This document shows positions 1 through 64,000 of a DNA stretch of 64,000 nt, piece after piece (positions within the stretch are counted from its first letter, which is position 1; every line of letters begins with the position of its first letter). The translations under genes and the position numbers were made by a program. This stretch comes from a virus (lineage: Duplodnaviria; Heunggongvirae; Uroviricota; Caudoviricetes), in IMG/VR virus record IMGVR_UViG_2740892219_000010, positions 1-64,000 of that record; one strand, written 5' to 3'. The notes beneath the pieces were generated by a model. That model did not search any database. It saw nothing but the letters and a program-made list of their open reading frames with translations, and was not told where the DNA came from.

Positions 1-1044
1 TTACTCCAGAGACAACCGAACCGAAAAACCGTTTTCAGCGAGCGTCAGGCTCAGTGTGTTGATAGTCCAGTCCCGGTCCTCCTCGGTCCCGAATCCTTGT
101 GTCGTAACTTTACATTCTGCAGTCAGCGATACTAAATCAAGCGTCGCTGGCGTCGTGTATGTCATGGAAAATTCTTTTTTAGCTGCACCGCCCTGCAGTC
201 CCGGAGCGGCTTCTTTCGCTGCATCGAGCGACGGCTCCACTGCCGGCCACTCAATTACGGGATCGCCGCCACTGCCTGTCCGCAATTCTTTGATTTGCCC
301 CGTTGCGGTATCATGATATTTGATCAGATACGTCGGCTCCGAATTTTCGCCACCGCCGCCACTATCACCGCTTTGTCCATTTCTCGAATAGCCCCAGCTG
401 GAGTTATCACGACGAGTTAGCGTGTAGTGCTGGAGCGGAGCACCGCTAACTGATTCGCCCGCGCCGCGCGGCAGGAATATCCAGTACCCTCCTGCGGGTT
501 TGCTCACCGCATCGAATCGTGTTGCTAGTCTCGACATCAGGTGCATATCTGACTCACCGACTTGATCGAGCTGCGTGATAATGTTGTCTGCAAACCGCTT
601 TGATACGCGAGGTTTAAGCCCGTTATCGCTCGCTATTGTCGCAACGATATCGCTGACAGTGACGTCGCTCCAGGAGCGAGTCTTTTTGCTCTGAACTGTC
701 GGAGCGCCTTTTGACGCGTTCATCGGAGCCGCTTTTGCTGTGAAATCAACTACCCGGGGTTCCCCGCCACTGCTCGCACCATCAACGATGTATATACCTT
801 TATCAATTATCTGATTACCGAAACCGAGCCCAAGACTGATTTTCACACCACGGGCCGGAATTTTCAGTGTTTCAGAAACGATAGCTACGCGTAATTCGTC
901 TGTCTGTTTACTCGAACCGCCATAATCTGTGAGCGTGATATTGATCAAACCTTTTCTTATTTTTTCCGTGATGTTTTCATTATCAGCAGATATATAAAAA
1001 TTGGGCTTCCATGCTTCCACGCCAGTATTTACGTAATCACTCAT
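1..1044 (-). CDS. phage tail protein D (P2 gpD / late control D family)
   Basis: Complete 347-aa ORF (stop at 1-3). Overall similarity pattern to P2 gpD as recalled; last gene of a P2-ordered tail operon. Confidence 0.7.
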   Translation of the reverse strand: MSDYVNTGVEAWKPNFYISADNENITEKIRKGLINITLTDYGGSSKQTDELRVAIVSETLKIPARGVKISLGLGFGNQIIDKGIYIVDGASSGGEPRVVDFTAKAAPMNASKGAPTVQSKKTRSWSDVTVSDIVATIASDNGLKPRVSKRFADNIITQLDQVGESDMHLMSRLATRFDAVSKPAGGYWIFLPRGAGESVSGAPLQHYTLTRRDNSSWGYSRNGQSGDSGGGGENSEPTYLIKYHDTATGQIKELRTGSGGDPVIEWPAVEPSLDAAKEAAPGLQGGAAKKEFSMTYTTPATLDLVSLTAECKVTTQGFGTEEDRDWTINTLSLTLAENGFSVRLSLE

Positions 1045-1047
1045 TCA

Positions 1048-1272
1048 TCAATCCCATAATTGCGTTTCTTTTTTAACCGGCTCTGGTTCGATATCTGGTA
1101 AAACAATTTTTTCTCCAGCACGAAACACGGCACACATATCCGTTACGCCGTAATTCGAAACCTGATATAAAACAGTCTCTGTCGTTTTTGACGCTCTCCC
1201 GTAGACCGCAAGGCAGATCTGATCGAGACGGTCACCGTCCCGTGTAGTGTATGTAATCATTTGGGGCCCCAT
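1048..1272 (-). CDS. tail protein X (gpX-like, small LysM-like)
   Basis: 74 aa; resembles the gpX homolog of the second prophage (60922-61122) and P2 gpX as recalled; sits between U-like and D-like genes. Confidence 0.55.
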   Translation of the reverse strand: MGPQMITYTTRDGDRLDQICLAVYGRASKTTETVLYQVSNYGVTDMCAVFRAGEKIVLPDIEPEPVKKETQLWD

Positions 1273-1433
1273 TAATTAAAAGGATTTCATAATGAGAATT
1301 AATTTTAGTAGTCGGAGAGGTATTAGTATTTCGGCGTCAAAAAAAATACCATCAGGTTGTTTTACATTTATGTTCGTAGTTTTTTTTATTATTTTTATAC
1401 TTGTTAAGTGCTCTGGTAGCGCTTGATTTTGTA

Positions 1434-1862
1434 TTAATCCAGCGAAGCTCCATAATATTCGAGCGTGAGTGAAAAGTCCTGCGATTTAGGTGTTCCGCCC
1501 ATCAAAAAGCTGTTTTGCGTTTCAGTTAGTTCTCGCAGCACCCAGTACCCTTTCACCTCCCCGGTCCCCAGCACTAGCTGCTGGGGTTCTCCCGTGTTCC
1601 CGAGCGCTCGCAAATCTGTCAACAGGCCGACGCCGCACCCGTCAAGAAATAAAGCGTTTATCTTTCCATCGATAGTAATTGTGGGGTTCGGTCGTCCGGT
1701 TATCTGCAACGCGTCGTTTTTCCCGAATCGTGTTTGCTGAGCCCAGCGCCAGGCGTCACTACGTTGCAGTTTGTTGTACGCTACTGTTGATATAGCAAAA
1801 ATGAAATCACCCAGGCCGAGCATGATATCCTCAGCACCGTTTATTGCATCACTCATTGTCAC
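1434..1862 (-). CDS. tail protein U-like
   Basis: 142 aa, directly downstream of the tape measure in P2 gene order (T-U-D); assignment is positional. Confidence 0.5.
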   Translation of the reverse strand: MTMSDAINGAEDIMLGLGDFIFAISTVAYNKLQRSDAWRWAQQTRFGKNDALQITGRPNPTITIDGKINALFLDGCGVGLLTDLRALGNTGEPQQLVLGTGEVKGYWVLRELTETQNSFLMGGTPKSQDFSLTLEYYGASLD

Positions 1863-3499
1863 CCCGCCGCAGCTGGTTTATCAAACATCGCGCCACGATT
1901 GTACGAACTCGCAGCCTGTCTCAGTCCATCGAGCACCTCCGACGCTGCAGATTGTTGTATTGACTGCGGATCTGTCGCACCGACAATATTGATTTCGATT
2001 TTATTGTTTTGCTCCGGCGCAGGTGTCGAGACTGCCTGCTTCAACGTATCAATATTTAACGTCGACGAATCCAGTGCTGCAGGCGCGGTATTTTTATTTA
2101 CCATCCCGGATAATGGATTAACAAACGCGAGCATTGATTCTGCCTGAGATTTTGCCTGTTCTTGCCGTTCTGGATGCCGCATATTTTCGACAGCCTCTTC
2201 GGCTTTTGCCTTCGCAATATTATCAGCAGTCAATCCAGCGTTCGGTGAATATTTACCTCCCGAATCCATAAACTCTTGATATGCCCGATTATATTCGTCA
2301 TTATAAGTTTTCTGTTCTTCATCTGATTTTTCATCCGGAATAAGCCACTCCAGTTTCTTTACGACAGCCCATATAATCTTCCCGAATTTGACGCAACCTT
2401 CTCCAAAATTGACGATGCCATCCCACATTTTTTTCATACTTTCTGGTTTTACCCACTCAGTAATTGTGCTGACAAAACCACCCTGATTATCCTTAAACCA
2501 GGATGTAAATGTTTCACGTACTGAGTCAAACGTCGGCGCGAGTTCCCCCCCGATTTTACCGAGTGTATCTGCAAGTCCCGACGTAATAGAGCCCCACAGA
2601 TTTGTCACTGATACATGCGCACGCGCCGCCCCTTCCGCACCCTCTTTTGTTAACAAATTCGACTTTTGCGCGTCAGACATTGTCTGTTCCCAGCTTTTAC
2701 CCGTCGCCTTCATATACGTCATGATCTTATTAGCCTCGCCCCCCATGAGCTGGTCAGCGAGGCTCGCCGCTTGCTTCTCATCTTTCATTTCAGAGATGCG
2801 ACGCATAACCTCATTAAACTGTTTTTCCCGATCCCAGCCAGCCATTCGTTTTTTCGTCAGGCCAATTTGAAATAACATGGGATTCAGGCTTTTTTCGTTT
2901 CCGATTTCGCCGATTTTATTTGTAAGTTCTTCAGACAAATCCCCGATATTTTCGCCGTTCAGGCCCGCGGCTTTACCAATATTTTCCCACGCAGCATATT
3001 TTTCGACGCCAACGCCGTAGGACTTCGCCAGACCGAGTTTTTCTGACGTCTCTGCATTCATTGCCAGCGCACCAGCTGCAGCACCGCCAATGAGCCCTGC
3101 CGCGCCAAGTGTCCCCCATTTGATACCCCGCCCCGTAGCCCTCACCGCACCTGCGGCGGCTCGTCCGCCCCATTTTGCAGCTCCTTTTGCGCGACCCGTC
3201 CACTTCTCCAGCCGCTGTTTTTTAGCAAGTTGAGTATTCAGCGCCTCCTGGTCCTGCGTTGTCGCTTTTATTCGACGGTCCAGCTTTTGATACTGAGCAG
3301 ATAAATCAGAAACGTCTTTACCTGCCAGTTTCATTGCTGCGATTTTGTCTTTTAATTTATCCTGACTTTTCGTTAATTTCCCGACAGTAGACGACGTCTG
3401 CCGAATCGCATCATTGAGTTCTGTTGTACCGCGACGAAACGACGGGTCTATTCGCCCACCGAATACAACCTGCGTTTTAAAGTTTTGAGAAATAGCCAT
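1859..3499 (-). CDS. tail tape measure protein
   Basis: 546 aa, coiled-coil rich, with a Gly/Ala-rich hydrophobic segment (GAAKWGGRAAAGAVRATGRGIKWGTLGAAGLIGGAAAGA); located between the E-like chaperone and U-like gene. Confidence 0.75.
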   Translation of the reverse strand: MAISQNFKTQVVFGGRIDPSFRRGTTELNDAIRQTSSTVGKLTKSQDKLKDKIAAMKLAGKDVSDLSAQYQKLDRRIKATTQDQEALNTQLAKKQRLEKWTGRAKGAAKWGGRAAAGAVRATGRGIKWGTLGAAGLIGGAAAGALAMNAETSEKLGLAKSYGVGVEKYAAWENIGKAAGLNGENIGDLSEELTNKIGEIGNEKSLNPMLFQIGLTKKRMAGWDREKQFNEVMRRISEMKDEKQAASLADQLMGGEANKIMTYMKATGKSWEQTMSDAQKSNLLTKEGAEGAARAHVSVTNLWGSITSGLADTLGKIGGELAPTFDSVRETFTSWFKDNQGGFVSTITEWVKPESMKKMWDGIVNFGEGCVKFGKIIWAVVKKLEWLIPDEKSDEEQKTYNDEYNRAYQEFMDSGGKYSPNAGLTADNIAKAKAEEAVENMRHPERQEQAKSQAESMLAFVNPLSGMVNKNTAPAALDSSTLNIDTLKQAVSTPAPEQNNKIEINIVGATDPQSIQQSAASEVLDGLRQAASSYNRGAMFDKPAAAG

Positions 3500-3607
3500 C
3501 GATTTTCATGACCTCGTTTACATAGAAATTAAAAACCCGGTACGGCAGGTCCATTTGCGTATCGGGCGGGATGGCAAGTTTTTTCGCAATAAACGGAATC
3601 AGAATAA

Positions 3608-3889
3608 CTATATCTGATGTCGGTCTTTCGGGGGCTTTACCAGTTCGTTAAACGCGGCCTCCATTTGATCGTAATCGCACGCAGGCAGTGCATATAAATC
3701 CTCACGCTCCAGATTTGCCAGGCGCGCCAGCATTGTCGCTGTCCGCTCTTCAAGACCACTTTTATCGTTACTGAACATAATGCGGTCGCGTAATTTTGGT
3801 TCGCGAATAGTAATTGTATCGCGGCTCTCACCCTTAATAATAAACGGGCGAGAGAGCGTAATAGTCATACTGTCTAATAATGATTCCAT
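3608..3889 (-). CDS. tail assembly chaperone (gpE-like)
   Basis: 93-aa ORF between tube and tape measure; the -1 frame stays open from its 3' end across the start of the tape-measure gene, as expected for an E/E+E' arrangement. Confidence 0.5.
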   Translation of the reverse strand: MESLLDSMTITLSRPFIIKGESRDTITIREPKLRDRIMFSNDKSGLEERTATMLARLANLEREDLYALPACDYDQMEAAFNELVKPPKDRHQI

Positions 3890-3901
3890 TTTATTTGCCT
3901 T

Positions 3902-4414
3902 TTAATATACATGGAGAATACGAGCAACGCCCGCAAGAACGTCAACACCATTAATTACTCGTTTCATTTTTGCAGGATGAATCTCGTAAATAACTTTTCC
4001 ATTTTGAACTCGTTTATAATAGCTCGGCGCAATCGTTACTGATTGCCCAACTGCTGATTTTGAATCAGTCCCCTGCGCGTCATCAGTAATCGCCGTAATA
4101 AGCCCCTCATATGTATCAATACGTTCAAAATTGACACCGTAATTGTCAGTATATGCACTTCGAATTTCGAACCTTGTTTTAGCACCTGGTATTAATCCAA
4201 AATACCCCATCACACCAGAATCGGAGCCAGAGACTTTAAAACTGGCTGACATTTTCTCCATTCCCCCGTCCAGAGTGATAGCTGTATCCATAGCGCCCGT
4301 CTTAGAATCATCTTCGATTATTTTCATATCGACGGGAGTGTATTCAGTGCAATTTAAAACTCGTTCTCCCTGGACGAACAACGCAAATGCACGATAGGTG
4401 TTACTATCTGCCAT
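3902..4414 (-). CDS. contractile tail tube protein (FII-like)
   Basis: 170 aa, same size as P2 FII (172 aa), immediately downstream of the sheath gene. Confidence 0.7.
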   Translation of the reverse strand: MADSNTYRAFALFVQGERVLNCTEYTPVDMKIIEDDSKTGAMDTAITLDGGMEKMSASFKVSGSDSGVMGYFGLIPGAKTRFEIRSAYTDNYGVNFERIDTYEGLITAITDDAQGTDSKSAVGQSVTIAPSYYKRVQNGKVIYEIHPAKMKRVINGVDVLAGVARILHVY

Positions 4415-4431
4415 ATCAATTCTCCAGATTA

Positions 4432-5934
4432 TTAGACTGTTTCTTTAAAAAGAGGGGCCAGAGCTTCAACTGTGTAATCATTATTAATGCGGTACATTAG
4501 CGTAATTGTTTGTGACGGGGATTTTGGTCCAAAGTCAACATTAATATAAAGATTACCAGCGGCCAGACTTTCTTTTGTATTTAACTCTTCATCTAACCAC
4601 GCCCGTCCTCCGTTAATCGCACCCTGCTCCTCTAATTTATGCAGATACGCGTTTATCGACTCTACAACGTCTGTTCCGAGGTGCAGGTCTATCGGGCGAT
4701 CAATAAAATCGGTCATCATTGCCCGGGCTATTGAATCCTCAATTACGTCAGCTGTCCGACGAACGCACTCGAAAGACCATTGAGGGCTGAGGCTGCACAG
4801 ATAGTTACCCCAGTGCCTAAACCCGTCATAGCGAATAATTGTGCTGACCTGGCTGGCGTTCAACAGGTTCGCTGTGCAGTTTGTCTCACCAATAATAAAA
4901 TCGTCGACTTGTTCAAGCCCTGTAACTCCGTAGATATTCTGATTCGATTTGCTCCACCAAAACCCTTTTTCGTTATCAATTCTGGCTCGTAAACCAGCAG
5001 CGATAGCTGAATACGGGCGAGATAACCCACTAACGTCGCTCGTAGAATAAACGCGAGGACGTAAAATTTCCATCCTGCCGCCATATCTCTGACGACGATT
5101 AACAACGTCTGTGGGTGTAGCGCCTCGCGGTGAATCTATATACCCAACCCCACGTAATTTATTTGTCACGACTTCAAGTTGTTCGGCAATATAATCGTTG
5201 GCGCTATAATCTGGAGCGATTAAAATTCTCGGCGTTACTTGATTTATTTGCGCAGACGTCAATAATGCGTTAATTCCGGTAACGACATTTTTCCTCATTT
5301 TTGTTTCGTCACTGTCTTCTTCAACGCGAACCACAACAATAATGGCGTCTTCCTGATTTAGTATTTCAGATACAGCAGGCGGGAGGGTACCGTACCACCC
5401 GAGCAACTCAGATTTTTTTTTGCTTCCTGCGATTACCGTCGGAATATTGCATGGGAAAGACTCATCTTTACCACCTGATAAATTTGTTGGAGGAAGGGCG
5501 AATACAGTCCCCGTTCCTGCGTGATCACCACCGAATGTGACGTTAATATATTCTCCAATCTGGAGTCCTTCTGTATACTGCTGGTTCTGATCGTACATTT
5601 TTGACGGAGCCATTGCTCCGTCAGTGTACATTGTTAATTTTCGAGACCCGTCGGGTAACGTGCTATATCCGGGAGAACACTCATTCCCGTTAATACCCAA
5701 ATCAACAATTTCGACAATCCAGTTGTTTCCGTCGGCCCCTGGCGTCACTGTTGAAAACTCAACGAGATTATCTGCGAGTTCTGAACCCCATAATAGAAAC
5801 GATCTGGCGGCGATGCTGGCGTCGGGCGCTGTGCCAACAACACCGATTACTGACACGTCGACGGTGGAAATTTCTTTTGTGCCGTCGTCGTATTCAAGCG
5901 TGCGCGGACCGTGCAAAAAATTAGTTGTGCTCAT
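4432..5934 (-). CDS. contractile tail sheath protein (FI-like) with an N-proximal insertion domain
   Basis: 500 aa. N-terminal ~40 aa and C-terminal ~330 aa align with P2 FI as recalled (e.g. RYDGFRHWGNYLCS vs RRDGFRFWGNRTCS; RILIAPDYS vs RILGVPGLD); ~140 extra residues inserted after residue ~40. Confidence 0.85.
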   Translation of the reverse strand: MSTTNFLHGPRTLEYDDGTKEISTVDVSVIGVVGTAPDASIAARSFLLWGSELADNLVEFSTVTPGADGNNWIVEIVDLGINGNECSPGYSTLPDGSRKLTMYTDGAMAPSKMYDQNQQYTEGLQIGEYINVTFGGDHAGTGTVFALPPTNLSGGKDESFPCNIPTVIAGSKKKSELLGWYGTLPPAVSEILNQEDAIIVVVRVEEDSDETKMRKNVVTGINALLTSAQINQVTPRILIAPDYSANDYIAEQLEVVTNKLRGVGYIDSPRGATPTDVVNRRQRYGGRMEILRPRVYSTSDVSGLSRPYSAIAAGLRARIDNEKGFWWSKSNQNIYGVTGLEQVDDFIIGETNCTANLLNASQVSTIIRYDGFRHWGNYLCSLSPQWSFECVRRTADVIEDSIARAMMTDFIDRPIDLHLGTDVVESINAYLHKLEEQGAINGGRAWLDEELNTKESLAAGNLYINVDFGPKSPSQTITLMYRINNDYTVEALAPLFKETV

Positions 5935-5945
5935 TTATTATCCTA

Positions 5946-7115
5946 TTAATTAACAATGCGGCCTTCTGTTACAGTGCCGTACATGCCATTTTTTGCGTTC
6001 TGAAAAACCTGAACCCCGTATTCTTCAACATCGGCAAGACAGGATGTGAATATAACCTCTTCATCAATTCCATCGATATCACAGACGACGCAGATATAGC
6101 TGTGATTAGATAAGCTCTCCCCTAATTTTTTTGGATAAAAAGGCTCTCTTATATTCCGCATTTTTGATATATCTCCAACTGGAATTCGCTGCACCATCAC
6201 GGGATAATCCCTCATTGTTGGAGCAAGAGTGCGCCATGAACCACACAATTCCCCCGTTGCCGCAACAGGAGTTGGACCTGTTACAACTGGTGTAGGAGAT
6301 AAATTGAATCCGGTTACTAATTTCATCGCGGGGAAAATAGTTAATAACTGCCCTTCATAAATCATTACGAGGTTAAACGCCCCATCACCATTTACTTTTG
6401 CAAGCCCCGAGCTGGTATTTACGTTTCCGTTTTCATCAGGAGAAATACCATTTACTGTAAGTACAGGTTTTATATTTCCTATTTCGGTATCAATTTCAGA
6501 AAATTTATCATCAATTTCTGTTTTTTTATAGTAACTGTCTAAATCAATATCAAGATTTTCCCGACCTTCTTTTTGCGCCGCCGCGCCTTTATTTTTAATT
6601 TCAGATAAATTTTTGTTTATCTGCAAATAACGCTTATCGGCATCTGCCTGGCTCATTCCACTACTGTTATCAATAACGACATTAACCGTAGACGTGCTGG
6701 ACACCGCGAGAGTGTATTTATACGTGATTGATATCAGTGCGCCGTTGCTGTTCGTCGGTTTTAAAATATCCGGCGAACGCGCAACTGAATATAATTCGCC
6801 TTTATCGGTTAATATCCCTACCTCGCGGATAGTATAACCGCCGGTTTCCGGCGGTACGTACAGTGTAAAAATGACCTGGTTACCGCTATTTTCTGCGGAT
6901 TTAATATCCCCACGATATGTCTCGTGAATTAATGCTGTTCGTGCCGGGTCTGGCGTCACATCGTCGTTTCCGTTCGCGTCGCCAATAACGAATTTATTCA
7001 GCACCACGGGTACACCCGATGCCAGCGCAGCGGCTTCAAGTTGCGCCCCCCGGTCTGTCAGTACCGCATAAACCTGGCTCGCGCTCGCTTTCAGATTTGA
7101 TTTTAATTTAGCCAT
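5946..7115 (-). CDS. tail fibre protein (P2 gpH-like N-terminal domain, divergent C-terminal domain)
   Basis: 389 aa. N-terminus matches the conserved gpH baseplate-attachment region (LIHETYRGD...YVPPETGGYTIREVGILTDKGELYSVA). The C-terminal half is AT-rich, Cys-containing and unrelated to P2 H; no fibre-assembly gene follows. Confidence 0.7.
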   Translation of the reverse strand: MAKLKSNLKASASQVYAVLTDRGAQLEAAALASGVPVVLNKFVIGDANGNDDVTPDPARTALIHETYRGDIKSAENSGNQVIFTLYVPPETGGYTIREVGILTDKGELYSVARSPDILKPTNSNGALISITYKYTLAVSSTSTVNVVIDNSSGMSQADADKRYLQINKNLSEIKNKGAAAQKEGRENLDIDLDSYYKKTEIDDKFSEIDTEIGNIKPVLTVNGISPDENGNVNTSSGLAKVNGDGAFNLVMIYEGQLLTIFPAMKLVTGFNLSPTPVVTGPTPVAATGELCGSWRTLAPTMRDYPVMVQRIPVGDISKMRNIREPFYPKKLGESLSNHSYICVVCDIDGIDEEVIFTSCLADVEEYGVQVFQNAKNGMYGTVTEGRIVN

Positions 7116-7734
7116 TAGGTCCTATCTCCACTAACAAACTCACAATTGGCGAGCCTGATATATATAGCCCGCCGTTAATTTTTACACCGCCGTCGCCGTC
7201 TGCTGGGATATTTACGCCTATTTTTGCGTAAGCTGCACCAGCGATATAGAATTCACCGTCAACACTTGTTTCGAAATTTATTTCTTTTAATAAGGAACGA
7301 CAGTTTTTTGCATCAAATATTTGTGCAATAAACGTGTTCAATAGTTCTAAATCTAATCCCATGTTTTTTAGCAAGTATATTTTAATTGCGAACGTATACG
7401 GGTCATCCCTGGGCGTGGCCTCAAACCACTCCCGCATTTTGCTCTCAAACCCTACCGTTAATAACGCTCGTTCGACGGCACCACGCGTTCCACGGTGTTT
7501 GTTTTGCCACGCCGCTGCTTTGATAATTTCGCGTTTTTGCTGCTCGCTCCAGTCTGGATTCCAGTACGTTACCGCGTATTCCCACGCCAGCCACGGCAGC
7601 AGATTTGCAGGGCACAAATCGGGATTCTTAATAATTCGAATATCGCCAGGCAGATCGCCGGCGTGAGATAAAACAACTTCCAGCGCTCTCTCGGGGGTTA
7701 TTGCGTTCGGAGGCAGTACGCTTTGACTTGTCAT
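7108..7734 (-). CDS. baseplate/tail protein I-like
   Basis: 208 aa, between the J-like and H-like genes as in P2 (V-W-J-I-H). Confidence 0.6.
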   Translation of the reverse strand: MTSQSVLPPNAITPERALEVVLSHAGDLPGDIRIIKNPDLCPANLLPWLAWEYAVTYWNPDWSEQQKREIIKAAAWQNKHRGTRGAVERALLTVGFESKMREWFEATPRDDPYTFAIKIYLLKNMGLDLELLNTFIAQIFDAKNCRSLLKEINFETSVDGEFYIAGAAYAKIGVNIPADGDGGVKINGGLYISGSPIVSLLVEIGPNG

Positions 7735-7736
7735 GG

Positions 7737-8657
7737 CTACCCCATTTGCACGCTGAGTTTGATTCCTGTGCAGTGCGGAGCCTGTCCAACGCCAGCAATC
7801 ACGTCCTCTGTTGGCGATATCAGAATCACACGCTCAGTGCCGTCACGGTGTATCGCGTCGTAAATTCCTGACAGAGCTGCTGTTGCTCCGATTTTATGCT
7901 GCGTAGCCACGTATATAGCTAAATCGCTCTGAGCACCGTTAAGCAAAACGTTCTGGTCGGGTCCAAGCCCAGCTACGATAACGGCCTCAACCCGGTAATT
8001 CAGGTTCGACGCGGGTTTTACAGTCACGAAATCAGTCAGCGGTCGAGTATCGTCAGGAGACAGGGCCGCATTCACTGTATTCAGTAGTGATTGCGGAGGT
8101 GCACCGTCGCCTGTTCGGGACAAAACGTACATATCGACGTACCCTGGTTGTGTCACCGGCGGTCCGTATGCCTGAGCTGACAGAACGTCGGGATCACTCG
8201 ATAGCGCGAAATAGTTATACGCGTTTGTACTGCCAGCAGTATTCCGCGCGTACCACGATAGCTGTATGCGATGACGATACTCATCGTCACTCTCGTAAAC
8301 CGCCTCAGTCGGGGGAATCGCATCACGATTAGCTGGCGTTATCAACAGCCGCAGGCAGTCAAAATTAGCGCCAATCTGGTCGAGGTCCCCCTCTTTTGCA
8401 AACGCGAGTAATACCGCGAGCATCCCCTGATTTACCCGCGCTGTAATGATAATTTCTCTGTATGCAACTATTTCCAGCAGTTTAACGGCCGGGTCTGACT
8501 CCAGGAGTGCGTTAAATTGTGGATATAATATCTGCAGCTCTGACAGTAGATTAGATTTAACATCTGAAAATAGCGGAGTTTTAACAAACGCGGGCGGCGG
8601 CAGCAGACTCATATCAATAGTTTTCACTATCGAATTCTGAACTGTTGATGTTATCAA
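7737..8657 (-). CDS. baseplate assembly protein J
   Basis: 306 aa, collinear similarity to P2 gpJ as recalled (LITPANRDAIPPTEAVYESDDEYRHRIQ... vs P2 J TITPADDSTIPPTPAVMESDTDYRLRIQ). Confidence 0.85.
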   Translation of the reverse strand: MITSTVQNSIVKTIDMSLLPPPAFVKTPLFSDVKSNLLSELQILYPQFNALLESDPAVKLLEIVAYREIIITARVNQGMLAVLLAFAKEGDLDQIGANFDCLRLLITPANRDAIPPTEAVYESDDEYRHRIQLSWYARNTAGSTNAYNYFALSSDPDVLSAQAYGPPVTQPGYVDMYVLSRTGDGAPPQSLLNTVNAALSPDDTRPLTDFVTVKPASNLNYRVEAVIVAGLGPDQNVLLNGAQSDLAIYVATQHKIGATAALSGIYDAIHRDGTERVILISPTEDVIAGVGQAPHCTGIKLSVQMG

Positions 8658-8995
8658 AATATCAGCTCCATATTATTAAACTCTAATCGCTGTTGTGTTT
8701 CGATATCTGTTGCGATAATTAATATTGTTATTTTCCCGACATCCACTGCTAACACATTTATTCTGTCAATTCTGACGCGTGGTTCCCAGCGAGCTATTGC
8801 GCCAGCGCTTTCCATGATTATTCGCATAGCAAGCGACGGATCTGTGGGATTATCAACAAGATCAAATAATTTGCTGCCATATTCTGGCAACATTACACGC
8901 GTCCCCAGCGGGGTCGTTAAAATATCAACGATAGACTGACGAATGTGATCAGTCCCCGATAAAGGCTTACCGGTGTTACGGTCCATTCCAAGCAT
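8654..8995 (-). CDS. baseplate assembly protein W (gp25-like)
   Basis: 113 aa; typical size and position between V and J. Confidence 0.75.
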   Translation of the reverse strand: MLGMDRNTGKPLSGTDHIRQSIVDILTTPLGTRVMLPEYGSKLFDLVDNPTDPSLAMRIIMESAGAIARWEPRVRIDRINVLAVDVGKITILIIATDIETQQRLEFNNMELIF

Positions 8996-8997
8996 AT

Positions 8998-9900
8998 TTA
9001 CGCCATTGGTTGGTTCGGTTGTTGTGTTTCCCCATCAGGACATGTGTGAGTGTGTCCGTTGTACGTTGTGCGGACCTCAGTTATTGTGCCTTGTCGGTCC
9101 TGCACCTCTTGCCCTGCTAACACACTACCGCGAGTTGTGATATTACCTGTTCCACCGTTATCTCCAGTGACAGAAATATCGTTGCGGAATGTCGCCAGTT
9201 TATCAACAACCAGCGTTTCTGTTATATGCGTTGGACCTGCTAGCGTTATCCCGCCGGGCGCTAATGCTCTTATTGTTTCTGCCGTCAGCGATATACTATT
9301 CGCGGCGGTAACATTTACTGAACTTGTTGCTATTACGTTCACTAAATCAGCGTGCGCGTTAATTGTATCTGTCGCTGTCACGTTAATAACGTCAGCGTCT
9401 GCGTTAATTAATTTTCCGCCGTGAATATTGACAACGTTTTCACTTGTGACCGTAACGTCTGCGCGACCCAAAATTTCTATTTTGGATTCGCCGAGAATTT
9501 TTACAATTCCTTCTGGTACTCCTTGCCAGATGAGAGTGTGGTTTTCTGTGTTATAGGTTAGCGTTGCGCCGTCACAATATGCGGTGACGTGGTCGTGAGG
9601 GTCAGTACTGGGCGGTGCTTTGTTGTCAATATGTAATCCGAGCATGACGACGCCATTTCGCGTATCTCCCCCCTCAGAAACAACAGTGACTGGGTCGCCA
9701 ACAGATGGGGCGCTCCAGTCCACGCGCTCCGATGTCGCGTGCGTGAACCATTGTAGCCAGCCCGATTGGTGTTCTCCACCAAACGACACGCGACATCTTG
9801 GAGGATTCATCTGAACTGCAGCTATGGTGCCGCGTTTAACTGAGTCACGCAGCCGGCGAGCGTTCTCCGCGGAGGCGTATTCATCGTCCGATTGGGCCAT
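8998..9900 (-). CDS. baseplate assembly protein V (central spike/hub)
   Basis: 300 aa. N-terminal domain resembles the V N-terminus of the second prophage (63668-64000); C-terminal region has spike-like repeats (VINVTATDTINAHADLVNVIATSSVNVTAANSISLTAE). Confidence 0.8.
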   Translation of the reverse strand: MAQSDDEYASAENARRLRDSVKRGTIAAVQMNPPRCRVSFGGEHQSGWLQWFTHATSERVDWSAPSVGDPVTVVSEGGDTRNGVVMLGLHIDNKAPPSTDPHDHVTAYCDGATLTYNTENHTLIWQGVPEGIVKILGESKIEILGRADVTVTSENVVNIHGGKLINADADVINVTATDTINAHADLVNVIATSSVNVTAANSISLTAETIRALAPGGITLAGPTHITETLVVDKLATFRNDISVTGDNGGTGNITTRGSVLAGQEVQDRQGTITEVRTTYNGHTHTCPDGETQQPNQPMA

Positions 9901-10417
9901 AGTAGTCGCTCTCGTGTTCTGCGCCGATATCTGGCGCTATTCCGACGTATATATTTTTCAGGGTTCCCTGTGAGGGATAATCGAAAATATCGGGACCAAC
10001 GCCGATAACTTGCGTGAACGACACGCACTGAACTGAATGCGAACCGACTGACTGCCCGTTTTTAATCCAGTCACACGGTTCCGCGTCGCTGAATTTTGCC
10101 GGTTTAGTTCCGGGACCGAACATTCGCCCATTAATCCAGCTCGTCATATAGAGCGCTGCATTTTGCGATTTCAGTCCGTACTGATCAGCTGCAAACTCTC
10201 GCAACAAATACAAATTACACGACAGCTCGACTGACTGAATTGAGCTTGCAACCGCTTCGTCACTCTGTGACCAGTTGCTGATTTCCAGGAACAGAGCTGG
10301 CGTTTCAAATCCAGCCGGAATTTCTGGATAAATACCGAATGTTTTGATGAACGGTATTTGTAAAACCGCGCCTTTAACGCGATCGAGGTATTCATCAAAT
10401 GCATCCAGTCCGCTCAT
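9881..10417 (-). CDS. tail completion protein (positional; R/S-like)
   Basis: 178-aa ORF between the head-tail joining genes and baseplate V; overlaps V start by 20 nt. Confidence 0.4.
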   Translation of the reverse strand: MSGLDAFDEYLDRVKGAVLQIPFIKTFGIYPEIPAGFETPALFLEISNWSQSDEAVASSIQSVELSCNLYLLREFAADQYGLKSQNAALYMTSWINGRMFGPGTKPAKFSDAEPCDWIKNGQSVGSHSVQCVSFTQVIGVGPDIFDYPSQGTLKNIYVGIAPDIGAEHESDYYGPIGR

Positions 10418-11094
10418 AATCGTTTACCTGTTTTTGAGTCTACGTGGACATTACCTTTCACGCGACCGCGCAAGTCCTGTTCAAAAAAACCCATGAACAC
10501 GGTGCCAATGTTTTCAAAAATATAATCATCGATAGCATCCTCCAGCGCTTCGTGCACCGGTACGCGAGCCTCTTCGATTCCTCCGCGAGCCAGTCGAATC
10601 CAGACACTTTTCGCACCGTAGCGTTTCGCTACGAATGAATCGGGCCAACTCATCATCGCCAGCCCTGCGCTTCTGGGTGTAAACGTTGCGCCGCGAGCGC
10701 CTTTTTTTGTTTTCAAAAATTGACCGGTCTCTGGATTGCGAGGCTGCTTTTGCTTCCCGGGATTTTGTAATCGCCCCTTTAGCTCAGATACCCGAAAATC
10801 GTTCAGGCCGTACCATAGCTTTACGCTGCTCAGATCTCCTGCCCCTTCTTTTGTAAAATTACGGCGCTTAATGAACGGCTTGATTCGTTTATCTACGGCC
10901 TTATGATTTTTAGCTGCCAGTGCAGTCAAAATTATTCCTGCTGAAATTCGGTGCATATGTTTTGCAGTTCGGTTCAGCGCCCGGTTGTATGCCATCAACA
11001 TCTGATGTTGCGTCGCGCTGATTTCGACTCTGAGCTGCTCCAGCGCCGAAACATCGATATCGAACATCTGCGCGTTACTACGTAAATCGGCCAC
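10414..11094 (-). CDS. tail completion / virion morphogenesis protein (positional)
   Basis: 226-aa ORF translationally coupled to its neighbours, between the FII-like gene and the tail genes. Confidence 0.4.
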   Translation of the reverse strand: MADLRSNAQMFDIDVSALEQLRVEISATQHQMLMAYNRALNRTAKHMHRISAGIILTALAAKNHKAVDKRIKPFIKRRNFTKEGAGDLSSVKLWYGLNDFRVSELKGRLQNPGKQKQPRNPETGQFLKTKKGARGATFTPRSAGLAMMSWPDSFVAKRYGAKSVWIRLARGGIEEARVPVHEALEDAIDDYIFENIGTVFMGFFEQDLRGRVKGNVHVDSKTGKRL

Positions 11095-11124
11095 GGTTCC
11101 CCCTTAGTAGGACCGCGGTCCCAC

Positions 11125-11505
11125 TTAGTATTTTGAATACTCGCTGTTTTCGCTGGACGTATGAGGCTCTAAAAAAATATTCGTGAGCCCGACACCGTCT
11201 GGCTGAGACTCTTTAACCACGTAATCGGTCCAGCCAGACCAGGTAACAGAGCCGTCAGGTTCGATGCTGCGCTGCTTTGAAACCCGGACGACGTCACGTG
11301 CAACAATGCCGGCGACGTCGTCTGAGAGCGCTGTCAGACTCGTTACTGTACCGGTAATAAAACCAGCGTGAGGAACGTCAACGCGCGCGTAAGGCTCGTT
11401 GAAAATAGCGATAATGGGGTCGGTTTTACCGCGTAATTTAACGGGCCGTCCCCACTCCAGAATCATCTCCTCATCGCCGGCCCGGAGGTCATCGTAGTAG
11501 CTCAT
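11125..11505 (-). CDS. head-tail joining protein (lambda FII-like)
   Basis: 126 aa, follows the FI-like gene as in lambda. Confidence 0.5.
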   Translation of the reverse strand: MSYYDDLRAGDEEMILEWGRPVKLRGKTDPIIAIFNEPYARVDVPHAGFITGTVTSLTALSDDVAGIVARDVVRVSKQRSIEPDGSVTWSGWTDYVVKESQPDGVGLTNIFLEPHTSSENSEYSKY

Positions 11506-11915
11506 AGAGCGTAAACGTGATCAGCTGCGATGAGGTCTGCAACCTCTGGTGAATCAACAACAATTTCACGGCCAGCGGCAACAATCTCGCGAACGCGACG
11601 CCCGTTCACGTAGTGATATACATCCAGCGTGTTACGCAGCTTAACGCGGCGCGTAGCGGGAGACAGTTCTGGTTGTGACGTCGTGCTCGCGATTGACGGT
11701 TGTTCTGCGCTGTCATCATCAGTTTCATCTGATGCGTTCGCATTAATGTTGGCATCACTCGCATCACCGGATTGCTCGTTCAGAATATCGAGTTCTGACT
11801 CAGCGCCGGCGGCGATTGATTCCAGCTCAGCAATAGTCCCGCTGCGCGGTAATTCGCGACCGAGCTGGGCGCTCAGATCGTCAATGCGCGCCAGCAATTC
11901 TGTTTTTGTGCTCAT
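11502..11915 (-). CDS. DNA packaging protein (lambda FI-like)
   Basis: 137 aa with acidic Asp/Ser-rich middle; N-terminus MSTKTELLARIDDLSAQLGRE resembles lambda FI; directly after the major capsid gene. Confidence 0.5.
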   Translation of the reverse strand: MSTKTELLARIDDLSAQLGRELPRSGTIAELESIAAGAESELDILNEQSGDASDANINANASDETDDDSAEQPSIASTTSQPELSPATRRVKLRNTLDVYHYVNGRRVREIVAAGREIVVDSPEVADLIAADHVYAL

Positions 11916-11947
11916 GCTAATTCCCTAAAAAAAGAGCCTTTCGGCTC

Positions 11948-12982
11948 TTACGCGATTTTTACGACGACAAACGCGTCGGCGTCGGTGAGGACCATCGCTG
12001 GCGCGGATTGAGTCATTGTCTGCGTCACTGCCGGATCGCCGGTCGTGGTCCAGACTTTTGGATAACGCGTGGCCTCGCAGATACCCTCTTTCAGCGCGTC
12101 CTCGTCCTGAATTGCGCCATAGGTGCGGAGTCCGCGGTTCTTTGTGTTGCCCAGAATCATCGTGTTATCCGGCATATAACGCGTTTCAGCGCCTGTTACC
12201 GGGTCGATGTATTGCCCCTTGTAGACAAACAGCGCCGTATCGCCGTAATAACCCTTAAAGCTGACAACGTCGCCCAGATTTTTCAGCGCGACTTCGAGCT
12301 GGCTGTTTGAGCCGCGTCGCGTATCCAGTGCCGTCCAGAATTTTTTAAAACGCTTCAACTGCTTCCAGGCTTTACCGTCCATGATGATGACGTTAACCGC
12401 ACCGGAGGCGAGGTCCGCATAGGATTCGATATCGTCGCTCGGGTCATATGTTTCCGCGTCCTGCGTAGACCAGGCCGTCGAACCAGACTGAGTGACGTTA
12501 TTCGTCGCGCTGCGGCTCATGTCTATCTCATAGGTCTCGATATTGCTGCCGGAGACAGTGTATTTACCGTACAGAACAGCCTGTACCGCCTGATATTCCT
12601 CGAGTTGGCTGATGCTCAGTTCCTCATCGAGCAAGTTCTGCATGATGATTTTTGCACGACGTTCGACCGGCGTTTCCGGCTGGCCAATCTGCTCACCGGC
12701 TGCGCGCTTGATGCTCATATTCGGATTGATCGTGTGCTTCGGCTTCGTGTAACCCGGCTTGAAATGGTTAGTTGAATAGCCGCGGGTGCGATCTACTTTG
12801 CCGGTGATCATCGGCGCGCAATACACCGCCATATTGACCTTACCCGGGATTTTATCCAGAAAAACTTCTTCGCTCGTAAACGTGTAAGTTTCACGGAAAA
12901 ACAATCTTAAAAACAACGGATTGAACTTAAATACCTGCTGCGTTGCGGTAATCAGTTCTGACGTAGTAAACGAATCGCTCAT
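11948..12982 (-). CDS. major capsid protein (lambda gpE-like)
   Basis: 344 aa with strong collinear similarity to lambda E as recalled (QQVFKFNPLFLRLFFRETYTF; NTMILGNTKNRGLRTYGAIQD; RYPKVWTTTGDPA). Confidence 0.85.
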   Translation of the reverse strand: MSDSFTTSELITATQQVFKFNPLFLRLFFRETYTFTSEEVFLDKIPGKVNMAVYCAPMITGKVDRTRGYSTNHFKPGYTKPKHTINPNMSIKRAAGEQIGQPETPVERRAKIIMQNLLDEELSISQLEEYQAVQAVLYGKYTVSGSNIETYEIDMSRSATNNVTQSGSTAWSTQDAETYDPSDDIESYADLASGAVNVIIMDGKAWKQLKRFKKFWTALDTRRGSNSQLEVALKNLGDVVSFKGYYGDTALFVYKGQYIDPVTGAETRYMPDNTMILGNTKNRGLRTYGAIQDEDALKEGICEATRYPKVWTTTGDPAVTQTMTQSAPAMVLTDADAFVVVKIA

Positions 12983-13040
12983 TTATATATCCTGTTATAA
13001 AAAAACCGCCCGGAGGCGGCTTGTTTTGAGTTTTTTGCTA

Positions 13041-13370
13041 TCAGCCGACGCTGATCGGCGTACCCGCAAATGCTGATTTGCGTTTAGCTACGTCGGTAAC
13101 CGTACCCCAGTTAATCGCCGTGTAACGGAACGAGCCTGATTTATAGTACGAGCAGTCTGCAGAACTGGAGCCAGTATTAACTGCGGTGGCAGTGAGGCCA
13201 ATAGCTTTACCGACTGAGCCGTCCCAAACCTTAAACGTCCCGACAGTAGCGTCGAGCATAATCGGTGTCAGCCGGGGTACGTTGATCCCGCCCTGAAAAT
13301 GACCGACGGTCGTAACAACAAGATCGGGGCCCAGAATAAAATCATCCGGGCTATACGTTTCTGTGGTCAT
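13041..13370 (-). CDS. head decoration protein (lambda gpD-like)
   Basis: 109 aa, size and motifs like lambda D (YYKSGSFRY...KRKSAFAGTPISVG). Confidence 0.7.
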   Translation of the reverse strand: MTTETYSPDDFILGPDLVVTTVGHFQGGINVPRLTPIMLDATVGTFKVWDGSVGKAIGLTATAVNTGSSSADCSYYKSGSFRYTAINWGTVTDVAKRKSAFAGTPISVG

Positions 13371-14677
13371 TATTCATCCCCTAAAATTGAACGCCCTGCA
13401 GCAACCAGCATCGAGACGTTTGCGGCTGTTCCTGTTGCCGTGGTGCTGCCGGCATCCTGAATAGTCGCCGGTGATTCAGTGCTCATGAGTGTATCGAGCG
13501 CCGTTTCTGTCCGCGCCTGCGCCGTTTGCGGTGCTGCCGCGAGGACCACCTGCGCCTGCTCGATCGTCATCCCGGGGACGCCGGCGAGCGCTTTTGCCTG
13601 CGCCTCGCGCCCGACCGCTTCGGGACAATTGATGATGGCCATCACGCGTGCCAGTTCGCTCGATGCGGCGTCCGCGCGAATCTGCTCCGTGTTGAACTCA
13701 ACCGGCGCGTCCGTAGTCGTGGTCGCGGTTTGTTCTGTGGTCGTGGTCTCCGCCGTGGTTTCTGTACCTGGCATAAATCGCTCCATTTTTGGTTTCAGTG
13801 CGTCGGCCATCACTGCAATAGCGTCCGCGTAATTAACGAGTTGATCAGCGAGACCCGATTTAATCGCGTCCGCGCCGATAAATACTGCGGCCTCCGTGGC
13901 CAATACCCTGGATTTTTTCAGCCCGGTATAATCCGAGACTTTTTGCGCGAACTGCTCGCGCGTGCTGTTGATACTCAACTGGAATTCGTCGCGAACGTCG
14001 TCGGGCAGCTGTGAGTAGGGATTTCCGTCAACTTTGTGCGCGCCGGCGTAAATCAGCGTCACGTCAACGCCGGCAATCTCCAGCGCCTTTTCGACGCAGC
14101 GGTGAGCCATCAGGACACCGATTGAACCGACCGTGCCAGTCTGCGTTATCAGCCGGCGCGAACACGCTGACGCCAGCAAATAGGCAGCGCTGCAGGCCGT
14201 ATCGCTGGCCAGCGCCCACACCGGTTTTTGCTCTCGCGCCCGGGCGATTAAATCAGCGGTATCAAACGCGCCGGCGACCTCACCGCCAGGGGAATCAATA
14301 TCCAGCAGGATCCCCTTAACATCGGGATCAGAAATCGCCTGCTGCAGGCGTTTTGCGATTCCGTCGTAACCACTCATACCGCTGACCGGATTGATATAAC
14401 CCAATTTATGAACCAGCGTCCCGGTAACCGGCAGAACGGCTATACCACGCTCCACGCGATACGATTTCTGGCGTGTTCGCTCGCTGCTGTCCCACCCCAT
14501 CGTGAGCGCGTTCATTTCGTCGCTGTTCATTACCTCTCCGGACGCTGTATCAATCAGTCGCCCGGTTCCGAACCGGTCGCTCAGCGCAGAAAAAAATACC
14601 CGCGCGTAGGCGGGCTCCAGCAAAAGCGGTTGATTGAACGCCCTGGCGGCGAGGTGCGGAAAATTGTTCCACGGCAT
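13370..14677 (-). CDS. head maturation protease / scaffold (lambda gpC-like, S49 peptidase family)
   Basis: 435 aa. N-terminal S49/ClpP-like region; Thr-rich C-terminal tail (ETTAETTTTEQTATTTTD) typical of a nested Nu3-like scaffold region; between portal and decoration genes. Confidence 0.75.
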   Translation of the reverse strand: MPWNNFPHLAARAFNQPLLLEPAYARVFFSALSDRFGTGRLIDTASGEVMNSDEMNALTMGWDSSERTRQKSYRVERGIAVLPVTGTLVHKLGYINPVSGMSGYDGIAKRLQQAISDPDVKGILLDIDSPGGEVAGAFDTADLIARAREQKPVWALASDTACSAAYLLASACSRRLITQTGTVGSIGVLMAHRCVEKALEIAGVDVTLIYAGAHKVDGNPYSQLPDDVRDEFQLSINSTREQFAQKVSDYTGLKKSRVLATEAAVFIGADAIKSGLADQLVNYADAIAVMADALKPKMERFMPGTETTAETTTTEQTATTTTDAPVEFNTEQIRADAASSELARVMAIINCPEAVGREAQAKALAGVPGMTIEQAQVVLAAAPQTAQARTETALDTLMSTESPATIQDAGSTTATGTAANVSMLVAAGRSILGDE

Positions 14678-16248
14678 CAGTTACCTCCCCAGCCGTTATC
14701 GTTGGTATTTGAGGGGTGAGATACAGACCATGACGGTTCGCTCAGCCCCATTTCACGCCGGCGCTGAATTTCGTATTCCTGTTGCTCCATAACCTCCTCG
14801 TAATCCTGTCCCTGCAGCGCCAGTTCGTTCTGATACGTGCTGAGGCCAGTTGTGATGCGCATGGCGCTCTCCTGAACCTCTTTCAGCCCATCAATCGCCA
14901 TGCGACCAGCGCCGATCCAGAGCGCGTTCGTCCAGGAGTTCCGCGCCTCATAAAACGACCGGACCGCTGAGCGTGGCAGGGTGATAACTCCGCGCGCCAG
15001 AGCTTCCTCAAACCAGCAGCAGAACATCAGTGACGCCTGTCGTGCGGCGATAAAACGTCGACGGCCCATGAAAAAACGCCAGCTCACGTTTGCGCTGGCC
15101 CGCGCGCTGGAGTAACTGACCTGGCTGTAGTCCCGACTCAGTTCCTCATATGACGCGCCGACGCCAGCGGCAACGTAACGCAGGAGTGATTTTTCCAGTG
15201 AACTAAAACCAGCATCAGCATTCTGAGCGGTCTGTAAACTGAGTTTGTCGCCGGGATGCAGGTGGGGAACTTTCACACCACCGAGCTTGATATTTGCGCC
15301 GTTGTAGTACGTCACGTAACTCTGAATAAACGAATTCAGCGGGTTCGAGTCGATATCAGTACCCGCGCCGGCGATATATTCAAACGCCTGCTGGCTATCG
15401 AGCTCTGATTCGATTGTCGCGGCGTACATCGCCTTCACGATGGCGCTCTGCAGTTGTGTTTGCTGCAACGTATCGAGCATTTTCAGCCGCTCCATTACGC
15501 TGTAAAAAATGTTATCTCCGCGGGTTTGTCCGTCCTCGAGCGGCTCGAATATGTGAATGAATGCGTGTCTGCCGCTGCTGAGCTGCGCCGGGATGCGCCG
15601 GCATTTACCAACTCCACCGAGGGGGTAGGTGTCCTCGGCTATCCAGTACCCAACCGCGGCCCCGTTTTTATCAATATCAACACCGGCACGGCGAAATTGA
15701 GTGTCAGCTGTGTAACCGGGGTTTCTAATTCGTTTCGGTGAGACCATTTTGAATCGCGTCCGAAAAACGCTGCCGGCGCTGCTCTCCCACACCGGTTGTA
15801 CGCAGGTTTCACCGTTGAACGCGTGAGTGGCCACGCCTTCGCGGATCATCATTGTGAACGTCCGTTTCCGCTCGATATCAATCGTGCAGTGAGGGTCCTC
15901 GGCGTATTCAGTCCACGCGACCTCAACGTCACGCGCCAGCGCCCTGGCGTCCTCGCGAGATATCCCGATGTAACGCCAGTTAGGGCGATAACTCAACTTA
16001 AACAGATTGCCGACGATATGATCCTGATGCAGCTGCACGGCGTTCGACGCGACGCCGTTATTACGAACGAGATCGTCTGCTCGCGCGTTACCGCGATAAA
16101 AATTAGGCAGCAGTGCCGCATCGGCGCTTTGCTGTGGTGCATTCCAGTCAATCAACTGGCCACCGAAGCCGGGACCGCCGCCGTTATACCCCGCGTAACG
16201 GCGTAGTGGCGTTTTACCGTCAGGCCCGAGCAGCTGCTGAGCAGTCAT
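14677..16248 (-). CDS. portal protein (lambda gpB-like)
   Basis: 523 aa (lambda B is 533 aa), between W-like and C-like genes. Confidence 0.8.
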   Translation of the reverse strand: MTAQQLLGPDGKTPLRRYAGYNGGGPGFGGQLIDWNAPQQSADAALLPNFYRGNARADDLVRNNGVASNAVQLHQDHIVGNLFKLSYRPNWRYIGISREDARALARDVEVAWTEYAEDPHCTIDIERKRTFTMMIREGVATHAFNGETCVQPVWESSAGSVFRTRFKMVSPKRIRNPGYTADTQFRRAGVDIDKNGAAVGYWIAEDTYPLGGVGKCRRIPAQLSSGRHAFIHIFEPLEDGQTRGDNIFYSVMERLKMLDTLQQTQLQSAIVKAMYAATIESELDSQQAFEYIAGAGTDIDSNPLNSFIQSYVTYYNGANIKLGGVKVPHLHPGDKLSLQTAQNADAGFSSLEKSLLRYVAAGVGASYEELSRDYSQVSYSSARASANVSWRFFMGRRRFIAARQASLMFCCWFEEALARGVITLPRSAVRSFYEARNSWTNALWIGAGRMAIDGLKEVQESAMRITTGLSTYQNELALQGQDYEEVMEQQEYEIQRRREMGLSEPSWSVSHPSNTNDNGWGGN

Positions 16249-16478
16249 AATCGAACTCCCACGGGACGGCGGCGTCCCGTACTCAGACCGAGCTGTGATT
16301 TCAGCTCGATAATGTACGTTCGGAGCTGTTCAATACTAGCCTGGGAGTACTGATAGCTCCGGTTATTTCCCGCTGAATCGCCGTGAGACAGCGATACAGT
16401 CGATCTACCCGTTAATAATTTGTGCAGGGCAATTTCAGCTTCCAGTAGCCGTTCTGTTAAAACCTCGCGCGACGTCAT
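16245..16478 (-). CDS. head-tail joining protein (lambda gpW-like)
   Basis: 77 aa; MTSREVLTERLLEAEIALHKLLTGRSTVSL resembles the lambda W N-terminus; between terminase and portal. Confidence 0.65.
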   Translation of the reverse strand: MTSREVLTERLLEAEIALHKLLTGRSTVSLSHGDSAGNNRSYQYSQASIEQLRTYIIELKSQLGLSTGRRRPVGVRL

Positions 16479-18439
16479 GAGCTCCCTCCGAGCATTCTGG
16501 CCATCTCCTCGAGAGACAGTTTGTTTTGTGATTTTTTCCGTTGCTCAGCGAGCGTCTCGAGATTGAGCTGGAAACGAATTTTACTGATACGTAGCGCCGC
16601 CAGCGCGTATACCCAGCAGTCGAGCGCTTCATTTCGCCGGCCCTGGTTGTCCCAGCGATAAACGACGCGACCGTTAATCAGTTTCGGAATCAAAACTTCA
16701 GAGACGAGCTGTTTTGCCTCTGTCGTGCCGAATATTTCGTCGTCGTTGGGAAAATGAATCGCACCTGGTGTCGCCGATTTAGAATCGGGTTCCAGCGGCA
16801 GGCGCATTGCGAGCAAATCTTTTGCCGTATCAGTACCGATTAACGACAAATAGACTTTATTCGCGTTACGTGTACGCGGCATATTTACGACTGGCTGACC
16901 GTATGAGCTCGCACCTTTAATTGGAATAACCCACAGCGGACCGAGTTTCAGCGAGCGGTTATAAACGACCTGCGCATCTATACCACCGGTATCCCACGCC
17001 CAGCGACTGACGCCGATTGTGGTTCCGTCGCTGCGTCGGTATTGTTTGCGAATCACACCGTCGACGCGCTGCAGCGTGTCCTCCTCGTCGTAGCGACCGA
17101 GAACGATGGTTTTATCAATCAACCAGCACTCTTCCTCGGCTCCCCAGCCCCATACGTAACACTCGTAGCGCCCGGACGTCTGAGAGTCGATGCCACCGGT
17201 CAGATAGACAACACCGTCAGGAACCTGGCTGGCGTATTTTTCCCGGCGATTAACGAGAATATCGTGCTCCAGCTGCTCGCTGGCTACGTCGCTCCAGAGT
17301 TCGCCGAGCGTCGTGTTATGAAACGTCTTCTCCTTGAGCGGGTCGCCTTTCGCTTTCAGCCACTCGCTGACAATCTCGCCCCAGCCGTCGAGATTCAGTG
17401 AATACAGGGCGTTTATCACGATCGCAGCGTGTTTCGGTGCGCGAACGACGCCTCCGTCATGATCAAAAAAATGAATGCCGTCCCGGGTCCAGGTGCAGTC
17501 CTCGGCTATCCAGCGCCCTCCGAGCTCCATTTTTTCGAGGTCGCGATAGTAAAAATGCTCCGGGCAGTGGCAGCACTGGTAATACGCGGACGACGATTTC
17601 GCCTCATTGGTCTGTAAGCTGTTATCCCATTTGAGGCCGTATTCGATACCGTCGAGACCAAATACCAGGGTCTGCTCCTCGCTACAATGCGGACACTTCA
17701 GGTAAAAACGAAATGTCAGATCAGCAGCGTCTTCCAACATTTCTATATGGCTTTTGCCGGTAACGGTCGGCGTCGAACCGAAAATTGCTTTTGGGTACGC
17801 TGCACCTTTAATTCGAACGAGCGCCAGCTCGATGGGCGAGCCCTCGCCCTTGCCTTTTTTTGCAACCTCCAGCGGCCAGCCGTCGACTTCGTCACCCTCG
17901 ACAACCTGTTTCGTCAGTCGCCGGAAATTTCCTGGTGTACTCGCGCCACGAAAATCGATAATCGCCCCGTTCATCTCTTTACGCTGGAGATTGTTACGCT
18001 CGTTGCTTTTATCCCAGTCGGGGAAAATTTTCTGAATCACCGGCATTTCGGCGATAGCGGGGTCAACCTCGTCGGCGACAAATCCATCCGATTCGTCATC
18101 GATAGGCTGATAGACCACGGCACTACGTTTTTTGTGCTCAGCGAAATAGAGCAGCGCCGCGACGAGTATTTTTGTATAACCGAGACGAGCTGATTTGCGA
18201 ACAGACACTATTTTTATCGCGTCGTTTGTCATCATATTCAACATCACAATCTGGACCGGCTGAGTCGTCCAGTGACCCGCAATATGGCTGGAGCCTTCGG
18301 GGAGGTAAAAATATTTATCAGCCCACTCAACCCCCGTCATCGGTATCGTCACGCGCAAGGGATTCAACCCTGTCGAGATCGCGTTCGATATCGCTGACAT
18401 CGTAATCGCTGAAGTCGACTCGTATGTCTGCCAGTTCAT
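16475..18439 (-). CDS. terminase large subunit (lambda gpA-like)
   Basis: 654 aa with extensive similarity to lambda A as recalled (GVEWADKYFYLP; KGASSYGQPVVNMPRTRNANKVYL; ALDCWVYALAALRISK). Overlaps the upstream small-subunit ORF by ~113 nt, so the true start may be an internal Met. Confidence 0.9.
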   Translation of the reverse strand: MNWQTYESTSAITMSAISNAISTGLNPLRVTIPMTGVEWADKYFYLPEGSSHIAGHWTTQPVQIVMLNMMTNDAIKIVSVRKSARLGYTKILVAALLYFAEHKKRSAVVYQPIDDESDGFVADEVDPAIAEMPVIQKIFPDWDKSNERNNLQRKEMNGAIIDFRGASTPGNFRRLTKQVVEGDEVDGWPLEVAKKGKGEGSPIELALVRIKGAAYPKAIFGSTPTVTGKSHIEMLEDAADLTFRFYLKCPHCSEEQTLVFGLDGIEYGLKWDNSLQTNEAKSSSAYYQCCHCPEHFYYRDLEKMELGGRWIAEDCTWTRDGIHFFDHDGGVVRAPKHAAIVINALYSLNLDGWGEIVSEWLKAKGDPLKEKTFHNTTLGELWSDVASEQLEHDILVNRREKYASQVPDGVVYLTGGIDSQTSGRYECYVWGWGAEEECWLIDKTIVLGRYDEEDTLQRVDGVIRKQYRRSDGTTIGVSRWAWDTGGIDAQVVYNRSLKLGPLWVIPIKGASSYGQPVVNMPRTRNANKVYLSLIGTDTAKDLLAMRLPLEPDSKSATPGAIHFPNDDEIFGTTEAKQLVSEVLIPKLINGRVVYRWDNQGRRNEALDCWVYALAALRISKIRFQLNLETLAEQRKKSQNKLSLEEMARMLGGSS

Positions 18440-18893
18440 TCAGGGCTATCGCCAGCTCCTCTCGTAATACACTGCTCGCCTCCTGCGGCATTTCAGGCCA
18501 CACCTTTTTCAATCGTGGTGGCCACGACTCGACGCGGGTACGTAATTCAACGGCGACGCGAGATACAGCTACGCTGATTAATTCAATTGGCGCGTAGCGT
18601 TTAGCAAGAATGCGACGTTTTACTCGTGCCATCAGGATTCGCTCCTGTCGTTCCTCATTTTTCAGCCACTGCTCGCGATTTTTTTCGGGAGAATTGTCCC
18701 CCACTTCCGGTTCGTCAGTACCAATTGTGTCGCGTCTATTACTCCGGAGATAATGAATATAAAAATGGCGCCAGGCATCAAGGTCCCAATCGCCACGTCC
18801 CTGTGGGACTGGAGCTCCCGGAAGTTTTGCAAGATCGCGCAGACGACGATCAGATAGCAGTAAATGTGCTGCGACCTCAGCCTGACTTGCCAT
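18327..18893 (-). CDS. terminase small subunit (Nu1-like, positional)
   Basis: 188-aa ORF immediately upstream of and overlapping the large terminase; a cos/packaging region is expected just upstream (18894-19240). Confidence 0.5.
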   Translation of the reverse strand: MASQAEVAAHLLLSDRRLRDLAKLPGAPVPQGRGDWDLDAWRHFYIHYLRSNRRDTIGTDEPEVGDNSPEKNREQWLKNEERQERILMARVKRRILAKRYAPIELISVAVSRVAVELRTRVESWPPRLKKVWPEMPQEASSVLREELAIALNELADIRVDFSDYDVSDIERDLDRVESLARDDTDDGG

Positions 18894-19245
18894 TAAAAAT
18901 CCTCACCGGAACCGGAAATACCCAAAATGAAAAAATACTAAAAATGAGTGAGTTTTTGCGCGTCTACCGACCCTCGGTGTTTTGGATTTCGGAAAGGACC
19001 CGCGACCAGGGGGCTATCTCCCTTTCAGGACAGGAATCGGGGGCTCGCATCAGGTTCATCAAACTCGACTGTAGCCTCGCGACGTACTTATTTGCATACC
19101 TCAGCTTTGTGTATCTGATTATCAGCATAAACTTTCACTTTGGCAGCGAGCCATCCTTTTGCGCTGTATCGATAGGCTACCGAACAAGTTTTCGATATAT
19201 GTATATATCTTGAACTTATTGATATCCTTACAGAAAAAAACAGCC

Positions 19246-19506
19246 ATGAGCACACAAAAAATGAACAGAGAAAAAACTGAAGCCTTAATGAGCGTAATAT
19301 TAAAAGAAGCTGACCCAAAAAAGTTTCCTGAGAAGTTATCAGAGGACGCCATCGTATCTTTTTATCGTGCGAACTCCTCTTATCTAAATTGTTCAACTTT
19401 ACGAGAATGGTTAAGCGGCGAAGCAGAGCCTTCAGATGAGATACTTCAGGAGATTATGGTTCAGAACAACTGGCGCGCAACTAAATGGTCAAATCGGTTA
19501 CCTTAA
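19246..19506 (+). CDS. hypothetical protein (moron, antisense to the late operon)
   Basis: 86 aa from an internal ATG of ORF 19159-19506; A-rich leader; no recognised family. Confidence 0.4.
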   Translation: MSTQKMNREKTEALMSVILKEADPKKFPEKLSEDAIVSFYRANSSYLNCSTLREWLSGEAEPSDEILQEIMVQNNWRATKWSNRLP

Positions 19507-19791
19507 CCTGTTGAATGTGTGCCGCCTTAAAACTAAAAGGCGGCCTCTCGTTTAAGTAAAGCGTCTCTTTCATCAGCCACCAGCTCTTTGGCACATTGCG
19601 CAGTTGTTTTTTATACGTCGGCGAGCTGTTGCGAAGCTCAGTCCCTGCGCGTCACACCATTCTTTCGGTGATACACATGATTTGACGTACTCGGACAGGA
19701 ACCGCTTCTGAAGCTCAAGCCCAGTCCCGGTTTGCCATTTGGAATTTTTCATTAACTTGTTATTCTTAAATCAATTCTCTGGAGGCTAAAA

Positions 19792-20262
19792 ATGAATGAA
19801 CTGGTTTTGACAATACTCAAACTCGCAGCAACAACTGCTACCTCGAATATCATTGGTTTTGACGTTAGAGATATTAGTGTTCGCGATACCAGAAATCCTA
19901 CATTCCCAGTAGAGAGCGAAGAGATTACAGCTGAGGCTCTACATTCCTATTCAAAAATCGAGCAAGAACTTGCCATCGCCAGACGCACTTTAATCTCTGA
20001 AACTGTCGAAATAGAAGAATATTACGGCAACTCGCTGAAGGGCGACGTAGGCGCGAAAGTTAGCGCTACCGATGTCGGTCTGGCAGCAAGCGCTGAAAAA
20101 GGAAAAGTTACGAAACGCATTATCAAATTCACTGGATTTAACTCTGAAACCGAATCAATACTTAATGCAATGGAAGCATCTCTCCTTTCGAAGTTGAAAG
20201 CTGAGCTTTCTGCCAAGAAAGATAGCGAAGCAGCAGAGTCGAGCATTATCGTCAAAGAATAA
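19792..20262 (+). CDS. hypothetical protein (moron)
   Basis: 156-aa soluble ORF with a strong RBS (GGAGG 8 nt upstream), followed by a hairpin terminator at 20305-20333. Confidence 0.55.
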   Translation: MNELVLTILKLAATTATSNIIGFDVRDISVRDTRNPTFPVESEEITAEALHSYSKIEQELAIARRTLISETVEIEEYYGNSLKGDVGAKVSATDVGLAASAEKGKVTKRIIKFTGFNSETESILNAMEASLLSKLKAELSAKKDSEAAESSIIVKE

Positions 20263-20304
20263 TGATAAATGCCATTACTATATGTCTTCCCATGGTGATG
20301 GCAA

Positions 20305-20333
20305 TAAAAACCGCCCATAGGCGGTTTGATTTC
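20305..20333. terminator. bidirectional rho-independent terminator
   Basis: AAAAACCGCCCATAGGCGGTTTGATTT: 7-bp GC-rich stem flanked by an A-run upstream and T-rich tail downstream; lies between convergent genes. Confidence 0.5.
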
Positions 20334-20335
20334 AC

Positions 20336-20584
20336 TTAGCAATCGACCAGATAGTCGTCTATATTTGATACACTTGCATAATTGCGGTCATCTGGTAATG
20401 GAAACAATGGATCATAAATAACCCATTGCGCCTCAGACATTCCATCCTGGCCTTGCTCGTTCTTACAAGAGCGCAGTTTATAGTGAATAATTTTTTCTAC
20501 GTTGCTATATTCATTTCTTGCATAAATCTCATACTTATTATTACCTGGCAATAGCAATGTCTTAACAAGTTTTAACTTAGGCAT
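20336..20584 (-). CDS. hypothetical protein (moron)
   Basis: 82-aa AT-rich ORF ending just before the terminator; weak RBS. Confidence 0.35.
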   Translation of the reverse strand: MPKLKLVKTLLLPGNNKYEIYARNEYSNVEKIIHYKLRSCKNEQGQDGMSEAQWVIYDPLFPLPDDRNYASVSNIDDYLVDC

Positions 20585-20685
20585 AATATTTCATTATGTC
20601 ACATTAGTGAACCATATAGTTTTTCTATAATGCCAACTCGTAAACCTAATTCAAGGTACTTAATACCGAAAACAGCAAGTTACAA

Positions 20686-20877
20686 TCACTTTGCCTGGCA
20701 AGCCGTTACGACACCGGTTGAATCAATACAACCACCGTTCGCAGTAGTAATCTTCGTACCCGGCGCGATCATCACGTGTTTAATGCTGCTGCCGTCAGCG
20801 CGAGTCGCTTCGGTGTATGTCGAATGTGTACATCCTGCCAGCGTGAAGAACGCGACAGCTAAGAGAAGTTTTTTCAC
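20686..20877 (-). CDS. small lipoprotein (possible outer-membrane spanin component or Bor-like cargo)
   Basis: 63 aa; signal peptide with lipobox LAGC (MKKLLLAVAFFTLAGC); starts 8 nt after the endolysin gene. No separate i-spanin ORF was found. Confidence 0.55.
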   Translation of the reverse strand: MKKLLLAVAFFTLAGCTHSTYTEATRADGSSIKHVMIAPGTKITTANGGCIDSTGVVTACQAK

Positions 20878-20884
20878 GTTTTAC

Positions 20885-21364
20885 CTACGCTTCTGAGATA
20901 GATTTCTCAGCATTCACGAATGGAAGTGATTGTGGAACATCCGTTTGACCTGCTGGCCAGCGATAGCCGGTAACGCGTGAGCTCGGAAAAGCTTTGATAT
21001 TTACTTCATCTGCCTGGTTACCCCCCAAAATCATTAAATCCCCGGCGGCATTTTTCCCGACAACAAAGCCAACGTGGCCACCGCCAGACCGGGACAGAAT
21101 AGCAATGCATCCATAGGCGGGTTCCTTCAGTTCATTACCCCAATCGAGATAAGAATTCGCAGACTCAAAACGCGTTGAGCGAATACCCGCACGTTCCAGC
21201 ATTGCCCCGGTGAAAGCAGCGCACCACGGGGTTTCATCATCCTTAATGCCGCCGCGTTTGATATCTTTCCAGTACTGCACAATTTCTGCAGCATGTTGCT
21301 TCCCTTTCATTTCCCGAATGCCGAGATTTTTTCGTGCCTCAATTAGCCATTTAGGATCGGTCAT
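20885..21364 (-). CDS. endolysin, predicted Cys/His peptidoglycan hydrolase (CHAP/NlpC-P60-like)
   Basis: 159 aa with candidate catalytic Cys (WCAAFTG) and His (GGHVGFVVG); immediately downstream of two membrane-protein genes and the Q-like gene. Confidence 0.6.
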   Translation of the reverse strand: MTDPKWLIEARKNLGIREMKGKQHAAEIVQYWKDIKRGGIKDDETPWCAAFTGAMLERAGIRSTRFESANSYLDWGNELKEPAYGCIAILSRSGGGHVGFVVGKNAAGDLMILGGNQADEVNIKAFPSSRVTGYRWPAGQTDVPQSLPFVNAEKSISEA

Positions 21365-21636
21365 TACCTGTCTCCTGTTATTTTTGAAATATTCCCTCGT
21401 GCCCGCCAGACAGCAATACAGATGGTGAGATTGAGAAAGAACTCTGCGGGATCAACCTGCGTATATTTTCCGTATAAAATTCGTAGGGCTATCCAAGCAG
21501 CAGACAGAATCGCCAGGTAAGCAGTTAGTGAGATAAAAAAACGATAGCGGCCTGTTTTTTGAAAAAACATCAACCGTAGTGCCAACATCAGACAGATAAT
21601 TGCATTGGCATTGATGAGGACAGAGTGCAGGGTCAT
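21364..21636 (-). CDS. lysis-cassette membrane protein (holin/antiholin candidate)
   Basis: 90 aa with 2-3 hydrophobic helices; translationally coupled between the holin-like and endolysin genes. Confidence 0.45.
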   Translation of the reverse strand: MTLHSVLINANAIICLMLALRLMFFQKTGRYRFFISLTAYLAILSAAWIALRILYGKYTQVDPAEFFLNLTICIAVWRARGNISKITGDR

Positions 21637-22019
21637 TATTTCATCCCCTTATCTGATTTCCATAAACGAGCTTGTGACATGATCCGCAACAGTGATGTAA
21701 CGCTGATTACTGATGCAACCAGTGCACCAATGGCGGGAGATACTTTTACTGTTATGGGTGGGTTCAGGTGACTCAGCGCCGCATTCAGAATACCGGTAAT
21801 GATGGCTGATGCTGTTTCAGCGCAATACACACCACCAACAAACGAAATGAGTGCGAAAATAACCTGCTTCCAGAATCGATGCTGCCCGGACGACAACACA
21901 TAGAGAGCTGCGCCTGCCAGCGCACAGATCATCACTGCAGGTGTTGCCTCAGGAAATAACGCAGCAAACGTCACCCCCGCCGAGCCAGCAGCAACGCCAG
22001 CGGTTAGAGGTTCAGACAT
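21636..22019 (-). CDS. holin-like membrane protein
   Basis: 127 aa with multiple TM segments; first gene after the pR'/tR' region. Confidence 0.5.
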   Translation of the reverse strand: MSEPLTAGVAAGSAGVTFAALFPEATPAVMICALAGAALYVLSSGQHRFWKQVIFALISFVGGVYCAETASAIITGILNAALSHLNPPITVKVSPAIGALVASVISVTSLLRIMSQARLWKSDKGMK

Positions 22020-22039
22020 GATTTTTCCTGATTCAGAAA

Positions 22040-22064
22040 CGACAAAACCCCGCCGTGGCGAGGT
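22040..22064 (-). terminator. candidate tR' (late terminator downstream of pR')
   Basis: On the minus strand: CCTCGCC-ACG-GCGGGG hairpin followed by TTTTGTCGTTTC. Confidence 0.45.
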
Positions 22065-22124
22065 TCTTAGGGATTTGGCAACATACCAAATTAGCGTTAA
22101 ATATGGCCTATTTTGTTCGGTTTT

Positions 22125-22160
22125 GCAAGTATTATACGCAAACGTCGTCTAAATGGTTCT
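22125..22160 (-). promoter_or_regulatory. candidate late promoter pR'
   Basis: Perfect TATAAT on the minus strand (plus-strand ATTATA at 22131-22136) overlapping the Q stop, ~70 nt upstream of the tR' hairpin; -35 element weak. Confidence 0.35.
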
Positions 22161-22803
22161 GATAATGATGCAAAGTTGCAAGAAGTGCCATTTCATCAAG
22201 TGCTCTCACCGCCTCTTTCATTCCTGCCCAGTGCGGGGAGTATGTTTCGCACCAGGTGGAACGAGAAACAGAAAGCATTACAGCTAGCGCAGATCCGGCC
22301 ATCTCCTTAAAATCCTCGCGTTTATTTGCTGCTGCAACCGCCTGCACGGACAACCACACCAACGAAAGCAGGCGCTTAACTACTTTTCTCTGAGTTGACG
22401 CGGGGATGTGTCCTTTATAGCGACTCCAGACAGCCTCACAAATAGCTGTTTGGTGTTTGAACGCCAGGTTACCACCGTAGCAATAACGCAACCACGCTTG
22501 CTGACTTGCATCCAGCGAGTTCACAGAACGCCGCCAGGATGAATCAGCAAATTCAAAATCATTCATCGGCGGCGCGGGGCGACGTCTGCTGAAACTTTCC
22601 AGAGCGTAAACTGGCGTAACCAGAGCATCAACGGTCCGGTCCTCCAGTTGCACACGGTGAATATGTTTGCGTGGGTATGCGTTTTTGTCTGCCGGTGGGT
22701 GCTCACACAATGCTTCCAGCTGCCCCTTAGAACCACCAGACAAATCCCGCAATGCAGCGCGCAGTTTTATGCGGGTATATTCCAATAAATACTCGTTACT
22801 CAT
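22132..22803 (-). CDS. late antiterminator Q-like protein
   Basis: 223-aa ORF immediately upstream of pR'/tR' and the lysis genes; assignment mainly positional. Confidence 0.5.
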   Translation of the reverse strand: MSNEYLLEYTRIKLRAALRDLSGGSKGQLEALCEHPPADKNAYPRKHIHRVQLEDRTVDALVTPVYALESFSRRRPAPPMNDFEFADSSWRRSVNSLDASQQAWLRYCYGGNLAFKHQTAICEAVWSRYKGHIPASTQRKVVKRLLSLVWLSVQAVAAANKREDFKEMAGSALAVMLSVSRSTWCETYSPHWAGMKEAVRALDEMALLATLHHYQNHLDDVCV

Positions 22804-23096
22804 CAGATAAACTCCTCATCGCGCCAGATAGCCAGTGTTCTGAAAACTCCCTCAGCGTGCATCAACAACAATGAGTCGTACTCGTAATCCGTTTTTGTAC
22901 GTCCGTCGATGGCATCGTGACACGCACTGCAGGCGATAGCGCCCTGCATATCGTGAGGTTTGATGGCTGTGCCGCACGTTCCGGCGAGACGATAATGAGC
23001 CAGTACGCTGGTTTCAGGATTGTGATTGCACACACCGGGGATACGCACAGTACAAGCGCGACTGCGTGCAGCTTTTCTCAGGTCGATTTTTTTCAT
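22803..23096 (-). CDS. Cys-rich nin-region protein (DUF1364/YbcO-like)
   Basis: 97 aa with several Cys/His (CTVRIPGVCNHNP...CSACHDAIDGR); overlaps the Q start by 1 nt. Confidence 0.45.
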   Translation of the reverse strand: MKKIDLRKAARSRACTVRIPGVCNHNPETSVLAHYRLAGTCGTAIKPHDMQGAIACSACHDAIDGRTKTDYEYDSLLLMHAEGVFRTLAIWRDEEFI

Positions 23097-23689
23097 GATG
23101 TGTAATCCAGCAGCTGCGCGGCGGCATTTTCAGCGGCCTCCTGAGAGGCAAATGTGCGGAACAAAATATAATTCCACAGCACATCTAAAACGGCTGAATA
23201 CAGTTGACCGAACTCAAGATCGTCCATCGCTGCAAACGAGATTGAACGAGGTACGCGCATCAAACTGCCGTCTGGCATCTGATGAACGTCATAAAACCCA
23301 GCTTCCATAATCGCCCATGCGCGAAACGCCTCGAACGACTTCACCGCACTGATACTCCCCGCGCGCTTTTCCGACTCATCGAGAAGATACTGATCAGCCA
23401 GCTCTGCCATGACATCACCGTGTCCACCGTAATACGCCAGTAACTTAACGTAGCCGTGAACCAGTTCGCGCTCCGCAGGAGAAATAGCCCCTCCGGACGG
23501 ATGCCAGTAATCAAAGCCCAGGTTGAGAAGTGAGAAAAATTTACGATGAAACGCGGGATTACGCGCCTGTTTGAAATCTGCATACACAACAGCACCTGGT
23601 TTGACTCGTTCAGTCAACCAGCGTTGCGTGTCTGGTGTCGCGGGTATTAGCGAACCGCCGGATACCCTGATAAATGAATGCTGCGCCAT
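23093..23689 (-). CDS. nin-region protein of unknown function
   Basis: 198-aa ORF translationally coupled to the downstream gene; no recognised catalytic motif. Confidence 0.45.
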   Translation of the reverse strand: MAQHSFIRVSGGSLIPATPDTQRWLTERVKPGAVVYADFKQARNPAFHRKFFSLLNLGFDYWHPSGGAISPAERELVHGYVKLLAYYGGHGDVMAELADQYLLDESEKRAGSISAVKSFEAFRAWAIMEAGFYDVHQMPDGSLMRVPRSISFAAMDDLEFGQLYSAVLDVLWNYILFRTFASQEAAENAAAQLLDYTS

Positions 23690-23773
23690 GGTTAACTCCA
23701 GGTGGCGCGGCAGTGTTCAGAAAATGGTGCCGGGTGTTCAATCCAGCACCGATATTATACCGTGTTTTACGCG

Positions 23774-23968
23774 TCAGGGGGGTGTAATAGTATATCCAGC
23801 TATTTCTGCCAACTCGAGAAACGCCATCAGGCTGGCAATCCGCTCATCATCGGTCAGAACACGCACACCAACGATGTGTCCGTCCTTACGCTTGATAACA
23901 GCCCGGCATGTTTCCGGTAGTTCGCCTATAGATTCTTGAATATTCATGTCTTCCCCCCAATGCCACAA
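23774..23968 (-). CDS. hypothetical small protein
   Basis: 64-aa ORF (possible internal start MNIQ); no recognised family. Confidence 0.3.
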   Translation of the reverse strand: MWHWGEDMNIQESIGELPETCRAVIKRKDGHIVGVRVLTDDERIASLMAFLELAEIAGYTITPP

Positions 23969-24098
23969 CCTGTATATTTATACAGTATTTTATGGCATTT
24001 GTCATAACGCCAAATACAATGAGGGAATAATGAACAATTATATTCACGTCGTGAATTTTATTAAACGGTTTTATAGGGGATTAAACCGTTTATGGTCA

Positions 24099-24740
24099 TT
24101 ATTTATCACTCCTGTAAATTGGAATTAACCATTTTCTAATCGTCGACGCTGCAGGTGGGTCAGAGTATTTCGCCACAAAAATACCGGATATGTATTGCAC
24201 GCCACGCGATAATGGCGCTGTCGGGTTTTCAGTAAAAAAACGATCAGCCAGTTCAATGGCTTCGCTTTTTAATCTGTGCTGTGGTCGTCCTCCGCCCTTT
24301 GTTCCCAAGTATCGCGCCAGTTGTTTGAAACGGTAGGCGATGATTAACGGTCGCATCATCATATTGAAAAAATCGCGGGCATCGTTGTCAGCGCCTTGCG
24401 CTATCAACAGTGCAAAAAACAGATACGGGATTATGTACACTTCAGGAGATATACGAACCCGTTCACAAGTTGGTGGAGCCAACTCAATAAGTAAGTCAGC
24501 CAGCGGATTCCCCTTTTCTCCACGTTTGTAATAGCGATACAGCGGCCCGATATCAAGTTCACTCACGTCGATTTCAGGATGCCCGGCAACGACTGTACGT
24601 ATCTCTTCTGCCAGAGCGTCAAATATTGCCCCGGTCCGTTCAAGATAGAGCCTCCGGGTCGAACCGCGATCATCCAACGCCCGTAACATATCTAACCGGC
24701 TAACGAAAGTTTCAGGCCAGTCCTCATAGAAGGTTTTCAT
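24099..24740 (-). CDS. hypothetical protein
   Basis: 213 aa from ATG 24740 with RBS GAGGTAATT; single hydrophobic segment (IIPYLFFALLIAQG). Confidence 0.5.
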   Translation of the reverse strand: MKTFYEDWPETFVSRLDMLRALDDRGSTRRLYLERTGAIFDALAEEIRTVVAGHPEIDVSELDIGPLYRYYKRGEKGNPLADLLIELAPPTCERVRISPEVYIIPYLFFALLIAQGADNDARDFFNMMMRPLIIAYRFKQLARYLGTKGGGRPQHRLKSEAIELADRFFTENPTAPLSRGVQYISGIFVAKYSDPPAASTIRKWLIPIYRSDK

Positions 24741-24983
24741 AATTACCTCGAATAATAAAAACTGCACTATTTGCACAATTTATTATTCGTTTTCACGCCG
24801 CTGAGTTCTATAAAAAAGAAAAAACCTCCGAGGCAGGGTTTTGTTATGGCTCGTTAAATCATCATCCAACTTTTTAGACTGAACGGTGATACTTGCAAAT
24901 ATTTGAAAATATGGGCTGGAACCCTATCTTATGATGTGCCTGGTAATTTATATTGTTGGGTCTTTATATCATGAGGAATCACT

Positions 24984-25217
24984 ATGGGTACGTTAGGCAA
25001 CCAGCCGTGCAGAAGTCGTTATGAGTTCGATGATTTTAATTTAGCCAATCGAGCTGCGGCTCTTACTAAGTTAGCAAAAGAAACTGGTGTATCGGTGGAT
25101 ACCTTAATCAAACTTGAAATTGCTATGCAACTGAATCGGCTCAACTCCATCCTTATCGAAAACGGTGACAAGATGGACGAGAATCTGGCAGGTATTGGCG
25201 AGATACTGCAGAAGTGA
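24984..25217 (+). CDS. small protein, possible helix-turn-helix regulator
   Basis: 77 aa; RBS GAGGAA; segment LTKLAKETGVSVDTLIKLEIA is HTH-like; followed by hairpin CCCCTC-TTCT-GAGGGG at 25222-25240. Confidence 0.4.
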   Translation: MGTLGNQPCRSRYEFDDFNLANRAAALTKLAKETGVSVDTLIKLEIAMQLNRLNSILIENGDKMDENLAGIGEILQK

Positions 25218-25615
25218 GAGTAGCCCCTCTTCTGAGGGGTTGCACATTTAAAATATTAAGGGCGGTCTTCTTCACGTACACAGTCACCTGGTCGAATCGT
25301 TCACGCATACTGAGTACAAAAAATCTCAACGATAAGATCAGGTTAGACCTGTATTTTTCAGAAACATATGGACGCCTAAAAAAACACTAAACTCATGATT
25401 ATCATGTATGTTTTTACTGGAAACATTGAACCATCCACAATACAGCGTAAAAAGCAAGCAATTCACAAGATTTTAAAGTGATTTATCTGGAAGACTTTAC
25501 TACTAACAGTTAATATCGTACCAGAAGTGCAGAATTTGCACTTTTACAGGAATGTGGTACGGAACATGCTGTCTATATTTCAACCAATAATCGTAATGCA
25601 GTAACTGGAGGAGCT

Positions 25616-26104
25616 ATGGCTACCAACCCAAGAGAGCACGCCCGGCGAGTGCTGGACACGTTCTGGTGCGGGCGTGGTTTCCCTGTTGATCCAGCGAAAA
25701 TTGCTCACGACATGGGATTAGATGTTTTTATTACCGATCTTCCTGGGAAAGTTTCTGGCGCACTGATTAAACAAAAAGATCAAGATCCAGCGATCTTTCT
25801 AAACAGTGATGACAACAAAGTTCGTCAACGTTTTTCATGTGGGCATGAGTTGGGGCATTACATCGCCCGGCAAGCATCGCATAGCGATGAATATGAGTAC
25901 GTTGATTTACGTGGCGAAACCGCAAGCGCCGGAACGCATCCTGATGAAATTTTTGCGAACAAGTTCGCAGCAGAACTTCTGATGCCGGTTGATGAGGTCA
26001 GAAAACTGCACGCTGACGGTCAACCAAGTTATATAATGGCGCATTATTTTGGCGTATCTGACGATGCGATGACTTATCGTTTAAAGAACTTGAGGTTGGG
26101 GTAA
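25616..26104 (+). CDS. ImmA/IrrE-family zinc metallopeptidase
   Basis: 162 aa with HEXXH motif (CGHELGHY) and downstream E in the ImmA/IrrE arrangement; strong RBS (GGAGGAG). Confidence 0.75.
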   Translation: MATNPREHARRVLDTFWCGRGFPVDPAKIAHDMGLDVFITDLPGKVSGALIKQKDQDPAIFLNSDDNKVRQRFSCGHELGHYIARQASHSDEYEYVDLRGETASAGTHPDEIFANKFAAELLMPVDEVRKLHADGQPSYIMAHYFGVSDDAMTYRLKNLRLG

Positions 26105-26113
26105 CGCTTTAAA

Positions 26114-26719
26114 ATGCCATCGGATGATGATTTTAACAGCCGTTTCAAACAGGAAGTTGCACGCCGACTGAAGGATTCCCTCAACCTACACCGCCAGTTA
26201 GCAGAAGAGGTTGAGCCGGAGGACGATGAAACTCCGGTTCAGTCTCCTGACGAAGCTTCACCTCAGCCAAAGGTTTCGCACGCCCCCAAAAAAACGGCTG
26301 TCCGTATTCGCGGAATAGCCAGAAAACGAGCTGCCGAAGCTCGCAAAATGGCTGTAGCTGCATCTAGCAAAAGAATTCCAACTGTTACACCCTCTCAACA
26401 AGTCACCCGTACTGAGAGTAAAATCTTGACCGAGTTCACATCTGTGAAACAGGTGAATTCACTTGATACCGAGCATGAGCGCAAACAACTCAACAACAAA
26501 GATTTTGAAGCAGAAATCGCTCTAAAAAAACGATACGGGAAATGGTTCCTGATTATCCTTGCTTTCCAACTTCTGATAATGAATGGTGTATTTATTGCCG
26601 ACGGCGCAGGTAAGCTGGAATTTGAGGATTTAACACTACAGTTGTACATGGGCGGTACTTTGACAGAGGTATTCGGCCTCGTGCTGGTCGTGACAAAATA
26701 CCTTTTTAAACGCAAGTAA
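26114..26719 (+). CDS. membrane protein with acidic/Pro-rich N-terminal region and two C-terminal TM helices
   Basis: 201 aa; starts 10 nt after the peptidase gene; C-terminal TM helices (WFLIILAFQLLIMNGVFIA and LTEVFGLVLVVTKYLF). Its last ~72 nt are duplicated at 31245-31316. Confidence 0.6.
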   Translation: MPSDDDFNSRFKQEVARRLKDSLNLHRQLAEEVEPEDDETPVQSPDEASPQPKVSHAPKKTAVRIRGIARKRAAEARKMAVAASSKRIPTVTPSQQVTRTESKILTEFTSVKQVNSLDTEHERKQLNNKDFEAEIALKKRYGKWFLIILAFQLLIMNGVFIADGAGKLEFEDLTLQLYMGGTLTEVFGLVLVVTKYLFKRK

Positions 26720-26968
26720 CTCTCTCAGTCCAACAGTCTTTCGAAGGCCTTGATCAAAGGGCCTTGATAAATTAGCAGTGCGTTGAAAACAGATAGTTAT
26801 TCCCATCAGTTCCAACGTAATACACATCAAAAAAATCACCATTCTTTTGCTCTAACGTCAACACCTACTCTTAAAAAAATAATTCTCCAAGAATGAGAAA
26901 GTTATTGTGTGTATTAGATAAGATATGAGCTGACACATCTATGGCGTGGAGCCAAATTTAATATGACA

Positions 26969-26992
26969 GTCCGCTCTGTGCCAGGAGCGGAC
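26969..26992 (+). repeat. structured repeat family, partial copy R0
   Basis: GTCCGCTC-TGTGCCAG-GAGCGGAC hairpin matching the 3' hairpin of R1-R3. Confidence 0.6.
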
Positions 26993-27306
26993 GTTGTAAA
27001 GTTTATTTGGAGAATAATGGTTAGAAGAACTATGTAGATCATAGCCCTCTAAAGTCAGTAGTTTTACACCATATAAATGGTCATTTAGAGATAGTACACC
27101 ACCTACAAAAAACGAGATAAAGCGTGCAAGCGGCATGAAGATACATAAAATACTCCATTCTGCACTTGATGTTAGGATGAATACTGACACTCGCTTTGTA
27201 AAGATAAAGATGATCTTGAGGATGATTAGTTTATTAATTATCTCCAATGTTTGTTATTTTGTGATGATAAAGATTCTCTGGATTAATAGGATGGTAATTC
27301 AATTAA

Positions 27307-27335
27307 AAGAGACCTTATAGAAGGCCTCTTTTAAG
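27307..27335. terminator. hairpin terminator downstream of the 27357-27734 gene
   Basis: AAAAGAGACCTT-ATAG-AAGGCCTCTTTT, near-perfect inverted repeat flanked by A/T runs. Confidence 0.45.
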
Positions 27336-27356
27336 TTATGAGAGCTGATTTTATAT

Positions 27357-27734
27357 TCAATAGAGTATTCTCATCGAAGAAATAACCTCATAAAATGTAA
27401 AGACAGCCAGCAAAAAAATACAGATAAAGATAAGGGAAATAGCACACTTAACTAAGGACTGAATCCCCCGAGGTGTTCCCCATGGTTTAGACATTTGGGT
27501 TATAACCCAAATAAATAAGGCCATAAAACAGCAAACACCAGCCAATCCGAGCAGAGATATTATGACAACTCCAAATAGATTTCCAACATCTAGTTTATCT
27601 GTTTTTGCAACTAGGGTTAACAAACCAGCAATAATAGTTGCTATCGATATTCCCGCAATGGTTGTGAGATCAGCGATAACAGCCAGTTTTTCTTTAGTAT
27701 TTCCTTGAGTAAAAACCTCTAAAATTGATTTCAT
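27357..27734 (-). CDS. small integral membrane protein (cargo cassette 1)
   Basis: 125 aa, 3 predicted TM helices, RBS AGGTGG; AT-rich codon usage unlike the phage backbone. Confidence 0.6.
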   Translation of the reverse strand: MKSILEVFTQGNTKEKLAVIADLTTIAGISIATIIAGLLTLVAKTDKLDVGNLFGVVIISLLGLAGVCCFMALFIWVITQMSKPWGTPRGIQSLVKCAISLIFICIFLLAVFTFYEVISSMRILY

Positions 27735-27847
27735 GGAAAATAACCACCTACTATCGATTATATTCAGGAACTTTTTATCATAACGATATCAGATAGATAA
27801 GGATATTGTAATATTTTGGATGATTTAAACTTACTTTTGTAACTCTA

Positions 27848-27915
27848 ATGTCCACTTTTCGCTCACAGCGGACCTTTAGCTCAGTTACCTCGTCCGCTTT
27901 GTGCCAGGAGCGGCC
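27848..27915 (+). repeat. structured repeat unit R1
   Basis: ATGTCCACT...CGCTCACAGCGGAC...GTCCGCTTTGTGCCAGGAGCGGCC; two tandem hairpins sharing stem GTCCGCT/AGCGGAC; in a divergent intergenic region. Confidence 0.7.
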
Positions 27916-28176
27916 GCTAACCTGATTGACGGGAAATCATATTAAGTCGGCATAAAAAATTAGAATATCTTTAGTGACTATTACTAATGTGTGTGTATAA
28001 CTTATGCCTAATTTATCGCTCCGGCTGAGGGAATCTTGCCTCCGCTGTCACTTTTAGGTATGTTAACAACTATTTTTACAGTGGTTCCGAGTTATGCTAT
28101 CTAACAGATTACTTGAACCGAGTCCGTTTATCAGTATGGCGTTTTATATGCTCAGAGTCCATCCAAGGAGTGACTT

Positions 28177-28653
28177 TTGAAATTTGAACAAATCTATAAA
28201 AATATTACTGGCCTTAGCTGTCCCATATTCGGGATTCAGTGGAATGCTCCAATAATAGAAACTGACGAAGCGAAGAAGTTCGTCATTTTTCTTGAGGACA
28301 AGCGCGTTCTTTTCAATCCTGTCGACATGGAGGGTGCTAGTCATTGCACTTCGAGTGTTATCAACATTAGATCTGAATTGACTAAAGTCCTACAAGGTTT
28401 GCCGAGCGATTCACATTTAGCAAAACAATTAAGGAAAATGAGAAAAGCATGCCAAGAATTCTGTGACAGCGTTGGCTCCCCTCACTTTATCCAACTTGAT
28501 CATCCTGTTCAAATATCCATACTTGAGCGAGCCCTTTTTAAACTGCGACAAAAGTGTGGTAACTCTCTGGCAGAAATAGCGGTTACCTATGGTCTTGATG
28601 TTGATGACGGATTGGCCAGTATTATCCCTTTTAATAATCCCAGTAACATATAG
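28177..28653 (+). CDS. hypothetical soluble protein (cargo cassette 2)
   Basis: 158 aa, TTG start with RBS AAGGAG 6 nt upstream; no recognised family. Confidence 0.5.
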   Translation: MKFEQIYKNITGLSCPIFGIQWNAPIIETDEAKKFVIFLEDKRVLFNPVDMEGASHCTSSVINIRSELTKVLQGLPSDSHLAKQLRKMRKACQEFCDSVGSPHFIQLDHPVQISILERALFKLRQKCGNSLAEIAVTYGLDVDDGLASIIPFNNPSNI

Positions 28654-28746
28654 CAATGACTATGAATTTGCTTGCTGGATTAATTATCATGCAACCGACA
28701 GTTTTGGGTCGGAAGCGGTTAGCAAATTAGTCATTAGTGAGTCGTT

Positions 28747-28816
28747 ATGTCCGTTCATCGCTCACAGCGGACCTTCAGCTCAGGTAACTTGTCCGCTTCG
28801 TGCCAAAAGCGGACAT
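28747..28816 (+). repeat. structured repeat unit R2
   Basis: ATGTCCG...CGCTCACAGCGGACC...GTCCGCTTCGTGCCAAAAGCGGACAT; outer 7-bp inverted repeat ATGTCCG/CGGACAT; in a convergent intergenic region. Confidence 0.7.
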
Positions 28817-28933
28817 GTCAAAGCGCAGAGTGAATGGCTAAGTCTAGCTCATTAAAAATGTTCACTTCATGAAAATGGCTGCAGCAAGAATCTATCTCAC
28901 TGCGGCCTCTTTACAATAACGAAATTTTGCAAG

Positions 28934-29689
28934 CTATTCCTTGGCCTCTTTATTCTTCTCGCCATCGCCAATATAAATAAGATAGTCGTTTAAGGATATC
29001 CTTCCGGAGGGACCGGTCCATGTTATCAATCCGTTTTCACGAAGATTAAATAATGCTTCCATGAACTCATTATCGTTAAAAGAATGATCTTCTGAGAACA
29101 GAATGTTCATTTTTCTCAATAGTTCTTCCACTTTAATCTTTTCATATCGCCTTATCAGACTTAGTGCTCTACGACGCATTAAGACTGTAGGTACTGCTTG
29201 TGAACGAATGGTTTTTTGTATTCCACTATCAAGAACTTTCTTAATCTTACTCTCTAATTCTTTGATTTTAGTTTCATTATCTCCATTGGACTTAAGCTTT
29301 TCATCAACGATACAAATAATCTCCTGACTAATGCGGTTCTTGAGTTTGTTTATTTTTTCTTCATTGTTGAGGATCTCATCAGAGCTTCCTGCATGGGGTT
29401 TTTTCCATATGTGCTGACGCATATCCGTTACCGTATCTCTCATCATAGAGAATGTATCTGAATATAACTTGTCAAATATTTTTTCCAGTCGTTCGACACT
29501 TGCCTGGATGTCTTTTGCTGCTTTAGTTGTCTCTTTAGAAGCCTCATTCGACATTTTATAAAAAACAAAAGAAAGCCAAATAGCCCCAATGGCGAGTACT
29601 AATGAGGCTATTGTGGCAATAAAACCTATTATTGTTATTGCTGTATCTAATGTACCTGCTGCATCTGTGACTACTGTTTCTGCTGCCAT
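28934..29689 (-). CDS. membrane-anchored coiled-coil protein (cargo cassette 3)
   Basis: 251 aa; RBS GAGGA; N-terminal hydrophobic segment (IIGFIATIASLVLAIGAIWLSFVFY), Lys/Glu-rich coiled coil, C-terminal globular region. Confidence 0.6.
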   Translation of the reverse strand: MAAETVVTDAAGTLDTAITIIGFIATIASLVLAIGAIWLSFVFYKMSNEASKETTKAAKDIQASVERLEKIFDKLYSDTFSMMRDTVTDMRQHIWKKPHAGSSDEILNNEEKINKLKNRISQEIICIVDEKLKSNGDNETKIKELESKIKKVLDSGIQKTIRSQAVPTVLMRRRALSLIRRYEKIKVEELLRKMNILFSEDHSFNDNEFMEALFNLRENGLITWTGPSGRISLNDYLIYIGDGEKNKEAKE

Positions 29690-29972
29690 ATATCCTCAAT
29701 ATTTAACCATACAGGGTAGCGTGTTTTAACCGCGGGGAAGTCGGGGTGGTGACACCCTGGCCTTACCCCAATTCCAGAGTATTTGTTTATCATACCATTG
29801 AAACTATTTAATTTTATCGAAAATTTTGTCAGAGCGTGACTGAAAAGTCTTCAGCACGTCAAGCAGATCGTCGCCGTTCAATTAGCACTGAACTTTTTCT
29901 TAGTGGGGGGCTGTGCAGTTGCGAAGTTATGCCCCAGTTCCTCACTACATTCTAATTAAGCCGGCCAACTAA

Positions 29973-30036
29973 ATGTCCGCTCCTCGCTCACAGCGGGTCT
30001 TCAGTTGTTCGTCCACTCTGTGCCAGGAGCGGACAT
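29973..30036 (+). repeat. structured repeat unit R3
   Basis: ATGTCCGCTCCT...AGGAGCGGACAT: perfect 12-bp outer inverted repeat enclosing CGCTCACAGCGGG and GTCCACTCTGTGCCAG; in a divergent intergenic region. Confidence 0.75.
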
Positions 30037-30125
30037 TGATTATTCCTCACTGTAAAAATCTTAATGCTAACTAGTGGGAACTATAAGTTGTCAATTGACA
30101 TAATTGTGTATATTTTGCGATTTAA

Positions 30126-30953
<828 letters not shown>

Positions 30954-31170
30954 CCAATATATGGCAGTAATGAATATTTCGGGGATCGTGTTTGCTGCGG
31001 TCATGGTTACCATTAGCAGAATAAAACTTGTGAAGGGACGTATCAAACTAAGGATGCTATGTGCGGTAAAGTTTCAATGCAGGGAACAGATGCTGAAGTC
31101 AAGAAAATGGTCGATTGCCAGACGCAAATGACCCTTTCAAGAATCGCTTTCCTCAGAAACCAATAACTGA

Positions 31171-31205
31171 AGTTTCCTTCAAGCTGGCGCCAGGTGTTAA
31201 CCTGG
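31171..31205. terminator. hairpin (candidate terminator/insulator) at the right edge of the cargo array
   Basis: AAGCTGGCGCCAGG-TGTTAA-CCTGGTGCCAGCTT, 14-bp inverted repeat with one mismatch, followed by T-rich sequence. Confidence 0.4.
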
Positions 31206-31244
31206 TGCCAGCTTAGTCATCAAGTGCATATTTAACTGTTTTAT

Positions 31245-31316
31245 ATGGGCGGTACTTTGACAGAGGTATTCGGTCTCGTGCTGGTCGTGGTCAAATACCT
31301 TTTTAAACGCAAATAG
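31245..31316 (+). pseudogene. 3' gene remnant: diverged copy of the last ~24 codons of the 26114-26719 membrane-protein gene
   Basis: Translates MGGTLTEVFGLVLVVVKYLFKRK*, ~92% nt identity to 26648-26719; upstream in-frame stop at 31233-31235, so no full ORF. Confidence 0.6.
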
Positions 31317-31340
31317 AGTATTTCCGCCCCAAACAACCTG

Positions 31341-32177
31341 TCAAAATGCTGAATTAGCAACGGATATAGCCGACTTTTTCCCCATTACCATCAATTTATC
31401 CAGTGTCATACTTCGCAGGTTGTCGCTGTGGATCACCAGATACCCTGCCCGCTCAGCGATCTCTTTGAAAGCGTCAAAAGTCATCAGATGTTCGCCTTTG
31501 GCAACATGGCGCATCCTGGTCACTTTTCCATTTTTGATAGTGGTGATAAAAGAAAAATCCGGAATGGTTGGCTGATTTTCATCGAGTAGCAGGCAGTGGA
31601 TGTATTCAATCGCCTCTAACATTTGCGTCTGTGACAGTTGTTCTATGTGAGAGACGGCGAAGCGTTGATGAATCATGGTGTAGGCATCGGGATACATCAT
31701 GCCTTTCTTACCGACCAGCATATTAACGGCATCACGTAAGGGAGTACGGTCATCGGTAGTTGTACTCCGCCTCTCTGGACGCTGGCTAAAATAACAATCT
31801 TCCAGCTTTTCGAAAACTTCCCAGGCCTGTTCTGTTTCCAGCATTTTGGCATGGCGAGCTGCGCCGCGTTCTGTCCAGAGAATGAGGGATCGGGTATGTT
31901 TAGCAACTGACTGACTATCTGTCAGTCTGTTTTTGAAGTCGCGTAATTCATTACCTTCCAGCTTAAAAAAATGCTTTCCTACGACAAATCTGGCGATGTT
32001 GCGCTTGAAGTTTTGCTGGATACCATTTACTTCCGTGCCATACAAACTGGCAAGCAATTCAGTAGTGATGACGGGAAGTTGGTTATGATGTAGCGGAGAA
32101 AGGGATTCCGCAGATATTTGGATTGTCATCGCAGTGGCCTCACTTAGTGTTTTTTTCATCACCACCAGCGACGCCAA
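31341..32177 (-). CDS. phage antirepressor (N-terminal Ant/ORF6N-type and C-terminal KilAC-type region)
   Basis: 278 aa; N-terminus MTIQISAESLSPLHHNQLPVITTELLASLYGTEVNGIQQNFKRNIARFVVGKHFFKLEG resembles antirepressor N-terminal domains as recalled; own upstream region with a minus-strand terminator at ~32290-32310. Confidence 0.65.
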   Translation of the reverse strand: MASLVVMKKTLSEATAMTIQISAESLSPLHHNQLPVITTELLASLYGTEVNGIQQNFKRNIARFVVGKHFFKLEGNELRDFKNRLTDSQSVAKHTRSLILWTERGAARHAKMLETEQAWEVFEKLEDCYFSQRPERRSTTTDDRTPLRDAVNMLVGKKGMMYPDAYTMIHQRFAVSHIEQLSQTQMLEAIEYIHCLLLDENQPTIPDFSFITTIKNGKVTRMRHVAKGEHLMTFDAFKEIAERAGYLVIHSDNLRSMTLDKLMVMGKKSAISVANSAF

Positions 32178-32401
32178 TCATCTGGTGGTGAACTGTGCAG
32201 GGTTGGCGTAACCGGCTAAGTGAACCCGGCGCTTCCACAGAAGCCCCCACACAGCCCACCATAATGCGAATGTGGCCGTGCCTAACACATAAAAAAACCG
32301 CTAACGCGGCTATGCGTCACTTAGATATCCGGGACGCCAATCCCGGCAACCGATTTTGCGGCTGCGCGGAAACTATAGCCCCGGACTTTTTCTAAGTCAA
32401 T

Positions 32402-32623
32402 TCAATCAACTTCAAACCTCCGGTGTTCACATTCCATACACTCAACGGGAACATCATCGCGATGCAAGTCCACATATCCGACCCGCTTATACAACTCAAT
32501 AATGTCCGGTAACGTGACCAGATGTTTTTCCGGTTCCAACACCTCAGCCCTGGTTACTTTGTAATCTGAAATATAGAGCACTATCCGCCCGTTCCGTGGT
32601 AACTCCAGTTTATCGCCAAACAT
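32402..32623 (-). CDS. hypothetical protein (nin-like region)
   Basis: 73-aa ORF in the early-right operon. Confidence 0.4.
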   Translation of the reverse strand: MFGDKLELPRNGRIVLYISDYKVTRAEVLEPEKHLVTLPDIIELYKRVGYVDLHRDDVPVECMECEHRRFEVD

Positions 32624-32810
32624 GTCCTTTCCCTCCGGGAAACCAATGATATTGACGATATTACACCCACAAAGATTCGTTTTACGTCACTCCGCAATCA
32701 CCATACATACGTACCAATCCGTACATTCCCACCACAAAAATGGCATTCGGCGGGCACTGGTAATGGATTTTTAACGCGTGCTATTGCCTTGCGACGTATT
32801 TTCAATTCAC

Positions 32811-33035
32811 TCAAACAGCCTCCCTGCCCTCAAACGGGCGAATATTGGTTGGTTCTCCACACGGAATAGCCCAACCCAGCCAGGTAAATATTTTCAGGTC
32901 ACACATCGCGTCATACCGTTCGCCAGGATTCACATCCACCATGCTGCAGGCAATTTCATATTGTTCACCATTATCAGTCAGTGCGATCTGGTCATTAATA
33001 AACCGGGGCACAAATGCAAGAAAAAGTTCTTTCAT
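32811..33035 (-). CDS. hypothetical protein (nin-like region)
   Basis: 74-aa ORF, translationally coupled to the upstream gene. Confidence 0.4.
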   Translation of the reverse strand: MKELFLAFVPRFINDQIALTDNGEQYEIACSMVDVNPGERYDAMCDLKIFTWLGWAIPCGEPTNIRPFEGREAV

Positions 33036-33343
33036 GAAATTCTCCGCTCAAAATAAACAAACTGATTCACCGCTCCGATAGGCATTTCGAGTTTTTCTGC
33101 GATATCCTGGCGATTAATACCCGACTGATGTAATTCCCTTGCCAGCTCGATATCCTCCTGGCAGTATTTCGCTGACTGGTGATAATTACCCCGCAGATAC
33201 ATACAGATTTTCAGCTCGCGCGCTTTTGTGCGTACCGCTGCACCGGTTCTGCCAATAAGCTGCCCTATACGTTCAACTGTCATGCTGCCCGCACATTGTT
33301 TGATGATTACGACTTCCGCACGCACCCACCGTTTGTATTTCAT
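33032..33343 (-). CDS. hypothetical protein with HTH-like segments
   Basis: 103 aa; two HTH-like stretches (VERIGQLIGRTGAAVRTKAREL; INRQDIAEKLEMPIGAVNQF). Confidence 0.4.
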   Translation of the reverse strand: MKYKRWVRAEVVIIKQCAGSMTVERIGQLIGRTGAAVRTKARELKICMYLRGNYHQSAKYCQEDIELARELHQSGINRQDIAEKLEMPIGAVNQFVYFERRIS

Positions 33344-33576
33344 TGTTCCATCACCCCTCTCCAGTAGTTCAGACGCTCTCTGAAAAATTCCCGGTACGTA
33401 TCCGGCGTCATTCCGATTTGCTCAATCACGCTTCCCCTCGGAATACGTTTCTCAAAGAGTTGGCGGATCAGCGCCGCCGCTCGCATGTCGTAGTGCTCTT
33501 TAAGCTGGTATTCCTGGGGCCATTTGGCGCGGTTGTGTGGTAAGCCGGGCGGCAGGTAATCTGATTGCCCGGCCAT
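33340..33576 (-). CDS. hypothetical protein
   Basis: 78-aa ORF coupled within the early-right operon. Confidence 0.4.
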   Translation of the reverse strand: MAGQSDYLPPGLPHNRAKWPQEYQLKEHYDMRAAALIRQLFEKRIPRGSVIEQIGMTPDTYREFFRERLNYWRGVMEQ

Positions 33577-33577
33577 A

Positions 33578-33988
33578 TCACGCCCCTTTCTTTGCTATCG
33601 GAGTGATGGAACTCAGCAGCAGGCGGCAGCGACCAGGCGCGCCAATGCGCTGCCCGGTTATCTTGTCGTAAGTTTCATGCGGTGAGGCACACCAGGTTGT
33701 CGCTGTTTCGTGGAGTTTCACTTGCCGCTCACCATTTCTGCGAATCGCGATCCCGGTGTGCGTTTTGCCCTTACGTTTCACTGCTGGCGCTGCGGCTACG
33801 GATGCCTGACGGGCAGGCTTAGCAGGGGTTGAAAAATTGCCTGCTTTAGGTCTTGGCACAAAAACCGCGCGAGTGCGCGCACGTGGCCCGACGTTCATAT
33901 TCCACAAAATGACGTCGAGATAGTTTTTACCGTCGTCTATGTGTCCTTTGTCCGACGGGTACTCTAATTTGCCTGGAGTGGTGGTCAT
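33578..33988 (-). CDS. hypothetical protein
   Basis: 136-aa ORF downstream of the helicase gene. Confidence 0.4.
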   Translation of the reverse strand: MTTTPGKLEYPSDKGHIDDGKNYLDVILWNMNVGPRARTRAVFVPRPKAGNFSTPAKPARQASVAAAPAVKRKGKTHTGIAIRRNGERQVKLHETATTWCASPHETYDKITGQRIGAPGRCRLLLSSITPIAKKGA

Positions 33989-34026
33989 TGGTCTTTCCTC
34001 GGTTATTTCACGCTGGTCAGGCGTGG

Positions 34027-35442
34027 TTAAAATTCATTTGTGCGAGAATTATCGCTACGGGAATAACGTTTATTTTTTTCTGAGCGGTCGTTGGTACGGC
34101 GATAAACCTCCTCATCGCTGATATCAATAACTGAGCCATTTTTCATCAGGGCGTAGGCTGTTCCCGATGGTCCTTCGCGGTTCAGACGTAGCAACATTTC
34201 CATGAGATTTGGGTCGGCATTTTCGTTATAAACAGCATCACGATAGAGGCCAATCCAGACATCGCAATCTTGTTCGATCTGCCCGGTATCTTTACTGTCG
34301 CTCGGGTTAGGCCGCTTATCGGCACGTTCTTCAAGCTTTCGGTTGAGTTGCGTCAGCAGGACCACAACACAATCCAGCTCTTTTGCCAGGTTCTTCAAAC
34401 CGGTTGTGATATCGCCATACGCAATATCCCTACGCTCTGCCGATTCGGTCTTCATCAGCGTCAAATAGTCAATTGCCACCAGGCCAACCGAGCCACGCAT
34501 CCGTTTAACTTTTCGACATTCAGCGACAATATGCGCAAGGGTTACACCTGCCGTGCTGTCAATCATCATGTTGGATTCGGCAATCTCCCCCGCCTTTGCT
34601 ATTGCGAGACTCAATTCAGATTCATCGTTAGGGCCAAGATAAAAAATCTCCGAATTGACCTTTGCTTCCTGCGCAACCATGCGTTCAATGAGACTTCTGT
34701 CAGTCATTTCCAGGCTAAATACCAGCGTCGGCAAACGATGATTCAGAGCAAAATGCACCGCAATTTTATTAAACGCGGCTGTCTTGCCCATTTTTGGCCG
34801 GGCACCAATAACGACCAATGAACCTCTTAACGCCTGCTTTGGTGCCATTAAGCGATCAAGGCTTTCGATTCCGAGCGTTAGTCCGGCTGCATGTGCTGGA
34901 TCATTGAAACGGCGCTCAAGGTCATCTATCCAGTCATCGACGACTTCACTTGCCGGACGCAAACCGCCCTTATGCCCGGTACGGGAATGTTCGGCCACCT
35001 GCCCAATCACTTGCTGAACGGCGGTGATCCTGTCAGTAGCAGTCATATCTGCAGGCTGGATCATAATCTCCAGACAAGAATTCAACTTTTCCACGGCATA
35101 ACGAAGAATGGCTTTTTCACGTACAATTTTCGCGTAGTTGACCATTGAGGCCGGAATCGCCGCCTTACTCATTTCAGCCAGGTATGCGAATCCCCCCACG
35201 CGCTCATACAGCCCCTTCGATTCCATCAGTTCGGTCAGTGTTATCAGGTCAGTTGGTTTATCAGCTTGAAATAATCCTTTGATCTCCCGGTAGATAACCT
35301 GATGCGCATTGATATAAAACGTTTCCGGTTTCAGTAACGCAAATACCGCATTGGTTCTGTCGTGGTCGGTATTCAGCATCAGACAGCCCAGAACAGCCTG
35401 TTCTGCGTCAACGCTGTACAGTGCAATCGCGTTATTTATCAT
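34027..35442 (-). CDS. replicative DNA helicase (DnaB family, P22 gene 12-like)
   Basis: 471 aa with DnaB N-terminal region and Walker A (GARPKMGKTAF) plus RecA-like core motifs. Confidence 0.9.
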   Translation of the reverse strand: MINNAIALYSVDAEQAVLGCLMLNTDHDRTNAVFALLKPETFYINAHQVIYREIKGLFQADKPTDLITLTELMESKGLYERVGGFAYLAEMSKAAIPASMVNYAKIVREKAILRYAVEKLNSCLEIMIQPADMTATDRITAVQQVIGQVAEHSRTGHKGGLRPASEVVDDWIDDLERRFNDPAHAAGLTLGIESLDRLMAPKQALRGSLVVIGARPKMGKTAAFNKIAVHFALNHRLPTLVFSLEMTDRSLIERMVAQEAKVNSEIFYLGPNDESELSLAIAKAGEIAESNMMIDSTAGVTLAHIVAECRKVKRMRGSVGLVAIDYLTLMKTESAERRDIAYGDITTGLKNLAKELDCVVVLLTQLNRKLEERADKRPNPSDSKDTGQIEQDCDVWIGLYRDAVYNENADPNLMEMLLRLNREGPSGTAYALMKNGSVIDISDEEVYRRTNDRSEKNKRYSRSDNSRTNEF

Positions 35443-36187
35443 TTGCGCGTTCTTCCTTGACCGAAACGTAGCAGCGTTCGGTAATCAGATAATCAAGATT
35501 TTTACGCCGCCAGAATCCTCCCCTGCCATTTGGCCTGTCCTCCAGCATCCAGCGACAATTGCCACCGATAAATTCCAGATAGGCCCGCCAACGGGACTCA
35601 TTGAAATTGAATTTTTTCCAGAAAGTGCGAAGGTGTTTTTTTCTGCCGTCAGTGAGGATTTTCACTGGTGGCATCTCTGGCAAAATCTCGTGATAGGTAT
35701 CGAGTATCACCTGATAATTTATTCTCTGGTCGGCAGGTTGTTGGGTGTCGGCGTCAACCGATTCACCATCAGTAATAATCTCTGTAGTATTCTCTGTAAG
35801 AATGTTTGTTGGTTTTCCACGTACAGGCCTGGTGGTTTTCCCCTCACCTGTATGTGGTTTTTCCGCATCCTTGTATGCGGACGTAAGTAGCTGGCACAAC
35901 ACATCATTATCGATTTTGTAGTACAGCCTGGCAGGCAAGCCCTGTTTACGTTCCAGCAAGATGCCGAGACCACGTAGTTTTTTGCGCGCGCCCTCCTGCT
36001 CGTATCGTGAAAGCCCTGTTTCCTCTTCCCACTCATCCTGGGTTTTATATACCCAGCCGTCGTCAGTTGTTCTGTTTGTCCAGTACGTCAACTGCGACAG
36101 AAACAATGCGGCAGTCACGCCCATTTCAAGACGGATAAAACTTCTCTGGAAGGCTATGGGTCTATCAAGTAACGGGAGGATGTTCAT
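35432..36187 (-). CDS. replication initiation protein (lambda O / P22 gene 18-like)
   Basis: 251 aa immediately upstream of the helicase with 11-nt overlap. Confidence 0.6.
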   Translation of the reverse strand: MNILPLLDRPIAFQRSFIRLEMGVTAALFLSQLTYWTNRTTDDGWVYKTQDEWEEETGLSRYEQEGARKKLRGLGILLERKQGLPARLYYKIDNDVLCQLLTSAYKDAEKPHTGEGKTTRPVRGKPTNILTENTTEIITDGESVDADTQQPADQRINYQVILDTYHEILPEMPPVKILTDGRKKHLRTFWKKFNFNESRWRAYLEFIGGNCRWMLEDRPNGRGGFWRRKNLDYLITERCYVSVKEERANDK

Positions 36188-36408
36188 ATGCCCAAAGCCT
36201 CTGAGAGAACGCGACAGCCAGCCTCATAGGCAGCGCCAGAGAGATTTTGCTCACGCAGTTTCGCTTTTTCTTCTTCGTACTTTTCCCATACAGAACGTGC
36301 AGCTGCGACGCGGCCATCGAATATGGGGCGGATCTCTGCAACATGTGCCGGGCGTCCATTCAGGTGCCAGCCGTTACGCCAGGTAATGCGGTCAATATGT
36401 CTTAACAT
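36184..36408 (-). CDS. hypothetical protein
   Basis: 74-aa ORF coupled to the replication gene. Confidence 0.35.
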   Translation of the reverse strand: MLRHIDRITWRNGWHLNGRPAHVAEIRPIFDGRVAAARSVWEKYEEEKAKLREQNLSGAAYEAGCRVLSEALGI

Positions 36409-36447
36409 CGGTCTTTCCTCGGTATAAGTTAAACGCTGGTCAGGCGC

Positions 36448-36924
36448 TCATGCATGGTGGTCTTGCGCAGTGCGTATCACTGCTCCTCGCGTCGCTACCA
36501 GCGCCGCTATTGCTTCGTCAATTTCCTGAATAGTTAACTCTGGCGCGAAGTGGAGATGTACAGCGTTAATCGCTTCCACCCCTTCTTTTGCCGCCAGCGT
36601 TGCCAGCAAAACGGGATCGCCCGGCGACTCCAGACGTGCCCGCCGTTCTGCGGGTAGCACGGCTTTCATCACACTGGCCAGCACCTGAGTTTTTCGGCGC
36701 GCCGCCGTTGTCTCGCCACGTAACCAGCGAAAGATTTTCTGCCGATTGTTGTTGATGGCTCTCCAGTCCACGTTGCCGTCCGCGTCCTCAAATTCATGTA
36801 GTCTCAACTCATCATTGCGTCCCTGACTGAACCAGGCCCGGCAGATTTCAATCGTGACGAGTTCCTGCCCTGCCCTTGCCGCCCAGGTCAAAATCTCTTT
36901 TTGTAATTCCTCTTGGTTTTCCAT
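36448..36924 (-). CDS. early regulatory protein in the cII position (YdaT-like?)
   Basis: 158-aa ORF directly downstream of the cro-like gene; assignment positional. Confidence 0.35.
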   Translation of the reverse strand: MENQEELQKEILTWAARAGQELVTIEICRAWFSQGRNDELRLHEFEDADGNVDWRAINNNRQKIFRWLRGETTAARRKTQVLASVMKAVLPAERRARLESPGDPVLLATLAAKEGVEAINAVHLHFAPELTIQEIDEAIAALVATRGAVIRTAQDHHA

Positions 36925-36982
36925 AGCGTCTCCTGTCGCTAAAAATTGATTACGCTTAATCAGATTTGGGGCTCACCAACAG

Positions 36983-37213
36983 TTAAGCTGCTTCCGTTTT
37001 AGGCAAGCTGTCATCTGGGTTTGGGTAAAGATCCGGTCTAAGATCATGAGGGGTCACGCGCCATTCAAGAGCTTCAGATGTGCGCAAAACCTCTTCACCG
37101 GGAACCCGTCCTTTGAACCAGAGGCTTACCGTTTGTGGTTTTTTCCCTAATCGCCGCCCTAACTCGGATTGACTCATTACGGAAAGAATTTTGTCTTGCA
37201 GTTGTTTATCCAT
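36983..37213 (-). CDS. Cro-like HTH regulator
   Basis: 76 aa from ATG 37213 with RBS AAGGAG; HTH segment (SQSELGRRLGKKPQTVSLWFKGR); divergent from the repressor gene. Confidence 0.55.
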   Translation of the reverse strand: MDKQLQDKILSVMSQSELGRRLGKKPQTVSLWFKGRVPGEEVLRTSEALEWRVTPHDLRPDLYPNPDDSLPKTEAA

Positions 37214-37311
37214 ATGGACTCCTTGTGTCCGCGTCATCATTACAAACAATAACTGTAATTACAAATTATATTTGCAATGCTCCCTACAATTAAACCTTGT
37301 ATCCTTACGGT
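37214..37311. promoter_or_regulatory. oR-like divergent promoter/operator region
   Basis: Repeated half-sites ATTACAAAC, CTGTAATT, TTACAAATT, TTTGCAAT; minus-strand TATAAT (plus 37265-37270) suitable for a pR driving cro. Confidence 0.5.
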
Positions 37312-37725
37312 ATGAACACAAAAACGAAAAACATGGCTTTTGCTAGCCGACTACAACGGATTCTAAAAGACTTAGGCTGGTCTCAATCTGAGTTAGCTCG
37401 CCATATTGGGGTTACGGCTCAATCAGTTCAGGCATGGTGTAATGGGGTAACTCCAAGAAAAGATAAATTAGACAAGCTAGCAAAAGTGACCGGATACCCT
37501 GTTCATTTTTTCTTCATGAATGAAGGGGAATATTTGGATGAATCCACACTACACCCGGGTAATTACAATCAAGAACTAACCCCGCAAGAACAGGCTCTAC
37601 TGCAACTATTCAGAGGACTGCCTGAGAGCGAAAAAAATAAATTAATCAATGAGCTAAAAGAAAAAAGAGAGCACTTCGATCTACTGCTAAAAGAACTACT
37701 TGAAGCCAAAAACCAGACAAAATAG
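37312..37725 (+). CDS. CI-like repressor (XRE-family HTH, no S24 peptidase domain)
   Basis: ~138 aa; HTH segment (SQSELARHIGVTAQSVQAWCNG); no Ser/Lys autopeptidase domain; start uncertain (37297, 37312 or 37333) with no SD, so possibly leaderless. Confidence 0.7.
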   Translation: MNTKTKNMAFASRLQRILKDLGWSQSELARHIGVTAQSVQAWCNGVTPRKDKLDKLAKVTGYPVHFFFMNEGEYLDESTLHPGNYNQELTPQEQALLQLFRGLPESEKNKLINELKEKREHFDLLLKELLEAKNQTK

Positions 37726-37844
37726 TTCAGTTCAAATTTCCAGGCCAGCCGCTGCTGGCATGCAACTTTCCCCTAACACAAAAACACCTTTACACAGTGA
37801 ATATTTTTTTTGCCCCTCACTACAAATTATTTTTTAAAAACACA

Positions 37845-37873
37845 TTGACCATTACAAATACAAATTGTAAAGT
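37845..37873 (+). promoter_or_regulatory. pL-like promoter with overlapping operator palindrome
   Basis: TTGACC (37845-37850), 17 nt, TAAAGT (37868-37873); overlapped by TTACAAATACAAATTGTAA, the same TTACAA half-site as in the oR region. Confidence 0.5.
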
Positions 37874-38628
37874 CACTTTCATCAACAACGCTTACCCAGC
37901 GGCAGTTGTTCAGAAACAAGTTCTGACAGCCGGAAAGACGGCACCAAATTTTGCGCGTCGGCGCCAACACGGTGACAGAGGGAAAGACTTCACCGGCATA
38001 TGGCACATGTGTCGAAGCGGTCTGGATGGAAGCGGAGCCTTAACGCGTTGTCTCCATAGCAGGTAGCCGGAATGTGCAAGCCACAGCCAGGTATGAGCGA
38101 TTGATTCACCATCAAGGCGATACGGTGTGACCACCAGGGAAGAGTCCTGGCTACAACACGAGAGCGCACTTCATCGACTCAACTTTGAGCTTTGTCGTTA
38201 AATTTTGAAATGGCGGAGTGCGCTCCCGGTTGTGGTGAACAGGTGTTTAACGGGAACTCCCTGCCCGTTACCCGGTTCGATTCCGGGCGCCCATCATCAA
38301 TTTGCTGTGTTTAGTCTTTGCCCAGTCCGCACGATGGGCCATTTTTTCACACAGCCAGGTTTTATCGCTGTGCCTGAGTCCCCAACAGGAGAGGCCAAAC
38401 CCGCAGCGTGACACCAGGGAAAGACCGGAGGAAGTACCACGCCTGACCAGCGTTGACCATGAGCCTGACCAGCTCAAAACAGGAAAGACCAGCCCGGGCC
38501 TGACCAGCCCTGTACGGTCGTAATGGAAACATAACGACGCCGGAAACGTAACCGGCACCCTTTAGATAGCAAAAGACCCGCACAAGGCGGGCCAGTTACC
38601 CCGAACGGCGACCAAACCATTCGGATTT

Positions 38629-38652
38629 ATCACAAGTGACCAAACTTGTGAT
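38629..38652. promoter_or_regulatory. perfect inverted repeat ATCACAAGT-N6-ACTTGTGAT
   Basis: 9-bp arms, 6-bp spacer, upstream of the first early-left gene and overlapping the first copy of the ATGAGGAAAGACCA motif. Confidence 0.5.
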
Positions 38653-38736
38653 GAGGAAAGACCAACGACACTGACGCTATGGAAGCTGATCAATATTCGC
38701 TGATCGGCTCTGAGTATACATTACCAAGGAGTCGCT

Positions 38737-39057
38737 ATGGAAGCGCGCACCATCCCAGTAACACTCTTTATTCATTATGCAACTTCAACTTTCAGCCACG
38801 AAAAGCTGCTTGTTGCGACTGTTGATATGTCAAAAAATTTTCCAGACAGGTACATCCTTCTGGAAAGCCGCGAAATTGAAATTACCGTTAACCAGCCCGA
38901 GCCAATCGACATCATCGGTTTACAGGTCGAGCAACTGCGTGAACAAAAACAGAAAACAGTCGCCGACGCCCAACAGCGTATTGCTGCTATCGATGACAAA
39001 ATCCAGCAGTTACTTTGCATCGAATACACGCCAGATACCGATGAGCTCCCCTACTAA
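38737..39057 (+). CDS. hypothetical early-left protein
   Basis: 106 aa, RBS AAGGAG; first gene of the plus-strand early-left operon. Confidence 0.45.
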   Translation: MEARTIPVTLFIHYATSTFSHEKLLVATVDMSKNFPDRYILLESREIEITVNQPEPIDIIGLQVEQLREQKQKTVADAQQRIAAIDDKIQQLLCIEYTPDTDELPY

Positions 39058-39087
39058 AAACCACTGACCTGTAATGAGGAAAGACCA

Positions 39088-41307
39088 ATGACCATTTTTA
39101 ACGGCTTGTTAGAAGCGAAAAAAGGCGCGCTCAAAAACGGCGCGATCCCGGCGCTGGCCATCGCCATCGCCGCCCCTAACAAAAAAGTTGCCGAGAACAT
39201 CATCATCGGCAAATTGTGGGAAGCCTACCCTGACCACGGCGACAACTATTTCAAACCTAAAATCTGGGAAGATGCCCCGGGCCAACCGCGCCCAGGCGTC
39301 GGTGAGTTTGATGAGACGTTTGCCACAGAACACAGTTTTGATGGCGAAAAATGGGTAGTTAACACTCCTGTTGATTCAGATTGCAGTTCAGCAGATATCT
39401 CACAGGTTAGCGACCTGATGAAACTGCCGGCTCGTGAACGATTCGCCGCCGTTCTGCTGTTCAGCCACGACGCCAACGAAGTCGACAGTGAATTGCTTGC
39501 GCAGACGCGTGAATACCTGGAGATGCTCGATAACAGTGATACTGACAGTGAGGATGAGGTTGACGCGTTTAACCGCATCGTTCTTGATGCCATGGTGGCG
39601 TGTAAGCCCATCGAGTACATGCATATTGCTGGATTGAATAATCTGGTACATGCAATTTTGGCAAGTTGCGATACCCAGGAACAAAACCCGACCAGTTGGA
39701 CTATCTCCAAATTTATAAAAAAATGGGTAGAGAATCCCGGTAAACGCGATGAAATGCTGCCGGAGATAAAACCAGAAACAGCATCCGCACGTCCTTACAA
39801 ACAGACTCACGCCACTCTGGATCGTGAAATTGCCTGCGCCCTGTTACCTGTTGCCCCGGAAAAAATCACCCCCAGCATCCTGAAAGCGGCAGACGAAATA
39901 ATCAGTCAGGACAGGGAAGATTTTAAACGCTGGTCAATGGCCTTGCGCACAACGGATCAGATCCTTGCCTATGACCGCGCATCAGTATTCGGTGTTATTC
40001 AGAGCGCCCCCGCAAAAGACACGTACCACTTCCCGCAATCCCTGCGCAATCACATCGATAACTGGCTGCAAGCTAACGGGCAGCGTGATGCAAATGCTGT
40101 TGAAGAGAAGCCAAAGGAAGCAGCACCAAAGGATGATGTAAAAGTCATCAACCACGGCGGCGGACGATTCTCAATTGATGGGATGATGTCAGAAACACCC
40201 TCAAATCAGGGCGAAAAAAGCGAAACAGCAAATGCTGGAGAACGTAGTTTGCAGCAGTTGCGTGAGCAGTTTGTCACGCCTCGCCATGTGTATGACGTAC
40301 CTGAAAATAACGCCGTATCACAGAGGGAACCTGCAGCTATTACTACCCCGGCAGAAGAGACTCCTCCACAAGAACAACTTAGCGAGCAGGTAAAGGATCT
40401 GGTGCAGAACGTTGACGCGCTGGTTGAGCGGATCCATACCGAAGAGCACAAGCGGCAGAATGCAATCTCAGCTATCGAAACGGAGTTAAAGGACTCCGGC
40501 GACACGGATAACCTGGCATTGTGGAAGAACGTATTCAAAACCGATGAGCGCTTCACCAGTGCTTTCTCTCAGAACGGCGGCGGCACATCCATCAACGGCA
40601 CTTATATAGCGATGAAAGCGACTCGCGAATTTGGGCCGTTTGGTATTGGCTGGGGTGTAGAGGTGCTGGAGGAGCGCTTTGATAAAGGCGCACCGATAGT
40701 TCGTAAAAAACAGGTTGGTGAAAAAATAGAATGGGATCTGATTCAAGACGGTGTTGGCGGGTACCTATGTGAAATGCACCACACCATGAAAGTGAGAGTC
40801 TGGTACATATTGAATGGGGTACGCGGTGAGTCCGAGGCTTACGGATGCACACCTTATATCTACGACACTAAATACGGACCAACAAGCGACGGCGAAGCGC
40901 CGAAGAAATCCTGGACGGATGCTGTTAAGAAAGCGCTATCCCCTCTCGGATTCAGCGCCGATATTTTCATGGGCCTGTACGACAATCCGGAATACCGCCA
41001 GAGGAATAAAGCTGAGTTTGATATCAAGAATGCCAGCGAGAATGCGGAAGATGCTACCCGTCTGCGTAAGGAACTGGATGAGGAGCTTATCAACGTTGCC
41101 AATACGCTGGCCGCCGCGGTAACCACCAACGAAGTAAACAAGGTATTTGGCCTCATCGCCCGCGAAGTGGATGTACACAGGAAAGCAGCGGAAGCCAAAG
41201 GCGATAAAGAATATTCATCGTATCTGGGATCGCGCCTGCGCCGTATCACCGACATTAAAACTGAACGCCTCGCCGCCCTTACCGCTGCACAGGAGCAAAC
41301 CGCATGA
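39088..41307 (+). CDS. large early protein, possible recombination function (C-terminal region SSAP-like?)
   Basis: 739 aa; start preceded by the conserved ATGAGGAAAGACCA motif; C-terminal region carries a motif reminiscent of Erf/Rad52-type annealing proteins (KKALSPLGFSADIFMGLYD); followed by a Gp157-like gene. Confidence 0.55.
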   Translation: MTIFNGLLEAKKGALKNGAIPALAIAIAAPNKKVAENIIIGKLWEAYPDHGDNYFKPKIWEDAPGQPRPGVGEFDETFATEHSFDGEKWVVNTPVDSDCSSADISQVSDLMKLPARERFAAVLLFSHDANEVDSELLAQTREYLEMLDNSDTDSEDEVDAFNRIVLDAMVACKPIEYMHIAGLNNLVHAILASCDTQEQNPTSWTISKFIKKWVENPGKRDEMLPEIKPETASARPYKQTHATLDREIACALLPVAPEKITPSILKAADEIISQDREDFKRWSMALRTTDQILAYDRASVFGVIQSAPAKDTYHFPQSLRNHIDNWLQANGQRDANAVEEKPKEAAPKDDVKVINHGGGRFSIDGMMSETPSNQGEKSETANAGERSLQQLREQFVTPRHVYDVPENNAVSQREPAAITTPAEETPPQEQLSEQVKDLVQNVDALVERIHTEEHKRQNAISAIETELKDSGDTDNLALWKNVFKTDERFTSAFSQNGGGTSINGTYIAMKATREFGPFGIGWGVEVLEERFDKGAPIVRKKQVGEKIEWDLIQDGVGGYLCEMHHTMKVRVWYILNGVRGESEAYGCTPYIYDTKYGPTSDGEAPKKSWTDAVKKALSPLGFSADIFMGLYDNPEYRQRNKAEFDIKNASENAEDATRLRKELDEELINVANTLAAAVTTNEVNKVFGLIAREVDVHRKAAEAKGDKEYSSYLGSRLRRITDIKTERLAALTAAQEQTA

Positions 41308-41873
41308 GCACTGCTATCGCTATTGCAAAAGAATATGCCAGTCTGATTGACCTGTTAGAAACCTCCGACGAACTGACGCCAGAGATGATCGCCGACACGC
41401 TTGAAGGTATGGAAGGAGAACTGGGAGACAAACTGGACGCCATGATGGTCATCTGCCGCAATTTACAGGGCAATGCCAATACCTGCGCTGAAGAAATGTC
41501 TCGCCTGGCTACCCGTAAGACGTCCTTTGAAGGCAAGGAAAAAGCAATTCGAAAGCATATGCTCGCCTGCCTGCAAGCTGCTGGCCTGGATAAACTGAAA
41601 ACCGCAAAAAACACATTTACTGATGCACAGGGGGCTATCCGGGTAATTATTGATAACAAAGATAAGATCCCGGACGAGTATGAGGGTGTGTCACTTGTTG
41701 ATGTAGAAACGGTTATTACACCAAACAAGCGAGCCATTAAAGAAGTGATTGAATCTGCGGAGGCGGTTGCCGCCGAAATACTGGCGCGTGGAGAAACACC
41801 ACCAGCCGAGTTATTAAACCCGGTACCAGGCGCACATCTGGAACGCGGCGAACGGTCACTGAGGATACGCTAA
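41304..41873 (+). CDS. Gp157-like protein (Sipho_Gp157 family, recombination-module associated)
   Basis: 189 aa, overlaps the upstream stop (ATGA); overall resemblance to Gp157-family proteins as recalled. Confidence 0.45.
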   Translation: MSTAIAIAKEYASLIDLLETSDELTPEMIADTLEGMEGELGDKLDAMMVICRNLQGNANTCAEEMSRLATRKTSFEGKEKAIRKHMLACLQAAGLDKLKTAKNTFTDAQGAIRVIIDNKDKIPDEYEGVSLVDVETVITPNKRAIKEVIESAEAVAAEILARGETPPAELLNPVPGAHLERGERSLRIR

Positions 41874-42055
41874 TGCTTAAACTCACATTAAAGCGTGGTG
41901 ACGCGGTTCACCTGGTACTTGCCGATGGTACCAATGGCATTATTGAAGCACGGAGCCGCTGCGAACTTGGGCTACACCTGCCAGAAAACATTAAGGTCAC
42001 TCGGGAGAAATCGGCATTCCCCCCACCAGAACTGATTACGCCTAATCAGAAATAA
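41873..42055 (+). CDS. small protein with CsrA-like pattern
   Basis: 60 aa; MLKLTLKRGDAVHLVL...IKVTREK loosely matches the CsrA pattern MLILTRRVGETLMI...VSVHREE. Confidence 0.3.
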   Translation: MLKLTLKRGDAVHLVLADGTNGIIEARSRCELGLHLPENIKVTREKSAFPPPELITPNQK

Positions 42056-42264
42056 AAACTCACCATCGCTAGCATTGCGATTCACCAGTAACCGGAGGAT
42101 CACAATGCTGCGATGGCAACCGGGAGCAACTCTGCTCTCCGCATTTGATATCAAAATTGGCCGACTGTCGGCCAGCGTCAGGAAACAGACTTTGACCGAG
42201 TCTGATATTGCCCGTGCCTGCCATGTGGCAGATGACGCAATAAGCTACATAATGAGGAAAGACC

Positions 42265-42528
42265 ATGAAAAGCGATCACGACATAATCACCAGAGAAGAA
42301 ATGGTCGAGCTGACGGGAAGCCCACTTAAATCAAAGCAATGTGAGGCTCTTCGCCGGGCTGGAATTTTCTTCATGGAAAGGGCTGACGGACACCCAAAAA
42401 CAACCTGGGGCCATTTCATGAACCCAATAAAATTTCGCAATTTACAGGAGGTGACGACGCGAAAAGATGATGAACCTGATTTTGGAGCAATATTTAATGG
42501 CCGGAAAGAGAAAGAACCCAGCAGATAA
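42265..42528 (+). CDS. excisionase-like protein (positional)
   Basis: 87 aa immediately upstream of and overlapping int; start preceded by ATGAGGAAAGACC. Confidence 0.4.
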   Translation: MKSDHDIITREEMVELTGSPLKSKQCEALRRAGIFFMERADGHPKTTWGHFMNPIKFRNLQEVTTRKDDEPDFGAIFNGRKEKEPSR

Positions 42529-43513
42529 CTGGATGCCGCCTCGTGTTTACCAGGGCAAAGCGGCCTACGAATTCAGGAATAAAGATAACAAAGCGATACG
42601 CCTGTGCGCATTGGATGCACCACGATCAGCCGTATGGCTGGCATATGAAAAAGCGGTCGGTGACGAAAAAGAAAGAAATACTTTTCAGGCGCTCGCGGAA
42701 CAATTCATGACCTCCCCTGATTTTATGGATTTGGCAGTCGAAACCAGGAAAGACTACACAAAATATTCCGGAAAAGTTCTGCCTGTCTTCGGGAAGATCG
42801 ACCCGGATAAAATCAAACCTGAACATATTCGGCGCTATATGGATCAACGCGGTTTATCAAGCCGAACTCAGGCAAACAGGGAAAAAAGCTTTATGTCCCG
42901 GGTATTCCGTTGGGGTTATGAACGAGGTTATGTTCAGAGGAATCCTTGTCAGGGAGTTAAACAGTTTAAAGAGACAGCTCGCGAACGTTATATTACGGAT
43001 GAAGAATATCAGGCCGTTTATGAAGTGTCTCCTGACGTCGTTCGCGTGGCAATGGAGATTGCCTACTTATGCGTGGCCAGACAGAGTGATGTACTTTCAT
43101 TGCAGAAAGACCAACTGTTCGATTCCGGGATCTACATTCGTCAGGGAAAAACCGGCGTTAAGCAAATCAAAGCCTGGTCGCCTCGTCTGCAGAAAGCGAT
43201 AGCTCTGGCTCGTTCTCTGCCATTAAAAACGGGAATCAGTAGTCTGTTTGTGATTCATCAAACTACCGGTGGCAAGTACACCCGTGATGGTTTTAACTCT
43301 CGTTGGCGTGATGTCAAAGCTGCGGCACAGGAAAAATATCCTCATCTGCAAATAGACTTCACATTTCATGATCTGAAAGCAAAAGGTATCTCTGATCTGG
43401 AAGGCAGCCTGGAAGAGAAGCAAGCAATTTCCGGGCATAAGAACCCACGACAGACAGCAGCATATGACCGAAAAGTTAAAGTAGTGCCCGTAGTTGGTGG
43501 CCAGAGAAAATGA
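42467..43513 (+). CDS. int: tyrosine integrase (lambda Int family)
   Basis: 348 aa; C-terminal catalytic region (FHDLKAKGISDLEG...GHKNPRQTAAYDRK); transcribed toward the tRNA-Leu core. Confidence 0.85.
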   Translation: MMNLILEQYLMAGKRKNPADNWMPPRVYQGKAAYEFRNKDNKAIRLCALDAPRSAVWLAYEKAVGDEKERNTFQALAEQFMTSPDFMDLAVETRKDYTKYSGKVLPVFGKIDPDKIKPEHIRRYMDQRGLSSRTQANREKSFMSRVFRWGYERGYVQRNPCQGVKQFKETARERYITDEEYQAVYEVSPDVVRVAMEIAYLCVARQSDVLSLQKDQLFDSGIYIRQGKTGVKQIKAWSPRLQKAIALARSLPLKTGISSLFVIHQTTGGKYTRDGFNSRWRDVKAAAQEKYPHLQIDFTFHDLKAKGISDLEGSLEEKQAISGHKNPRQTAAYDRKVKVVPVVGGQRK

Positions 43514-43516
43514 ATG

Positions 43517-43551
43517 ATGATGCGTCCAGAGAAAAATCATCTTCGGACGCA
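43517..43551. repeat. inverted repeat GATGCGTCC-N17-GGACGCATC immediately after int
   Basis: 9-bp perfect arms; adjacent direct repeats CATCTTCGGA x2; possible att arm or Int-binding elements. Confidence 0.4.
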
Positions 43552-43575
43552 TCTTCGGAAATGAGAAAGAAGATA

Positions 43576-43601
43576 CAAAAAAACCACCCGAAGGTGGTTT
43601 C
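43576..43601 (-). terminator. rho-independent terminator (minus strand)
   Basis: ACCACC-CGAA-GGTGGT hairpin followed on the minus strand by a 7-T run; downstream of the tRNA-Leu 3' core. Confidence 0.55.
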
Positions 43602-43643
43602 ACGACACTGCTTATTGCTTTGATTTTATTCTTATCTTTCCCA

Positions 43644-43698
43644 TGGTACCCGGAGCGGGACTTGAACCCGCACAGCGCGAACGCCGAGGGATTTTAAA
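43644..43698 (-). other. 55-nt 3' segment of tRNA-Leu(UAA) (anticodon loop to CCA): attachment-site core
   Basis: Minus strand reads TTTAAAATCCCTCGGCGTTCGCGCTGTGCGGGTTCAAGTCCCGCTCCGGGTACCA, matching the 3' part of enterobacterial tRNA-Leu(UAA) as recalled; upstream sequence cannot form the D-arm or acceptor stem. Confidence 0.7.
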
Positions 43699-43777
43699 AA
43701 CTATCAACCACCATTTATAAATCATAACCTTATGATTTTATTAACTTTGCAAATAGCTCTATACGATGCCATTTGAA

Positions 43778-43820
43778 TCTATTGTCACTTTTTATCGCCA
43801 CTTTTTACCCTCTATTGTCA
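43778..43820. repeat. direct repeats TCTATTGTCA (x2) in the AT-rich arm next to the P2-like int
   Basis: Copies at 43778-43787 and 43811-43820 with CACTTTTTA x2 between them; typical of Int arm-type binding sites. Confidence 0.4.
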
Positions 43821-44806
43821 AAAGGGTTCAATTCAACTGCAGCCTCTAAATGACCTGGAGCAAAATGCGCATAACGCATAGTCATTTTTATATCGCTATG
43901 CCCCAGTATTTTTTGCAACACAAGAATATTTCCTCCCCGCATCATAAAATGACTGGCAAACGTGTGACGTAGCACATGAGTTAATTGCCCATCAGGAAGC
44001 TCGATCTTCGCTCTCTTAATTGCAGCGTCAAAAGCCTCATAACATGGTGAAAATAACGCTCCTCGTTTTTTAGGAAGCATAGCCTGCAATTGAGGTGAAA
44101 TCGGTACAGTGCGGTTCTTCTTTCCTTTAGTTTTAACAAATGTGATTCGACCGGGCAGCACTTGAGATTGCTTTAATCCTTCAGCTTCACTCCACCGAGC
44201 ACCAGTCGCAAGCCCAATACGGACAACAACCCCCAAATCTTTATTCCGTGACTCATCACACGCAATCAGAAGGCGTTCAATCTCATCTACATACAGAAAC
44301 GCCAATTCCTTTTCTTCCTCACGAAACTTGCGAATGCCAGTCAGGGGGTTTTCACCAGACCACTCCCCAAGGCGCTTCAGTTCGGCAAAAACAGCATGTA
44401 GATATGACTGCTCGCGATTAACGGTTGCTTCACTAAGTTTTTTCTTCCCCTTGGGATTCCATTCTCCTGATAACCTCCTTTCCCGATAAGTAGCAAACAT
44501 ATTTTTGTCAAACTGAGAAGCAAATGGATCTCCCAGCCTAGAACAAATAGACTCAAGTTTGACTTTGCGCTCTGCACCAGAGGACAAGGTTTTACCGTAC
44601 ATCTCAAACCAACGAGCAACCAACTCAGAAAGACGAGGACCAGAACCATCTTGAAACTCGTCTCCAACTCTACTATTCATTAAACGGCGCTCATAAGAGA
44701 GCGCCTCACTTTTTGTCGCAAACTGTTTACGAATACGTTTTCCCGATGCCCCGTAAGGATAACATTCGCAAAGCCATTTACCTGATGGAATCTTACGAAC
44801 CGACAT
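43805..44806 (-). CDS. int: tyrosine integrase (P2/186 Int family)
   Basis: 333 aa; catalytic box HVLRHTFASHFMMRGGNILVLQKILGHSDIKMTMRYAHF; transcribed toward the tRNA-Leu core. Confidence 0.85.
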   Translation of the reverse strand: MSVRKIPSGKWLCECYPYGASGKRIRKQFATKSEALSYERRLMNSRVGDEFQDGSGPRLSELVARWFEMYGKTLSSGAERKVKLESICSRLGDPFASQFDKNMFATYRERRLSGEWNPKGKKKLSEATVNREQSYLHAVFAELKRLGEWSGENPLTGIRKFREEEKELAFLYVDEIERLLIACDESRNKDLGVVVRIGLATGARWSEAEGLKQSQVLPGRITFVKTKGKKNRTVPISPQLQAMLPKKRGALFSPCYEAFDAAIKRAKIELPDGQLTHVLRHTFASHFMMRGGNILVLQKILGHSDIKMTMRYAHFAPGHLEAAVELNPFDNRG

Positions 44807-44811
44807 TTTAG

Positions 44812-45159
44812 TTACTTATCACATAAATCAAATGCAGCCTTAGTGACATCTCCCAGATTCTTTTTTAACCCTGGGGCGGCATCATTATCCAGCCAAAATG
44901 GATTATTGTTATCTAACGGTAACGCACCAAATGTTTTACCTTTTATTCGAGCCAAACCTGTAAGCGCATATAACTTATTATCGTCAAAATTCATCACATA
45001 AGGATTACCATCTAGACACTGTAACTGAACCTCATCAGTATTAAATGGCCATACCCCATTGAAACTCTCACGTTCAATATTTTTAAAAGGCATTGCGACG
45101 GCAGAAAAAGAAAACATAGATAAAAAAGTAACTAATAGTTGAACCTTTTTTACTTTCAT
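44812..45159 (-). CDS. secreted/periplasmic cargo protein
   Basis: 115 aa with N-terminal signal peptide (MKVKKVQLLVTFLSMFSFSAVA); RBS GAGGT; between repressor and int. Confidence 0.5.
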   Translation of the reverse strand: MKVKKVQLLVTFLSMFSFSAVAMPFKNIERESFNGVWPFNTDEVQLQCLDGNPYVMNFDDNKLYALTGLARIKGKTFGALPLDNNNPFWLDNDAAPGLKKNLGDVTKAAFDLCDK

Positions 45160-45188
45160 ACCATTACCTCAATTTAGCTCAAGTAAGA

Positions 45189-45839
45189 TTACAAATTAAA
45201 AAACATCCTAGAAATGGCACCACCTACCAAACCCCCTACGCAGATAAAGAATATTATTTCTTTTGGATAAAGTCGGATTAATTCTGAAGCACGAAGTCGG
45301 ACTTCTGGTAAGGTCGAATTCTCTGTGTTGCTTGATACCGATTGTTGCTCTAACCACGACAATGCAGACTGCAACTGAGAACGAGTAAGATCGTTTAAAC
45401 GTCCTGTACCGAAATTGATATGGCAATACCGCAGAAGTTTTTGTCGAAGTCCACAGTCTTCACTGTTACGTAGTAATAAACTTACAAGAGCCTTACAGGC
45501 ATCATGATCTTTACATCGCTCAAGCATTGCATGCAGAAAACTCTCCGCTGTTTTATATTGATTTACTGTCATATCATCAATACCAGCTACACCAATCTCC
45601 GCATGTACTTTTTGCCAAATAATAAACGCTTCAGTATTGCTAGCTTCTGCAATAGCAGCAACCAAGCTATTTAGCTCCTTACGCTGAGCCTTAAGCAAAG
45701 GGCGATCGTCATCATCATTATTCGAAGGGATTGCGATATTGACGGTATGAGAACCATCATATCGCCCTATCTGAATATTCTTTTCGTGAAAATCACGCCC
45801 AGCAACGCGATTGTTTGAACCGTTTGAGTTGACGGCCAT
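45189..45839 (-). CDS. C-tail-anchored membrane cargo protein
   Basis: 216 aa; RBS GGGAGG; single C-terminal TM (IIFFICVGGLVGGAISRMFF); N-terminus NNRVAGRDF repeats the repressor C-terminus NNRIAGRDY. Confidence 0.55.
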   Translation of the reverse strand: MAVNSNGSNNRVAGRDFHEKNIQIGRYDGSHTVNIAIPSNNDDDDRPLLKAQRKELNSLVAAIAEASNTEAFIIWQKVHAEIGVAGIDDMTVNQYKTAESFLHAMLERCKDHDACKALVSLLLRNSEDCGLRQKLLRYCHINFGTGRLNDLTRSQLQSALSWLEQQSVSSNTENSTLPEVRLRASELIRLYPKEIIFFICVGGLVGGAISRMFFNL

Positions 45840-45854
45840 GTCACCTCCCTACTA

Positions 45855-46259
45855 TCACCTACCCTTAGTTTCGTTATAGTCACGCCCAGCGATACGGTTA
45901 TTACCGCCAGAAATATTTAACTCACGTCCTGATGGCTGAGTTTCCTTTTCACTGGCCGCACCTTTTAAAGCCCCGATCACCGCGTTTTTCACATCTAACG
46001 AAGCTGCTCGAAAGCGAGTAATCAACTCCTGCTCATCATCGTTATAAGTTTCAGGTGAGTGAATTCCCAACACAACATACTGAACATCAAGGCCAAAACG
46101 AGACAGCGCTGCCAAATACGCAGCATCAGGAAAGCTATCTCCTTTCTCATATCTAAGCTGAGTTAGCTTTTTGACTCCACCAATGTCGCTCATAGCAACT
46201 TGACTAAGTCCCAATCTTTCCCTTTCCTCACGCAACCTCTGACCAATATCATTTTTCAT
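45855..46259 (-). CDS. immunity repressor (P2 C / 186 CI-like XRE HTH)
   Basis: 134 aa with N-terminal HTH (LGLSQVAMSDIGGVKKLTQLRYEKG); divergent from the cox-like early operon. Confidence 0.7.
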   Translation of the reverse strand: MKNDIGQRLREERERLGLSQVAMSDIGGVKKLTQLRYEKGDSFPDAAYLAALSRFGLDVQYVVLGIHSPETYNDDEQELITRFRAASLDVKNAVIGALKGAASEKETQPSGRELNISGGNNRIAGRDYNETKGR

Positions 46260-46334
46260 ACAAAAACCTTGACAGGTATCTTTTTTGATACCAAAATGAT
46301 TTCACGAGCTATTAGATGATCACAATATATCACT

Positions 46335-46541
46335 ATGAAACAAGTTCTTCACGATACCAGATCACGCATTCCGCGTAACACCGCCACAGGTCCAAGACTG
46401 GCACTTCGGATGTCCCTCGAGGAGCGAGCCGTCATTGATGAAATGGCAGCTAAAGAACAACGCTCATCCTCTAACATGGCGCGCATGATCTTCCTTCGCG
46501 GCCTAGAGCTAACCCAGAAAGAACAAAACAAATCTTCCTGA
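46335..46541 (+). CDS. ribbon-helix-helix DNA-binding protein
   Basis: 68 aa; segment PRLALRMSLEERAVIDEMAAKEQRSSSNMARMIF is RHH-like; first gene of the early operon. Confidence 0.45.
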   Translation: MKQVLHDTRSRIPRNTATGPRLALRMSLEERAVIDEMAAKEQRSSSNMARMIFLRGLELTQKEQNKSS

Positions 46542-46557
46542 TCAGGAGGCTAATGGG

Positions 46558-46761
46558 ATGTCAGGTATAACCATCAATATCAATGTGAATGCCCCCTATG
46601 TATCCCTGCAGAAATATGCAGAGATAACAGGTATCCCTCTTAATACATGCAAAAAGATGTTGGCTGACGGTCGAATTATTATCCGACCCAAACGCGCCAA
46701 AATGGAAAAGCCTGAAGTAAACCTTGTGGCGATGTTAAAAGACGCTTTGGCTAACAGCTAA
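46558..46761 (+). CDS. Cox-like HTH protein
   Basis: 67 aa; YVSLQKYAEITGIPLNTCKKMLADGRI resembles the P2 Cox HTH region as recalled. Confidence 0.45.
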   Translation: MSGITININVNAPYVSLQKYAEITGIPLNTCKKMLADGRIIIRPKRAKMEKPEVNLVAMLKDALANS

Positions 46762-46782
46762 AACAATGAACAGAGCATCATC

Positions 46783-47133
46783 ATGAAAAAAAACACTAAT
46801 ATTCCATACTCCAAATTTCGTAATGGCGTAGAACGCCACGCTAACCGTTTCGCTATCAGAACATCACGTAGCAACACTCGCTACAGCCTGAGCGAAACAC
46901 ACGCTACACCTGATGGCCATCCCGTAAAACAAATTGGTGAACACACCTGGCTGATTGAGAAAGCTGGAATCGTGGTTCACAGATGCCAACGCAACCCATT
47001 TACCGGAAACCGCATTTTTGCTCTGAGCAACGGCGACAATCAGTTTGGACAGGATTTCACGTTGTACGAAGCTCTGCGCACGGTTGATCGTCTGCTACGC
47101 GGACAGAATTTCATTAAACAGGCTGATTTATAA
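46783..47133 (+). CDS. hypothetical early protein
   Basis: 116-aa ORF in the early operon. Confidence 0.4.
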   Translation: MKKNTNIPYSKFRNGVERHANRFAIRTSRSNTRYSLSETHATPDGHPVKQIGEHTWLIEKAGIVVHRCQRNPFTGNRIFALSNGDNQFGQDFTLYEALRTVDRLLRGQNFIKQADL

Positions 47134-47143
47134 CAGGTGCTTT

Positions 47144-47422
47144 ATGACCAAAGACCATGCTCAGGGTGTATTTATCCGCTTTATTGATTTTCGCGGTGAG
47201 CTGTTGTTGCGCGCATCAGCTATTGATGGAGTGGTTCCGGTAGATAAAAGCACGGCCACTTACATTTATCTGAACGGCACACGCCTGACCGTAGAGATTC
47301 CATATCAACCCGTATGCGAAATTATTAGCGAAGCTGAAAAAGCACGTCAGGTTAATGGCGATAAACCCTATCTCGAAATTATCTGCATGGATTCAGAAGC
47401 TGAAATTCAGAAGGCAGATTAA
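47144..47422 (+). CDS. hypothetical early protein
   Basis: 92 aa from an internal ATG of ORF 47045-47422. Confidence 0.35.
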   Translation: MTKDHAQGVFIRFIDFRGELLLRASAIDGVVPVDKSTATYIYLNGTRLTVEIPYQPVCEIISEAEKARQVNGDKPYLEIICMDSEAEIQKAD

Positions 47423-47433
47423 AGGGCGTTGCG

Positions 47434-47676
47434 ATGGATAAAGAATATAAAACTCTCGTCAATAAAGCACTTGAGCGCTTTCATTTTCGCTTAAACGCAT
47501 CAGGCGCTCATGCTGAACGCGCAGCCCGAGAGTCATTGACCAGAGCTATCAAGAGTATATACGACACGGCTTTTTACGTTGACGACCCGGACGCGCTCGA
47601 CGAGCTTTCCGTACTCGTCTGCGCCGCAGAAAACGGGGACCATATTGAGCCATATAAACTGGGAAATATTGCATGA
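47434..47676 (+). CDS. hypothetical early protein
   Basis: 80-aa ORF. Confidence 0.35.
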   Translation: MDKEYKTLVNKALERFHFRLNASGAHAERAARESLTRAIKSIYDTAFYVDDPDALDELSVLVCAAENGDHIEPYKLGNIA

Positions 47677-47872
47677 GTATATTTATCTCATGGCTTGTTC
47701 TGATTATTTCGGTGGCCTGCGCTATTGGGATTATGCGAATTATTAATTCAGTAAAAAAGATTGAACGCTTTTTCACTGAAGAATAACCGCGCAAATAAGA
47801 CTCCAGGTTAAATAAGAAAATGTGAAAACAATCCGCATTCGCGGAGGTATTCGCACACGCCAAGGAGGCGTA

Positions 47873-48076
47873 ATGGCAATTAAGCATTTTCCTGTCGTTC
47901 GTTTCACCTCCAGAGGACGTGAATACGAAGTTGACGAACGCCTGATTACCACAATCGACAAACACCGTTCAGAAAAGGATGCACATCACATCTATCTCAC
48001 TGACGGTACTTACTTCTGCGCCACCAACGTGGTGCAGGTGAATCTTATCAGACAGGTACAGGAGTCACGCAGATGA
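47873..48076 (+). CDS. hypothetical early protein
   Basis: 68 aa from an internal ATG of ORF 47822-48076. Confidence 0.3.
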   Translation: MAIKHFPVVRFTSRGREYEVDERLITTIDKHRSEKDAHHIYLTDGTYFCATNVVQVNLIRQVQESRR

Positions 48077-48318
48077 CCATTCTGGACTACATCGCTGCCA
48101 ATCCGGGTTGTAGCGGTGGAGAAATCGCCGCAGCACTGAATACACCAACCACAACCATTAATGCGGAGCTACGCCGTCTCTGGCGCAGCGGTTCAGTCAT
48201 AAGAAAAGAGCGCAAAACAGGCGGTCGCTTTTCTTATCAGGTAAACCCGATGCCGTTTGGGTGTAGCAACCCACTAACCCAGATGTTCAACCAGCTACTG
48301 AGGGAAATCAGAGCATGA
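48073..48318 (+). CDS. hypothetical protein, winged-helix-like
   Basis: 81 aa; segment GCSGGEIAAALNTPTTTINAELRRLWRSGSV. Confidence 0.35.
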   Translation: MTILDYIAANPGCSGGEIAAALNTPTTTINAELRRLWRSGSVIRKERKTGGRFSYQVNPMPFGCSNPLTQMFNQLLREIRA

Positions 48319-48459
48319 GCACCTCCTGCTGCCGGAAACCACGTCGGGCTTCAGCAGCTCATCCGGCAGCAAAACAAACTCCGTTAATTCCTGTTCCGGG
48401 CCTTTCCTGCACCTTGCGGCGGGAGGCCTTCGCACATCTGCAACAAGAGGATTGCCGCA

Positions 48460-48825
48460 ATGATTCTCGCCGAAGACTTTTTTGATTACCTGCTGAAAAC
48501 CGAGCGCGATTTTGGTATTCGCGTTCTCGACCGCTATGCAATGTATCTGAAATCACTGCCGGAACAGCAGCTCCCGGACGGCCAGATTGTTATTGACGGG
48601 CGCTACATGGTTGGTAGCTGCCAGGATGATTACACACTTTCCCGCATCGAAAGCGGCACGCCTTCCGTACTGGGTATTTACCAGCGAACTTCATTTCTGA
48701 TTGCTGATGTAATTGCTGACAGCATTCGCATAACACACCGTTATGCCAGCACAGAGAGCACCATGCAGGAAATCCAGCGGCTGGCTACCGTCTGCCACAA
48801 TGCACTGAGCGGCAAGGCGGAGTAG
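48460..48825 (+). CDS. hypothetical early protein
   Basis: 121-aa ORF immediately upstream of the A gene. Confidence 0.35.
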   Translation: MILAEDFFDYLLKTERDFGIRVLDRYAMYLKSLPEQQLPDGQIVIDGRYMVGSCQDDYTLSRIESGTPSVLGIYQRTSFLIADVIADSIRITHRYASTESTMQEIQRLATVCHNALSGKAE

Positions 48826-48830
48826 TCAGC

Positions 48831-51653
48831 GTGGCAACGGAGTACATCAGAAACTGGCAACAACCACGCCATGCAGTCGGTCGCGAGGGAACGGGGGAGC
48901 CTGTCCGCCCCTCCCTTCTTTCTTCCTGGCTGGATGCCTACCGGGCAGAGAACGAGCGCCGCCAGGAAATGGCTGATGCGGCGTTCTCCGCCACGCCGCT
49001 GGGCAATTTGATTAATAAAAACCTGGACGCACAGGAAAAACAGGACAAAGCCATCACACTGGCAAGAGAAGCCAGAAAACAGGCGTGTGGCGCGGTGGAT
49101 GAAGCAATTGCCGCACTGCGCCTGCTGCCGTCCTATCTGCGAGATCCGCTTATCCGCCATCTCTCTTTCCTGCGCAAAAAACAGGAATCCGATCGTCAGA
49201 AAGGCAAAAAGAGCTGGCAGGCTGAACGCTACGCGCGCGGAACCCTGCGCAAAATATTCGAACGTCTGGAGCGCACCGACAGACGCTGGCTGACACCGGG
49301 TTATCGCTCCCTTGCCGGGCGTGAACGCCTGGATGATTTACTTTACCTGCCGCAGCTCAACAAACACCAGATACAGACGCTGGCCGTCATGACAGCGGCG
49401 ATGTTCAGCAGCACCTTCGAAAAACTCTGCGATGACTTTGGCGCGACCGATGGCGAGCTGACCATGGATATAACGCTGAAGGCGTATCAGATGCTGGCCC
49501 GCATGGCGTTACATCTGCACACAGTGCCGCCGCATTATGACGCACTGACAACAGACAAAGACCGGAAGAACGAACCGGACACGGAGCTGCTGCCGGGTGC
49601 AATCCTCCGCCTGACCTGTGCGGACTGGTGGAAACGCAAATTGTGGCTTTTACGTTGCGAATGGAGAGAGGAACAACTCCGCGCTGCCTGTCTGGTTTCC
49701 AGAAAAACATCCCCCTATCTGAGTCAGGACGCATTAAGTGAATTTCGCGCACAGCGCGAGAAAACACGCGATTTCCTGAAAAGTTTCATGCTGGAAAATG
49801 AAGACGGGTTCACGATTGATCTTGAGACGGTGTATTACGCGGGAGTAAGTAACCCGGTCCACCGTAAGGCAGAAATGATGGCCACCATGAAGGGGCTGGA
49901 ACTTCTGGCCGAAGCCCGTGGCGACAAAGCGGTATTTCTGACCGTTACCTGCCCGTCAAAATATCACGCAACAACGGAGAACGGTCATCCGAATCCCAAA
50001 TGGAACGGCGCCACCATGCGCGATTCCAGCGATTACCTGGTTAACACTTTTTTTAAGGCAGTCCGCAAAAAACTGAACCGCGACGACCTGCGCTGGTATG
50101 GTATCCGCACGGTGGAGCCACACCATGACGGCACCGTGCACTGGCACATGATGGTCTTTGCACATCCTGAAGAAATCGACAGCATCGTGGACATCACCCG
50201 TGATATTGCCATTCGCGAAGACCGCCACGAGCTGGGCAATGACATAACTCCGCGCTTTAAGGCAGAGTACGTCGACGGTTCGAAAGGTACGCCGACCAGC
50301 TACATCGCCACCTACATCGGAAAGAACCTGGACAGCCGCGCCGTGGATGGCATTGACCCGAAAACAGGCAAGCCACGCGTTGATCACGAAACCGGAAAAT
50401 CAATGACCGAGAGCGTGGAACGCGCCATCGGCTGGGCGCGCCTTCACCGCGTCCGCCAGTTCCAGTTCTTTGGTATCCCCTCCCGTCAGGTATGGCGTGA
50501 ACTCCGCCGCCTTGCCAGTCAGATGGCCCGCAACCCGGAAGGTCCACAACGTCTGGAAAATGACGCAATGGATGCGGTACTCGCTGCCGCTGATGCCGGG
50601 TGTTTTGCCACCTACATTGAGAAACAGGGGGGCGTACTTGTTCCACGCAAGGATTACCTGATTCGCACCGCCTACGACCTCGCAGAAGAGCTGAACGATT
50701 ACGGCGAGCAAAGCGTACAGATTTACGGGATCTGGTCGCCACAAATCGGGGAATCTTCCCGCGTGTGCACGCACCCGGATAACTGGAAGCTGGTAAGACG
50801 TAAACCGGAAGCGGAAGACAGCGCCCGCGAAAATGGTTTTGACCTTCAGGGCGGCCCTGCCGCCCCTTGGACTCGTGGCAATAACTGTCCCCGTGTACAG
50901 GAAACGGACAACAACGGGACAGAACAGCCGGAAGAACGGCCAGCACCGTGGCCGCAGCTTCCTGACGGCGTTGAAGTGAATGAATGGATGCGCTCACTGA
51001 AACGGCACGAACGCCGGGCGCTGATGCGTTCGCTGCGTGACAAACAGGCAAAAAACAGCAGTGATGAAATGCAGAACTGGACACAGAGCCGCAAACAGCC
51101 GCGGCCTTTGCCTGATAACCACGAGTTACTCGCTAAAGAATGGCGGGAGTCTGCCGAATCTCTCGGCCTGCATATCGGTAAACAACAGATGCTGCACCTG
51201 TTACGGGGCGGCAGTCTGTACGTTGACGGCAGCATCATTGCGCCGCAGGGATATGAAATTGTACGTAAACCGGATACCCGACCGGACAGCCGAATCACGC
51301 AGCTCTGGCAGCGCCTGAGCCGTAATCACAGCGTAAGCAGCACGGAGATCCGCCATAACCCGGTTTCCAGCTATCTGAAACAGCTCGGTGCATCAGACCC
51401 AGAAGCCGCCGCACGCCTGGCATCCACACTTCAGCAGGACCAGAACACCATGAAAACCCCCGTTACCGTGCTTTCTGACATGCTGCGCGCCATCCGTGAC
51501 GCAGAGCACGCACAGAGAATCAGTGAAACCACTGAACGCGCCCACCGCAAAGCAGACCTGCTGCGGGGTGGCCTGACCCGTGGGAACAAAAAACAGACAG
51601 AAACGGGATTCACAAATCCCGTAAATGAGCAAAAAACGCGCCGCGAAATATGA
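48831..51653 (+). CDS. replication initiation endonuclease (P2 gpA-like rolling-circle Rep) with long C-terminal extension
   Basis: 940 aa; HUH-type motif (TVHWHMMVFAH) and Tyr motif (SYIATYIGKNLD); P2 A is ~760 aa, so ~180 extra C-terminal residues. Confidence 0.8.
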   Translation: MATEYIRNWQQPRHAVGREGTGEPVRPSLLSSWLDAYRAENERRQEMADAAFSATPLGNLINKNLDAQEKQDKAITLAREARKQACGAVDEAIAALRLLPSYLRDPLIRHLSFLRKKQESDRQKGKKSWQAERYARGTLRKIFERLERTDRRWLTPGYRSLAGRERLDDLLYLPQLNKHQIQTLAVMTAAMFSSTFEKLCDDFGATDGELTMDITLKAYQMLARMALHLHTVPPHYDALTTDKDRKNEPDTELLPGAILRLTCADWWKRKLWLLRCEWREEQLRAACLVSRKTSPYLSQDALSEFRAQREKTRDFLKSFMLENEDGFTIDLETVYYAGVSNPVHRKAEMMATMKGLELLAEARGDKAVFLTVTCPSKYHATTENGHPNPKWNGATMRDSSDYLVNTFFKAVRKKLNRDDLRWYGIRTVEPHHDGTVHWHMMVFAHPEEIDSIVDITRDIAIREDRHELGNDITPRFKAEYVDGSKGTPTSYIATYIGKNLDSRAVDGIDPKTGKPRVDHETGKSMTESVERAIGWARLHRVRQFQFFGIPSRQVWRELRRLASQMARNPEGPQRLENDAMDAVLAAADAGCFATYIEKQGGVLVPRKDYLIRTAYDLAEELNDYGEQSVQIYGIWSPQIGESSRVCTHPDNWKLVRRKPEAEDSARENGFDLQGGPAAPWTRGNNCPRVQETDNNGTEQPEERPAPWPQLPDGVEVNEWMRSLKRHERRALMRSLRDKQAKNSSDEMQNWTQSRKQPRPLPDNHELLAKEWRESAESLGLHIGKQQMLHLLRGGSLYVDGSIIAPQGYEIVRKPDTRPDSRITQLWQRLSRNHSVSSTEIRHNPVSSYLKQLGASDPEAAARLASTLQQDQNTMKTPVTVLSDMLRAIRDAEHAQRISETTERAHRKADLLRGGLTRGNKKQTETGFTNPVNEQKTRREI
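51604..51621. promoter_or_regulatory. palindrome CGGGATT-CACA-AATCCCG (copy 1)
   Basis: 7-bp inverted arms; inside the 3' end of the A gene; second copy 73 bp downstream. Confidence 0.45.
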
Positions 51654-51676
51654 AGCGCGCACAAAACAGGCAAAAG

Positions 51677-51694
51677 CGGGATTTCAGAATCCCG
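51677..51694. promoter_or_regulatory. palindrome CGGGATT-TCAG-AATCCCG (copy 2), upstream of parM
   Basis: Same arms as copy 1; 36 bp upstream of the parM start; candidate centromere or operator element. Confidence 0.45.
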
Positions 51695-51729
51695 TAAACG
51701 ATTAATTAATCAACATAAGGAAAATCGAC

Positions 51730-52689
51730 ATGAAAATTTGCATCGACGACGGCTCCACCAACATCAAGCTGGCATGGACTGAGAACGGCGAACGCCGCAA
51801 CGCCATCAGCCCGAACAGCTTCAAGTCGGAATGGTCTGCGCCGTTCGGTGGCTCGCAGCCTGCGAACTACCTGCTTGATGGCGTGCGCTATGGTTTTGAT
51901 CCGGTCAGCGATCGCTTTGTCCAGACGACCGACACGCAATACCAGTACAGCGATGTGAATGTAATCGCCATTCACCACGCACTGGTCAAATCAGGCATCA
52001 CACCACAGGAAGTGGATGTGGTTGTCACCCTGCCACTGAGCGAATATTTCGACACAAACGCACAGCCGGACATGGCCAACATCAACCGCAAAAAAGCGAA
52101 CGTCATGCGCCCGGTGGAGTACCAGAACGGTGAGGCATTCACTATCCGTAACGTGCGGGTTATGCCTGAATCCATTCCGGCTGGCTTTAAGGCACTGGCT
52201 GACATGAGTCCGTTTGAATCCCTGCTGATTGTGGATTTGGGCGGAACCACGCTGGATGTGGCAAAGGTTCAGGGGCAACTGGCAGGCATCAGCCAGGTGT
52301 TTTGCGATCCACACGTAGGCGTTTCCCTGATGGCTGATGCCGTGCTGTCGGTGATGGCCACTAACGGTATGCGTACCAGTCACCACATCGCCAATACCAT
52401 TATTGAGCACCGTCACGATGAAGCCTGGCTACGCCAGCACATTCACAATGACGCGCATTACAACAGCCTGATGGCGGTTATTCGTGAAAAGGAGGAGACA
52501 CTGAAACAACGCGTGATCCGCGCACTCGCGGGCTTTTCGGGTTACGGGCGGGTGCTGGTTGTCGGTGGAGGAGCGGAGATTGTGGCACCCGCAGTCCGTG
52601 AAGTCTATGGAGTCAATGCGAATTTCATCACAGACGGGGTGCCACAGTTTGCTCTGGTTAACGGTCTGTACGCTATGGATAAGGAGTAA
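51730..52689 (+). CDS. parM: ParM/StbA-family actin-like segregation ATPase
   Basis: 319 aa with strong collinear similarity to plasmid R1 ParM as recalled (ICIDDGSTNIKLAW; QYSDVNVIAIHHAL; LIVDLGGTTLDVAKV; VVGGGAEIV). Confidence 0.8.
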   Translation: MKICIDDGSTNIKLAWTENGERRNAISPNSFKSEWSAPFGGSQPANYLLDGVRYGFDPVSDRFVQTTDTQYQYSDVNVIAIHHALVKSGITPQEVDVVVTLPLSEYFDTNAQPDMANINRKKANVMRPVEYQNGEAFTIRNVRVMPESIPAGFKALADMSPFESLLIVDLGGTTLDVAKVQGQLAGISQVFCDPHVGVSLMADAVLSVMATNGMRTSHHIANTIIEHRHDEAWLRQHIHNDAHYNSLMAVIREKEETLKQRVIRALAGFSGYGRVLVVGGGAEIVAPAVREVYGVNANFITDGVPQFALVNGLYAMDKE

Positions 52690-52695
52690 CCCTCC

Positions 52696-53007
52696 ATGGC
52701 GACATTAACCAGAAGAATAAGTTTCTATCTGAAGCCAGCCGCCGTCAAGAACGAAGGCGAAGCATGCGCCTAGCTGGACAGCCTTACACCAGAAGCCCGC
52801 AAAAGCGGCCAGCGCGTGGCTTTTCTGGCCGGGCTGGCACTTCTGAAGATGAATCCGGCAGAGGCTTACCGACTGGCTGCATGGGCTGATGATGAAGCGT
52901 TATCAGTGACACAAACCAGGACAGAATCCCCCGCGTCACAGCCAGTATCAACCGCACAGATAACCAGTCAGATAGCAGGGAATATCCGGGCATTATTTCC
53001 TGAATGA
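52696..53007 (+). pseudogene. parR: parR-like gene interrupted by an in-frame amber codon
   Basis: ATG 52696 with RBS AAGGAG; 25 codons (MATLTRRISFYLKPAAVKNEGEACA) then TAG at 52771-52773; same frame continues open to 53007 with a ParR-like segment (AFLAGLALLKMNPAEA...NIRALFPE). A GTG at 52816 could restart translation without the N-terminal domain. Confidence 0.45.
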
Positions 53008-53067
53008 CGAATTTGACGGCTTTTAATTTTATCGGGGTGCACTGTCGCCCCGCACGAGGAAAACACG

Positions 53068-53592
53068 ATGAAAAAATACGAATACATGCTAATGAAAGAA
53101 GCACTGCGGGCTGGTCTGGCTCCCTGTCCTGTATCCGTAGAAGCTGTTGTTGGGAACACGATTTTCCGAACGCTGCGAAATCGCGTATCCGTGAAGATGA
53201 TTCACCAACCACCCAAATCTACCAGCATGATCTATCTGCCGCTGCCCGAGGCTATCAAACTTATGCGTTCGCTGAAATTTGCGATTTGGATGCAGACACA
53301 ACTCAACAAAGCGGTGCAAAACACCTTCGTCAAGAAACTGATGCCGGAGCTTGCTGCCAGACGTGCAAAATGTACCAGACCCGCACTTCAATTTGATCTG
53401 TCATTGATTCAACAAGCTACGGAGGCAGAACTGTACCGCCTGTCACCTCTCCGCGATGCTCACACGGAAGCCTCAGAAATGTTCCGGCTCATGTTTCAAT
53501 TTAATTTTGCCGTTCGACGCACACGCGTTCAGGTCAATCGCATGATGCAGGCGCAGGAAGAGCTGGCGCAACACAAAGGAGACAACCAGTGA
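53068..53592 (+). CDS. hypothetical protein (P2 A-to-cos hotspot cargo)
   Basis: 174 aa, RBS GAGGAAAA; no recognised family. Confidence 0.45.
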   Translation: MKKYEYMLMKEALRAGLAPCPVSVEAVVGNTIFRTLRNRVSVKMIHQPPKSTSMIYLPLPEAIKLMRSLKFAIWMQTQLNKAVQNTFVKKLMPELAARRAKCTRPALQFDLSLIQQATEAELYRLSPLRDAHTEASEMFRLMFQFNFAVRRTRVQVNRMMQAQEELAQHKGDNQ

Positions 53593-54128
53593 GCAAGATT
53601 GACTATCAGGCACTACAAATGGCAGCAGAACGGGCAATTCCGGCAATGGAACGCCTGTTAATATTGCCAGTTGATGATGATTTGTTAAGCGAACAGGAAC
53701 TTAAAGATTGCGGTGTGGATATTGACGCGATCAACACCTTCAGACTTCTGGCTGGACCGGAAGACATGCTGGCACTGCTGGATGAACTGGAAACAGCAAA
53801 AAAGCGCATCGCTGAACTGGAAAAAATCGCAACTGACCATGCACTTAAATTCCAGAAAGCACAGGACGCATTAAAGTATGCCGCTTTGCTGCATAGCCGA
53901 ACGGCGCAACAAACCAATAATTTTGCAGTATTGCTTTCGGACATAAGCGAATATTTCATTAATAACGTATTTCAGCCCTTGCGATACGAGCGAGACGTTG
54001 AAAGAGCCATCATAAAGGCTGGCGGAAAAGCATTGTGGCAGGAGAAGCACGAGGAAAGAACGCATCAGCTAAGTGATGTAAATAGTGGATGGTTATGCCC
54101 ACTGACAGAAGGTAAAAAGAACACCTAA
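53589..54128 (+). CDS. hypothetical protein (possibly Ead/Ea22-like; hotspot cargo)
   Basis: 179 aa, overlaps the upstream stop; N-terminus MSKIDYQALQMAAERA resembles the start of Ead/Ea22-like phage proteins as recalled. Confidence 0.4.
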   Translation: MSKIDYQALQMAAERAIPAMERLLILPVDDDLLSEQELKDCGVDIDAINTFRLLAGPEDMLALLDELETAKKRIAELEKIATDHALKFQKAQDALKYAALLHSRTAQQTNNFAVLLSDISEYFINNVFQPLRYERDVERAIIKAGGKALWQEKHEERTHQLSDVNSGWLCPLTEGKKNT

Positions 54129-54129
54129 T

Positions 54130-54618
54130 TTCCTCTCAAACCAGGGCGATAATCGCGCATCGCCCTGCTGCACAATAGTGCACAAATTTGCACAATTTTT
54201 TTGAACGACTTTTTGCCCTTCCGGCCCGCGTGGCGGCTGGATCCGTCAAGGATCCGTGCGTGCACAAAAAAACGCGTTTTTTCTGCGCGCAGGTGACGGG
54301 GGAACAGCCCGCGTTTCAGGGGGTAAATAGCATCCCCTGAACGATGTCGCAGAGACACAACAGAATGGCCGTATTTCTCACGCTGAGCGTGAAAAATACG
54401 TGAGGGATTCTGATTTGATGGGGTGAAAGGTAAGGCCGTCAAAATCGCACTGAGGCGGCGAGAACATGCAGTCAACGCGGTGGGATTGAGTAAGAGTCTG
54501 ACCGTCGATGGTGGCGATAAACTGGAAGGCGTCGTGAAATTATCTGACTGATACAGGAGCTGGAGAGTCGGGGCATAAATTTTTATGCCCCGGCGAAGCA
54601 GCAGACAAGCGAAGCGCG
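54130..54618. other. non-coding region in the position of P2 cos / packaging site
   Basis: ~490 bp without convincing ORFs between the cargo genes and portal Q; contains three tandem 10-bp repeats TGCACAAWWK (54171-54200) and palindromes; cosN not identifiable by eye. Confidence 0.4.
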
Positions 54619-55665
54619 TCAGGATGTGGGCTGGGTGTCTAACAGTGCGTAAGGGTTAAAGCGGATCACCTCTTCGCCAAGCCAGTCATTGATGTGCTTC
54701 ATGGCCTCCATGACGGGCATCAGCTCGTTAATTGCGTAAACCCGCGCGGCCTTCTCCACATCACCAAACGCACTTTTTTCACCCGGCATCGCCCCCATCA
54801 GTTGCGGCGGAACGCGGTGCGCAGCCAGCACATCATCACGGGATGCCGCCTTAACATTCATGAACTCATCCTTTGCGGTGATCTGCTGGAACGGCAAAAT
54901 TTGCACCCCCTCTTTGCCCCCGTTGGGCGCATGAATGAGCACGTTTTTAAACGCACCACCACCACGCGCACCCTGTAGCGTTTCTTTCAGGGAGTCCATG
55001 CTTTCGCGGTTTACCTGCGCTGCACCGATGTAGATGATGCACCCGGCGTGGGATCCATTGTCGTAATACAGTTTTCTGAACATGTCCGCCGAATGAGACA
55101 GGCTGGCCGAGAGTAATGCGCCGAGATATTCCGGCATGCCGTAGATTTCCTGGTTAATGTCAGGATTCATCAGGTGGCACACTTTGCCAGGGCGAAACTG
55201 AAACGCGTCCTTACCATCCTGCACATACCACCATGATTCAAGATCGCTTCCGCGTCGCATGTATTTCGCCAGGGCGTGCCGTAATTTAAGCGGTTCGCCG
55301 AGCATATTGCTTCGAAGCTCAAGAAATGCGTTACCGAACACAAACCAGTCCAGCGCCAGCGCCGAGAAATCCTGCCGGGAAAGCAGCGGGTGCGGAATAT
55401 AGCAACCGAGCAATACATTGCGCTTAAAGTAAAGCGCAGACTGATGCCAGGACGTTTGCCGGGCGGATCTTGCCAGACCGTACCAGTCCACCGGGGTTTC
55501 ATACCACCGCCCGTTATCAGCACAGTACATATTGTCCAGCAGGTCATGCCCGGTCAGGCGATAAGGACCATCAAATGTGAATGCACTGAGCGATGATTCT
55601 TTCCTGAGCGCATCAGCGAGATCAATGCGTGAACTCATGCGCACTTTTTTATTTTTTCTGCTCAT
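54619..55665 (-). CDS. portal protein (P2 gpQ-like)
   Basis: 348 aa (P2 Q is ~344 aa), divergent from the O-N-M-L operon, adjacent to terminase P. Confidence 0.85.
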   Translation of the reverse strand: MSRKNKKVRMSSRIDLADALRKESSLSAFTFDGPYRLTGHDLLDNMYCADNGRWYETPVDWYGLARSARQTSWHQSALYFKRNVLLGCYIPHPLLSRQDFSALALDWFVFGNAFLELRSNMLGEPLKLRHALAKYMRRGSDLESWWYVQDGKDAFQFRPGKVCHLMNPDINQEIYGMPEYLGALLSASLSHSADMFRKLYYDNGSHAGCIIYIGAAQVNRESMDSLKETLQGARGGGAFKNVLIHAPNGGKEGVQILPFQQITAKDEFMNVKAASRDDVLAAHRVPPQLMGAMPGEKSAFGDVEKAARVYAINELMPVMEAMKHINDWLGEEVIRFNPYALLDTQPTS

Positions 55666-57416
55666 CAGAACTCCATAACCGTGAAACGCTCGTTTTCTCC
55701 TTCGCCGCCAATCGGTTCGTTAATGACAGCAAGCATGGTTGCCCACGCAAGGTCGCCGTGGCTGATCCCCCTCGCGCGGTCCGTTTCGTAAGTGATAAAG
55801 CCGCCCGGTGTTTTCACCTTACGCACGGCGTTAAAGGCCGCGACCAGCTCGCGTTCGGCGCGATCGTATTCCCACCGGCCGGCACGCATTATTTGCAGCA
55901 TTTTCAGTACCAGCGACCGTTTTGATGACAGCGTGAAGGTGTACGGAATAGCTGCAGGGAAAAACCGTTTCACTATCTGATAAACAGCCTCCCCATTCCC
56001 GCCCGTCACATCAATGCCGATGTGTTCCACGTTGTAGCGACACGTGAACTCTTCAATGACTCTGGCCTGTTCTTCAAACTCCAGCCCCTGAACGCGTCGC
56101 GTCTCCACCGTTCGAAAACGGCCACCAGGAACAGCCGGAGGAACCACCACGGACACAGCGCCGCTGTCGCCGTTGCCACTGCTGCCGTTTGCGTCATACC
56201 CAATCCATACCGGACGATTCCCCATCGGGCGGGGAGCAAAAGGTTTCCAGTCTTTCCAGTCGTCGTATCCGTCAACACCGCAGCCAATCAGGATATTCAG
56301 GTTAAATGCCGATTCCCCTTCGCGGACAAACTCACACATATAGAGATTGAGGAACTCGTCTTCGGTGTTTTCATCACGAATTTCGTCGATATCGGTGTGT
56401 TTCCAGCCGTGATTGACCACATCTTCCAGCGTGACAATTTGCCGCCACGTCCGGTCAGGGCAGATAAGCCCGTTATGCAGCGTTTTCCAGTCCACAGAAA
56501 AACGCTGGCGTTTATGCGAGGCCTTTTTCTCGTTCCAGCGGTCGCCGTTCCAGTAGGCGTATGCCTCGTGCGTTTCGGTGGATGGCGTGGAGAAGTAGGT
56601 GCGCCGCAGTCCGCTGAGGGTTGCCATAGCGCCAGCCACCTTACGCAGTTCAGCAAAGCGACTGACCCAGAAAAATTCATCAAAATAAAAATTGCCCGTA
56701 TAGGACTGTGCCGACGCAGCAGAAGTGCCGAGAAAATGCAGCTCTGCGCCGTTGGAGAGGATGATTTTATCGCCCCCTTTCAGCTCCACATCAACTTCAG
56801 CCGCGGCCTTCTGAATAATGCTTTTAAACTGGAACGCCTGACGACGCGACGCAGACAAAAAAATCTGGTTACGCTGGTAAGGTTGCGCCACATCGTCACG
56901 CAGCGCCATCAGCAGAGCTTCCTGTGCAAAATACCAGGTCGCCCCAATCTGTCGGGATTTCAGGATCATCCTGTTACGTATCCCGGCTTCCCTGCAAAGG
57001 GTCAGGGAGTCAAACCAGCCCCGCTGATGCCACTCCAGCCTGCTGATGATTTTTTCCCGCAGTGCGGCAATCTGTTCCGGCGTGAAATGATTTTTGAGTT
57101 TTTTCGCCCGGCCTTTCTTTCCTGCGGCCATCACATCCGGCTGGCCATCATGCAGCTTTTTAAGCTGCCGGGTCAGCAGGTCTATTTCCTTAAAGTCACC
57201 GCCTGTTTTATTCTGTTTTTCAGTAAGCTGGATGAGGCGCGCATCGATGGACTGCGTGACACGCTGCACGGGTGGCGTTTCATCCCACTGGTCACGTTTT
57301 TTCCACGCATAAATCGTGTTCGGGTTTATTCCCATCAGACGTGATATTTCTGCGGGCGGATAACCCTGCCAGTAAAGTTGCCGCGCACGCTGGCGCACAA
57401 AAGCGTCCTGAATCAT
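55665..57416 (-). CDS. terminase ATPase/large subunit (P2 gpP-like)
   Basis: 583 aa (P2 P is ~590 aa), overlaps the portal start by 1 nt; the long plus-strand ORF 56022-57344 on the opposite strand is judged spurious. Confidence 0.85.
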   Translation of the reverse strand: MIQDAFVRQRARQLYWQGYPPAEISRLMGINPNTIYAWKKRDQWDETPPVQRVTQSIDARLIQLTEKQNKTGGDFKEIDLLTRQLKKLHDGQPDVMAAGKKGRAKKLKNHFTPEQIAALREKIISRLEWHQRGWFDSLTLCREAGIRNRMILKSRQIGATWYFAQEALLMALRDDVAQPYQRNQIFLSASRRQAFQFKSIIQKAAAEVDVELKGGDKIILSNGAELHFLGTSAASAQSYTGNFYFDEFFWVSRFAELRKVAGAMATLSGLRRTYFSTPSTETHEAYAYWNGDRWNEKKASHKRQRFSVDWKTLHNGLICPDRTWRQIVTLEDVVNHGWKHTDIDEIRDENTEDEFLNLYMCEFVREGESAFNLNILIGCGVDGYDDWKDWKPFAPRPMGNRPVWIGYDANGSSGNGDSGAVSVVVPPAVPGGRFRTVETRRVQGLEFEEQARVIEEFTCRYNVEHIGIDVTGGNGEAVYQIVKRFFPAAIPYTFTLSSKRSLVLKMLQIMRAGRWEYDRAERELVAAFNAVRKVKTPGGFITYETDRARGISHGDLAWATMLAVINEPIGGEGENERFTVMEF

Positions 57417-57570
57417 TGCTCCCCCTGAGTAATTACAGGAAGATTACCCGCGCGCGAAACTGTTCTCCTTAACCCCCTGTTCTGGCCGTTTTCTTACAAC
57501 AAAAGCCCTTTGTATCAGCCTGTTACGCTTTGCCATCATGACTGAAGAACCAGTCAGAGGGGCAAAAACT

Positions 57571-58407
57571 ATGGCTAATGAAAAAAAGACATCCCGCAAA
57601 AAGTTTCGCGTGGCTGTCTCCGGATCAACTGTTGATGGCCGTGAAATCAGTCCGGTGCATCTGCGTGAAGCCGCCGAGAACTTCAACCCGGATGTTTACG
57701 CTGCCCGCGTGAACGTTGAGCACTATCTCTCGCCATGCCCGTCAAGCGAATTTTCCGCAATGGGCGATGTCACCGCACTGAGTACGGAAGACATTACGGA
57801 AGGTCCGCTGGCCGGACGTACTGCGCTGTATGCAGAAATCGAACCGACCGAGCGCATGAAGCAGCTTGTCGCGGACGGCAAGAAAATCTATTCCAGTATC
57901 GAACTGCACCCGCAGTTCTCCGTTAACGGGCGCGCCTATCTGGTCGGGCTGGCGATGACCGACACCCCGGCAAGCCTGGGCACTGAGCGCCTGAAATTCA
58001 CGGCACAGCAACGTCAGGCGGTGATGACGTTCAACAGTGTCCAGGGTGAAGCGCCGCTTATCTCCGAAGCCATCGAGTCTGAAATCATCGAAATGGCAGA
58101 ACAACGCCAGGAAGCAGGCACCCAGTGGTTTAACCGCGTAATGGGGATTATTGGCCGTGGCCGCAAAGCGGATGACGCCAGTTTTTCCCGTATTCAGGAA
58201 GCGGTGGAAGGCGTCGCAACGTCACAGGCCGACATTATCGACCGTTTTAATGTGCTGGAAACCCGCCATCAGCAGGACCGCCAGAAAATCACGTCACTGA
58301 CCACAGAGCTGGCAGCACTGAAGGAAAAACTGCGCACGCAGGACGGCGATCCGCAGAACCGGTTCACCGCAACGGGCGCAGCCTCCGACCAGCTGGCTGA
58401 CTTCTGA
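57571..58407 (+). CDS. capsid scaffolding protein (P2 gpO-like)
   Basis: ~278 aa from ATG 57571; collinear with P2 O as recalled (FRVAVSGSTVDGREIS; YLVGLAMTDTPASLGTERLKF). Confidence 0.8.
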   Translation: MANEKKTSRKKFRVAVSGSTVDGREISPVHLREAAENFNPDVYAARVNVEHYLSPCPSSEFSAMGDVTALSTEDITEGPLAGRTALYAEIEPTERMKQLVADGKKIYSSIELHPQFSVNGRAYLVGLAMTDTPASLGTERLKFTAQQRQAVMTFNSVQGEAPLISEAIESEIIEMAEQRQEAGTQWFNRVMGIIGRGRKADDASFSRIQEAVEGVATSQADIIDRFNVLETRHQQDRQKITSLTTELAALKEKLRTQDGDPQNRFTATGAASDQLADF

Positions 58408-58430
58408 TAAGACAAAGGAGCAAATTTTTT

Positions 58431-59483
58431 ATGAATCTGGTGATGTCAGATATTACCCGCAACAAGCTGGGCTGCTATATGGCGCAGCAGGCGTCGCTTA
58501 ACAATATCCCGGTTTCCGCACTGGTATCGCGATTTACCGTGGAACCCTCGGTACAGCAGCGTTTTGAAAACGCCTCAAAGGAAAGCACCGAATTTACAAA
58601 AAGAATTAACGTGATCGGCGTGACCGACCAGAAAGGCGAAAAAATCCTCCTGGATACCACCGGGCCGATTGCGCGCACGAATACCAGTTATGACGGCACA
58701 AAACGCCGTAACCCGAATAACGTGGTTGATCTGAAAAACCGCAAATACCAGTGCGAACAGGTGAACTACGACACGTTTATTTCATATCCGCAGCTTGATG
58801 CCTGGGCGGCACACCCTGATTTTCAGTCCCGCATCAGCGCACAGATTGCCCGACAGGTGGCACTTGACCGCATCATGATCGGTTTCAACGGCACGTCTCA
58901 CGCGGATGAGTCCAACTTCAGCACCAACAAGTTGCTTCAGGACGTTAACGTGGGGTGGCTGGAGCACATCAGAACCGACGCCAGCGAACGCGTTATGAAT
59001 GACGTGACGCTGACCTCCCGTAACATGGACAACACCGTGGCGCACGCGGGTAAGTATGCGAACGCTGATGCACTGGTACAGGACGCGCGCTCATCCCTGC
59101 TGGATGAATGGCACAAGGAAGCTGACGACCTCGTGGTGATTATGGGGCGCAACCTGTTTAACTCGCTGCGTCTGCCCGTGCTGAACAGCATCAGCGGCCA
59201 GAATCCCAATGCGGAATTACTCGCCGGGCAGCTCATTCTGTCATCGCGCACCATTGGCGGGCTGGGCGTGTTCCTTGCGCCGTTCTTCCCGGATTCAACG
59301 ATGCTGATCACCTCGTTCAACAACCTGTCGATTTACTGGCAGAAAGGTTCAATGCGTCGTCTGATGAAAGACGAACCGGAATACAACCGCATCGCCACCT
59401 ACCAGTCCATCAATGACGCTTATGTCGTTGAAGACTATGGCAAGTGCGCGATGGTCACTGGCCTGAAGTTCGCCGACAGCTAA
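58431..59483 (+). CDS. major capsid protein (P2 gpN-like)
   Basis: 350 aa with extensive similarity to P2 N as recalled (FTVEPSV; MIGFNGTS; LLQDVNVGWL; LVVIMGRNL; MLITSFNNLSIYW; YVVEDYG). Confidence 0.9.
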   Translation: MNLVMSDITRNKLGCYMAQQASLNNIPVSALVSRFTVEPSVQQRFENASKESTEFTKRINVIGVTDQKGEKILLDTTGPIARTNTSYDGTKRRNPNNVVDLKNRKYQCEQVNYDTFISYPQLDAWAAHPDFQSRISAQIARQVALDRIMIGFNGTSHADESNFSTNKLLQDVNVGWLEHIRTDASERVMNDVTLTSRNMDNTVAHAGKYANADALVQDARSSLLDEWHKEADDLVVIMGRNLFNSLRLPVLNSISGQNPNAELLAGQLILSSRTIGGLGVFLAPFFPDSTMLITSFNNLSIYWQKGSMRRLMKDEPEYNRIATYQSINDAYVVEDYGKCAMVTGLKFADS

Positions 59484-59528
59484 TCAACTCACGGCGGGCA
59501 TCATGCCCGCCTGTAACGGAGAGAAAAA

Positions 59529-60326
59529 ATGATTACTCCTGCACAGCAACACTGGCAGAACGTGATGGCACAGCGCGCGGGCCGGGCGAATGAAGGCGTG
59601 GACCACGCTGCGCGTACCGCGCATGAAGAGGTGCTGTATCGTCTGCGTCTGGCACAGGCCCGGCTTAAGGGCGTACAGGCCAGAAGCGCGAAAGCCGCCA
59701 TCAAAAAAGAGTTATTGCCGGATTTTTCCGGCTGGATTGAGGGAACGCTGGAGGCTGACGGCGGGCAGCAGGATGAAGTGATTGCCACGCTGATGGTGTG
59801 GGCGATTGACTGTGGCGATCTTCCGCTGGCGTTGCGTATTGGTGCGTATGTGGTCCGTCATAACCTCATTATGCCGGATAACTTTGGCCGTACTGCTGCC
59901 ACGGTACTGACCGAAGAAATCTGCAACCCGGTACTGACGCAGGCCGGGGCGGATGCCGACGCGGATTTGTCCGCCTTTATCGAACCACTGGACACCCTCC
60001 AGAAGATTGTCACCGACCAGGACATGCCGGACGAAGTGCGCGCCAAATTATGCAAGGCGTGCGCCTTTGCCCGTCGTGGTCTGAGTGATGCGGACAGCAT
60101 GGCCCTGTCACTGAAGCTGCTGCGCGAAGCAATGCACCTGAACCCGAACGCAGGTGTGAAACGCGAGATTGCAACCCTTTCCCGCGCCCTGAAAAAAGCC
60201 GATTCCGCAGCCGCACCAGTTGCCAGCGCACAGCAGGCGCAGGACGAAAGCAGCAAAAGTAAAAAGACAACGCGGAAGCCTGCAACACGAAAAACCACCG
60301 CGACGCAGAAGGCGAAGCGCGGTTAA
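59529..60326 (+). CDS. terminase endonuclease/small subunit (P2 gpM-like)
   Basis: 265 aa; similarity to P2 M as recalled (KKELLPDFSGWIEGTLE; DMPDEVRAKL; AGVKREI). Confidence 0.8.
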   Translation: MITPAQQHWQNVMAQRAGRANEGVDHAARTAHEEVLYRLRLAQARLKGVQARSAKAAIKKELLPDFSGWIEGTLEADGGQQDEVIATLMVWAIDCGDLPLALRIGAYVVRHNLIMPDNFGRTAATVLTEEICNPVLTQAGADADADLSAFIEPLDTLQKIVTDQDMPDEVRAKLCKACAFARRGLSDADSMALSLKLLREAMHLNPNAGVKREIATLSRALKKADSAAAPVASAQQAQDESSKSKKTTRKPATRKTTATQKAKRG

Positions 60327-60418
60327 CGACTGACCCCGTCAGCGGGCGGCGTGCGCGGTGTTCCGGTTTGACTCCGTGACCGTTTACACCACGCACCCAC
60401 CGCCCGATTTTTTCAGGA

Positions 60419-60922
60419 GTGAACCCCATGAGTATGGTTGCCAGAACCGAAACCCGCCCCGCAGAGGATGACATCACTGATACCGATGATGGCGATACCC
60501 GTATTTCTGCGGGGGCATTCTGGCCGGATATTGTGCTGCGTGAGCTGCGTCTGGCGGTACGACTGCCGGGCCGCGTGACCACCTCCCGCCTGCTGCATAC
60601 CGCCACCGGGGCGGTGGCCCACGTTACCCGTGAGCTGGAAGCGTGGCAGCAGGAACAGCAGGCAGCCGGACACGAAACACTGGCCGATGTCCCGGCGCCA
60701 TTAATTAACGGAGAAAGCGTCAATCTCTGGCACTGGCGCAATGCGGTTTACACCGCCACCCGTGCCCTGATTCTGGAGCGTTACCGCGATGCGGACACAA
60801 CGGATAAGGGCGAGCGCCGGGCAGATGCACTGGACGCACAGGCTGCGGACCTGTGGCGCGATGTGAGCTGGGCCATCTCTGACATTCTGGGAAGACCACG
60901 AATGTTTGCGGAGCTGTGCTGA
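60419..60922 (+). CDS. head completion/stabilisation protein (P2 gpL-like)
   Basis: 167 aa following M in P2 order. Confidence 0.75.
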   Translation: MNPMSMVARTETRPAEDDITDTDDGDTRISAGAFWPDIVLRELRLAVRLPGRVTTSRLLHTATGAVAHVTRELEAWQQEQQAAGHETLADVPAPLINGESVNLWHWRNAVYTATRALILERYRDADTTDKGERRADALDAQAADLWRDVSWAISDILGRPRMFAELC

Positions 60923-61122
60923 TGAAAGTGAAGGCACTAGCAGGCGACACCGTGGATTCGCTCTGTTTCCGGTACTACGGCACGACGCAGGGCGTCACCG
61001 AAAAGGTGATGGATGCCAACCCCGGACTCTGTCAGCAGGTATTTCTGAACGCCGGGCAGGAAGTGGAGATGCCGGAGCCGGAGAAGAAGAAACGAGAAAT
61101 GATTCAGTTGTGGGGAGAGTAG
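60922..61122 (+). CDS. tail protein X (P2 gpX-like)
   Basis: 66 aa from ATG 60922 (overlaps L stop, TGATG); MKVKALAGDTVDSLCFRYYG...ANPGL matches P2 gpX pattern. Confidence 0.7.
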   Translation: MKVKALAGDTVDSLCFRYYGTTQGVTEKVMDANPGLCQQVFLNAGQEVEMPEPEKKKREMIQLWGE

Positions 61123-61124
61123 CG

Positions 61125-61448
61125 GTGAGCACCATTCAAACAGGGATCACAGAGCAGGTTATTGCGTGGCTCCTTGACCACCTGCCAACGGTGTATGCAG
61201 TAGGCGCGGCGGTCAGCATTTCCGCGCTGATGAGTCTTTATGACGGACGAACACTGGTTCAGACCGTAACGGGATCGCTGGCGTGCGGCGTTCTTGCCAT
61301 GGCCGTGGCCGGGTCGTTGCGCTTCTTCGGTTTTCCTGAAGATGCCGTGACGTTTATCGGCGCATCAATCGGTTTTATGGGCGCAGAGAAAGCACGCGAC
61401 AAGGTTATTGCGGCCTTTAATCGCAGAACCAAAAGCGAGGATGAATAA
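61125..61448 (+). CDS. holin (P2 gpY position)
   Basis: ~107 aa from GTG 61125 with RBS GGGGAGAG; TM segments (VYAVGAAVSISALMSL; LACGVLAMAVAGSL). Confidence 0.5.
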   Translation: MSTIQTGITEQVIAWLLDHLPTVYAVGAAVSISALMSLYDGRTLVQTVTGSLACGVLAMAVAGSLRFFGFPEDAVTFIGASIGFMGAEKARDKVIAAFNRRTKSEDE

Positions 61449-61488
61449 GCCGCAGACTTAACTAAAAATTGTTCACAGGGGTGACGAA

Positions 61489-62034
61489 ATGAAATCGAAA
61501 GACGAAATTTTTGATGCCGTTCTGGGCAAAGAAGGCGGCTACGTCAATCACCCGGATGACAAAGGCGGCCCGACAAAATGGGGCATCACTGAAAAGGTGG
61601 CACGGGCGCACGGATACCGTGGCGATATGCGTGATTTAACGCGCGGACAGGCACTGGAAATCCTTGAAGCTGATTACTGGTACGGACCGCGTTTTGATCA
61701 GATAGCGAAGCTGTCCCCGGATATTGCCGCAGAACTATGTGACACCGGAGTAAATATGGGGCCGTCTGTGGCAACCAGAATGCTGCAGCGCTGGCTGAAC
61801 GCATTCAATCAGGGCGGGAAACTGTATCCCGATATGGACACGGACGGACGCACTGGCCCACGCACGATTAACGCATTGCGTGCATATCTGGACAAACGCG
61901 GTCGGGACGGCGAGATGGTGATGTTAGCAGCACTGAACTGTACACAGGGTGAACGCTATCTGGAGCTGGCGGAAAAACGCGAAGCCAACGAGTCGTTTGT
62001 CTACGGCTGGATAAAGGAACGCGTGGCGGCATGA
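61489..62034 (+). CDS. endolysin, GH108-type muramidase with peptidoglycan-binding region
   Basis: 181 aa; N-terminus (FDAVLGKEGGYVNHPDDKGGPTKWGIT) typical of GH108-family lytic enzymes; in the P2 K position. Confidence 0.65.
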   Translation: MKSKDEIFDAVLGKEGGYVNHPDDKGGPTKWGITEKVARAHGYRGDMRDLTRGQALEILEADYWYGPRFDQIAKLSPDIAAELCDTGVNMGPSVATRMLQRWLNAFNQGGKLYPDMDTDGRTGPRTINALRAYLDKRGRDGEMVMLAALNCTQGERYLELAEKREANESFVYGWIKERVAA

Positions 62035-62438
62035 GGTTATGGACTTCTCTGGGCGTCGCTTTTCTTCTGATTGCCGCATGGGGAGCATCCATGCGTCTGT
62101 CGTGGTCGCTGGGCCGGGAGAACGCCAGAAACGAAGCGCAGGCCAGCGCCCTGAAAAGTACCGTCGACACCCTGAATATCATCAGCACCGGGGTACAGGA
62201 TATGCAGCAGGTGCTGGCGCAACTCCGCGTGGAAAATCAGCAACGCAATCAGGATGGAGAGGCCAGACGTGAACAACTACGCAACGATATTGCAAAAGAT
62301 GAATGCGCCCACGCTTTGCCTGACGCTCGTTTTACTGACAGGTTGCGCAGGCACGCAGAACGCGCCACTGCCAGCGCCGTCGGCCCGGCTTATACCGCAG
62401 ACGCTGACCATACCGGTAACGCCTCCCCCCTTCCCTGA
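62031..62438 (+). CDS. inner-membrane spanin (LysB/Rz-like)
   Basis: 135 aa with N-terminal TM (LWTSLGVAFLLIAAWGA) and coiled-coil periplasmic part; overlaps endolysin stop. Confidence 0.55.
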   Translation: MRLWTSLGVAFLLIAAWGASMRLSWSLGRENARNEAQASALKSTVDTLNIISTGVQDMQQVLAQLRVENQQRNQDGEARREQLRNDIAKDECAHALPDARFTDRLRRHAERATASAVGPAYTADADHTGNASPLP

Positions 62439-62589
62439 TACTCCCACCTGGGGAAACCTCGGTATATGGGGCGACCGCCTTCTGGATGCACTGGAAACCT
62501 GTAACGCGGATAAACGGGCCATTGAATTACTGGAGCAGCGCAGACTACAACGACTGAACAACGAGGACAACAGCCATGCTGAAAACTGA
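62299..62589 (+). CDS. outer-membrane lipoprotein spanin (LysC/Rz1-like), overlapping the i-spanin gene
   Basis: 96 aa from ATG 62299; lipobox LLTGC; Pro-rich mature region; starts inside the i-spanin gene in a different frame. Confidence 0.6.
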   Translation: MNAPTLCLTLVLLTGCAGTQNAPLPAPSARLIPQTLTIPVTPPPFPDTPTWGNLGIWGDRLLDALETCNADKRAIELLEQRRLQRLNNEDNSHAEN

Positions 62590-63043
62590 TTCCCTGCGTG
62601 AAGCCATGACCCGTTCATGCCGATGGTGTCAGGCCAACCCGGAAAAATTCACCATTTTCGTGGAGAGCGGCAACATTGAAACGACAGGAGAAACCCCATC
62701 GTTTGTTTACCGCTATCAGATGGTGATGTTTGTCATGGATTACGCCGGGGAGCTGGACGACCTCACGCTGCCGCTGCTGGCGTGGTTATCCGAAAATCAG
62801 CCGCAGTTGTTGCTCAACCCTGAGCGTAATCAGGACATCAAATTTTCTGCCGTTATTAATGACGATGACAGCGCCGACATCCTGTTTACACTGCCCCTGC
62901 GGGAGCGCGTTCGCGTCACGCGCAACAGTCAGGGCACACCACAGGCAGAACACCTGCCGGAGCCAAAACCCCGCCTGCCATCTTCCGAAGGCGACTGGTC
63001 ACATGTATTCCAGGATGTGACGTGGGGCGAAAGCGATGGATAA
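62576..63043 (+). CDS. tail completion protein R (P2 gpR-like)
   Basis: 155 aa (P2 R is 155 aa); LPLLAWLSENQP vs P2 VPVLAWLRENQP as recalled. Confidence 0.75.
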   Translation: MLKTDSLREAMTRSCRWCQANPEKFTIFVESGNIETTGETPSFVYRYQMVMFVMDYAGELDDLTLPLLAWLSENQPQLLLNPERNQDIKFSAVINDDDSADILFTLPLRERVRVTRNSQGTPQAEHLPEPKPRLPSSEGDWSHVFQDVTWGESDG

Positions 63044-63671
63044 GGCATTCACCCGCGCGGATGAAACCTTCGAGGCTATCCGCGACAGCCTGAATCAGCA
63101 GGCCATCAATAACATCGCCAGAAAGCTGGCACAGGATTTACGCCGCGCCCAGCAGGCACGTATCCGGTCACAGAAAGCGCCGGACGGGACCGCATGGACA
63201 CCACGCAGACGCCGCGTAACCCGGATACAGGAGCGCATTCGCTTTATCTGGAATAACGAAACACGCACGCTGAAAAACTGGCATCACGACACAGGGAAAT
63301 ACGGGCGAACCATTACCGGGTGGGATGAGGATAAAAACAATATCCGCACGTTTTACCGGGATGACATCGACCGTTTTCTGGAAATACGCACCCGGCGTAT
63401 CAACCAGGACAGCACAAAGCACGTCCCCATGTTCATAAAGCTGCGCACCGTCCGTTACCTGAAAGCCCGCGCGGATACCTCCGGTGTGACAGTGGGTTAC
63501 AGCGGCGTGGCCGCACGTATTGCACGCGTTCATCAGTTCGGTGAACGCGATCAGGTTGCGCCGGGTATTTTCACCAATTACCCGGTACGTGAGCTGCTGG
63601 GTATCAGTCAGGCGGATGAGCGCCTGATTTATAACACGGTGCTGGGCCGGATTGCGGAGGCAGTACAGTGA
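63036..63671 (+). CDS. tail completion / virion morphogenesis protein S (P2 gpS-like)
   Basis: 211 aa following R in P2 order. Confidence 0.7.
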   Translation: MDKAFTRADETFEAIRDSLNQQAINNIARKLAQDLRRAQQARIRSQKAPDGTAWTPRRRRVTRIQERIRFIWNNETRTLKNWHHDTGKYGRTITGWDEDKNNIRTFYRDDIDRFLEIRTRRINQDSTKHVPMFIKLRTVRYLKARADTSGVTVGYSGVAARIARVHQFGERDQVAPGIFTNYPVRELLGISQADERLIYNTVLGRIAEAVQ

Positions 63672-64000
63672 ACGCAGAACTTATGAGACTGCTGAGCAAT
63701 ATCATCCGCACCGGGATCATCTCTGAAGTTGATGAGAAATCCTGGTGCGTGCGGGTCCTCAGCGGCGGACTGGAAACAGGCTGGCTGCGCTGGAACACCA
63801 CGCGCGCGGGAGCCTTCAACGTGTGGCTGCCGCCATCAGTGGGCGAACAGGTGGCAATTGCCTGCATCGGCGGCAACCCGGAAACAGCCATGATAATTGG
63901 CAGCCTGTGGAGCGATGACATTCCGGCCCCCGGAAAAAGCCTGAAAGAAATCGTGGTCAGCGCGCCGGATGGCGCGGTGTTCTGCTACGACGCGGACGCA
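63668..64000 (+). CDS. baseplate assembly protein V, N-terminal part (runs off the window)
   Basis: GTG 63668; translation VNAELMRLLSNIIRTGIISEV...WLPPSVGEQVAIACIGGNPETAMIIGS matches the P2 gpV N-terminus as recalled; no stop before the window end. Confidence 0.7.
   Translation, partial: MNAELMRLLSNIIRTGIISEVDEKSWCVRVLSGGLETGWLRWNTTRAGAFNVWLPPSVGEQVAIACIGGNPETAMIIGSLWSDDIPAPGKSLKEIVVSAPDGAVFCYDADA

What the first reader, a model, noticed from the sequence alone, without database searches (positions are those of the whole stretch)
19246..20584. Three moron genes with their own terminator between the lysis genes and the packaging region
Two plus-strand ORFs (86 and 156 aa, the latter with a strong RBS) run antisense to the late operon and converge on a hairpin terminator (20305-20333) with an 82-aa minus-strand ORF. 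This is the position where lambdoid prophages carry lysogenic-conversion genes, and none of the three matches a family I recognise.
Basis: partly seen in the sequence, partly recalled or inferred. Interest (0 to 1): 0.45.

Follow-up and report, generated by a model that had tools for sequence, protein, structure and literature searches.

The report
Mosaic cargo slot beside prophage cos
The stretch between the lysis and packaging genes of this lambda-like E. coli prophage is a patchwork of small accessory genes, not three morons: one is a self-contained backward-facing cassette whose uncharacterised protein family also occurs in integron cassettes, and the functions remain untested.

Summary
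"Three morons sharing one terminator" is only partly right.

- **Late operon:** it runs on the minus strand.
- **ORF A:** the conserved start is probably 19261, giving 81 aa. It is antisense, has its own hairpin (19521-19544), and occurs in 443 of 5,426 complete E. coli genomes.
- **Insertion:** a related phage, vB_EcoM-705R4, has only 36 bp where the window has 19561-20713. That 1,153 bp is therefore an insertion.
- **Missed relic:** the insertion contains a decayed fragment of a foreign small-terminase gene (19573-19752, minus).
- **ORF B (156 aa, antisense):** a self-contained cassette with a conserved extended -10 motif, GGAGG and two hairpins.
- **ORF C (82 aa):** it lies in the same direction as the late operon. 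In Salmonella prophages it always follows the same 63-aa lipoprotein gene as here (20686-20877).

A, B and C all show purifying selection. None matches Pfam, NCBIfam, PADLOC or any solved fold.

B belongs to an uncurated family of at least 305 clusters. Members sit at lysis/terminase junctions of enterobacterial prophages and in Xanthomonadales integron cassettes. One is fused to a TIR domain.

The layout resembles phi80 taiEcA/atiEcA, but there is no sequence homology. The best guess is that B is expressed in the lysogen and helps host or prophage, possibly in phage exclusion. Expression and phenotype are untested.

The parts
19261..19506 (+). ORF A, 81 aa from the conserved start (86 aa from the ATG at 19246). 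A small antisense gene next to cos, in phrog_5191 (unknown function).
   Evidence: ORF list. phrog_5191 at E 6e-59. The A-run between the two ATGs is 6, 7 or 8 bases in different strains, so only 19261 is always in frame. RefSeq annotates 81 aa. dN/dS is 0.24 with no stops. Present in 443 of 5,426 E. coli genomes and in phage vB_EcoM-705R4. No Shine-Dalgarno sequence is visible and the scan found no promoter.
19521..19544 (+). Hairpin just after ORF A: an 8-bp G+C-rich stem with a weak T tail. Probably the terminator of A.
   Evidence: Terminator scan. RNA fold -19.6 kcal/mol, z = -5.6. Conserved in E24377A and TUM13936, with one change in the loop only. It is the last stretch shared with phage 705R4 before the insertion.
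19561..20713 (.). A 1,153-bp insertion relative to phage vB_EcoM-705R4, which has 36 bp here. It contains the terminase relic, ORF B, the hairpins, ORF C and the last 9 or so codons of the lipoprotein gene.
   Evidence: blastn of window 18300-21400 against L050 aligns 18300-19560 and 20714-21400 only. E. coli TUM13936 carries a different 827-bp cargo between window positions 19735 and 20714.
19573..19752 (-). Relic of a foreign small-terminase gene. Only the N-terminal helix-turn-helix part survives, and it is frameshifted near the start.
   Evidence: phrog_51 'terminase small subunit' at E 5e-11, covering profile positions 8-49 of 261. 63% identical to residues 8-47 of the intact 332-aa terminase next to B in Citrobacter murliniae. 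About 79% DNA identity to the 5' end of the Salmonella prophage terminase. RefSeq marks it 'frameshifted; incomplete' in ETEC1738.
19739..19766 (+). Promoter-like motif for ORF B: TTGGAA, a 16-nt spacer ending in TG, then TATTCT (an extended -10).
   Evidence: Read from the sequence. The stretch TTGTTATGCT is kept in five of six genera, in otherwise diverged DNA. It is below the threshold of the consensus scan. Three independent truncations of the neighbouring terminase gene all retain it. It is not shown to be active.
19792..20262 (+). ORF B, 156 aa, preceded by GGAGG at 19781-19785. It is antisense to the late operon and belongs to an uncurated family of small proteins with a moderately hydrophobic N-terminal helix and an alpha/beta core.
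20270..20303 (+). First stem-loop after the stop codon of B (GCCATTAC...GTGATGGC).
   Evidence: RNA fold. The stem is kept in Citrobacter and Enterobacter copies with different loops and one U-G to C-G change. Function unknown.
20308..20327 (.). Bidirectional intrinsic terminator (AAACCGCC-CATA-GGCGGTTT). B and C converge on it. The T-run is stronger on the minus strand.
   Evidence: The same hairpin ends B homologues in Klebsiella, Yersinia, Enterobacter and Citrobacter, and also ends the lipoprotein-C module in Salmonella. It is the point where the two modules overlap.
20336..20584 (-). ORF C, 82 aa, phrog_16949 (unknown function), in the same direction as the late operon.
   Evidence: Homologues only in Escherichia and Salmonella. 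In four Salmonella prophage loci it always follows the 63-aa gene, co-directional with lysis and terminase genes. dN/dS is 0.13-0.23. Found in the same 9 E. coli genomes as B. No match in 50,697 phage records.
20686..20877 (-). 63-aa lipoprotein gene (signal ...LAGC) starting 7 nt after the endolysin gene. It is the conserved upstream partner of ORF C.
   Evidence: 75% identical to the 63-aa protein upstream of C in Salmonella. dN/dS is 0.05-0.23. Only weak signal-peptide-level family hits. Homology to phage 705R4 and TUM13936 ends at 20714, inside its 3' end.

Best explanation
This is the variable cargo slot at the right end of a lambda-like cos prophage, between the lysis cassette and cos/small terminase. 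It was filled by successive recombination events, so it holds several units rather than one.

1. **ORF A with its own hairpin** is a resident antisense small gene, linked to the cos/terminase side.
2. **The 1.15-kb insertion** brought in three things: a dead stub of a foreign small-terminase gene, ORF B and ORF C.
3. **ORF B is a true moron cassette.** Its order is extended -10 promoter-like motif, GGAGG, ORF, stem-loop, terminator. It faces against the Q-dependent late operon. In its intact form it sits about 55 bp from the start of that foreign terminase gene, facing away from it. This explains why a terminase stub travels with it.
4. **ORF C is not an independent moron.** With the 63-aa lipoprotein gene it forms a sense-strand pair placed after the endolysin gene. 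It was probably joined by recombination within the lipoprotein gene and at the shared terminator.

**Inferred mechanism.** In the lysogen, B would be transcribed from its own promoter and stopped at 20308-20327, before running antisense into the lysis genes. After induction, Q-modified polymerase would read through the same hairpin from the other side. It would express lipoprotein, C and the packaging genes, and would oppose B transcription. This is what was shown for taiEcA in phi80.

**What B is.** It is a small protein with a moderately hydrophobic N-terminal helix, a disordered linker, and a compact helix plus four-stranded amphipathic sheet core. Its family is single-gene cargo of mobile elements. 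The most likely role is a benefit to host or prophage in the lysogen, with exclusion of or defence against other phages as the leading guess.

**Shown versus inferred.** Shown: the anatomy, the mosaic history, purifying selection, the family distribution and the lack of known homologues. Inferred: promoter activity, expression in the lysogen and the defence role. My confidence is about 0.8 for the architecture, about 0.6 for independent expression of B, and about 0.3 for a defence or exclusion function. The overall figure of 0.55 is for the explanation taken as a whole.
For: - **Gene order and strands:**
- **Low G+C:**
- **Insertion defined against phage 705R4, with alternative cargo in TUM13936:**
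- **Terminase relic:**
- **Position of B homologues:** always at the lysis/terminase junction, in prophages with unrelated terminases and lysis cassettes.
- **Intact arrangement:** B starts about 55 bp from a divergent full-length terminase gene in L017 and L018.
- **Conserved upstream motif and terminator:**
- **Lipoprotein-C pair in Salmonella:**
- **Purifying selection:**
- **B family breadth and contexts:** 305 clusters; integron integrase at 491 and 484 bits next to family members, with attC-type sites flanking one; one TIR fusion, PF13676 at E 4e-24; 2 plasmids.
- **Hydrophobic N-terminal segment across the family:**
- **Alternating hydrophobic pattern in the sheet:**
- **Experimental precedent:** an antisense gene expressed in the lysogen sits in this same slot in phi80 (PMC11364771).
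- **Other defence cargo in the same prophage:** PD-T4-3 at 30126-30953.
Against: - No expression data exist for any of these genes.
- The B promoter motif matches only 8 of 12 consensus positions and falls below the scan threshold. Its conservation could partly reflect the ribosome-binding site of the terminase gene on the other strand.
- In Providencia/Proteus-type phages the B-family gene lies in the sense direction, between the lysis genes and the small terminase. There it would be a late gene, so expression in the lysogen is not a family-wide rule.
- There is no PADLOC hit.
- No defence genes recur next to family members outside phages.
- The TIR fusion is a single protein.
- The N-terminal segment reaches a transmembrane-like score in only 23 of 149 members.
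Confidence: 0.55

Rival explanations
1. A, B and C are three independent lysogenic-conversion morons that share one terminator and are all expressed from the uninduced prophage.
For: All three are real genes in a low-G+C stretch at the classic moron position. B and C do converge on one hairpin. A sigma-70-like match lies just upstream of C.
Against: C runs with the late operon and is linked to the lipoprotein gene in Salmonella. The -10 of the promoter-like site upstream of C abuts its start codon. A has its own hairpin and a different distribution: 443 genomes against 9. The terminase relic shows that the block is a recombination product.
Confidence: 0.15
2. B and C are an immunity and self-immunity pair like phi80 taiEcA/atiEcA. 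B would be a defence protein made in the lysogen. C would be a small late protein that neutralises B during the prophage's own lytic growth.
For: The geometry is the same as phi80 orf63/orf64: an antisense gene and an adjacent small sense gene just upstream of cos. C is 82 aa and AtiEcA is 76 aa. B and C occur in exactly the same 9 E. coli genomes.
Against: Outside E. coli they are never together. B occurs without C in Klebsiella, Yersinia, Enterobacter and Citrobacter, with a different convergent neighbour each time. C occurs without B in Salmonella, always with the lipoprotein gene. There is no sequence similarity to Tai or Ati.
Confidence: 0.12
3. The B family serves the phage life cycle, as an accessory to lysis or packaging, rather than serving the lysogen.
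For: In phages it always lies at the lysis/terminase junction, often right next to one type of small terminase. It is in the sense direction in Providencia/Proteus-type phages.
Against: Family members are integron cassettes and lone chromosomal genes in Xanthomonadales, Bacillota, Bacteroidota and cyanobacteria, with no phage genes nearby. B is absent from all 50,697 deposited phage genomes and from close relatives of this prophage. In most prophages it is antisense to the late operon.
Confidence: 0.1
4. The block is mostly passenger DNA left by illegitimate recombination and has no current function.
For: It contains a dead terminase fragment. A and C are narrow orphans found only in Escherichia and Salmonella. 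A and C lack visible Shine-Dalgarno sequences. A is partly deleted in ETEC1738.
Against: dN/dS is 0.13-0.24 and the frames are intact for A, B, C and the lipoprotein gene. B has a deeply conserved core across phyla.
Confidence: 0.08

Closest known systems
Morons of lambdoid phages (defined by Juhala et al. 2000 on HK97/HK022, e.g. HK97 gp15; lambda bor between Rz and cos). From my own knowledge and the reference lists seen.
   Same: An extra gene present in some relatives and absent from others. It has low G+C, its own terminator and a promoter-like site, and sits at the lysis/cos boundary.
   Different: Only ORF B fits the full definition. C is a sense-strand late-operon gene and A is a separate resident gene. 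There is no homology to Bor: no Pfam hit for any protein here.
phi80 taiEcA (orf63) / atiEcA (orf64), the tail-assembly-inhibition defence and its counter-defence in a 'noncontiguous operon' (PMC11364771).
   Same: The slot and geometry are the same. An antisense gene interrupts the Q-dependent late operon between the lysis genes and cos, with a small sense-strand gene beside it. In phi80 the antisense gene is expressed in the lysogen and its level falls when Q is expressed.
   Different: No sequence similarity of A, B, C or the lipoprotein to phi80 orf62-66. B is 156 aa and TaiEcA is 204 aa. B and C are not linked outside E. coli.
Integron gene cassettes of unknown function, some of which encode phage defence (bioRxiv 10.1101/2024.07.02.601719, abstract seen).
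   Same: B-family members are cassettes next to integron integrases in Xanthomonas and Stenotrophomonas, and one is flanked by attC-type sites. They are small, single-gene and uncharacterised.
   Different: The window copy is in a prophage, not an integron. No tested defence cassette is known to me to belong to this family, and sequences could not be compared.
Small terminase of the phrog_51 / Terminase_2 type (N-terminus MAKPDWGELQQRF...).
   Same: The relic at 19573-19752 matches its N-terminal helix-turn-helix.
   Different: Only about 40 of about 330 residues remain, and they are frameshifted near the start. The working small terminase of this prophage is a different family: phrog_57, at 18327-18893.

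Membership tests
Moron (ORF B) | Present in some and absent from otherwise closely related phages | tested here: met
   Phage vB_EcoM-705R4 has 36 bp in place of window 19561-20713. TUM13936 has other cargo there. B is in 9 of 5,426 E. coli genomes, while its flank is in 443.
Moron (ORF B) | Own transcription terminator | tested here: met
   Hairpin 20308-20327 is terminator-like, and the fold has z = -4.6. It is conserved after B homologues in five genera.
Moron (ORF B) | Own promoter | tested here: inconclusive
   TTGGAA, 16 nt with TG, then TATTCT at 19739-19766. The extended -10 is conserved in five of six genera, but the site is below the scan threshold. Activity was not measured.
Moron (ORF B) | Base composition unlike the flanking phage genes | tested here: met
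   34-43% G+C against 50-55% in the flanks.
Moron (ORF B) | Expressed from the repressed prophage | not testable with these tools
   No transcript data. Inferred from the orientation and from the phi80 precedent.
Moron (ORF C) | Transcription unit independent of the late operon | tested here: not met
   C is on the same strand as the late operon. It follows the lipoprotein gene both here and in four Salmonella loci. The only promoter-like match abuts its start codon.
Tai/Ati defence and counter-defence (phi80 orf63/orf64) | Sequence homology to TaiEcA or AtiEcA | tested here: not met
   No blastp hit at E up to 10. The B-family profile scores E 0.49 against TaiEcA among five proteins. tblastn of phi80 orf62-66 finds nothing in the window.
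Tai/Ati defence and counter-defence (phi80 orf63/orf64) | Antisense gene interrupting the Q operon upstream of the packaging module, with an adjacent sense-strand partner | tested here: met
   B is antisense and C is sense and adjacent, both between endolysin and cos. This is a resemblance in layout only.
Known anti-phage defence systems (PADLOC-DB 2.0) | Match to a model of a known or candidate defence protein | tested here: not met
   No hit for A, B, C, the relic or the lipoprotein at E up to 1.
Toxin-antitoxin pair (ORF B) | A conserved adjacent partner gene | tested here: not met
   Clustering the neighbours of 36 loci found no partner shared beyond phage lysis and terminase genes.
Small terminase, phrog_51 type (ORF at 19573-19752) | Full-length protein with DNA-binding and oligomerisation parts | tested here: not met
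   Only profile positions 8-49 of 261 match. Residues 8-47 of 332 align. RefSeq marks it as a pseudogene.
Integron cassette (B-family members elsewhere) | Adjacent integron integrase and flanking attC sites | tested here: met
   TIGR02249 at 491 and 484 bits against a cut-off of 265. GCCTAAC...GTTAGGC sites flank the gene in L031, and the gene is the first cassette in L029. The attC sites were read by eye, not with a model.
Lambda Bor / Cor-type lipoproteins (63-aa lipoprotein) | Sequence match to the family | tested here: not met
   No Pfam hit. Only signal-peptide-level PHROG and NCBIfam matches at E of 0.003 or worse.

The most novel reading that the evidence does not exclude
ORF B represents a widespread, uncurated family of at least 305 clusters across several bacterial phyla. 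The family would be small single-gene immunity or abortive-infection effectors that act at the membrane through oligomerisation of a new alpha/beta fold. It would spread as prophage morons, integron cassettes and, at least once, as a fusion to a TIR domain.
Probability: 0.2. Interest if true: 0.6.

Novelty: new member of a known kind. Interest (0 to 1): 0.35.

Why it matters
Slots like this one are where temperate phages keep genes that change the lysogen, and the phi80 Tai work shows that this exact slot can hold defence genes. The useful lead here is ORF B. It is a compact protein under purifying selection, with a confidently predicted core that matches no solved fold. It has no entry in Pfam, PHROGs, NCBIfam or PADLOC. 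It recurs as single-gene cargo in prophages and integrons. That makes it a cheap candidate for a phage-challenge screen. The locus also shows clearly how such cargo moves. A stub of the neighbouring terminase gene travelled with the cassette, and the same terminator hairpin sits at the joint between two modules. Otherwise the region is ordinary lambdoid mosaicism.

Tried and rejected
- **Family searches:** Pfam, NCBIfam, PADLOC and PHROGs on all ORFs gave only unknown-function PHROGs for A and C and nothing for B. Scanning 76 distant B relatives against Pfam and PHROGs gave no shared family, only one TIR fusion.
- **Solved structures by sequence:** nothing for A, B, C or the B profile.
- **Rfam on 18800-20950:** no hit.
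- **Phage and plasmid collections:** B and C are absent from 50,697 phage records, and B relatives occur on only 2 plasmids.
- **Partner-gene search around 36 B-family loci:** none found. Pfam and PADLOC on their neighbours were uninformative.
- **Accession search in the literature:** no papers.
- **Homology to phi80 Tai/Ati:** rejected.
- **Pore-forming hairpin idea:** I considered that the Gly-rich amphipathic hairpin of B might be a pore-forming stem. The alternation is real, but it is equally what an ordinary amphipathic sheet would show, so I make no such claim.
- **Lipoprotein as a spanin:** I considered whether the 63-aa lipoprotein could be one. It has no C-terminal membrane segment and no partner was seen. 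This was left open.
Full report
**Setting.** The window carries a lambda-like prophage whose late operon runs on the minus strand.
- In order, it holds the Q antiterminator (22132-22803), two holin-type genes (21636-22019 and 21364-21636) and an endolysin (20885-21364).
- A gap follows, then small terminase (18327-18893, phrog_57), large terminase (16475-18439), gpW and portal.
- The finding lies in that gap, between the lysis genes and cos/packaging.
- G+C falls to 34-43% there, against 50-55% on both sides.
- The nearest complete genomes are E. coli at about 97.7% identity, including E24377A and SE11. None is identical.

**Check of the observation.**
- The three ORFs are at the stated coordinates.
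- The 156-aa ORF has GGAGG 6 nt before its ATG.
- The hairpin at 20308-20327 is terminator-like. It folds far better than shuffled sequence, with z = -4.6 on the plus strand.
- On the minus strand it is followed by TTTTTATT, a better tail than on the plus strand.
One is a 59-aa minus-strand ORF at 19573-19752. The other is a second hairpin at 19521-19544, right after the first ORF.

**ORF A.**
- It matches phrog_5191, of unknown function, over its full length. Its only homologues are in Escherichia.
- The A-run between the ATG at 19246 and the ATG at 19261 is 6, 7 or 8 bases in different strains. Only the second ATG is always in frame, and RefSeq annotates 81 aa.
- From 19261 the frame is intact, with dN/dS of 0.24 on few substitutions.
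- I see no Shine-Dalgarno sequence, and the scan found no promoter.
- Its DNA, together with the cos-side flank, is present in 443 of 5,426 complete E. coli genomes and in phage vB_EcoM-705R4.
- It is a probable small gene, resident on the cos/terminase side.

**The insertion.**
- Against phage vB_EcoM-705R4 the window aligns at 18300-19560 and 20714-21400. The phage has 36 bp between those two stretches. Window 19561-20713 is therefore an insertion of 1,153 bp.
- E. coli TUM13936 keeps the terminase relic but carries a different 827-bp cargo between 19735 and 20714.
- ETEC1738 has the insertion but has lost 19068-19364, which includes the start of A.
- At least four states of this slot exist among close relatives.

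**The terminase relic.**
- The ORF at 19573-19752 matches only the N-terminal 40 or so residues of phrog_51-type small terminases.
- RefSeq marks it frameshifted and incomplete in ETEC1738.
- Compared with intact copies, its first dozen codons are out of the ancestral frame. I read this from the alignment.
- The prophage's working small terminase belongs to another family.

**ORF B as a cassette.**
- Close homologues (36, all Enterobacterales) are all annotated as hypothetical.
- In Klebsiella, Yersinia, Enterobacter, Citrobacter, Pantoea and 17 IMG/VR contigs, the gene always lies at the lysis/terminase junction. This holds even though the terminases and lysis cassettes differ.
- In Citrobacter murliniae and Enterobacter pasteurii, B starts about 55 bp from the start of an intact divergent small terminase of the relic's type. 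This explains why a stub of that gene travels with B.
- Three independent truncations of that terminase all keep the short intergenic stretch: about 180 nt retained here, about 60 nt in Enterobacter and about 33 nt in Klebsiella. That stretch holds an extended -10 motif (TGTTATGCT, here TGTTATTCT), conserved in five of six genera.
- The motif is below the threshold of the consensus scan. It overlaps the terminase ribosome-binding site on the other strand. I therefore treat the promoter as likely but unproven.
- After the stop codon come a conserved stem-loop and then the terminator.
- dN/dS against the Citrobacter copy is 0.16.
- In E. coli, B is rare (9 of 5,426 genomes) and nearly identical in all nine.

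**ORF C and the lipoprotein gene.**
- C matches phrog_16949, of unknown function, and has homologues only in Escherichia and Salmonella.
- In four Salmonella prophage loci it always follows a 63-aa gene and runs with the lysis and terminase genes.
- The window has the same pair. The 63-aa lipoprotein gene at 20686-20877 starts 7 nt after the endolysin gene and is 75% identical to the Salmonella protein.
- DNA similarity to the Salmonella module spans 20299-20886, covering lipoprotein, C and terminator.
- Similarity to the C-less E. coli relatives stops at 20714, inside the 3' end of the lipoprotein gene. This fits recombination between lipoprotein genes on one side.
- The same terminator hairpin ends both the B module and the lipoprotein-C module in other genera. 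It is therefore the likely joint on the other side.
- C is thus a sense-strand gene of the late operon, not a separate converging moron.
- dN/dS is 0.13-0.23 for C and 0.05-0.23 for the lipoprotein gene.

**What B is.**
- A profile search of 1.84 billion representatives found 305 clusters, 255 of them at E of 1e-10 or better.
- Members are 115-170 aa and occur in Proteobacteria, Bacteroidota, Bacillota and cyanobacteria.
- They share the core QAKVEQELAIARRI..EVEIEEYYD.SGKG..G...LG.SGEGRKVTKRIIKFKG.
- None of 76 members matches a Pfam or PHROG family in common. One member has an N-terminal TIR domain.
- With a 149-sequence alignment, AlphaFold2 gives pLDDT 74, with the core above 90. The model has:
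  - an N-terminal helix, moderately hydrophobic across the family and transmembrane-like in 23 of 149 members;
  - a disordered linker;
  - a helix;
  - a four-stranded sheet with strict hydrophobic/small-residue alternation and invariant glycines;
  - in the enterobacterial clade, a C-terminal helix.
- No solved or viral predicted structure matches.
- Outside Enterobacterales the gene has no conserved neighbour.
- In Xanthomonas and Stenotrophomonas it is an integron cassette. Integron integrases score 491 and 484 bits, and attC-type sites flank the gene.
- B is absent from 50,697 deposited phage genomes, and relatives occur on 2 plasmids.
- In Providencia/Proteus-type phages the family gene lies in the sense direction, between the lysis genes and the small terminase. 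An antisense, lysogen-type arrangement is therefore common but not universal.

**How it probably works.**
- The closest studied case is phi80 (PMC11364771).
  - There taiEcA (orf63) lies antisense in the Q-dependent operon between the lysis genes and cos.
  - It is made in the lysogen and blocks tail assembly of incoming phages.
  - Its level drops when Q is expressed.
  - The adjacent small sense gene atiEcA (orf64) protects the phage itself.
- The window has the same layout, but no sequence similarity to any of phi80 orf62-66.
- By analogy, B would be transcribed in the lysogen and stopped at 20308-20327. After induction, Q-modified polymerase would read through from the other side and oppose it.
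- A B/C immunity pair is possible. However, the two genes occur apart everywhere outside E. coli.
- A defence or exclusion role for B is a guess. It rests on position, on its mobile-element cargo status, on the one TIR fusion, and on the same prophage carrying PD-T4-3 elsewhere.

**Verdict.**
- The region is an ordinary lambdoid cargo slot with a well-resolved mosaic history.
- It holds one uncharacterised protein family that would be worth a phage-challenge experiment.
- Nothing here departs from known kinds of system.

Noticed in passing
window 30126-30953 (+): A 275-aa protein matches the PADLOC model for the single-gene defence system PD-T4-3 (E 1.7e-137). It lies in the early region of the same lambdoid prophage.
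   Followed up: partly
window about 43800-64000: A second, P2-like prophage lies directly beside the lambdoid one. It has an integrase (43805-44806, minus), replication protein gpA (48831-51653), portal and terminase (54619-57416, minus), and scaffold and capsid genes (57538-59483). The lambdoid integrase is at 42467-43513.
   Followed up: partly
window 51730-54128 (+): Three ORFs (319, 174 and 179 aa) lie between gpA and the portal gene of the P2-like prophage. From my own knowledge, P2-like phages keep variable defence cargo at this position. None matches a PADLOC model.
   Followed up: partly
window 39088-41873 (+): A 739-aa ORF with no Pfam or PADLOC hit, followed by a 189-aa ORF with no PADLOC hit, lies just before the lambdoid integrase. 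This is another typical cargo position.
   Followed up: partly
window 19251-19260: An A-run upstream of the conserved start of ORF A is 6, 7 or 8 bases long in different strains. This switches the upstream ATG in and out of frame.
   Followed up: partly
window 20300-20335; L004, L008, L010, L013, L014, L017: Nearly the same terminator hairpin (AAAACCGCC-NNNN-GGCGGTT) ends unrelated cargo modules in six genera. It lies exactly where the B module and the lipoprotein-C module overlap, as if it served as a recombination joint.
   Followed up: partly
window 20686-22019 (-): The ORF list shows no Rz-type spanin gene in the lysis cassette. The 63-aa lipoprotein gene sits where an outer-membrane spanin gene would be, but the protein has no C-terminal membrane segment and no partner. 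Its only spanin match is weak (E 0.015).
   Followed up: partly
L004 4675-4902 and L008 4653-4880 (+): In Klebsiella and Yersinia prophages a conserved 75-aa ORF (MGNVKIYAGLV...) lies just upstream of the B homologue on the same strand. It is absent from the window and has no NCBIfam match.
   Followed up: no
L020 3626-4150 and L060 2626-3150 (-): A Providencia prophage that carries a sense-oriented B-family gene also carries a homologue of the phi80 defence protein TaiEcA (37% identity over 181 aa, E 1e-32). That homologue lies antisense, upstream of the lysis genes.
   Followed up: partly
L003 5839-6666: The commoner E. coli version of this prophage fills the same slot with different cargo. 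RefSeq annotates an 80-aa minus-strand gene there. By eye, the sequence also has a plus-strand reading frame that includes a Cys-Pro-Val-Cys-Gly motif.
   Followed up: no

Follow-up and report, generated by a model that had tools for sequence, protein, structure and literature searches.

The closest described relative of the locus analysed here is a validated toxin-antitoxin pair of the Gordonia phage Kita, consisting of the antitoxin RmrA-D25 (gp32, YP_009301393) and the toxin RmrT-D5 (gp33, YP_009301394) (Ernits et al., PNAS 2023, PMC10440598). In that work RmrT-D5 was toxic alone, causing rapid depolarisation and pore formation, and was partially neutralised by RmrA-D25; the pair defended E. 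coli against the phages Bas54 and Bas59, a narrow spectrum, and an AlphaFold prediction of the complex failed (pDockQ 0.05) (PMC10440598). The classical RosmerTA systems (Millman et al. 2022; E. coli E101, Rousset et al. 2021; pneumococcal RipAB/Spr1630-1629) are likewise two-gene toxin-antitoxin systems on mobile elements with a role in phage defence, in which a COG2856/M78 zinc peptidase serves as antitoxin to a variable toxin. Dependence on ClpXP has been shown in classical RosmerTA, and rmrA is essential in three Pectobacteriaceae with RosmerTA. Two further systems employ peptidases of the same family. ImmA of ICEBs1 and the phage-type ImmA antirepressors are proteins of approximately 160-170 aa with an HExxH…E site, and the ImmA gene adjoins that of its substrate repressor, ImmR, in the element's regulatory region. 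CapP, in turn, acts with the HTH partner CapH in CBASS (Lau et al. 2022; PDB 7T5T).

We examined three plus-strand open reading frames in a stretch of 64,000 nucleotides of viral DNA (hereafter the window; positions 1 to 64,000 of IMG/VR record IMGVR_UViG_2740892219_000010). A preliminary description of this DNA had given the coordinates of all three exactly as we find them (Table 1), and had placed them on the strand opposite to the surrounding phage genes, which the flanking nin/Q and replication genes confirm. We conclude that the second and third genes, hereafter rmrA and rmrT, probably constitute a RosmerTA-type toxin-antitoxin and anti-phage defence cassette of the RmrA-D25/RmrT-D5 subtype, carried by a prophage as a moron antisense to its early-right operon. 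Two features of the D25/D5 type are present, namely an M78/COG2856 peptidase with an intact active site and, adjacent and co-directional, a homologue of RmrT-D5. The RosmerTA reading is supported by the homology of both proteins, by their conserved gene order and coupling, by the integrity of the catalytic site, by the distribution of a mobile cassette, and by the context of a defence island. Toxicity, depolarisation, partial neutralisation and defence are properties that the E. coli pair would share by analogy with its Kita homologue, from whose literature they are carried over.

Table 1. Features of the locus, with positions in the window (residue numbers for parts of a protein).
Feature	Position	Strand	Basis and remarks
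77-aa gene	24984-25217	+	ORF
Stem-loop / extended palindrome	25518..25562	+	54-98 nt upstream of peptidase start; dG -18 kcal/mol, z -4.2
rmrA-like peptidase gene, 162 aa, predicted antitoxin	25616..26104	+	Pfam PF06114; homology to Kita RmrA-D25
rmrT-like gene, 201-aa membrane protein, predicted pore-forming membrane-depolarising toxin	26114..26719	+	profile match to Kita RmrT-D5
Parts of the RmrT-like protein	N-terminal helix 4-32; variable acidic/Pro-rich linker 35-115; conserved juxtamembrane helix; helical hairpin 119-164 + 172-197		AF2
Second rmrT gene (fossil, 3' end only)	31235..31315	+	81 nt, 90% identical to 26638-26718; encodes MGGTLTEVFGLVLVVVKYLFKRK*
CI-like repressor	37297-37725		HTH_3 only, no S24 domain

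The preliminary assignment of the first protein of the pair to the HEXXH metallopeptidases of the ImmA/IrrE type was upheld by a Pfam match to the M78/ImmA-IrrE family (PF06114, E 7.7e-18, residues 32-157) and by a zinc site (H77-E78-x-x-H81 plus E111, HExxH…E) that was invariant in 24 of 24 relatives. Kita RmrA-D25 was the top non-self phage match (43% identity, E 1e-41), and the profile of PADLOC matches obtained with the E. coli peptidase, from capP (2.4e-25) to RmrA models down to 5.8e-12, was the same as that obtained with the validated Kita protein. The RmrA models aligned via the peptidase cores only (for example, positions 166-266 of 363). Classical RosmerTA antitoxins, at approximately 360-400 aa, have an Xre HTH at the N-terminus as well as additional regions at the C-terminus, whereas a Pfam scan of the 162-aa protein detected no N-terminal Xre-type HTH fused to the peptidase, and the extra C-terminal regions are missing as well; Kita RmrA is likewise without an N-terminal HTH. 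Among the 11 other contexts that we compared, the peptidase measured 160-162 aa. Although the best PADLOC and PDB matches of the peptidase domain were both to CapP, the PDB match (7t5t, E 1.7e-4) covered only the catalytic core (residues 60-132), and the capP model was matched at positions 3-151 of 242 only, such that the C-terminal domain of CapP is absent from the E. coli protein. Neither a CapH HTH partner nor a CBASS operon was found within several kb of the peptidase.

For the second protein of the pair, an acidic, Pro-rich N-terminus and two C-terminal transmembrane helices had been proposed. AlphaFold2 modelling supported the linker, albeit at low confidence, and the helical hairpin, both helices of which had a pLDDT above 90, but the second helix proved to be amphipathic, with a near-invariant Glu185, and in a Kyte-Doolittle scan only the first helix (142-165) was classically hydrophobic. 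Among Enterobacterales toxins the N-terminal helix was conserved (pLDDT 88-94) while the disordered acidic/Pro-rich linker varied from 0 to 100 residues; in many members of the toxin family the juxtamembrane helix is preceded by just 15-40 residues, with no N-terminal domain. Identity to Kita RmrT was low, about 30% across the hairpin (BLASTP, 32% over 57 aa, E 1e-6). A profile of the toxin family (A3) nevertheless aligned to Kita gp33/RmrT-D5 with an hhalign probability of 96.9% (E 1.8e-10) and recovered gp33 by hmmsearch at 8.4e-13 (L064). The family comprises 670 representatives at 50% identity. Scans of 58 diverse members against Pfam, PADLOC and NCBIfam yielded no consistent family, no PADLOC model matched the E. 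coli protein itself, and its structural model had no fold match in the PDB. Since so large a family has no model in Pfam, PADLOC or NCBIfam, it is missed by current defence-finding tools.

Taken side by side with the Kita system, the E. coli pair has the same architecture: both proteins are homologous to their counterparts, the antitoxin is a stand-alone M78 peptidase lacking an HTH, and its gene precedes that of a small protein whose C-terminus forms a membrane hairpin, with tight coupling or overlap between the two genes. Each pair is also cargo of a temperate phage. The two differ in their hosts, Actinobacteria as opposed to Gammaproteobacteria, and in the length of the toxin (119 aa versus 201 aa). 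Nothing in Kita gp33 corresponds to the N-terminal 115 residues of the E. coli toxin, which include the conserved helix and the long acidic/Pro-rich linker, and regulation could therefore differ. With classical RosmerTA the resemblance lies in the two-gene organisation, the mobile setting and the peptidase core; in those systems, however, the toxin gene often comes first and the toxins are unrelated, RipA for example targeting the DnaN clamp. Identity with the E. coli E101 RosmerTA (Rousset 2021) was rejected, the subtype being different, the toxin gene being first and the proteins differing.

The preliminary description had treated all three open reading frames as one unit, a view that our comparisons did not sustain. 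The peptidase and membrane-protein genes make up an autonomous two-gene cassette, and the 77-aa gene is an unrelated neighbour. Translational coupling of the two genes, which had been suggested, agrees with the 9 nt that separate them here and with the distances of -17 to +12 nt seen across relatives. The two frames are in register in the window, but a readthrough fusion was rejected, as they are out of frame in four of 12 relatives. The 77-aa protein had been called HTH-like. Pfam and NCBIfam scans of this protein returned zero matches, its AlphaFold2 model consists of a hairpin of two helices (17-34 and 38-76; pLDDT 82) after a disordered N-terminus, with no HTH signal, and comparison of the model with PDB folds gave nothing significant. 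Directly 3' of its gene lies a strong hairpin (dG -20.4 kcal/mol, z -4.4), which we read as its own terminator. The gene was missing from all 11 other contexts of the peptidase-membrane protein pair, and a homologue with 53% identity was found in another prophage that lacks the pair. The 77-aa gene is thus an orphan and a separate transcription unit.

The gap of about 400 bp that precedes the peptidase gene had been described as regulatory. Alignments of four, and then of twelve, lineages retained the ribosome-binding site alone, and the idea of a regulatory region conserved ahead of the peptidase gene was therefore rejected. No convincing sigma-70 promoter was found in the gap, Rfam families gave no match there, and ARAGORN detected no tRNA remnant in the window, a possibility that had been raised by relatives situated at tRNA att sites. 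The palindrome GTGCAGAATTTGCAC, reported at 25528-25542, in fact occupies 25527-25541, one base off, and its 5-bp arms are within chance expectation; it does form the core of the larger stem-loop listed in Table 1, which has an outer stem (CGTACCA/TGGTACG) and an inner one (AAGTGCA-GAATT-TGCACTT). A Salmonella relative retains the outer stem with a different sequence between the arms, where an inverted repeat of its own (AGAAGC/GCTTCT) can be discerned by eye; this version folds more weakly (z -2.35), and two predictions of its inner structure disagree. In the remaining lineages aligned the stem-loop was not conserved. Its role may be that of an operator or of a structured 5' leader, although its belonging to the module is uncertain.

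The pair recurs in prophages, in a satellite-like element and in a prophage remnant of many bacteria, at varying map positions. In all 11 other contexts the peptidase lies directly upstream of a homologous two-helix membrane protein, and across 66 pairs the divergence of the peptidase was correlated with that of the toxin (r 0.95). Among 79 viral loci with relatives of the peptidase, a D5-family gene followed immediately in 42 and another small transmembrane protein in 33, so that a small membrane protein came directly after the peptidase in 75 of the 79. These differing membrane partners appear, from gene order, to reflect the partner swapping typical of toxin-antitoxin systems. A pattern scan of genome contigs, for which strict patterns were used, returned 3 loci.

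Within E. coli, the cassette is present in approximately 450 of 5,426 complete genomes (about 8%), several of which are labelled O25b:H4-ST131 (for example, EC958), and is annotated there only as 'ImmA/IrrE family metallo-endopeptidase' and 'hypothetical protein'. A literature search for three protein accessions returned no mention of them, nor did they appear in the portion of the NetFlax supplement that was available to us. In the window the cassette occupies a variable region between the replication and nin genes and sits in a defence island, a PD-T4-3 defence gene (E 1.7e-137) lying 3.4 kb away. The same accessory region holds the fossil of a second rmrT gene (Table 1), which looks like a scar of cassette turnover. 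Most E. coli genomes that carry the module contain a second, partial match to the module query (median of 2 places per genome), and from the repeat in the window we infer that this second match is the fossil. The sole disruption examined in E. coli genomes was an IS1 within the toxin gene that left the peptidase intact; four further genomes have an IS1 in the locus.

On the RosmerTA reading, the cassette would be transcribed from its own promoter, antisense to the early-right operon. RmrT would insert into the inner membrane as a hairpin of helices, its two ends, including an N-terminal region of about 140 residues, lying in the cytoplasm, a topology predicted by the positive-inside rule from KKRYGK before the first transmembrane helix, an acidic loop, and KRK at the C-terminus. 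Free RmrT would oligomerise into pores and depolarise the cell, and in the lysogen it would be kept harmless by RmrA, a cytoplasmic zinc peptidase translated just ahead of it from the same mRNA. The manner in which the peptidase neutralises the toxin, and the trigger for release, we can only infer: RmrA may cleave the cytoplasmic part of the toxin or may bind it, and an incoming phage may upset the balance, freeing RmrT to shut down the infected cell before the phage cycle ends (abortive infection). The same logic would make the cassette addictive, helping the prophage or its remnants to be retained. It is conceivable, if unlikely, that the peptidase governs the pore-former by cutting its cytoplasmic tether at a specific site, the conserved N-terminal helix and variable linker of the enterobacterial toxins serving as a docking-and-cleavage module; a DNA-damage or ssDNA cue might also switch the peptidase, as it does the relatives CapP, ImmA and IrrE.

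The leading suggestion of the preliminary description had been that the peptidase cleaves a partner HTH repressor, in which case it would be an ImmA-type antirepressor that, on a signal such as DNA damage, controls induction by cutting the CI-like repressor or the 77-aa protein, with the membrane protein as an accessory. Its membership in the ImmA/IrrE family is in keeping with this, as are Pseudoalteromonas phage homologues, 31% identical, that carry the annotation 'antirepressor', and a CI-like repressor that, as had been stated correctly, lacks an autocleavage domain, like ImmR. However, neither in the window nor in the 11 other contexts does the peptidase have an HTH gene or a repressor as its neighbour; its invariant partner is instead the membrane protein. 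The map position varies, the immunity region lying 11 kb away here, and the cassette occurs both in a Plesiomonas prophage (L017) whose CI bears an S24 autocleavage domain and in a decayed prophage remnant of Salmonella without any repressor. The 77-aa protein, for its part, does not resemble an HTH protein, and its gene has a separate terminator and is not inherited together with the pair. Furthermore, the prophage also has a small antirepressor-like gene controlled by a LexA box (23774-23947), as well as an ORF6N Ant gene accompanied by a C4/isrK RNA; these are better and more conventional candidates for inactivating an HTH-only repressor. We therefore consider control of induction by the peptidase very improbable. 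The last of the options offered previously, that the peptidase and the membrane protein are a functional couple, was essentially right, as their homology to RmrA and RmrT indicates.

Two other explanations were considered. The polarity could be reversed, such that on a phage or DNA-damage cue the peptidase cuts the disordered linker, removes an inhibitory N-terminal helix and frees the pore, as happens with bacterial gasdermins or in signal-activated cleavage of the CapP type. A conserved N-terminal helix joined to a variable disordered linker does resemble a cleavable tether, the relatives CapP, ImmA and IrrE are signal-activated proteases, and the catalytic site is strictly conserved. Such activation is nonetheless rather improbable, because in the Kita homologue the membrane protein alone is toxic and the peptidase lowers its toxicity (PMC10440598), many family members dispense with the N-terminal domain, the 162-aa peptidase has neither a sensor domain nor the C-terminal part of CapP, and an IS1 that hits the membrane-protein gene and spares the peptidase fits a toxin and not a harmless pro-form. 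Alternatively, the module might benefit the phage without any role in defence, either as a pure addiction cassette stabilising the prophage or as a membrane protein with a processing peptidase that together adjust the timing of the prophage's own lysis or, at the membrane, exclude superinfecting DNA. In two relatives (L005 and L012) the pair indeed has the late antiterminator on one side and the holin/lysis genes on the other; persistence in the decayed Salmonella remnant is what would be seen with addiction modules, and the antisense orientation to the early operon means that lytic transcription could shut the pair down. The position is not conserved, however: three lineages have the pair next to int/att, and here it falls between the replication and nin genes. 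E. coli is protected from unrelated phages by the homologous Kita pair (PMC10440598), and PD-T4-3 nearby provides a defence-island context. We regard an exclusively phage-serving module as quite improbable, although roles in addiction and defence are compatible and not mutually exclusive.

RosmerTA itself is already known, and the E. coli prophage pair is, as judged by homology, a further member. The assignment removes a tempting but unsupported one, that of the peptidase as a switch for prophage induction, and means that the cargo of the prophage probably includes, beside PD-T4-3, a system of abortive infection and addiction. If the proteolysis of a cytoplasmic tether considered above were true, it would be the first mechanism for communication between a RosmerTA peptidase and its toxin, and would constitute a proteolytically gated membrane-depolarisation switch coupling SOS or phage replication signals to cell shutdown. 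A toxin family of 670 representatives is newly defined, and the finding that close relatives of the stand-alone peptidase nearly always precede a small membrane protein suggests a general design in which a peptidase guards a membrane toxin.

The three plus-strand open reading frames of this module lie exactly at the coordinates of the preliminary description, and the second of them encodes, as proposed there, an HEXXH metallopeptidase of the ImmA/IrrE type. The 162-aa protein belongs to the M78/ImmA-IrrE family (Pfam PF06114, E 7.7e-18; phrog_87 'metallo-protease'). It is no catalytically dead protein: neither the motif H77-E78-x-x-H81 nor the third ligand, E111, varies among 24 relatives down to 34% identity. 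The gene is also matched at 33/33 positions by a CRISPR spacer (window 25679-25711, NZ_CM170158.1 324582-324614) of E. coli strain GCM39-10-2-9-3-1, which is without the module. When the peptidase was compared with isolated phages by tblastn, the best non-self matches fell in a Gordonia phage group that includes Kita (44% identity over 93% of the query, E 5e-31). In Kita, gp32 and gp33 are the validated antitoxin RmrA-D25 and toxin RmrT-D5 (Ernits et al., PNAS 2023, PMC10440598) of a RosmerTA system. The C-terminal region of RmrT-D5 is located in the membrane, its expression leads to rapid depolarisation and permeabilisation, it is partly neutralised by the ImmA-type peptidase RmrA-D25, and the native Kita operon guards E. 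coli against phages Bas54 and Bas59 (PMC10440598).

The 201-aa protein encoded downstream of the peptidase gave no match in Pfam, PADLOC or NCBIfam. Its AlphaFold model (mean pLDDT 76, above 90 over the C-terminal 80 residues) agrees with the acidic, Pro-rich N-terminal part and two C-terminal helices originally noted, placing a helix at residues 4-32, then a low-confidence acidic/Pro-rich stretch, then a helical hairpin at 119-164 and 172-197. The hairpin is preceded by KKRYGK, contains an acidic loop and ends in KRK, and the positive-inside rule predicts both termini to be cytoplasmic. We searched exhaustively for this family with HMMER and an enterobacterial toxin profile, counting 50%-identity clusters as representatives, and obtained 670 at E ≤ 1e-3 and 185 at E ≤ 1e-10. 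The best 150 of the 670 were all small (49-236 aa) and matched via the C-terminal hairpin. In a 58-member alignment the near-invariant positions include Q152, L153, E185 and the C-terminal L197-F198 of a YLF motif, and the element conserved throughout the family is the juxtamembrane helix (residues ~117-143).

Both proteins are homologous to the Kita pair. The peptidase aligns with gp32 over its full length (43% identity, E 1e-41). The likeness of the toxin to gp33 is weaker than this yet significant: the 58-member alignment matched gp33 in hhalign with a probability of 96.9% (E 1.8e-10), spanning the juxtamembrane helix and both hairpin helices, the corresponding hmmsearch profile recovered it at 8.4e-13 (locus L064), and pairwise BLASTP of the window toxin gave 32% identity over 57 residues (E 1e-6). 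The two pairs share their gene order and their tight coupling. As a control, PADLOC was applied to the Kita proteins and returned the same result as for those of the window, with the peptidase matching the capP and RmrA cores and the toxin matching nothing; thus neither pair is called by defence-finding tools. The kind of system is already known and one homologue is validated, while the E. coli pair is uncharacterised and annotated as hypothetical, and its toxin family is without a public model.

We then inspected 11 further places, chosen as encoding relatives of the membrane protein or the peptidase, in K. oxytoca, Serratia, two E. coli lineages, Enterobacter, Cronobacter, Salmonella (twice), Plesiomonas, Pectobacterium and Silvimonas. 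At all 11, a gene for a 160-162-aa M78 peptidase is directly followed, after 0-11 nt, by that of a small, homologous membrane protein, and the peptidase has no HTH gene as a neighbour. Their sites vary: outside the integrase at a tRNA attachment site, between late antiterminator and holin, between replication and nin genes, and in a P4-like satellite that also encodes primase and AlpA. One Salmonella enterica pair (L015/L016, 5503-6468) lies at the island border, between a Bax1-I family gene and a truncated integrase and adjoining the SPI-5 genes pipA, pipB and sopB; the prophage around it has decayed down to that integrase, and the cassette has survived. The Cronobacter prophage (L013/L014) carries its pair in a cargo region with hok/gef and parDE, and further on has genes for a heat-labile-enterotoxin-like A subunit (Enterotoxin_a/Scabin-like) and an LT-IIB-like B subunit.

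From the peptidase side, we surveyed the best 80 of 390 viral-contig stretches with relatives, 79 of which had downstream room. In 42 of the 79 the peptidase was directly followed by a D5-family gene (gap -17 to +12 nt); 33 had a different small protein there, predicted to have one to three TM segments, and 4 had something else. Mycobacterium phage Che9c gp32-gp33 (L071/L024) and 33 other viral loci have unrelated small membrane proteins, of one to three TM segments, after close peptidase relatives, which suggests that the toxin partner is swapped while the design of peptidase then membrane protein is kept. Peptidase and toxin divergence were correlated (r 0.95) over 66 pairwise comparisons that are not phylogenetically independent. 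The pattern is that of a toxin-antitoxin cassette whose partners are swapped now and then, as has been reported for the ImmA/Rosmer zone of the NetFlax network.

The upstream 77-aa protein had been described as small and HTH-like and as part of a three-gene unit. It matched no HTH family and had no significant PDB fold match, and its predicted structure is a disordered N-terminus followed by a two-helix hairpin. The gene (phrog_5550, with a conserved MGTLGNQ N-terminus) is a lineage-restricted orphan of 15 clusters, almost all near-identical E. coli sequences; it is absent from all 11 other pair contexts, and a 53%-identical homologue, in another prophage that does not carry the pair, likewise stands alone, its neighbours being encoded on the other strand. 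Directly 3' of its stop codon is a strong terminator-like hairpin of its own (dG -20.4 kcal/mol, z -4.4; ORF and hairpin 24984-25243). Given the orphan distribution, own hairpin and non-HTH fold, neither the HTH label nor the three-gene unit is supported. The palindrome reported in the following gap is present and unique in the window, though at 25527-25541, one base from the 25528-25542 first given. Alone it is a 5-bp inverted repeat within chance expectation; it sits at the tip of an extended stem-loop, a possible 5'-leader structure or operator. A Salmonella relative keeps the outer stem with a different sequence between the arms, where an inverted repeat AGAAGC/GCTTCT is seen by eye, folding is less strong (z -2.35) and the inner structure differs between the MFE and the centroid prediction. 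Upstream DNA of the other lineages is unrelated except for a GGAGGA ribosome-binding site and does not contain the stem-loop.

Features of the prophage in and around the cassette (window coordinates)
Feature	Coordinates	Strand	Remarks
ninB	23093-23689		
57-aa ORF	23774-23947	-	phrog_340
Near-consensus LexA box	23970-23985		CTGTATATTTATACAG; ~25 nt upstream of 57-aa ORF
77-aa gene	24984-25217	+	
Extended stem-loop	25518-25562	+	palindrome at tip; dG -18 kcal/mol, z -4.2
Peptidase gene (rmrA-like)	25616-26104	+	
Toxin gene (rmrT-like)	26114-26719	+	
125-aa multi-TM protein, cargo	27357-27734	-	phrog_4155
DUF6650 protein, cargo	28177-28653	+	
251-aa protein, cargo	28934-29689	-	phrog_36054
PD-T4-3 single-gene anti-phage defence protein	30126-30953	+	PADLOC E 1.7e-137; LEM-3-like GIY-YIG domain
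Copy of toxin gene 3' end	31235-31315	+	81 nt, 90% identical; last 23 residues still encoded, MGGTLTEVFGLVLVVVKYLFKRK*
ORF6N antirepressor (Ant)	31341-32177	-	
isrK (Rfam E 4e-16), C4 antisense RNA (E 5e-13), a1/b1 target	32181-32378	-	directly upstream of ORF6N gene
CI-like repressor	37297-37725		
Integrase	42467-43513		

The host element is a hybrid lambdoid/P2-tail E. coli prophage that extends from about position 1 to the integrase, with structural, lysis, Q, nin and replication genes on the minus strand. An accessory region of low GC (0.43; prophage 0.48) is found between ninB and the replication genes. Because a PD-T4-3 gene lies there 3.4 kb downstream of the cassette, this region is a defence island. 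Three further, uncharacterised cargo genes between the pair and PD-T4-3 matched no PADLOC model and could be further defence candidates. The copy of the toxin 3' end, just downstream of the Ant gene, is a fossil of a second rmrT and looks like a scar of earlier cassette exchange in the region; judging from the window, it probably accounts for the second, partial match in most module-carrying E. coli genomes. About 450 of 5,426 complete E. coli genomes carry the cassette, always on the chromosome, and these carriers include several strains labelled O25b:H4-ST131, such as EC958. Among the matches listed, five genomes (H2-H6, AR_451 among them) have an IS1 within the locus. In AR_451, the one genome inspected (L120, 1315-2578), IS1 has cut the toxin gene short after codon ~171, a point between the hairpin helices, and left the peptidase gene intact, which is the direction of decay predicted by a toxin-antitoxin pair.

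Since the CI-like repressor has only an HTH_3 domain, is DicA-like and, as the preliminary description held, is without an autocleavage (S24) domain, it was fair to ask whether the peptidase cleaves it. We consider this unlikely, as the cassette is 11 kb distant from the repressor, shifts position independently of immunity regions, is present in a Plesiomonas prophage with an S24 domain in its own CI, and persists in the Salmonella remnant, where no repressor is left. Some cross-talk between the two may occur, but nothing supports it. The prophage moreover has more conventional candidates. The 57-aa ORF behind the LexA box may encode a small antirepressor, under SOS control, of the HTH-only CI, and its family has further matches in the C-terminal part of the ORF6N protein; the ORF6N gene itself is preceded by isrK/C4 elements, an antisense control of Ant of the P1/P7 type within a lambdoid prophage.

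For the homologous Kita pair, pore formation with depolarisation, partial neutralisation and phage defence have been described (PMC10440598). The E. coli peptidase would act on or bind the cytoplasmic part of the toxin, and infection would upset this relation. Elsewhere, rmrA is essential in Pectobacteriaceae by Tn-seq, and other RosmerTA systems have been linked to ClpXP. The N-terminal helix and variable acidic/Pro-rich linker, found in Enterobacterales toxins only, may serve as a tether for docking or cleavage. The chief alternative mechanism reverses the polarity, with the protease activating a pro-pore; this seems improbable to us, since the membrane protein of the Kita homologue is toxic alone and many members of the toxin family are without any N-terminal domain. 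What supports a RosmerTA-type pair here is that both components are homologous to a validated pair, that synteny is conserved and the active site intact, that the distribution is that of a mobile cassette, that the surroundings are a defence island and that decay is on the toxin side. This assignment helps in annotating ST131-type prophages and in constructing a model of the toxin family.

What the first reader, a model, noticed from the sequence alone, without database searches (positions are those of the whole stretch)
38629..42265. Exact 14-mer ATGAGGAAAGACCA repeated three times at translation starts of the early-left operon
The motif occurs at 38651-38664, 39074-39087 (immediately before ATG 39088 of the 739-aa gene) and 42252-42265 (ending in the ATG of the xis-like gene), with the extended 16-mer TAATGAGGAAAGACCA shared by two copies. 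Three exact copies in 64 kb is not expected by chance. Each carries a GAGGA Shine-Dalgarno, and the first is fused to a perfect palindrome ATCACAAGT-N6-ACTTGTGAT. Such conserved start-region sequences could act as recombination linkers for modular gene exchange or as a common translational control element.
Basis: seen in the sequence. Interest (0 to 1): 0.45.

Follow-up and report, generated by a model that had tools for sequence, protein, structure and literature searches.

The report
Prophage small RNA and its targets
The repeated 14-mer marks the ribosome-binding sites of several early prophage genes, and one copy is the mirror image of a conserved, unannotated small RNA that can pair with all of them, so the repeats look like an RNA-controlled gene set rather than chance or a plain ribosome site.

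Summary
ATGAGGAAAGACCA occurs exactly at 38651, 39074 and 42252. Two more copies of the core GAGGAAAGACC lie on the minus strand, at the starts of two early-right genes (33988, 36408).

The window holds a Rac-like E. coli prophage, and about 200 related prophage loci carry the same pattern. In them the core occurs 5-7 times per locus and is almost always co-oriented with transcription.

Copy 1 is not a gene start. It lies inside a predicted minus-strand small RNA of about 140 nt (about 38709 to 38570). That RNA has a conserved -10 box, covarying hairpins with UUGGUC loops, strand-specific G.U pairs and an intrinsic terminator. Its exposed segment UUGGUCUUUCCUC is complementary to the motif.

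Related prophages fall into at least four well-populated classes (GAGG-AAA/CAA/CAT/TAT-GACC). In 209 loci the small RNA's class matches the class of the other copies in the same locus (794 of 795 copies).

The best explanation is a base-pairing RNA that masks the ribosome-binding sites of the recE-like gene, xis and two right-operon genes. This resembles P1 C4 RNA, but it is an unrelated family that is absent from Rfam.

Expression and the direction of regulation are inferred, not shown. Mosaic joints do coincide with the motif, but that is probably secondary.

The parts
38570..38709 (-). Predicted small RNA gene of about 140 nt. The 5' end is predicted to within a few nt. The RNA comprises a 5' hairpin, the seed UUGGUCUUUCCUC, two hairpins with UUGGUC loops and a terminator.
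   Evidence: The fold has z = -6.4. Model R1 scores 111 bits at 38566-38710(-). Covariation and G.U strand asymmetry support the structure.
38713..38718 (-). -10 box TATACT of the small RNA promoter. The -35 is weak and overlaps the start codon of the 106-aa gene.
   Evidence: TATACT or TATAAT is kept in all 66 unique AAA-class regions. Nearly all of the 180 unique regions across four classes carry a hexamer matching TATAAT at 5 or 6 of 6 positions, mostly 21-35 nt upstream of the seed. The tool's strict two-hexamer scan did not call it.
38651..38664 (+). Finder's copy 1. It is the complement of the small RNA seed (seed = 38665..38653 on the minus strand) and is also a perfectly complementary site in the PL leader.
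   Evidence: In most relatives it is followed by ACG, not a start codon.
38629..38652 (-). Hairpin H5' of the small RNA (the finder's palindrome). It has a 9-bp stem and the loop UUGGUC.
   Evidence: 8 of its 9 pairs show changes on both sides, and 98.4% of cells are paired.
38601..38624 (-). Hairpin H4' of the small RNA, with UUGGUC in its loop (UUUGGU in the predicted fold).
   Evidence: It is 97.9% paired as minus-strand RNA but only 70% as plus-strand RNA. There are 147 G.U pairs on the minus strand.
38571..38593 (-). Intrinsic terminator of the small RNA: GGCCCGC-CUUGU-GCGGGUC followed by UUUU.
   Evidence: Terminator scan. A T-tract lies 86-94 nt after the seed start in three of the four classes and mostly 90-100 nt in the CAA class.
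39074..39087 (+). Copy 2. Target site on the ribosome-binding site of the 739-aa RecE-like exonuclease gene (start 39088).
   Evidence: The seed duplex is -27.8 kcal/mol, the best of 339 ORF starts. The gene matches phrog_2489.
42252..42265 (+). Copy 3. Target site on the ribosome-binding site of the excisionase-like gene (start 42265).
   Evidence: The seed duplex is -23.3 kcal/mol, rank 4 of 339. The gene matches DUF4224 and phrog_1266.
33989..34000 (-). Target site GAGGAAAGACCA before the ATG at 33988 of a 136-aa gene downstream of the DnaB-like helicase.
   Evidence: The seed duplex is -26.3 kcal/mol, rank 2.
36409..36420 (-). Target site GAGGAAAGACCg before the ATG at 36408 of a 74-aa gene downstream of the cII-like gene.
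   Evidence: The seed duplex is -25.5 kcal/mol, rank 3.
38418..38510 (+). GACCA-rich tract of the PL leader. It holds GGGAAAGACCG, cAGGAAAGACCA (38480) and the small hairpins CGC-CUGACCA-GCG (38440-38453) and GGGC-CUGACCA-GCCC (38496-38510). These are possible extra binding or decoy sites.
   Evidence: Seed duplexes here are -21.9 and -19.1 kcal/mol. Any role is inferred only.
34010..34023 (-). Small hairpin CGC-CUGACCA-GCG, 9 nt upstream of the 34000 target. Its loop is complementary to the UGGUC of the small RNA loops.
   Evidence: The exact 14-mer occurs three times. Sequence. A kissing interaction is inferred only.
36433..36446 (-). The same small hairpin, 12 nt upstream of the 36420 target.

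Best explanation
The motif belongs to an RNA-RNA control circuit of a Rac-like E. coli prophage.

A small RNA of about 140 nt here (about 110-125 nt in most relatives) is transcribed from the minus strand, convergent with the early-left (PL) operon. Its promoter lies just upstream of the 106-aa gene, and it ends at an intrinsic terminator.

Its 5' part carries UUGGUCUUUCCUC. In the predicted folds UUUCCUC is single-stranded and UUGGUC is held in a weak 5' hairpin. Two downstream hairpins each display UUGGUC in the loop.

The segment is complementary to GAGGAAAGACCAA. That sequence covers the Shine-Dalgarno sequence and spacer of four independently initiated early genes: recE-like, xis, and two genes of the rightward operon.

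Pairing would block 30S binding and repress translation. The RNA is also fully antisense to the PL leader. I infer that it keeps recombination, excision and other early functions silent in the lysogen or in a superinfecting relative of the same class. I also infer that strong PL transcription, whose leader is rich in the same motif, overrides or titrates it.

What is shown here:
- the sequence anatomy
- conservation of the parts
- a strand-specific structure
- co-variation between the seed and the target copies

What is inferred:
- that the RNA is expressed
- the sign of regulation
- any involvement of Hfq
- the physiological role
For: 1. Orientation. GAGGAAAGACC occurs 5-7 times per locus in 116 related loci. 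1013 of 1023 occurrences of GGAAAGAC follow the direction of transcription, and the orientation flips at the divergent early promoters, not at the replication gene.

2. Minus-strand RNA.
- A -10 hexamer matching TATAAT at 5 or 6 of 6 positions is present in nearly all of 180 unique regions.
- A terminator T-tract lies about 86-100 nt past the seed start in nearly all regions.
- Fold z-scores are -6.4 and -6.9.
- The two hairpins are 98.1% paired, 12 of 18 pairs change on both sides, and 0 of 500 shuffles reach the observed covariation score.
- There are 172 G.U pairs when the sequence is read as minus-strand RNA and only 6 when read as plus-strand RNA. H4' is 97.9% paired on the minus strand against 70% on the plus strand.

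3. Targets. The 17-nt seed forms its four best duplexes with the starts of the recE-like, 33988, 36408 and xis genes, out of 339 ORF starts in the window. Energies are -27.8 to -23.3 kcal/mol, the next best is -18.1 and the median is -7.4.

4. Co-variation. Other prophages carry GAGG-CAA/CAT/TAT-GACC. The small RNA's class against the class of the other copies in the same locus gives a diagonal table: 419, 243, 43, 87 and 2 on the diagonal and 1 off it, across 209 loci. The variable triplet lies in the part of the seed predicted to be single-stranded, NNNCCUC.

5. One family. A covariance model built from the AAA class alone finds one full-length hit per locus in most CAA loci and in all CAT and TAT loci searched (E 1e-16 to 1e-5). 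It finds one hit in the window and none in three control loci.
Against: - No expression data were available. The -35 is weak (TTCCAT or TCCATA) and the tool's strict promoter scan did not call the promoter.
- The diagonal table proves concerted change of all copies in a genome. It does not prove that RNA pairing drives that change, and loci within a class are related by descent, so there are only about four independent events.
- No co-variation was seen outside the 11-13 nt core.
- In the AAA, CAA and CAT folds the UUGGUC part of the seed is paired in a 5' hairpin, so only 7 nt are free.
- The many extra GACCA and GGAAAGAC sites and CUGACCA hairpins in the plus-strand leader have no demonstrated role.
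Confidence: 0.7

Rival explanations
1. The motif and the GACCA-loop hairpins are binding sites for a sequence-specific RNA-binding protein, phage or host encoded. That protein would control translation of several early mRNAs in the manner of T4 RegA. The minus-strand features would then be incidental.
For: The motif sits on ribosome-binding sites. It is oriented with transcription and is conserved beyond what a Shine-Dalgarno sequence needs. GACCA recurs in loops and single strands of the plus-strand leader, for example CUGACCA hairpins directly upstream of two targets. All copies in a genome would also change together if a protein's specificity changed.
Against: No candidate RNA-binding protein was found among the conserved early genes. 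The 106-aa product is acidic and has no arginine-rich motif. The H4 and H5 hairpins pair well only as minus-strand RNA. A -10 box and a terminator bracket them on that strand in all classes. No protein is needed to explain the complementarity.
Confidence: 0.1
2. The copies are linker (boundary) sequences. They would be short shared stretches at gene borders that promote homologous exchange of gene cassettes between related phages, perhaps through the phage's own RecE-like system.
For: Among related loci, pairs that are similar on one flank and unrelated on the other are enriched at the motif. Counts out of 600 sampled pairs are 51, 72 and 66 at offset 0, against 0-22 at offsets of +-75 or +-150 nt, for three of four sites. 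Extra genes occur flanked by two copies, for example L003 at 9673 and 9989.
Against: Gene boundaries are where mosaic joints are expected with or without a linker, and no motif-free boundary control was possible. A linker does not predict a promoter, a terminator, a strand-specific fold, or a copy that is not at a gene border. Linkers should be shared between exchanging phages, yet the motif has split into mutually exclusive classes.
Confidence: 0.08
3. The hairpins and motif are nut-like sites (a boxB hairpin plus a linear element) on the early transcripts. They would load an N-like antiterminator.
For: The sites occur in both early operons downstream of the promoters. The CUGACCA loops recall my memory of phage 21 and P22 boxB loops, which I did not check against a source. 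Terminators exist in the PL leader at 38325-38347.
Against: There is no boxA-like CGCTCTT(T)A. No arginine-rich N-like ORF is present, and the small leader ORFs are not conserved. The main hairpins fold on the opposite strand. With 5-7 sites per genome placed directly on ribosome-binding sites, the layout is unlike that of nut sites.
Confidence: 0.04
4. The copies are just a strong ribosome-binding site, copied by chance or by descent, with no further function.
For: GAGG lies 7-9 nt before the start codon in four copies.
Against: The 8 nt after GAGG are invariant across hosts whose RecE-like proteins are only 45-53% identical. Copy 1 has no start codon. All copies switch together between classes.
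Confidence: 0.02

Closest known systems
C4 antisense RNA of phages P1 and P7 (immI region; Rfam RF01695 with its a1/b1 targets RF03163)
   Same: It is a phage small RNA whose exposed segments pair with short repeated target sequences. One of those targets covers a ribosome-binding site. From my own knowledge, P1 and P7 have different specificities through matched changes in the RNA and its targets, which is the same logic as the seed classes seen here.
   Different: There is no sequence or structure relationship. The window carries a genuine C4/isrK module elsewhere, at 32181-32378, and no Rfam model hits 38566-38710. C4 is cut out of the same transcript that holds its targets. This RNA has its own convergent promoter and 4-6 targets spread over both early operons.
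CI RNA of satellite phage P4 (seqB pairing with seqA and seqC)
   Same: It gives RNA-based control of early expression through short repeated complementary sequences in the early leader. It is an immunity-like function (from my own knowledge).
   Different: P4 CI RNA is processed from the leader itself and acts by premature transcription termination. Here the targets are mainly ribosome-binding sites and the RNA is made from the opposite strand.
Sar RNA of P22 and OOP RNA of lambda
   Same: They are short phage antisense RNAs, transcribed convergently with an early gene, that lower its expression.
   Different: They act only on the transcript they overlap. This RNA also has perfect 11-13 nt matches at four distant genes.
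RegA translational repressor of T4
   Same: One factor recognises the start regions of many early mRNAs.
   Different: RegA is a protein. Here the complementary partner is encoded as RNA.
Boundary or linker sequences of lambdoid phage mosaics (modular evolution theory)
   Same: They are short conserved sequences at gene borders that coincide with mosaic joints.
   Different: Here the sequence has an evident RNA partner, a fixed orientation and class-specific variants.
Prophage small RNAs acting on ribosome-binding sites, such as HnrS (PMC13502914)
   Same: It is a prophage-encoded small RNA that pairs with a ribosome-binding site to block translation.
   Different: HnrS is 66 nt and targets the host gene hha. 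This RNA's evident targets are the phage's own early genes.

Membership tests
Trans-acting base-pairing small RNA that occludes ribosome-binding sites | Its own promoter | tested here: inconclusive
   A -10 box (TATACT, TATAAT, TAAAAT or TAGAAT) is conserved, mostly 21-35 nt upstream of the seed, in nearly all of 180 unique regions. The -35 is weak, the strict scan did not call it, and there are no expression data.
Trans-acting base-pairing small RNA that occludes ribosome-binding sites | Rho-independent terminator at the 3' end | tested here: met
   Minus-strand stem 38593..38575 followed by UUUU. The T-tract is conserved about 86-100 nt after the seed start.
Trans-acting base-pairing small RNA that occludes ribosome-binding sites | Conserved secondary structure on the transcribed strand | tested here: met
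   98.1% of cells are paired, 12 of 18 pairs change on both sides and 0 of 500 shuffles reach the observed score. G.U pairs number 172 on the minus strand against 6 on the plus strand.
Trans-acting base-pairing small RNA that occludes ribosome-binding sites | Accessible seed complementary to the start regions of target mRNAs | tested here: met
   The seed's four best duplexes among 339 ORF starts are at motif-bearing genes. NNNCCUC is single-stranded in the predicted folds of four classes.
Trans-acting base-pairing small RNA that occludes ribosome-binding sites | Matched changes in seed and targets | tested here: met
   The class table is diagonal over 209 loci, with about four independent class switches.
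Trans-acting base-pairing small RNA that occludes ribosome-binding sites | Transcript detected and regulation demonstrated, with or without Hfq dependence | not testable with these tools
   No transcriptome or reporter data were available.
C4 antisense RNA family (Rfam RF01695) | Match to the family covariance model | tested here: not met
   The only C4 hit is at 32181-32266(-). Nothing hits 38566-38710 at the gathering score or at E up to 5.
Lambdoid nut site with N antitermination | boxA consensus next to a boxB hairpin on the early transcript | tested here: not met
   No boxA-like sequence is present in the alignments. The main hairpins pair properly only on the strand opposite to the early transcript.
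Lambdoid nut site with N antitermination | N-like protein with an arginine-rich motif encoded nearby | tested here: not met
   No such family hit was found among the ORFs of either early operon. The candidate leader ORF is not conserved.
Shine-Dalgarno ribosome-binding site | Purine-rich match to the anti-SD 5-10 nt before a start codon | tested here: met
   This holds for the copies at 39074, 42252, 34000 and 36420. It does not hold for copy 1 at 38651 or for the leader copy at 38480.
Mosaic boundary (linker) sequence | Coincides with homology breakpoints between related phages | tested here: inconclusive
   Breakpoints are enriched at the motif compared with +-75 or +-150 nt at three of four sites. 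There was no control at gene borders that lack the motif.
Mimic of 23S rRNA around A2058 (GGAAAGACC, positions 2056-2064) | The identity to the rRNA sequence is conserved among relatives | tested here: not met
   The 9-nt identity (noticed through) holds only in the AAA class. The CAA, CAT and TAT classes break it.

The most novel reading that the evidence does not exclude
The small RNA is a second, RNA-based immunity determinant of Rac-like prophages. It comes in at least four mutually orthogonal specificity classes, AAA, CAA, CAT and TAT. A resident prophage would silence the early genes (recombination, excision and right-operon functions) of itself and of any incoming relative of the same class. 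The motif-rich PL leader would act as a sponge that removes the RNA on induction. The classes would then be natural sets of orthogonal RNA and ribosome-site pairs, produced by an arms race between related prophages.
Probability: 0.3. Interest if true: 0.78.

Novelty: new variant of a known kind. Interest (0 to 1): 0.62.

Why it matters
- **Prevalence.** This early-left region, which includes the small RNA, is present in 487 of 5426 complete E. coli genomes, including ST131 strains. Relatives occur in Raoultella, Enterobacter, Rosenbergiella and Serratia. Yet the 1-kb stretch that holds the RNA is unannotated in RefSeq, absent from Rfam, and not found by sequence in the searchable literature.
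- **A new control layer.** If the RNA works as inferred, it adds a post-transcriptional layer to lysogeny control of a common prophage type, acting on xis and a RecE-like recombination gene.
- **Comparative value.** It gives a clear example of a small RNA and a multi-gene target set changing together.
- **Practical value.** It provides ready-made orthogonal seed and ribosome-site pairs.
- **Annotation.** It explains why a ribosome-binding region can be conserved to the nucleotide across genera.

Tried and rejected
- **Nut or boxB reading.** I pursued this first because of the GACCA loops. I dropped it after finding the strand asymmetry of wobble pairs, no boxA and no N-like ORF.
- **Small basic leader ORF.** An ORF starting at the leader copy (MG(M)TSP...RRKK) is not conserved in frame or in start codon, and its changes follow stem covariation rather than codons.
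- **23S rRNA A2058-region identity.** This came up through a literature string search. It holds in only one class, so I treat it as coincidence.
- **Host RNA-binding factors.** CsrA (GGA in loops), Hfq (ARN repeats) and 16S complementarity were considered by inspection of the sequence. None fits.
- **RprA-like RNA as the partner.** The RprA-like RNA upstream could pair with the motif only through 6-8 bp with a bulge, so it is not the partner.
- **Duplex search with the full-length RNA.** This gave long, meaningless duplexes. It was replaced by a 17-nt seed scan.
- **Co-variation outside the core.** None is convincing.
- **Searches that found little.**
  - Megablast against isolated phages found nothing.
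  - A distant search found only BUCT708/709 over most of the region.
  - The CAA and TAT class RNAs have no match in E. coli genomes. In isolated phages the CAA class RNA has no match and the TAT class RNA matches only short partial stretches of 17-35% of its length.
- **Literature.** Searches on Rac antitermination and on prophage small RNAs gave only unrelated systems: mEp021 Gp17, HnrS and lambda PreS.
- **Terminator helix.** It could not be scored for covariation because MAFFT put the two loop lengths out of register.

Full report
**Observation**

The exact 14-mer ATGAGGAAAGACCA is at 38651, 39074 and 42252 on the + strand. With up to two mismatches there are 8 matches, against 0.41 expected from shuffles. 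Only three 14-mers in the 64-kb window occur three times.

- Copy 2 ends one base before the ATG of the 739-aa ORF (39088..41307).
- Copy 3 ends in the ATG of the 87-aa ORF (42265..42528).
- Copy 1 overlaps by two bases the palindrome ATCACAAGT-GACCAA-ACTTGTGAT at 38629-38652.

- The core GAGGAAAGACC occurs twice more on the minus strand, directly before the ATGs of ORFs 33578..33988 and 36184..36408.
- A second 14-mer, CGCCTGACCAGCGT, lies 9-12 nt upstream of those two copies and once in the + strand leader at 38440.

**Context**

The window is E. coli chromosome carrying a Rac-like lambdoid prophage. Its early region is laid out as follows:

| Strand | Coordinates | Feature |
|---|---|---|
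| - | 36983-37249 | YdaS/Cro-like |
| - | 36448-36924 | YdaT/CII-like |
| - | 35432-36187 | O-like replication protein |
| - | 34027-35442 | DnaB-like helicase |
| + | 37297-37725 | HTH repressor |
| + | about 37726-38736 | roughly 1 kb with no convincing ORF |
| + | 38737-39057 | 106-aa gene |
| + | 39088-41307 | RecE-like exonuclease |
| + | 41304-41873 | Gp157-family protein |
| + | 41873-42055, 42105-42329 | two small ORFs |
| + | 42265-42528 | DUF4224 excisionase-like gene |
| + | 42467-43513 | integrase |

A PL-like promoter is at 37845-37873. Every motif copy is therefore on the sense strand of its operon.

**Relatives**

Loci came from two sources. One was relatives of the RecE-like protein at 45-95% identity, in E. 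whittamii, Raoultella, Rosenbergiella and Enterobacter, together with phage BUCT709. The other was 109 viral contigs recovered with the start region of the 106-aa gene as a pattern.

- GAGGAAAGACC occurs 5-7 times per locus at the same relative positions, while the flanks diverge.
- Of 1023 occurrences of GGAAAGAC, 1013 follow the direction of transcription. The orientation flips at the divergent early promoters, not at the replication gene, so the signal is read in RNA or during transcription.
- In four position classes the motif is followed by ATG within 0-4 nt. The leader copies, including the equivalent of copy 1, mostly are not.

**The leader and the minus-strand RNA**

An alignment of 88 distinct leaders shows a fixed order of elements: an RprA-like element with a terminator, a motif copy, small hairpins, a GC hairpin preceded by an A-tract, two hairpins with GACCAA loops and covarying stems, copy 1, and then a block containing an invariant TATA.

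Read on the minus strand, the parts become clear. The A-tract hairpin is a standard intrinsic terminator. The TATA block is TATACT or TATAAT. The sequence between them folds well, with z = -6.4 here and -6.9 in Raoultella.

The decisive test is strand-specific. A G.U pair on one strand is a C.A mismatch on the other. Across 58 distinct sequences, the two hairpins have 172 G.U pairs as minus-strand RNA and 6 as plus-strand RNA. H4' is 97.9% paired on the minus strand against 70% on the plus strand.

For these two helices 98.1% of cells pair and 12 of 18 pairs show changes on both sides. None of 500 shuffles reaches the observed covariation score, and slid controls pair at 48% or less.

Copy 1 is therefore the template of UUGGUCUUUCCUC in a minus-strand RNA. 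The finder's palindrome is one of that RNA's hairpins, with loop UUGGUC.

**Targets**

A 17-nt seed was scanned against the start regions of all 339 ORFs of at least 50 aa in the window:

| Rank | Gene start | Duplex energy (kcal/mol) |
|---|---|---|
| 1 | 39088, recE-like | -27.8 |
| 2 | 33988 | -26.3 |
| 3 | 36408 | -25.5 |
| 4 | 42265, xis | -23.3 |
| 5 | next best | -18.1 |
| median | all starts | -7.4 |

This ranking follows from the shared motif. What it adds is that, within this prophage, the RNA's complementarity is confined to ribosome-binding sites of early genes plus the PL leader.

The genes that lack the motif are mostly translationally coupled to an upstream gene. Examples are the starts at 41304 and 41873, which overlap the preceding stop codons.

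**Co-variation**

A Serratia prophage (L007) has the same layout, but its motif is GAGGCATGACCA. It occurs at five sites: in the leader, at a gene start, at xis, after the cII-like gene on the other strand, and next to a UUGGUC-loop hairpin and terminator on the antisense strand.

Pattern scans for UUGGUC-NNN-CCUC followed by a UUGGUC loop recovered four well-populated classes, AAA, CAA, CAT and TAT, plus rare ACT cases.

Over 209 loci I tabulated the class of the small-RNA copy against the class of every other copy in the same locus:

| Class of the small-RNA copy | Other copies of the same class | Other copies of a different class |
|---|---|---|
| AAA | 419 | 0 |
| CAA | 243 | 1 |
| CAT | 43 | 0 |
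| TAT | 87 | 0 |
| ACT | 2 | 0 |

Further points:

- 816 of 825 copies have the expected orientation.
- The variable triplet lies between the Shine-Dalgarno sequence and the start codon, where translation tolerates change. It also lies in the stretch NNNCCUC that is single-stranded in the predicted folds of all four classes.
- All classes keep a good -10 hexamer, mostly 21-35 nt upstream of the seed, and a T-tract about 86-100 nt downstream.
- A covariance model built from AAA-class sequences alone finds one full-length match per locus in most CAA loci and in all CAT and TAT loci searched (E 1e-16 to 1e-5). It finds one match in the window at 38566-38710(-) and none in three control loci.

**Caveats**

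- Members of a class are related by descent, so the table reflects about four independent switches.
- By itself the table shows concerted change, not its cause.
- There are no expression data.
- The -35 is weak.
- The model's E-values are rough.

**Mechanism**

The best-supported reading is a convergent small RNA that is antisense to the PL leader. Through an 11-13 nt match it would act in trans on the ribosome-binding sites of the recE-like gene, xis and two rightward genes, and block initiation.

The CUGACCA hairpin loops upstream of the two rightward targets are complementary to the UGGUC of the RNA's loops. A two-site contact like that of P1 C4 RNA is therefore possible, but it is only inferred.

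The PL leader carries several further GGAAAGAC and UGACCA sites (38418-38510, and 37932 and 37979). It could capture or titrate the RNA. This is speculation.

The split into exclusive classes suggests selection for specificity, as in heteroimmune phages.

**Rivals**

- **Protein operator.** It remains possible, but no candidate protein was found, and it does not explain the strand-specific fold or the promoter and terminator.
- **Linker idea.** It has one real support: one-sided homology breaks are enriched at the motif relative to +-75 or +-150 nt at three of four sites. Gene borders are expected to carry such joints anyway, and exclusive classes argue against a shared linker.
- **Nut-like reading.** It fails on boxA, on an N-like protein and on strand.
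- **Plain ribosome site.** It fails on conservation and on copy 1.

**Comparison and novelty**

The circuit works like P1/P7 C4 RNA and P4 CI RNA, which are short repeated complementary sequences giving RNA-based control of early genes. It also resembles Sar and OOP in being convergent.

It is not a member of any of those families. Rfam has no hit at this locus at the gathering score or at E up to 5, while the true C4/isrK module of this prophage is found elsewhere. The motif and seed strings do not occur in any phage-related paper in the searchable literature. Recent prophage small-RNA papers describe other molecules.

I rate it a new variant of a known kind. This early-left region, which contains the RNA, is present in 487 of 5426 complete E. 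coli genomes, and the stretch that holds the RNA is unannotated there.

Noticed in passing
window 38239-38349 (+), core 38296-38347; also L007 8845-8890 and most related loci: An RprA-like element sits in the PL leader. TTGCTGTGT(G/T)TAGTCTTTGCC followed by a terminator hairpin and a T-run matches the 3' half of host RprA. The Rfam RprA score is 37.4 bits, below the gathering score of 70. The element is conserved across the AAA class and in Serratia, so the phage may copy a host small RNA's seed.
   Followed up: partly
window 37994-38165 (+): An unannotated stretch of about 170 nt in the PL leader is 72-77% identical to unannotated regions of epsilon15-like phages (SPN1S, Tyrion), Klebsiella phages and P1-like phages (D6, SJ46). 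There is no Rfam hit. It may be a shared non-coding element.
   Followed up: partly
window 38255-38295 (+): A tRNA-like T-arm (CCCGG-TTCGATT-CCGGG) and a partial acceptor lie between the two elements above. ARAGORN calls no tRNA anywhere in the window.
   Followed up: no
window 32181-32378 (-): A full P1-type module of isrK, C4 antisense RNA and its a1/b1 targets lies directly upstream of an anti-repressor gene at 31341-32177. This prophage therefore appears to carry two separate RNA-based control modules.
   Followed up: no
window 26977, 27900, 30019 (+) and 27859, 28758, 29984 (+): Two other short sequences are each repeated three times: TGTGCCAGGAGCGG and TCGCTCACAGCGG. They occur partly as pairs 35-41 nt apart in the AT-rich accessory region. 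They are unexplained.
   Followed up: no
window 42105-42329 (+): A 74-aa ORF (phrog_27062, E 1e-32) reads through copy 3 in frame and overlaps the first 65 nt of the excisionase-like gene in another frame. It is unclear which of the overlapping reading frames is real.
   Followed up: no
window 38733-38748: The inverted repeat CGCT-ATGGA-AGCG spans the start codon of the 106-aa gene and the -35 region of the small RNA promoter. It is exact in 109 viral contigs, although it was the search pattern itself. It could be an operator or a hairpin that couples the two genes.
   Followed up: no
window 38653-38663 and the other AAA-class copies: GGAAAGACC is identical to E. coli 23S rRNA 2056-2064, the A2058 macrolide, Erm and TLR13 site. 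The other seed classes break the identity, so it is probably coincidence.
   Followed up: yes
E. coli records H1-H8: In several E. coli genomes the homologous early-left region is interrupted by IS150 or ISEc52 insertions.
   Followed up: no
window 38573-38600: The small RNA's terminator hairpin also lies on the PL transcript, where it is followed by only a weak U-run. It could act as a leaky bidirectional terminator for PL.
   Followed up: no
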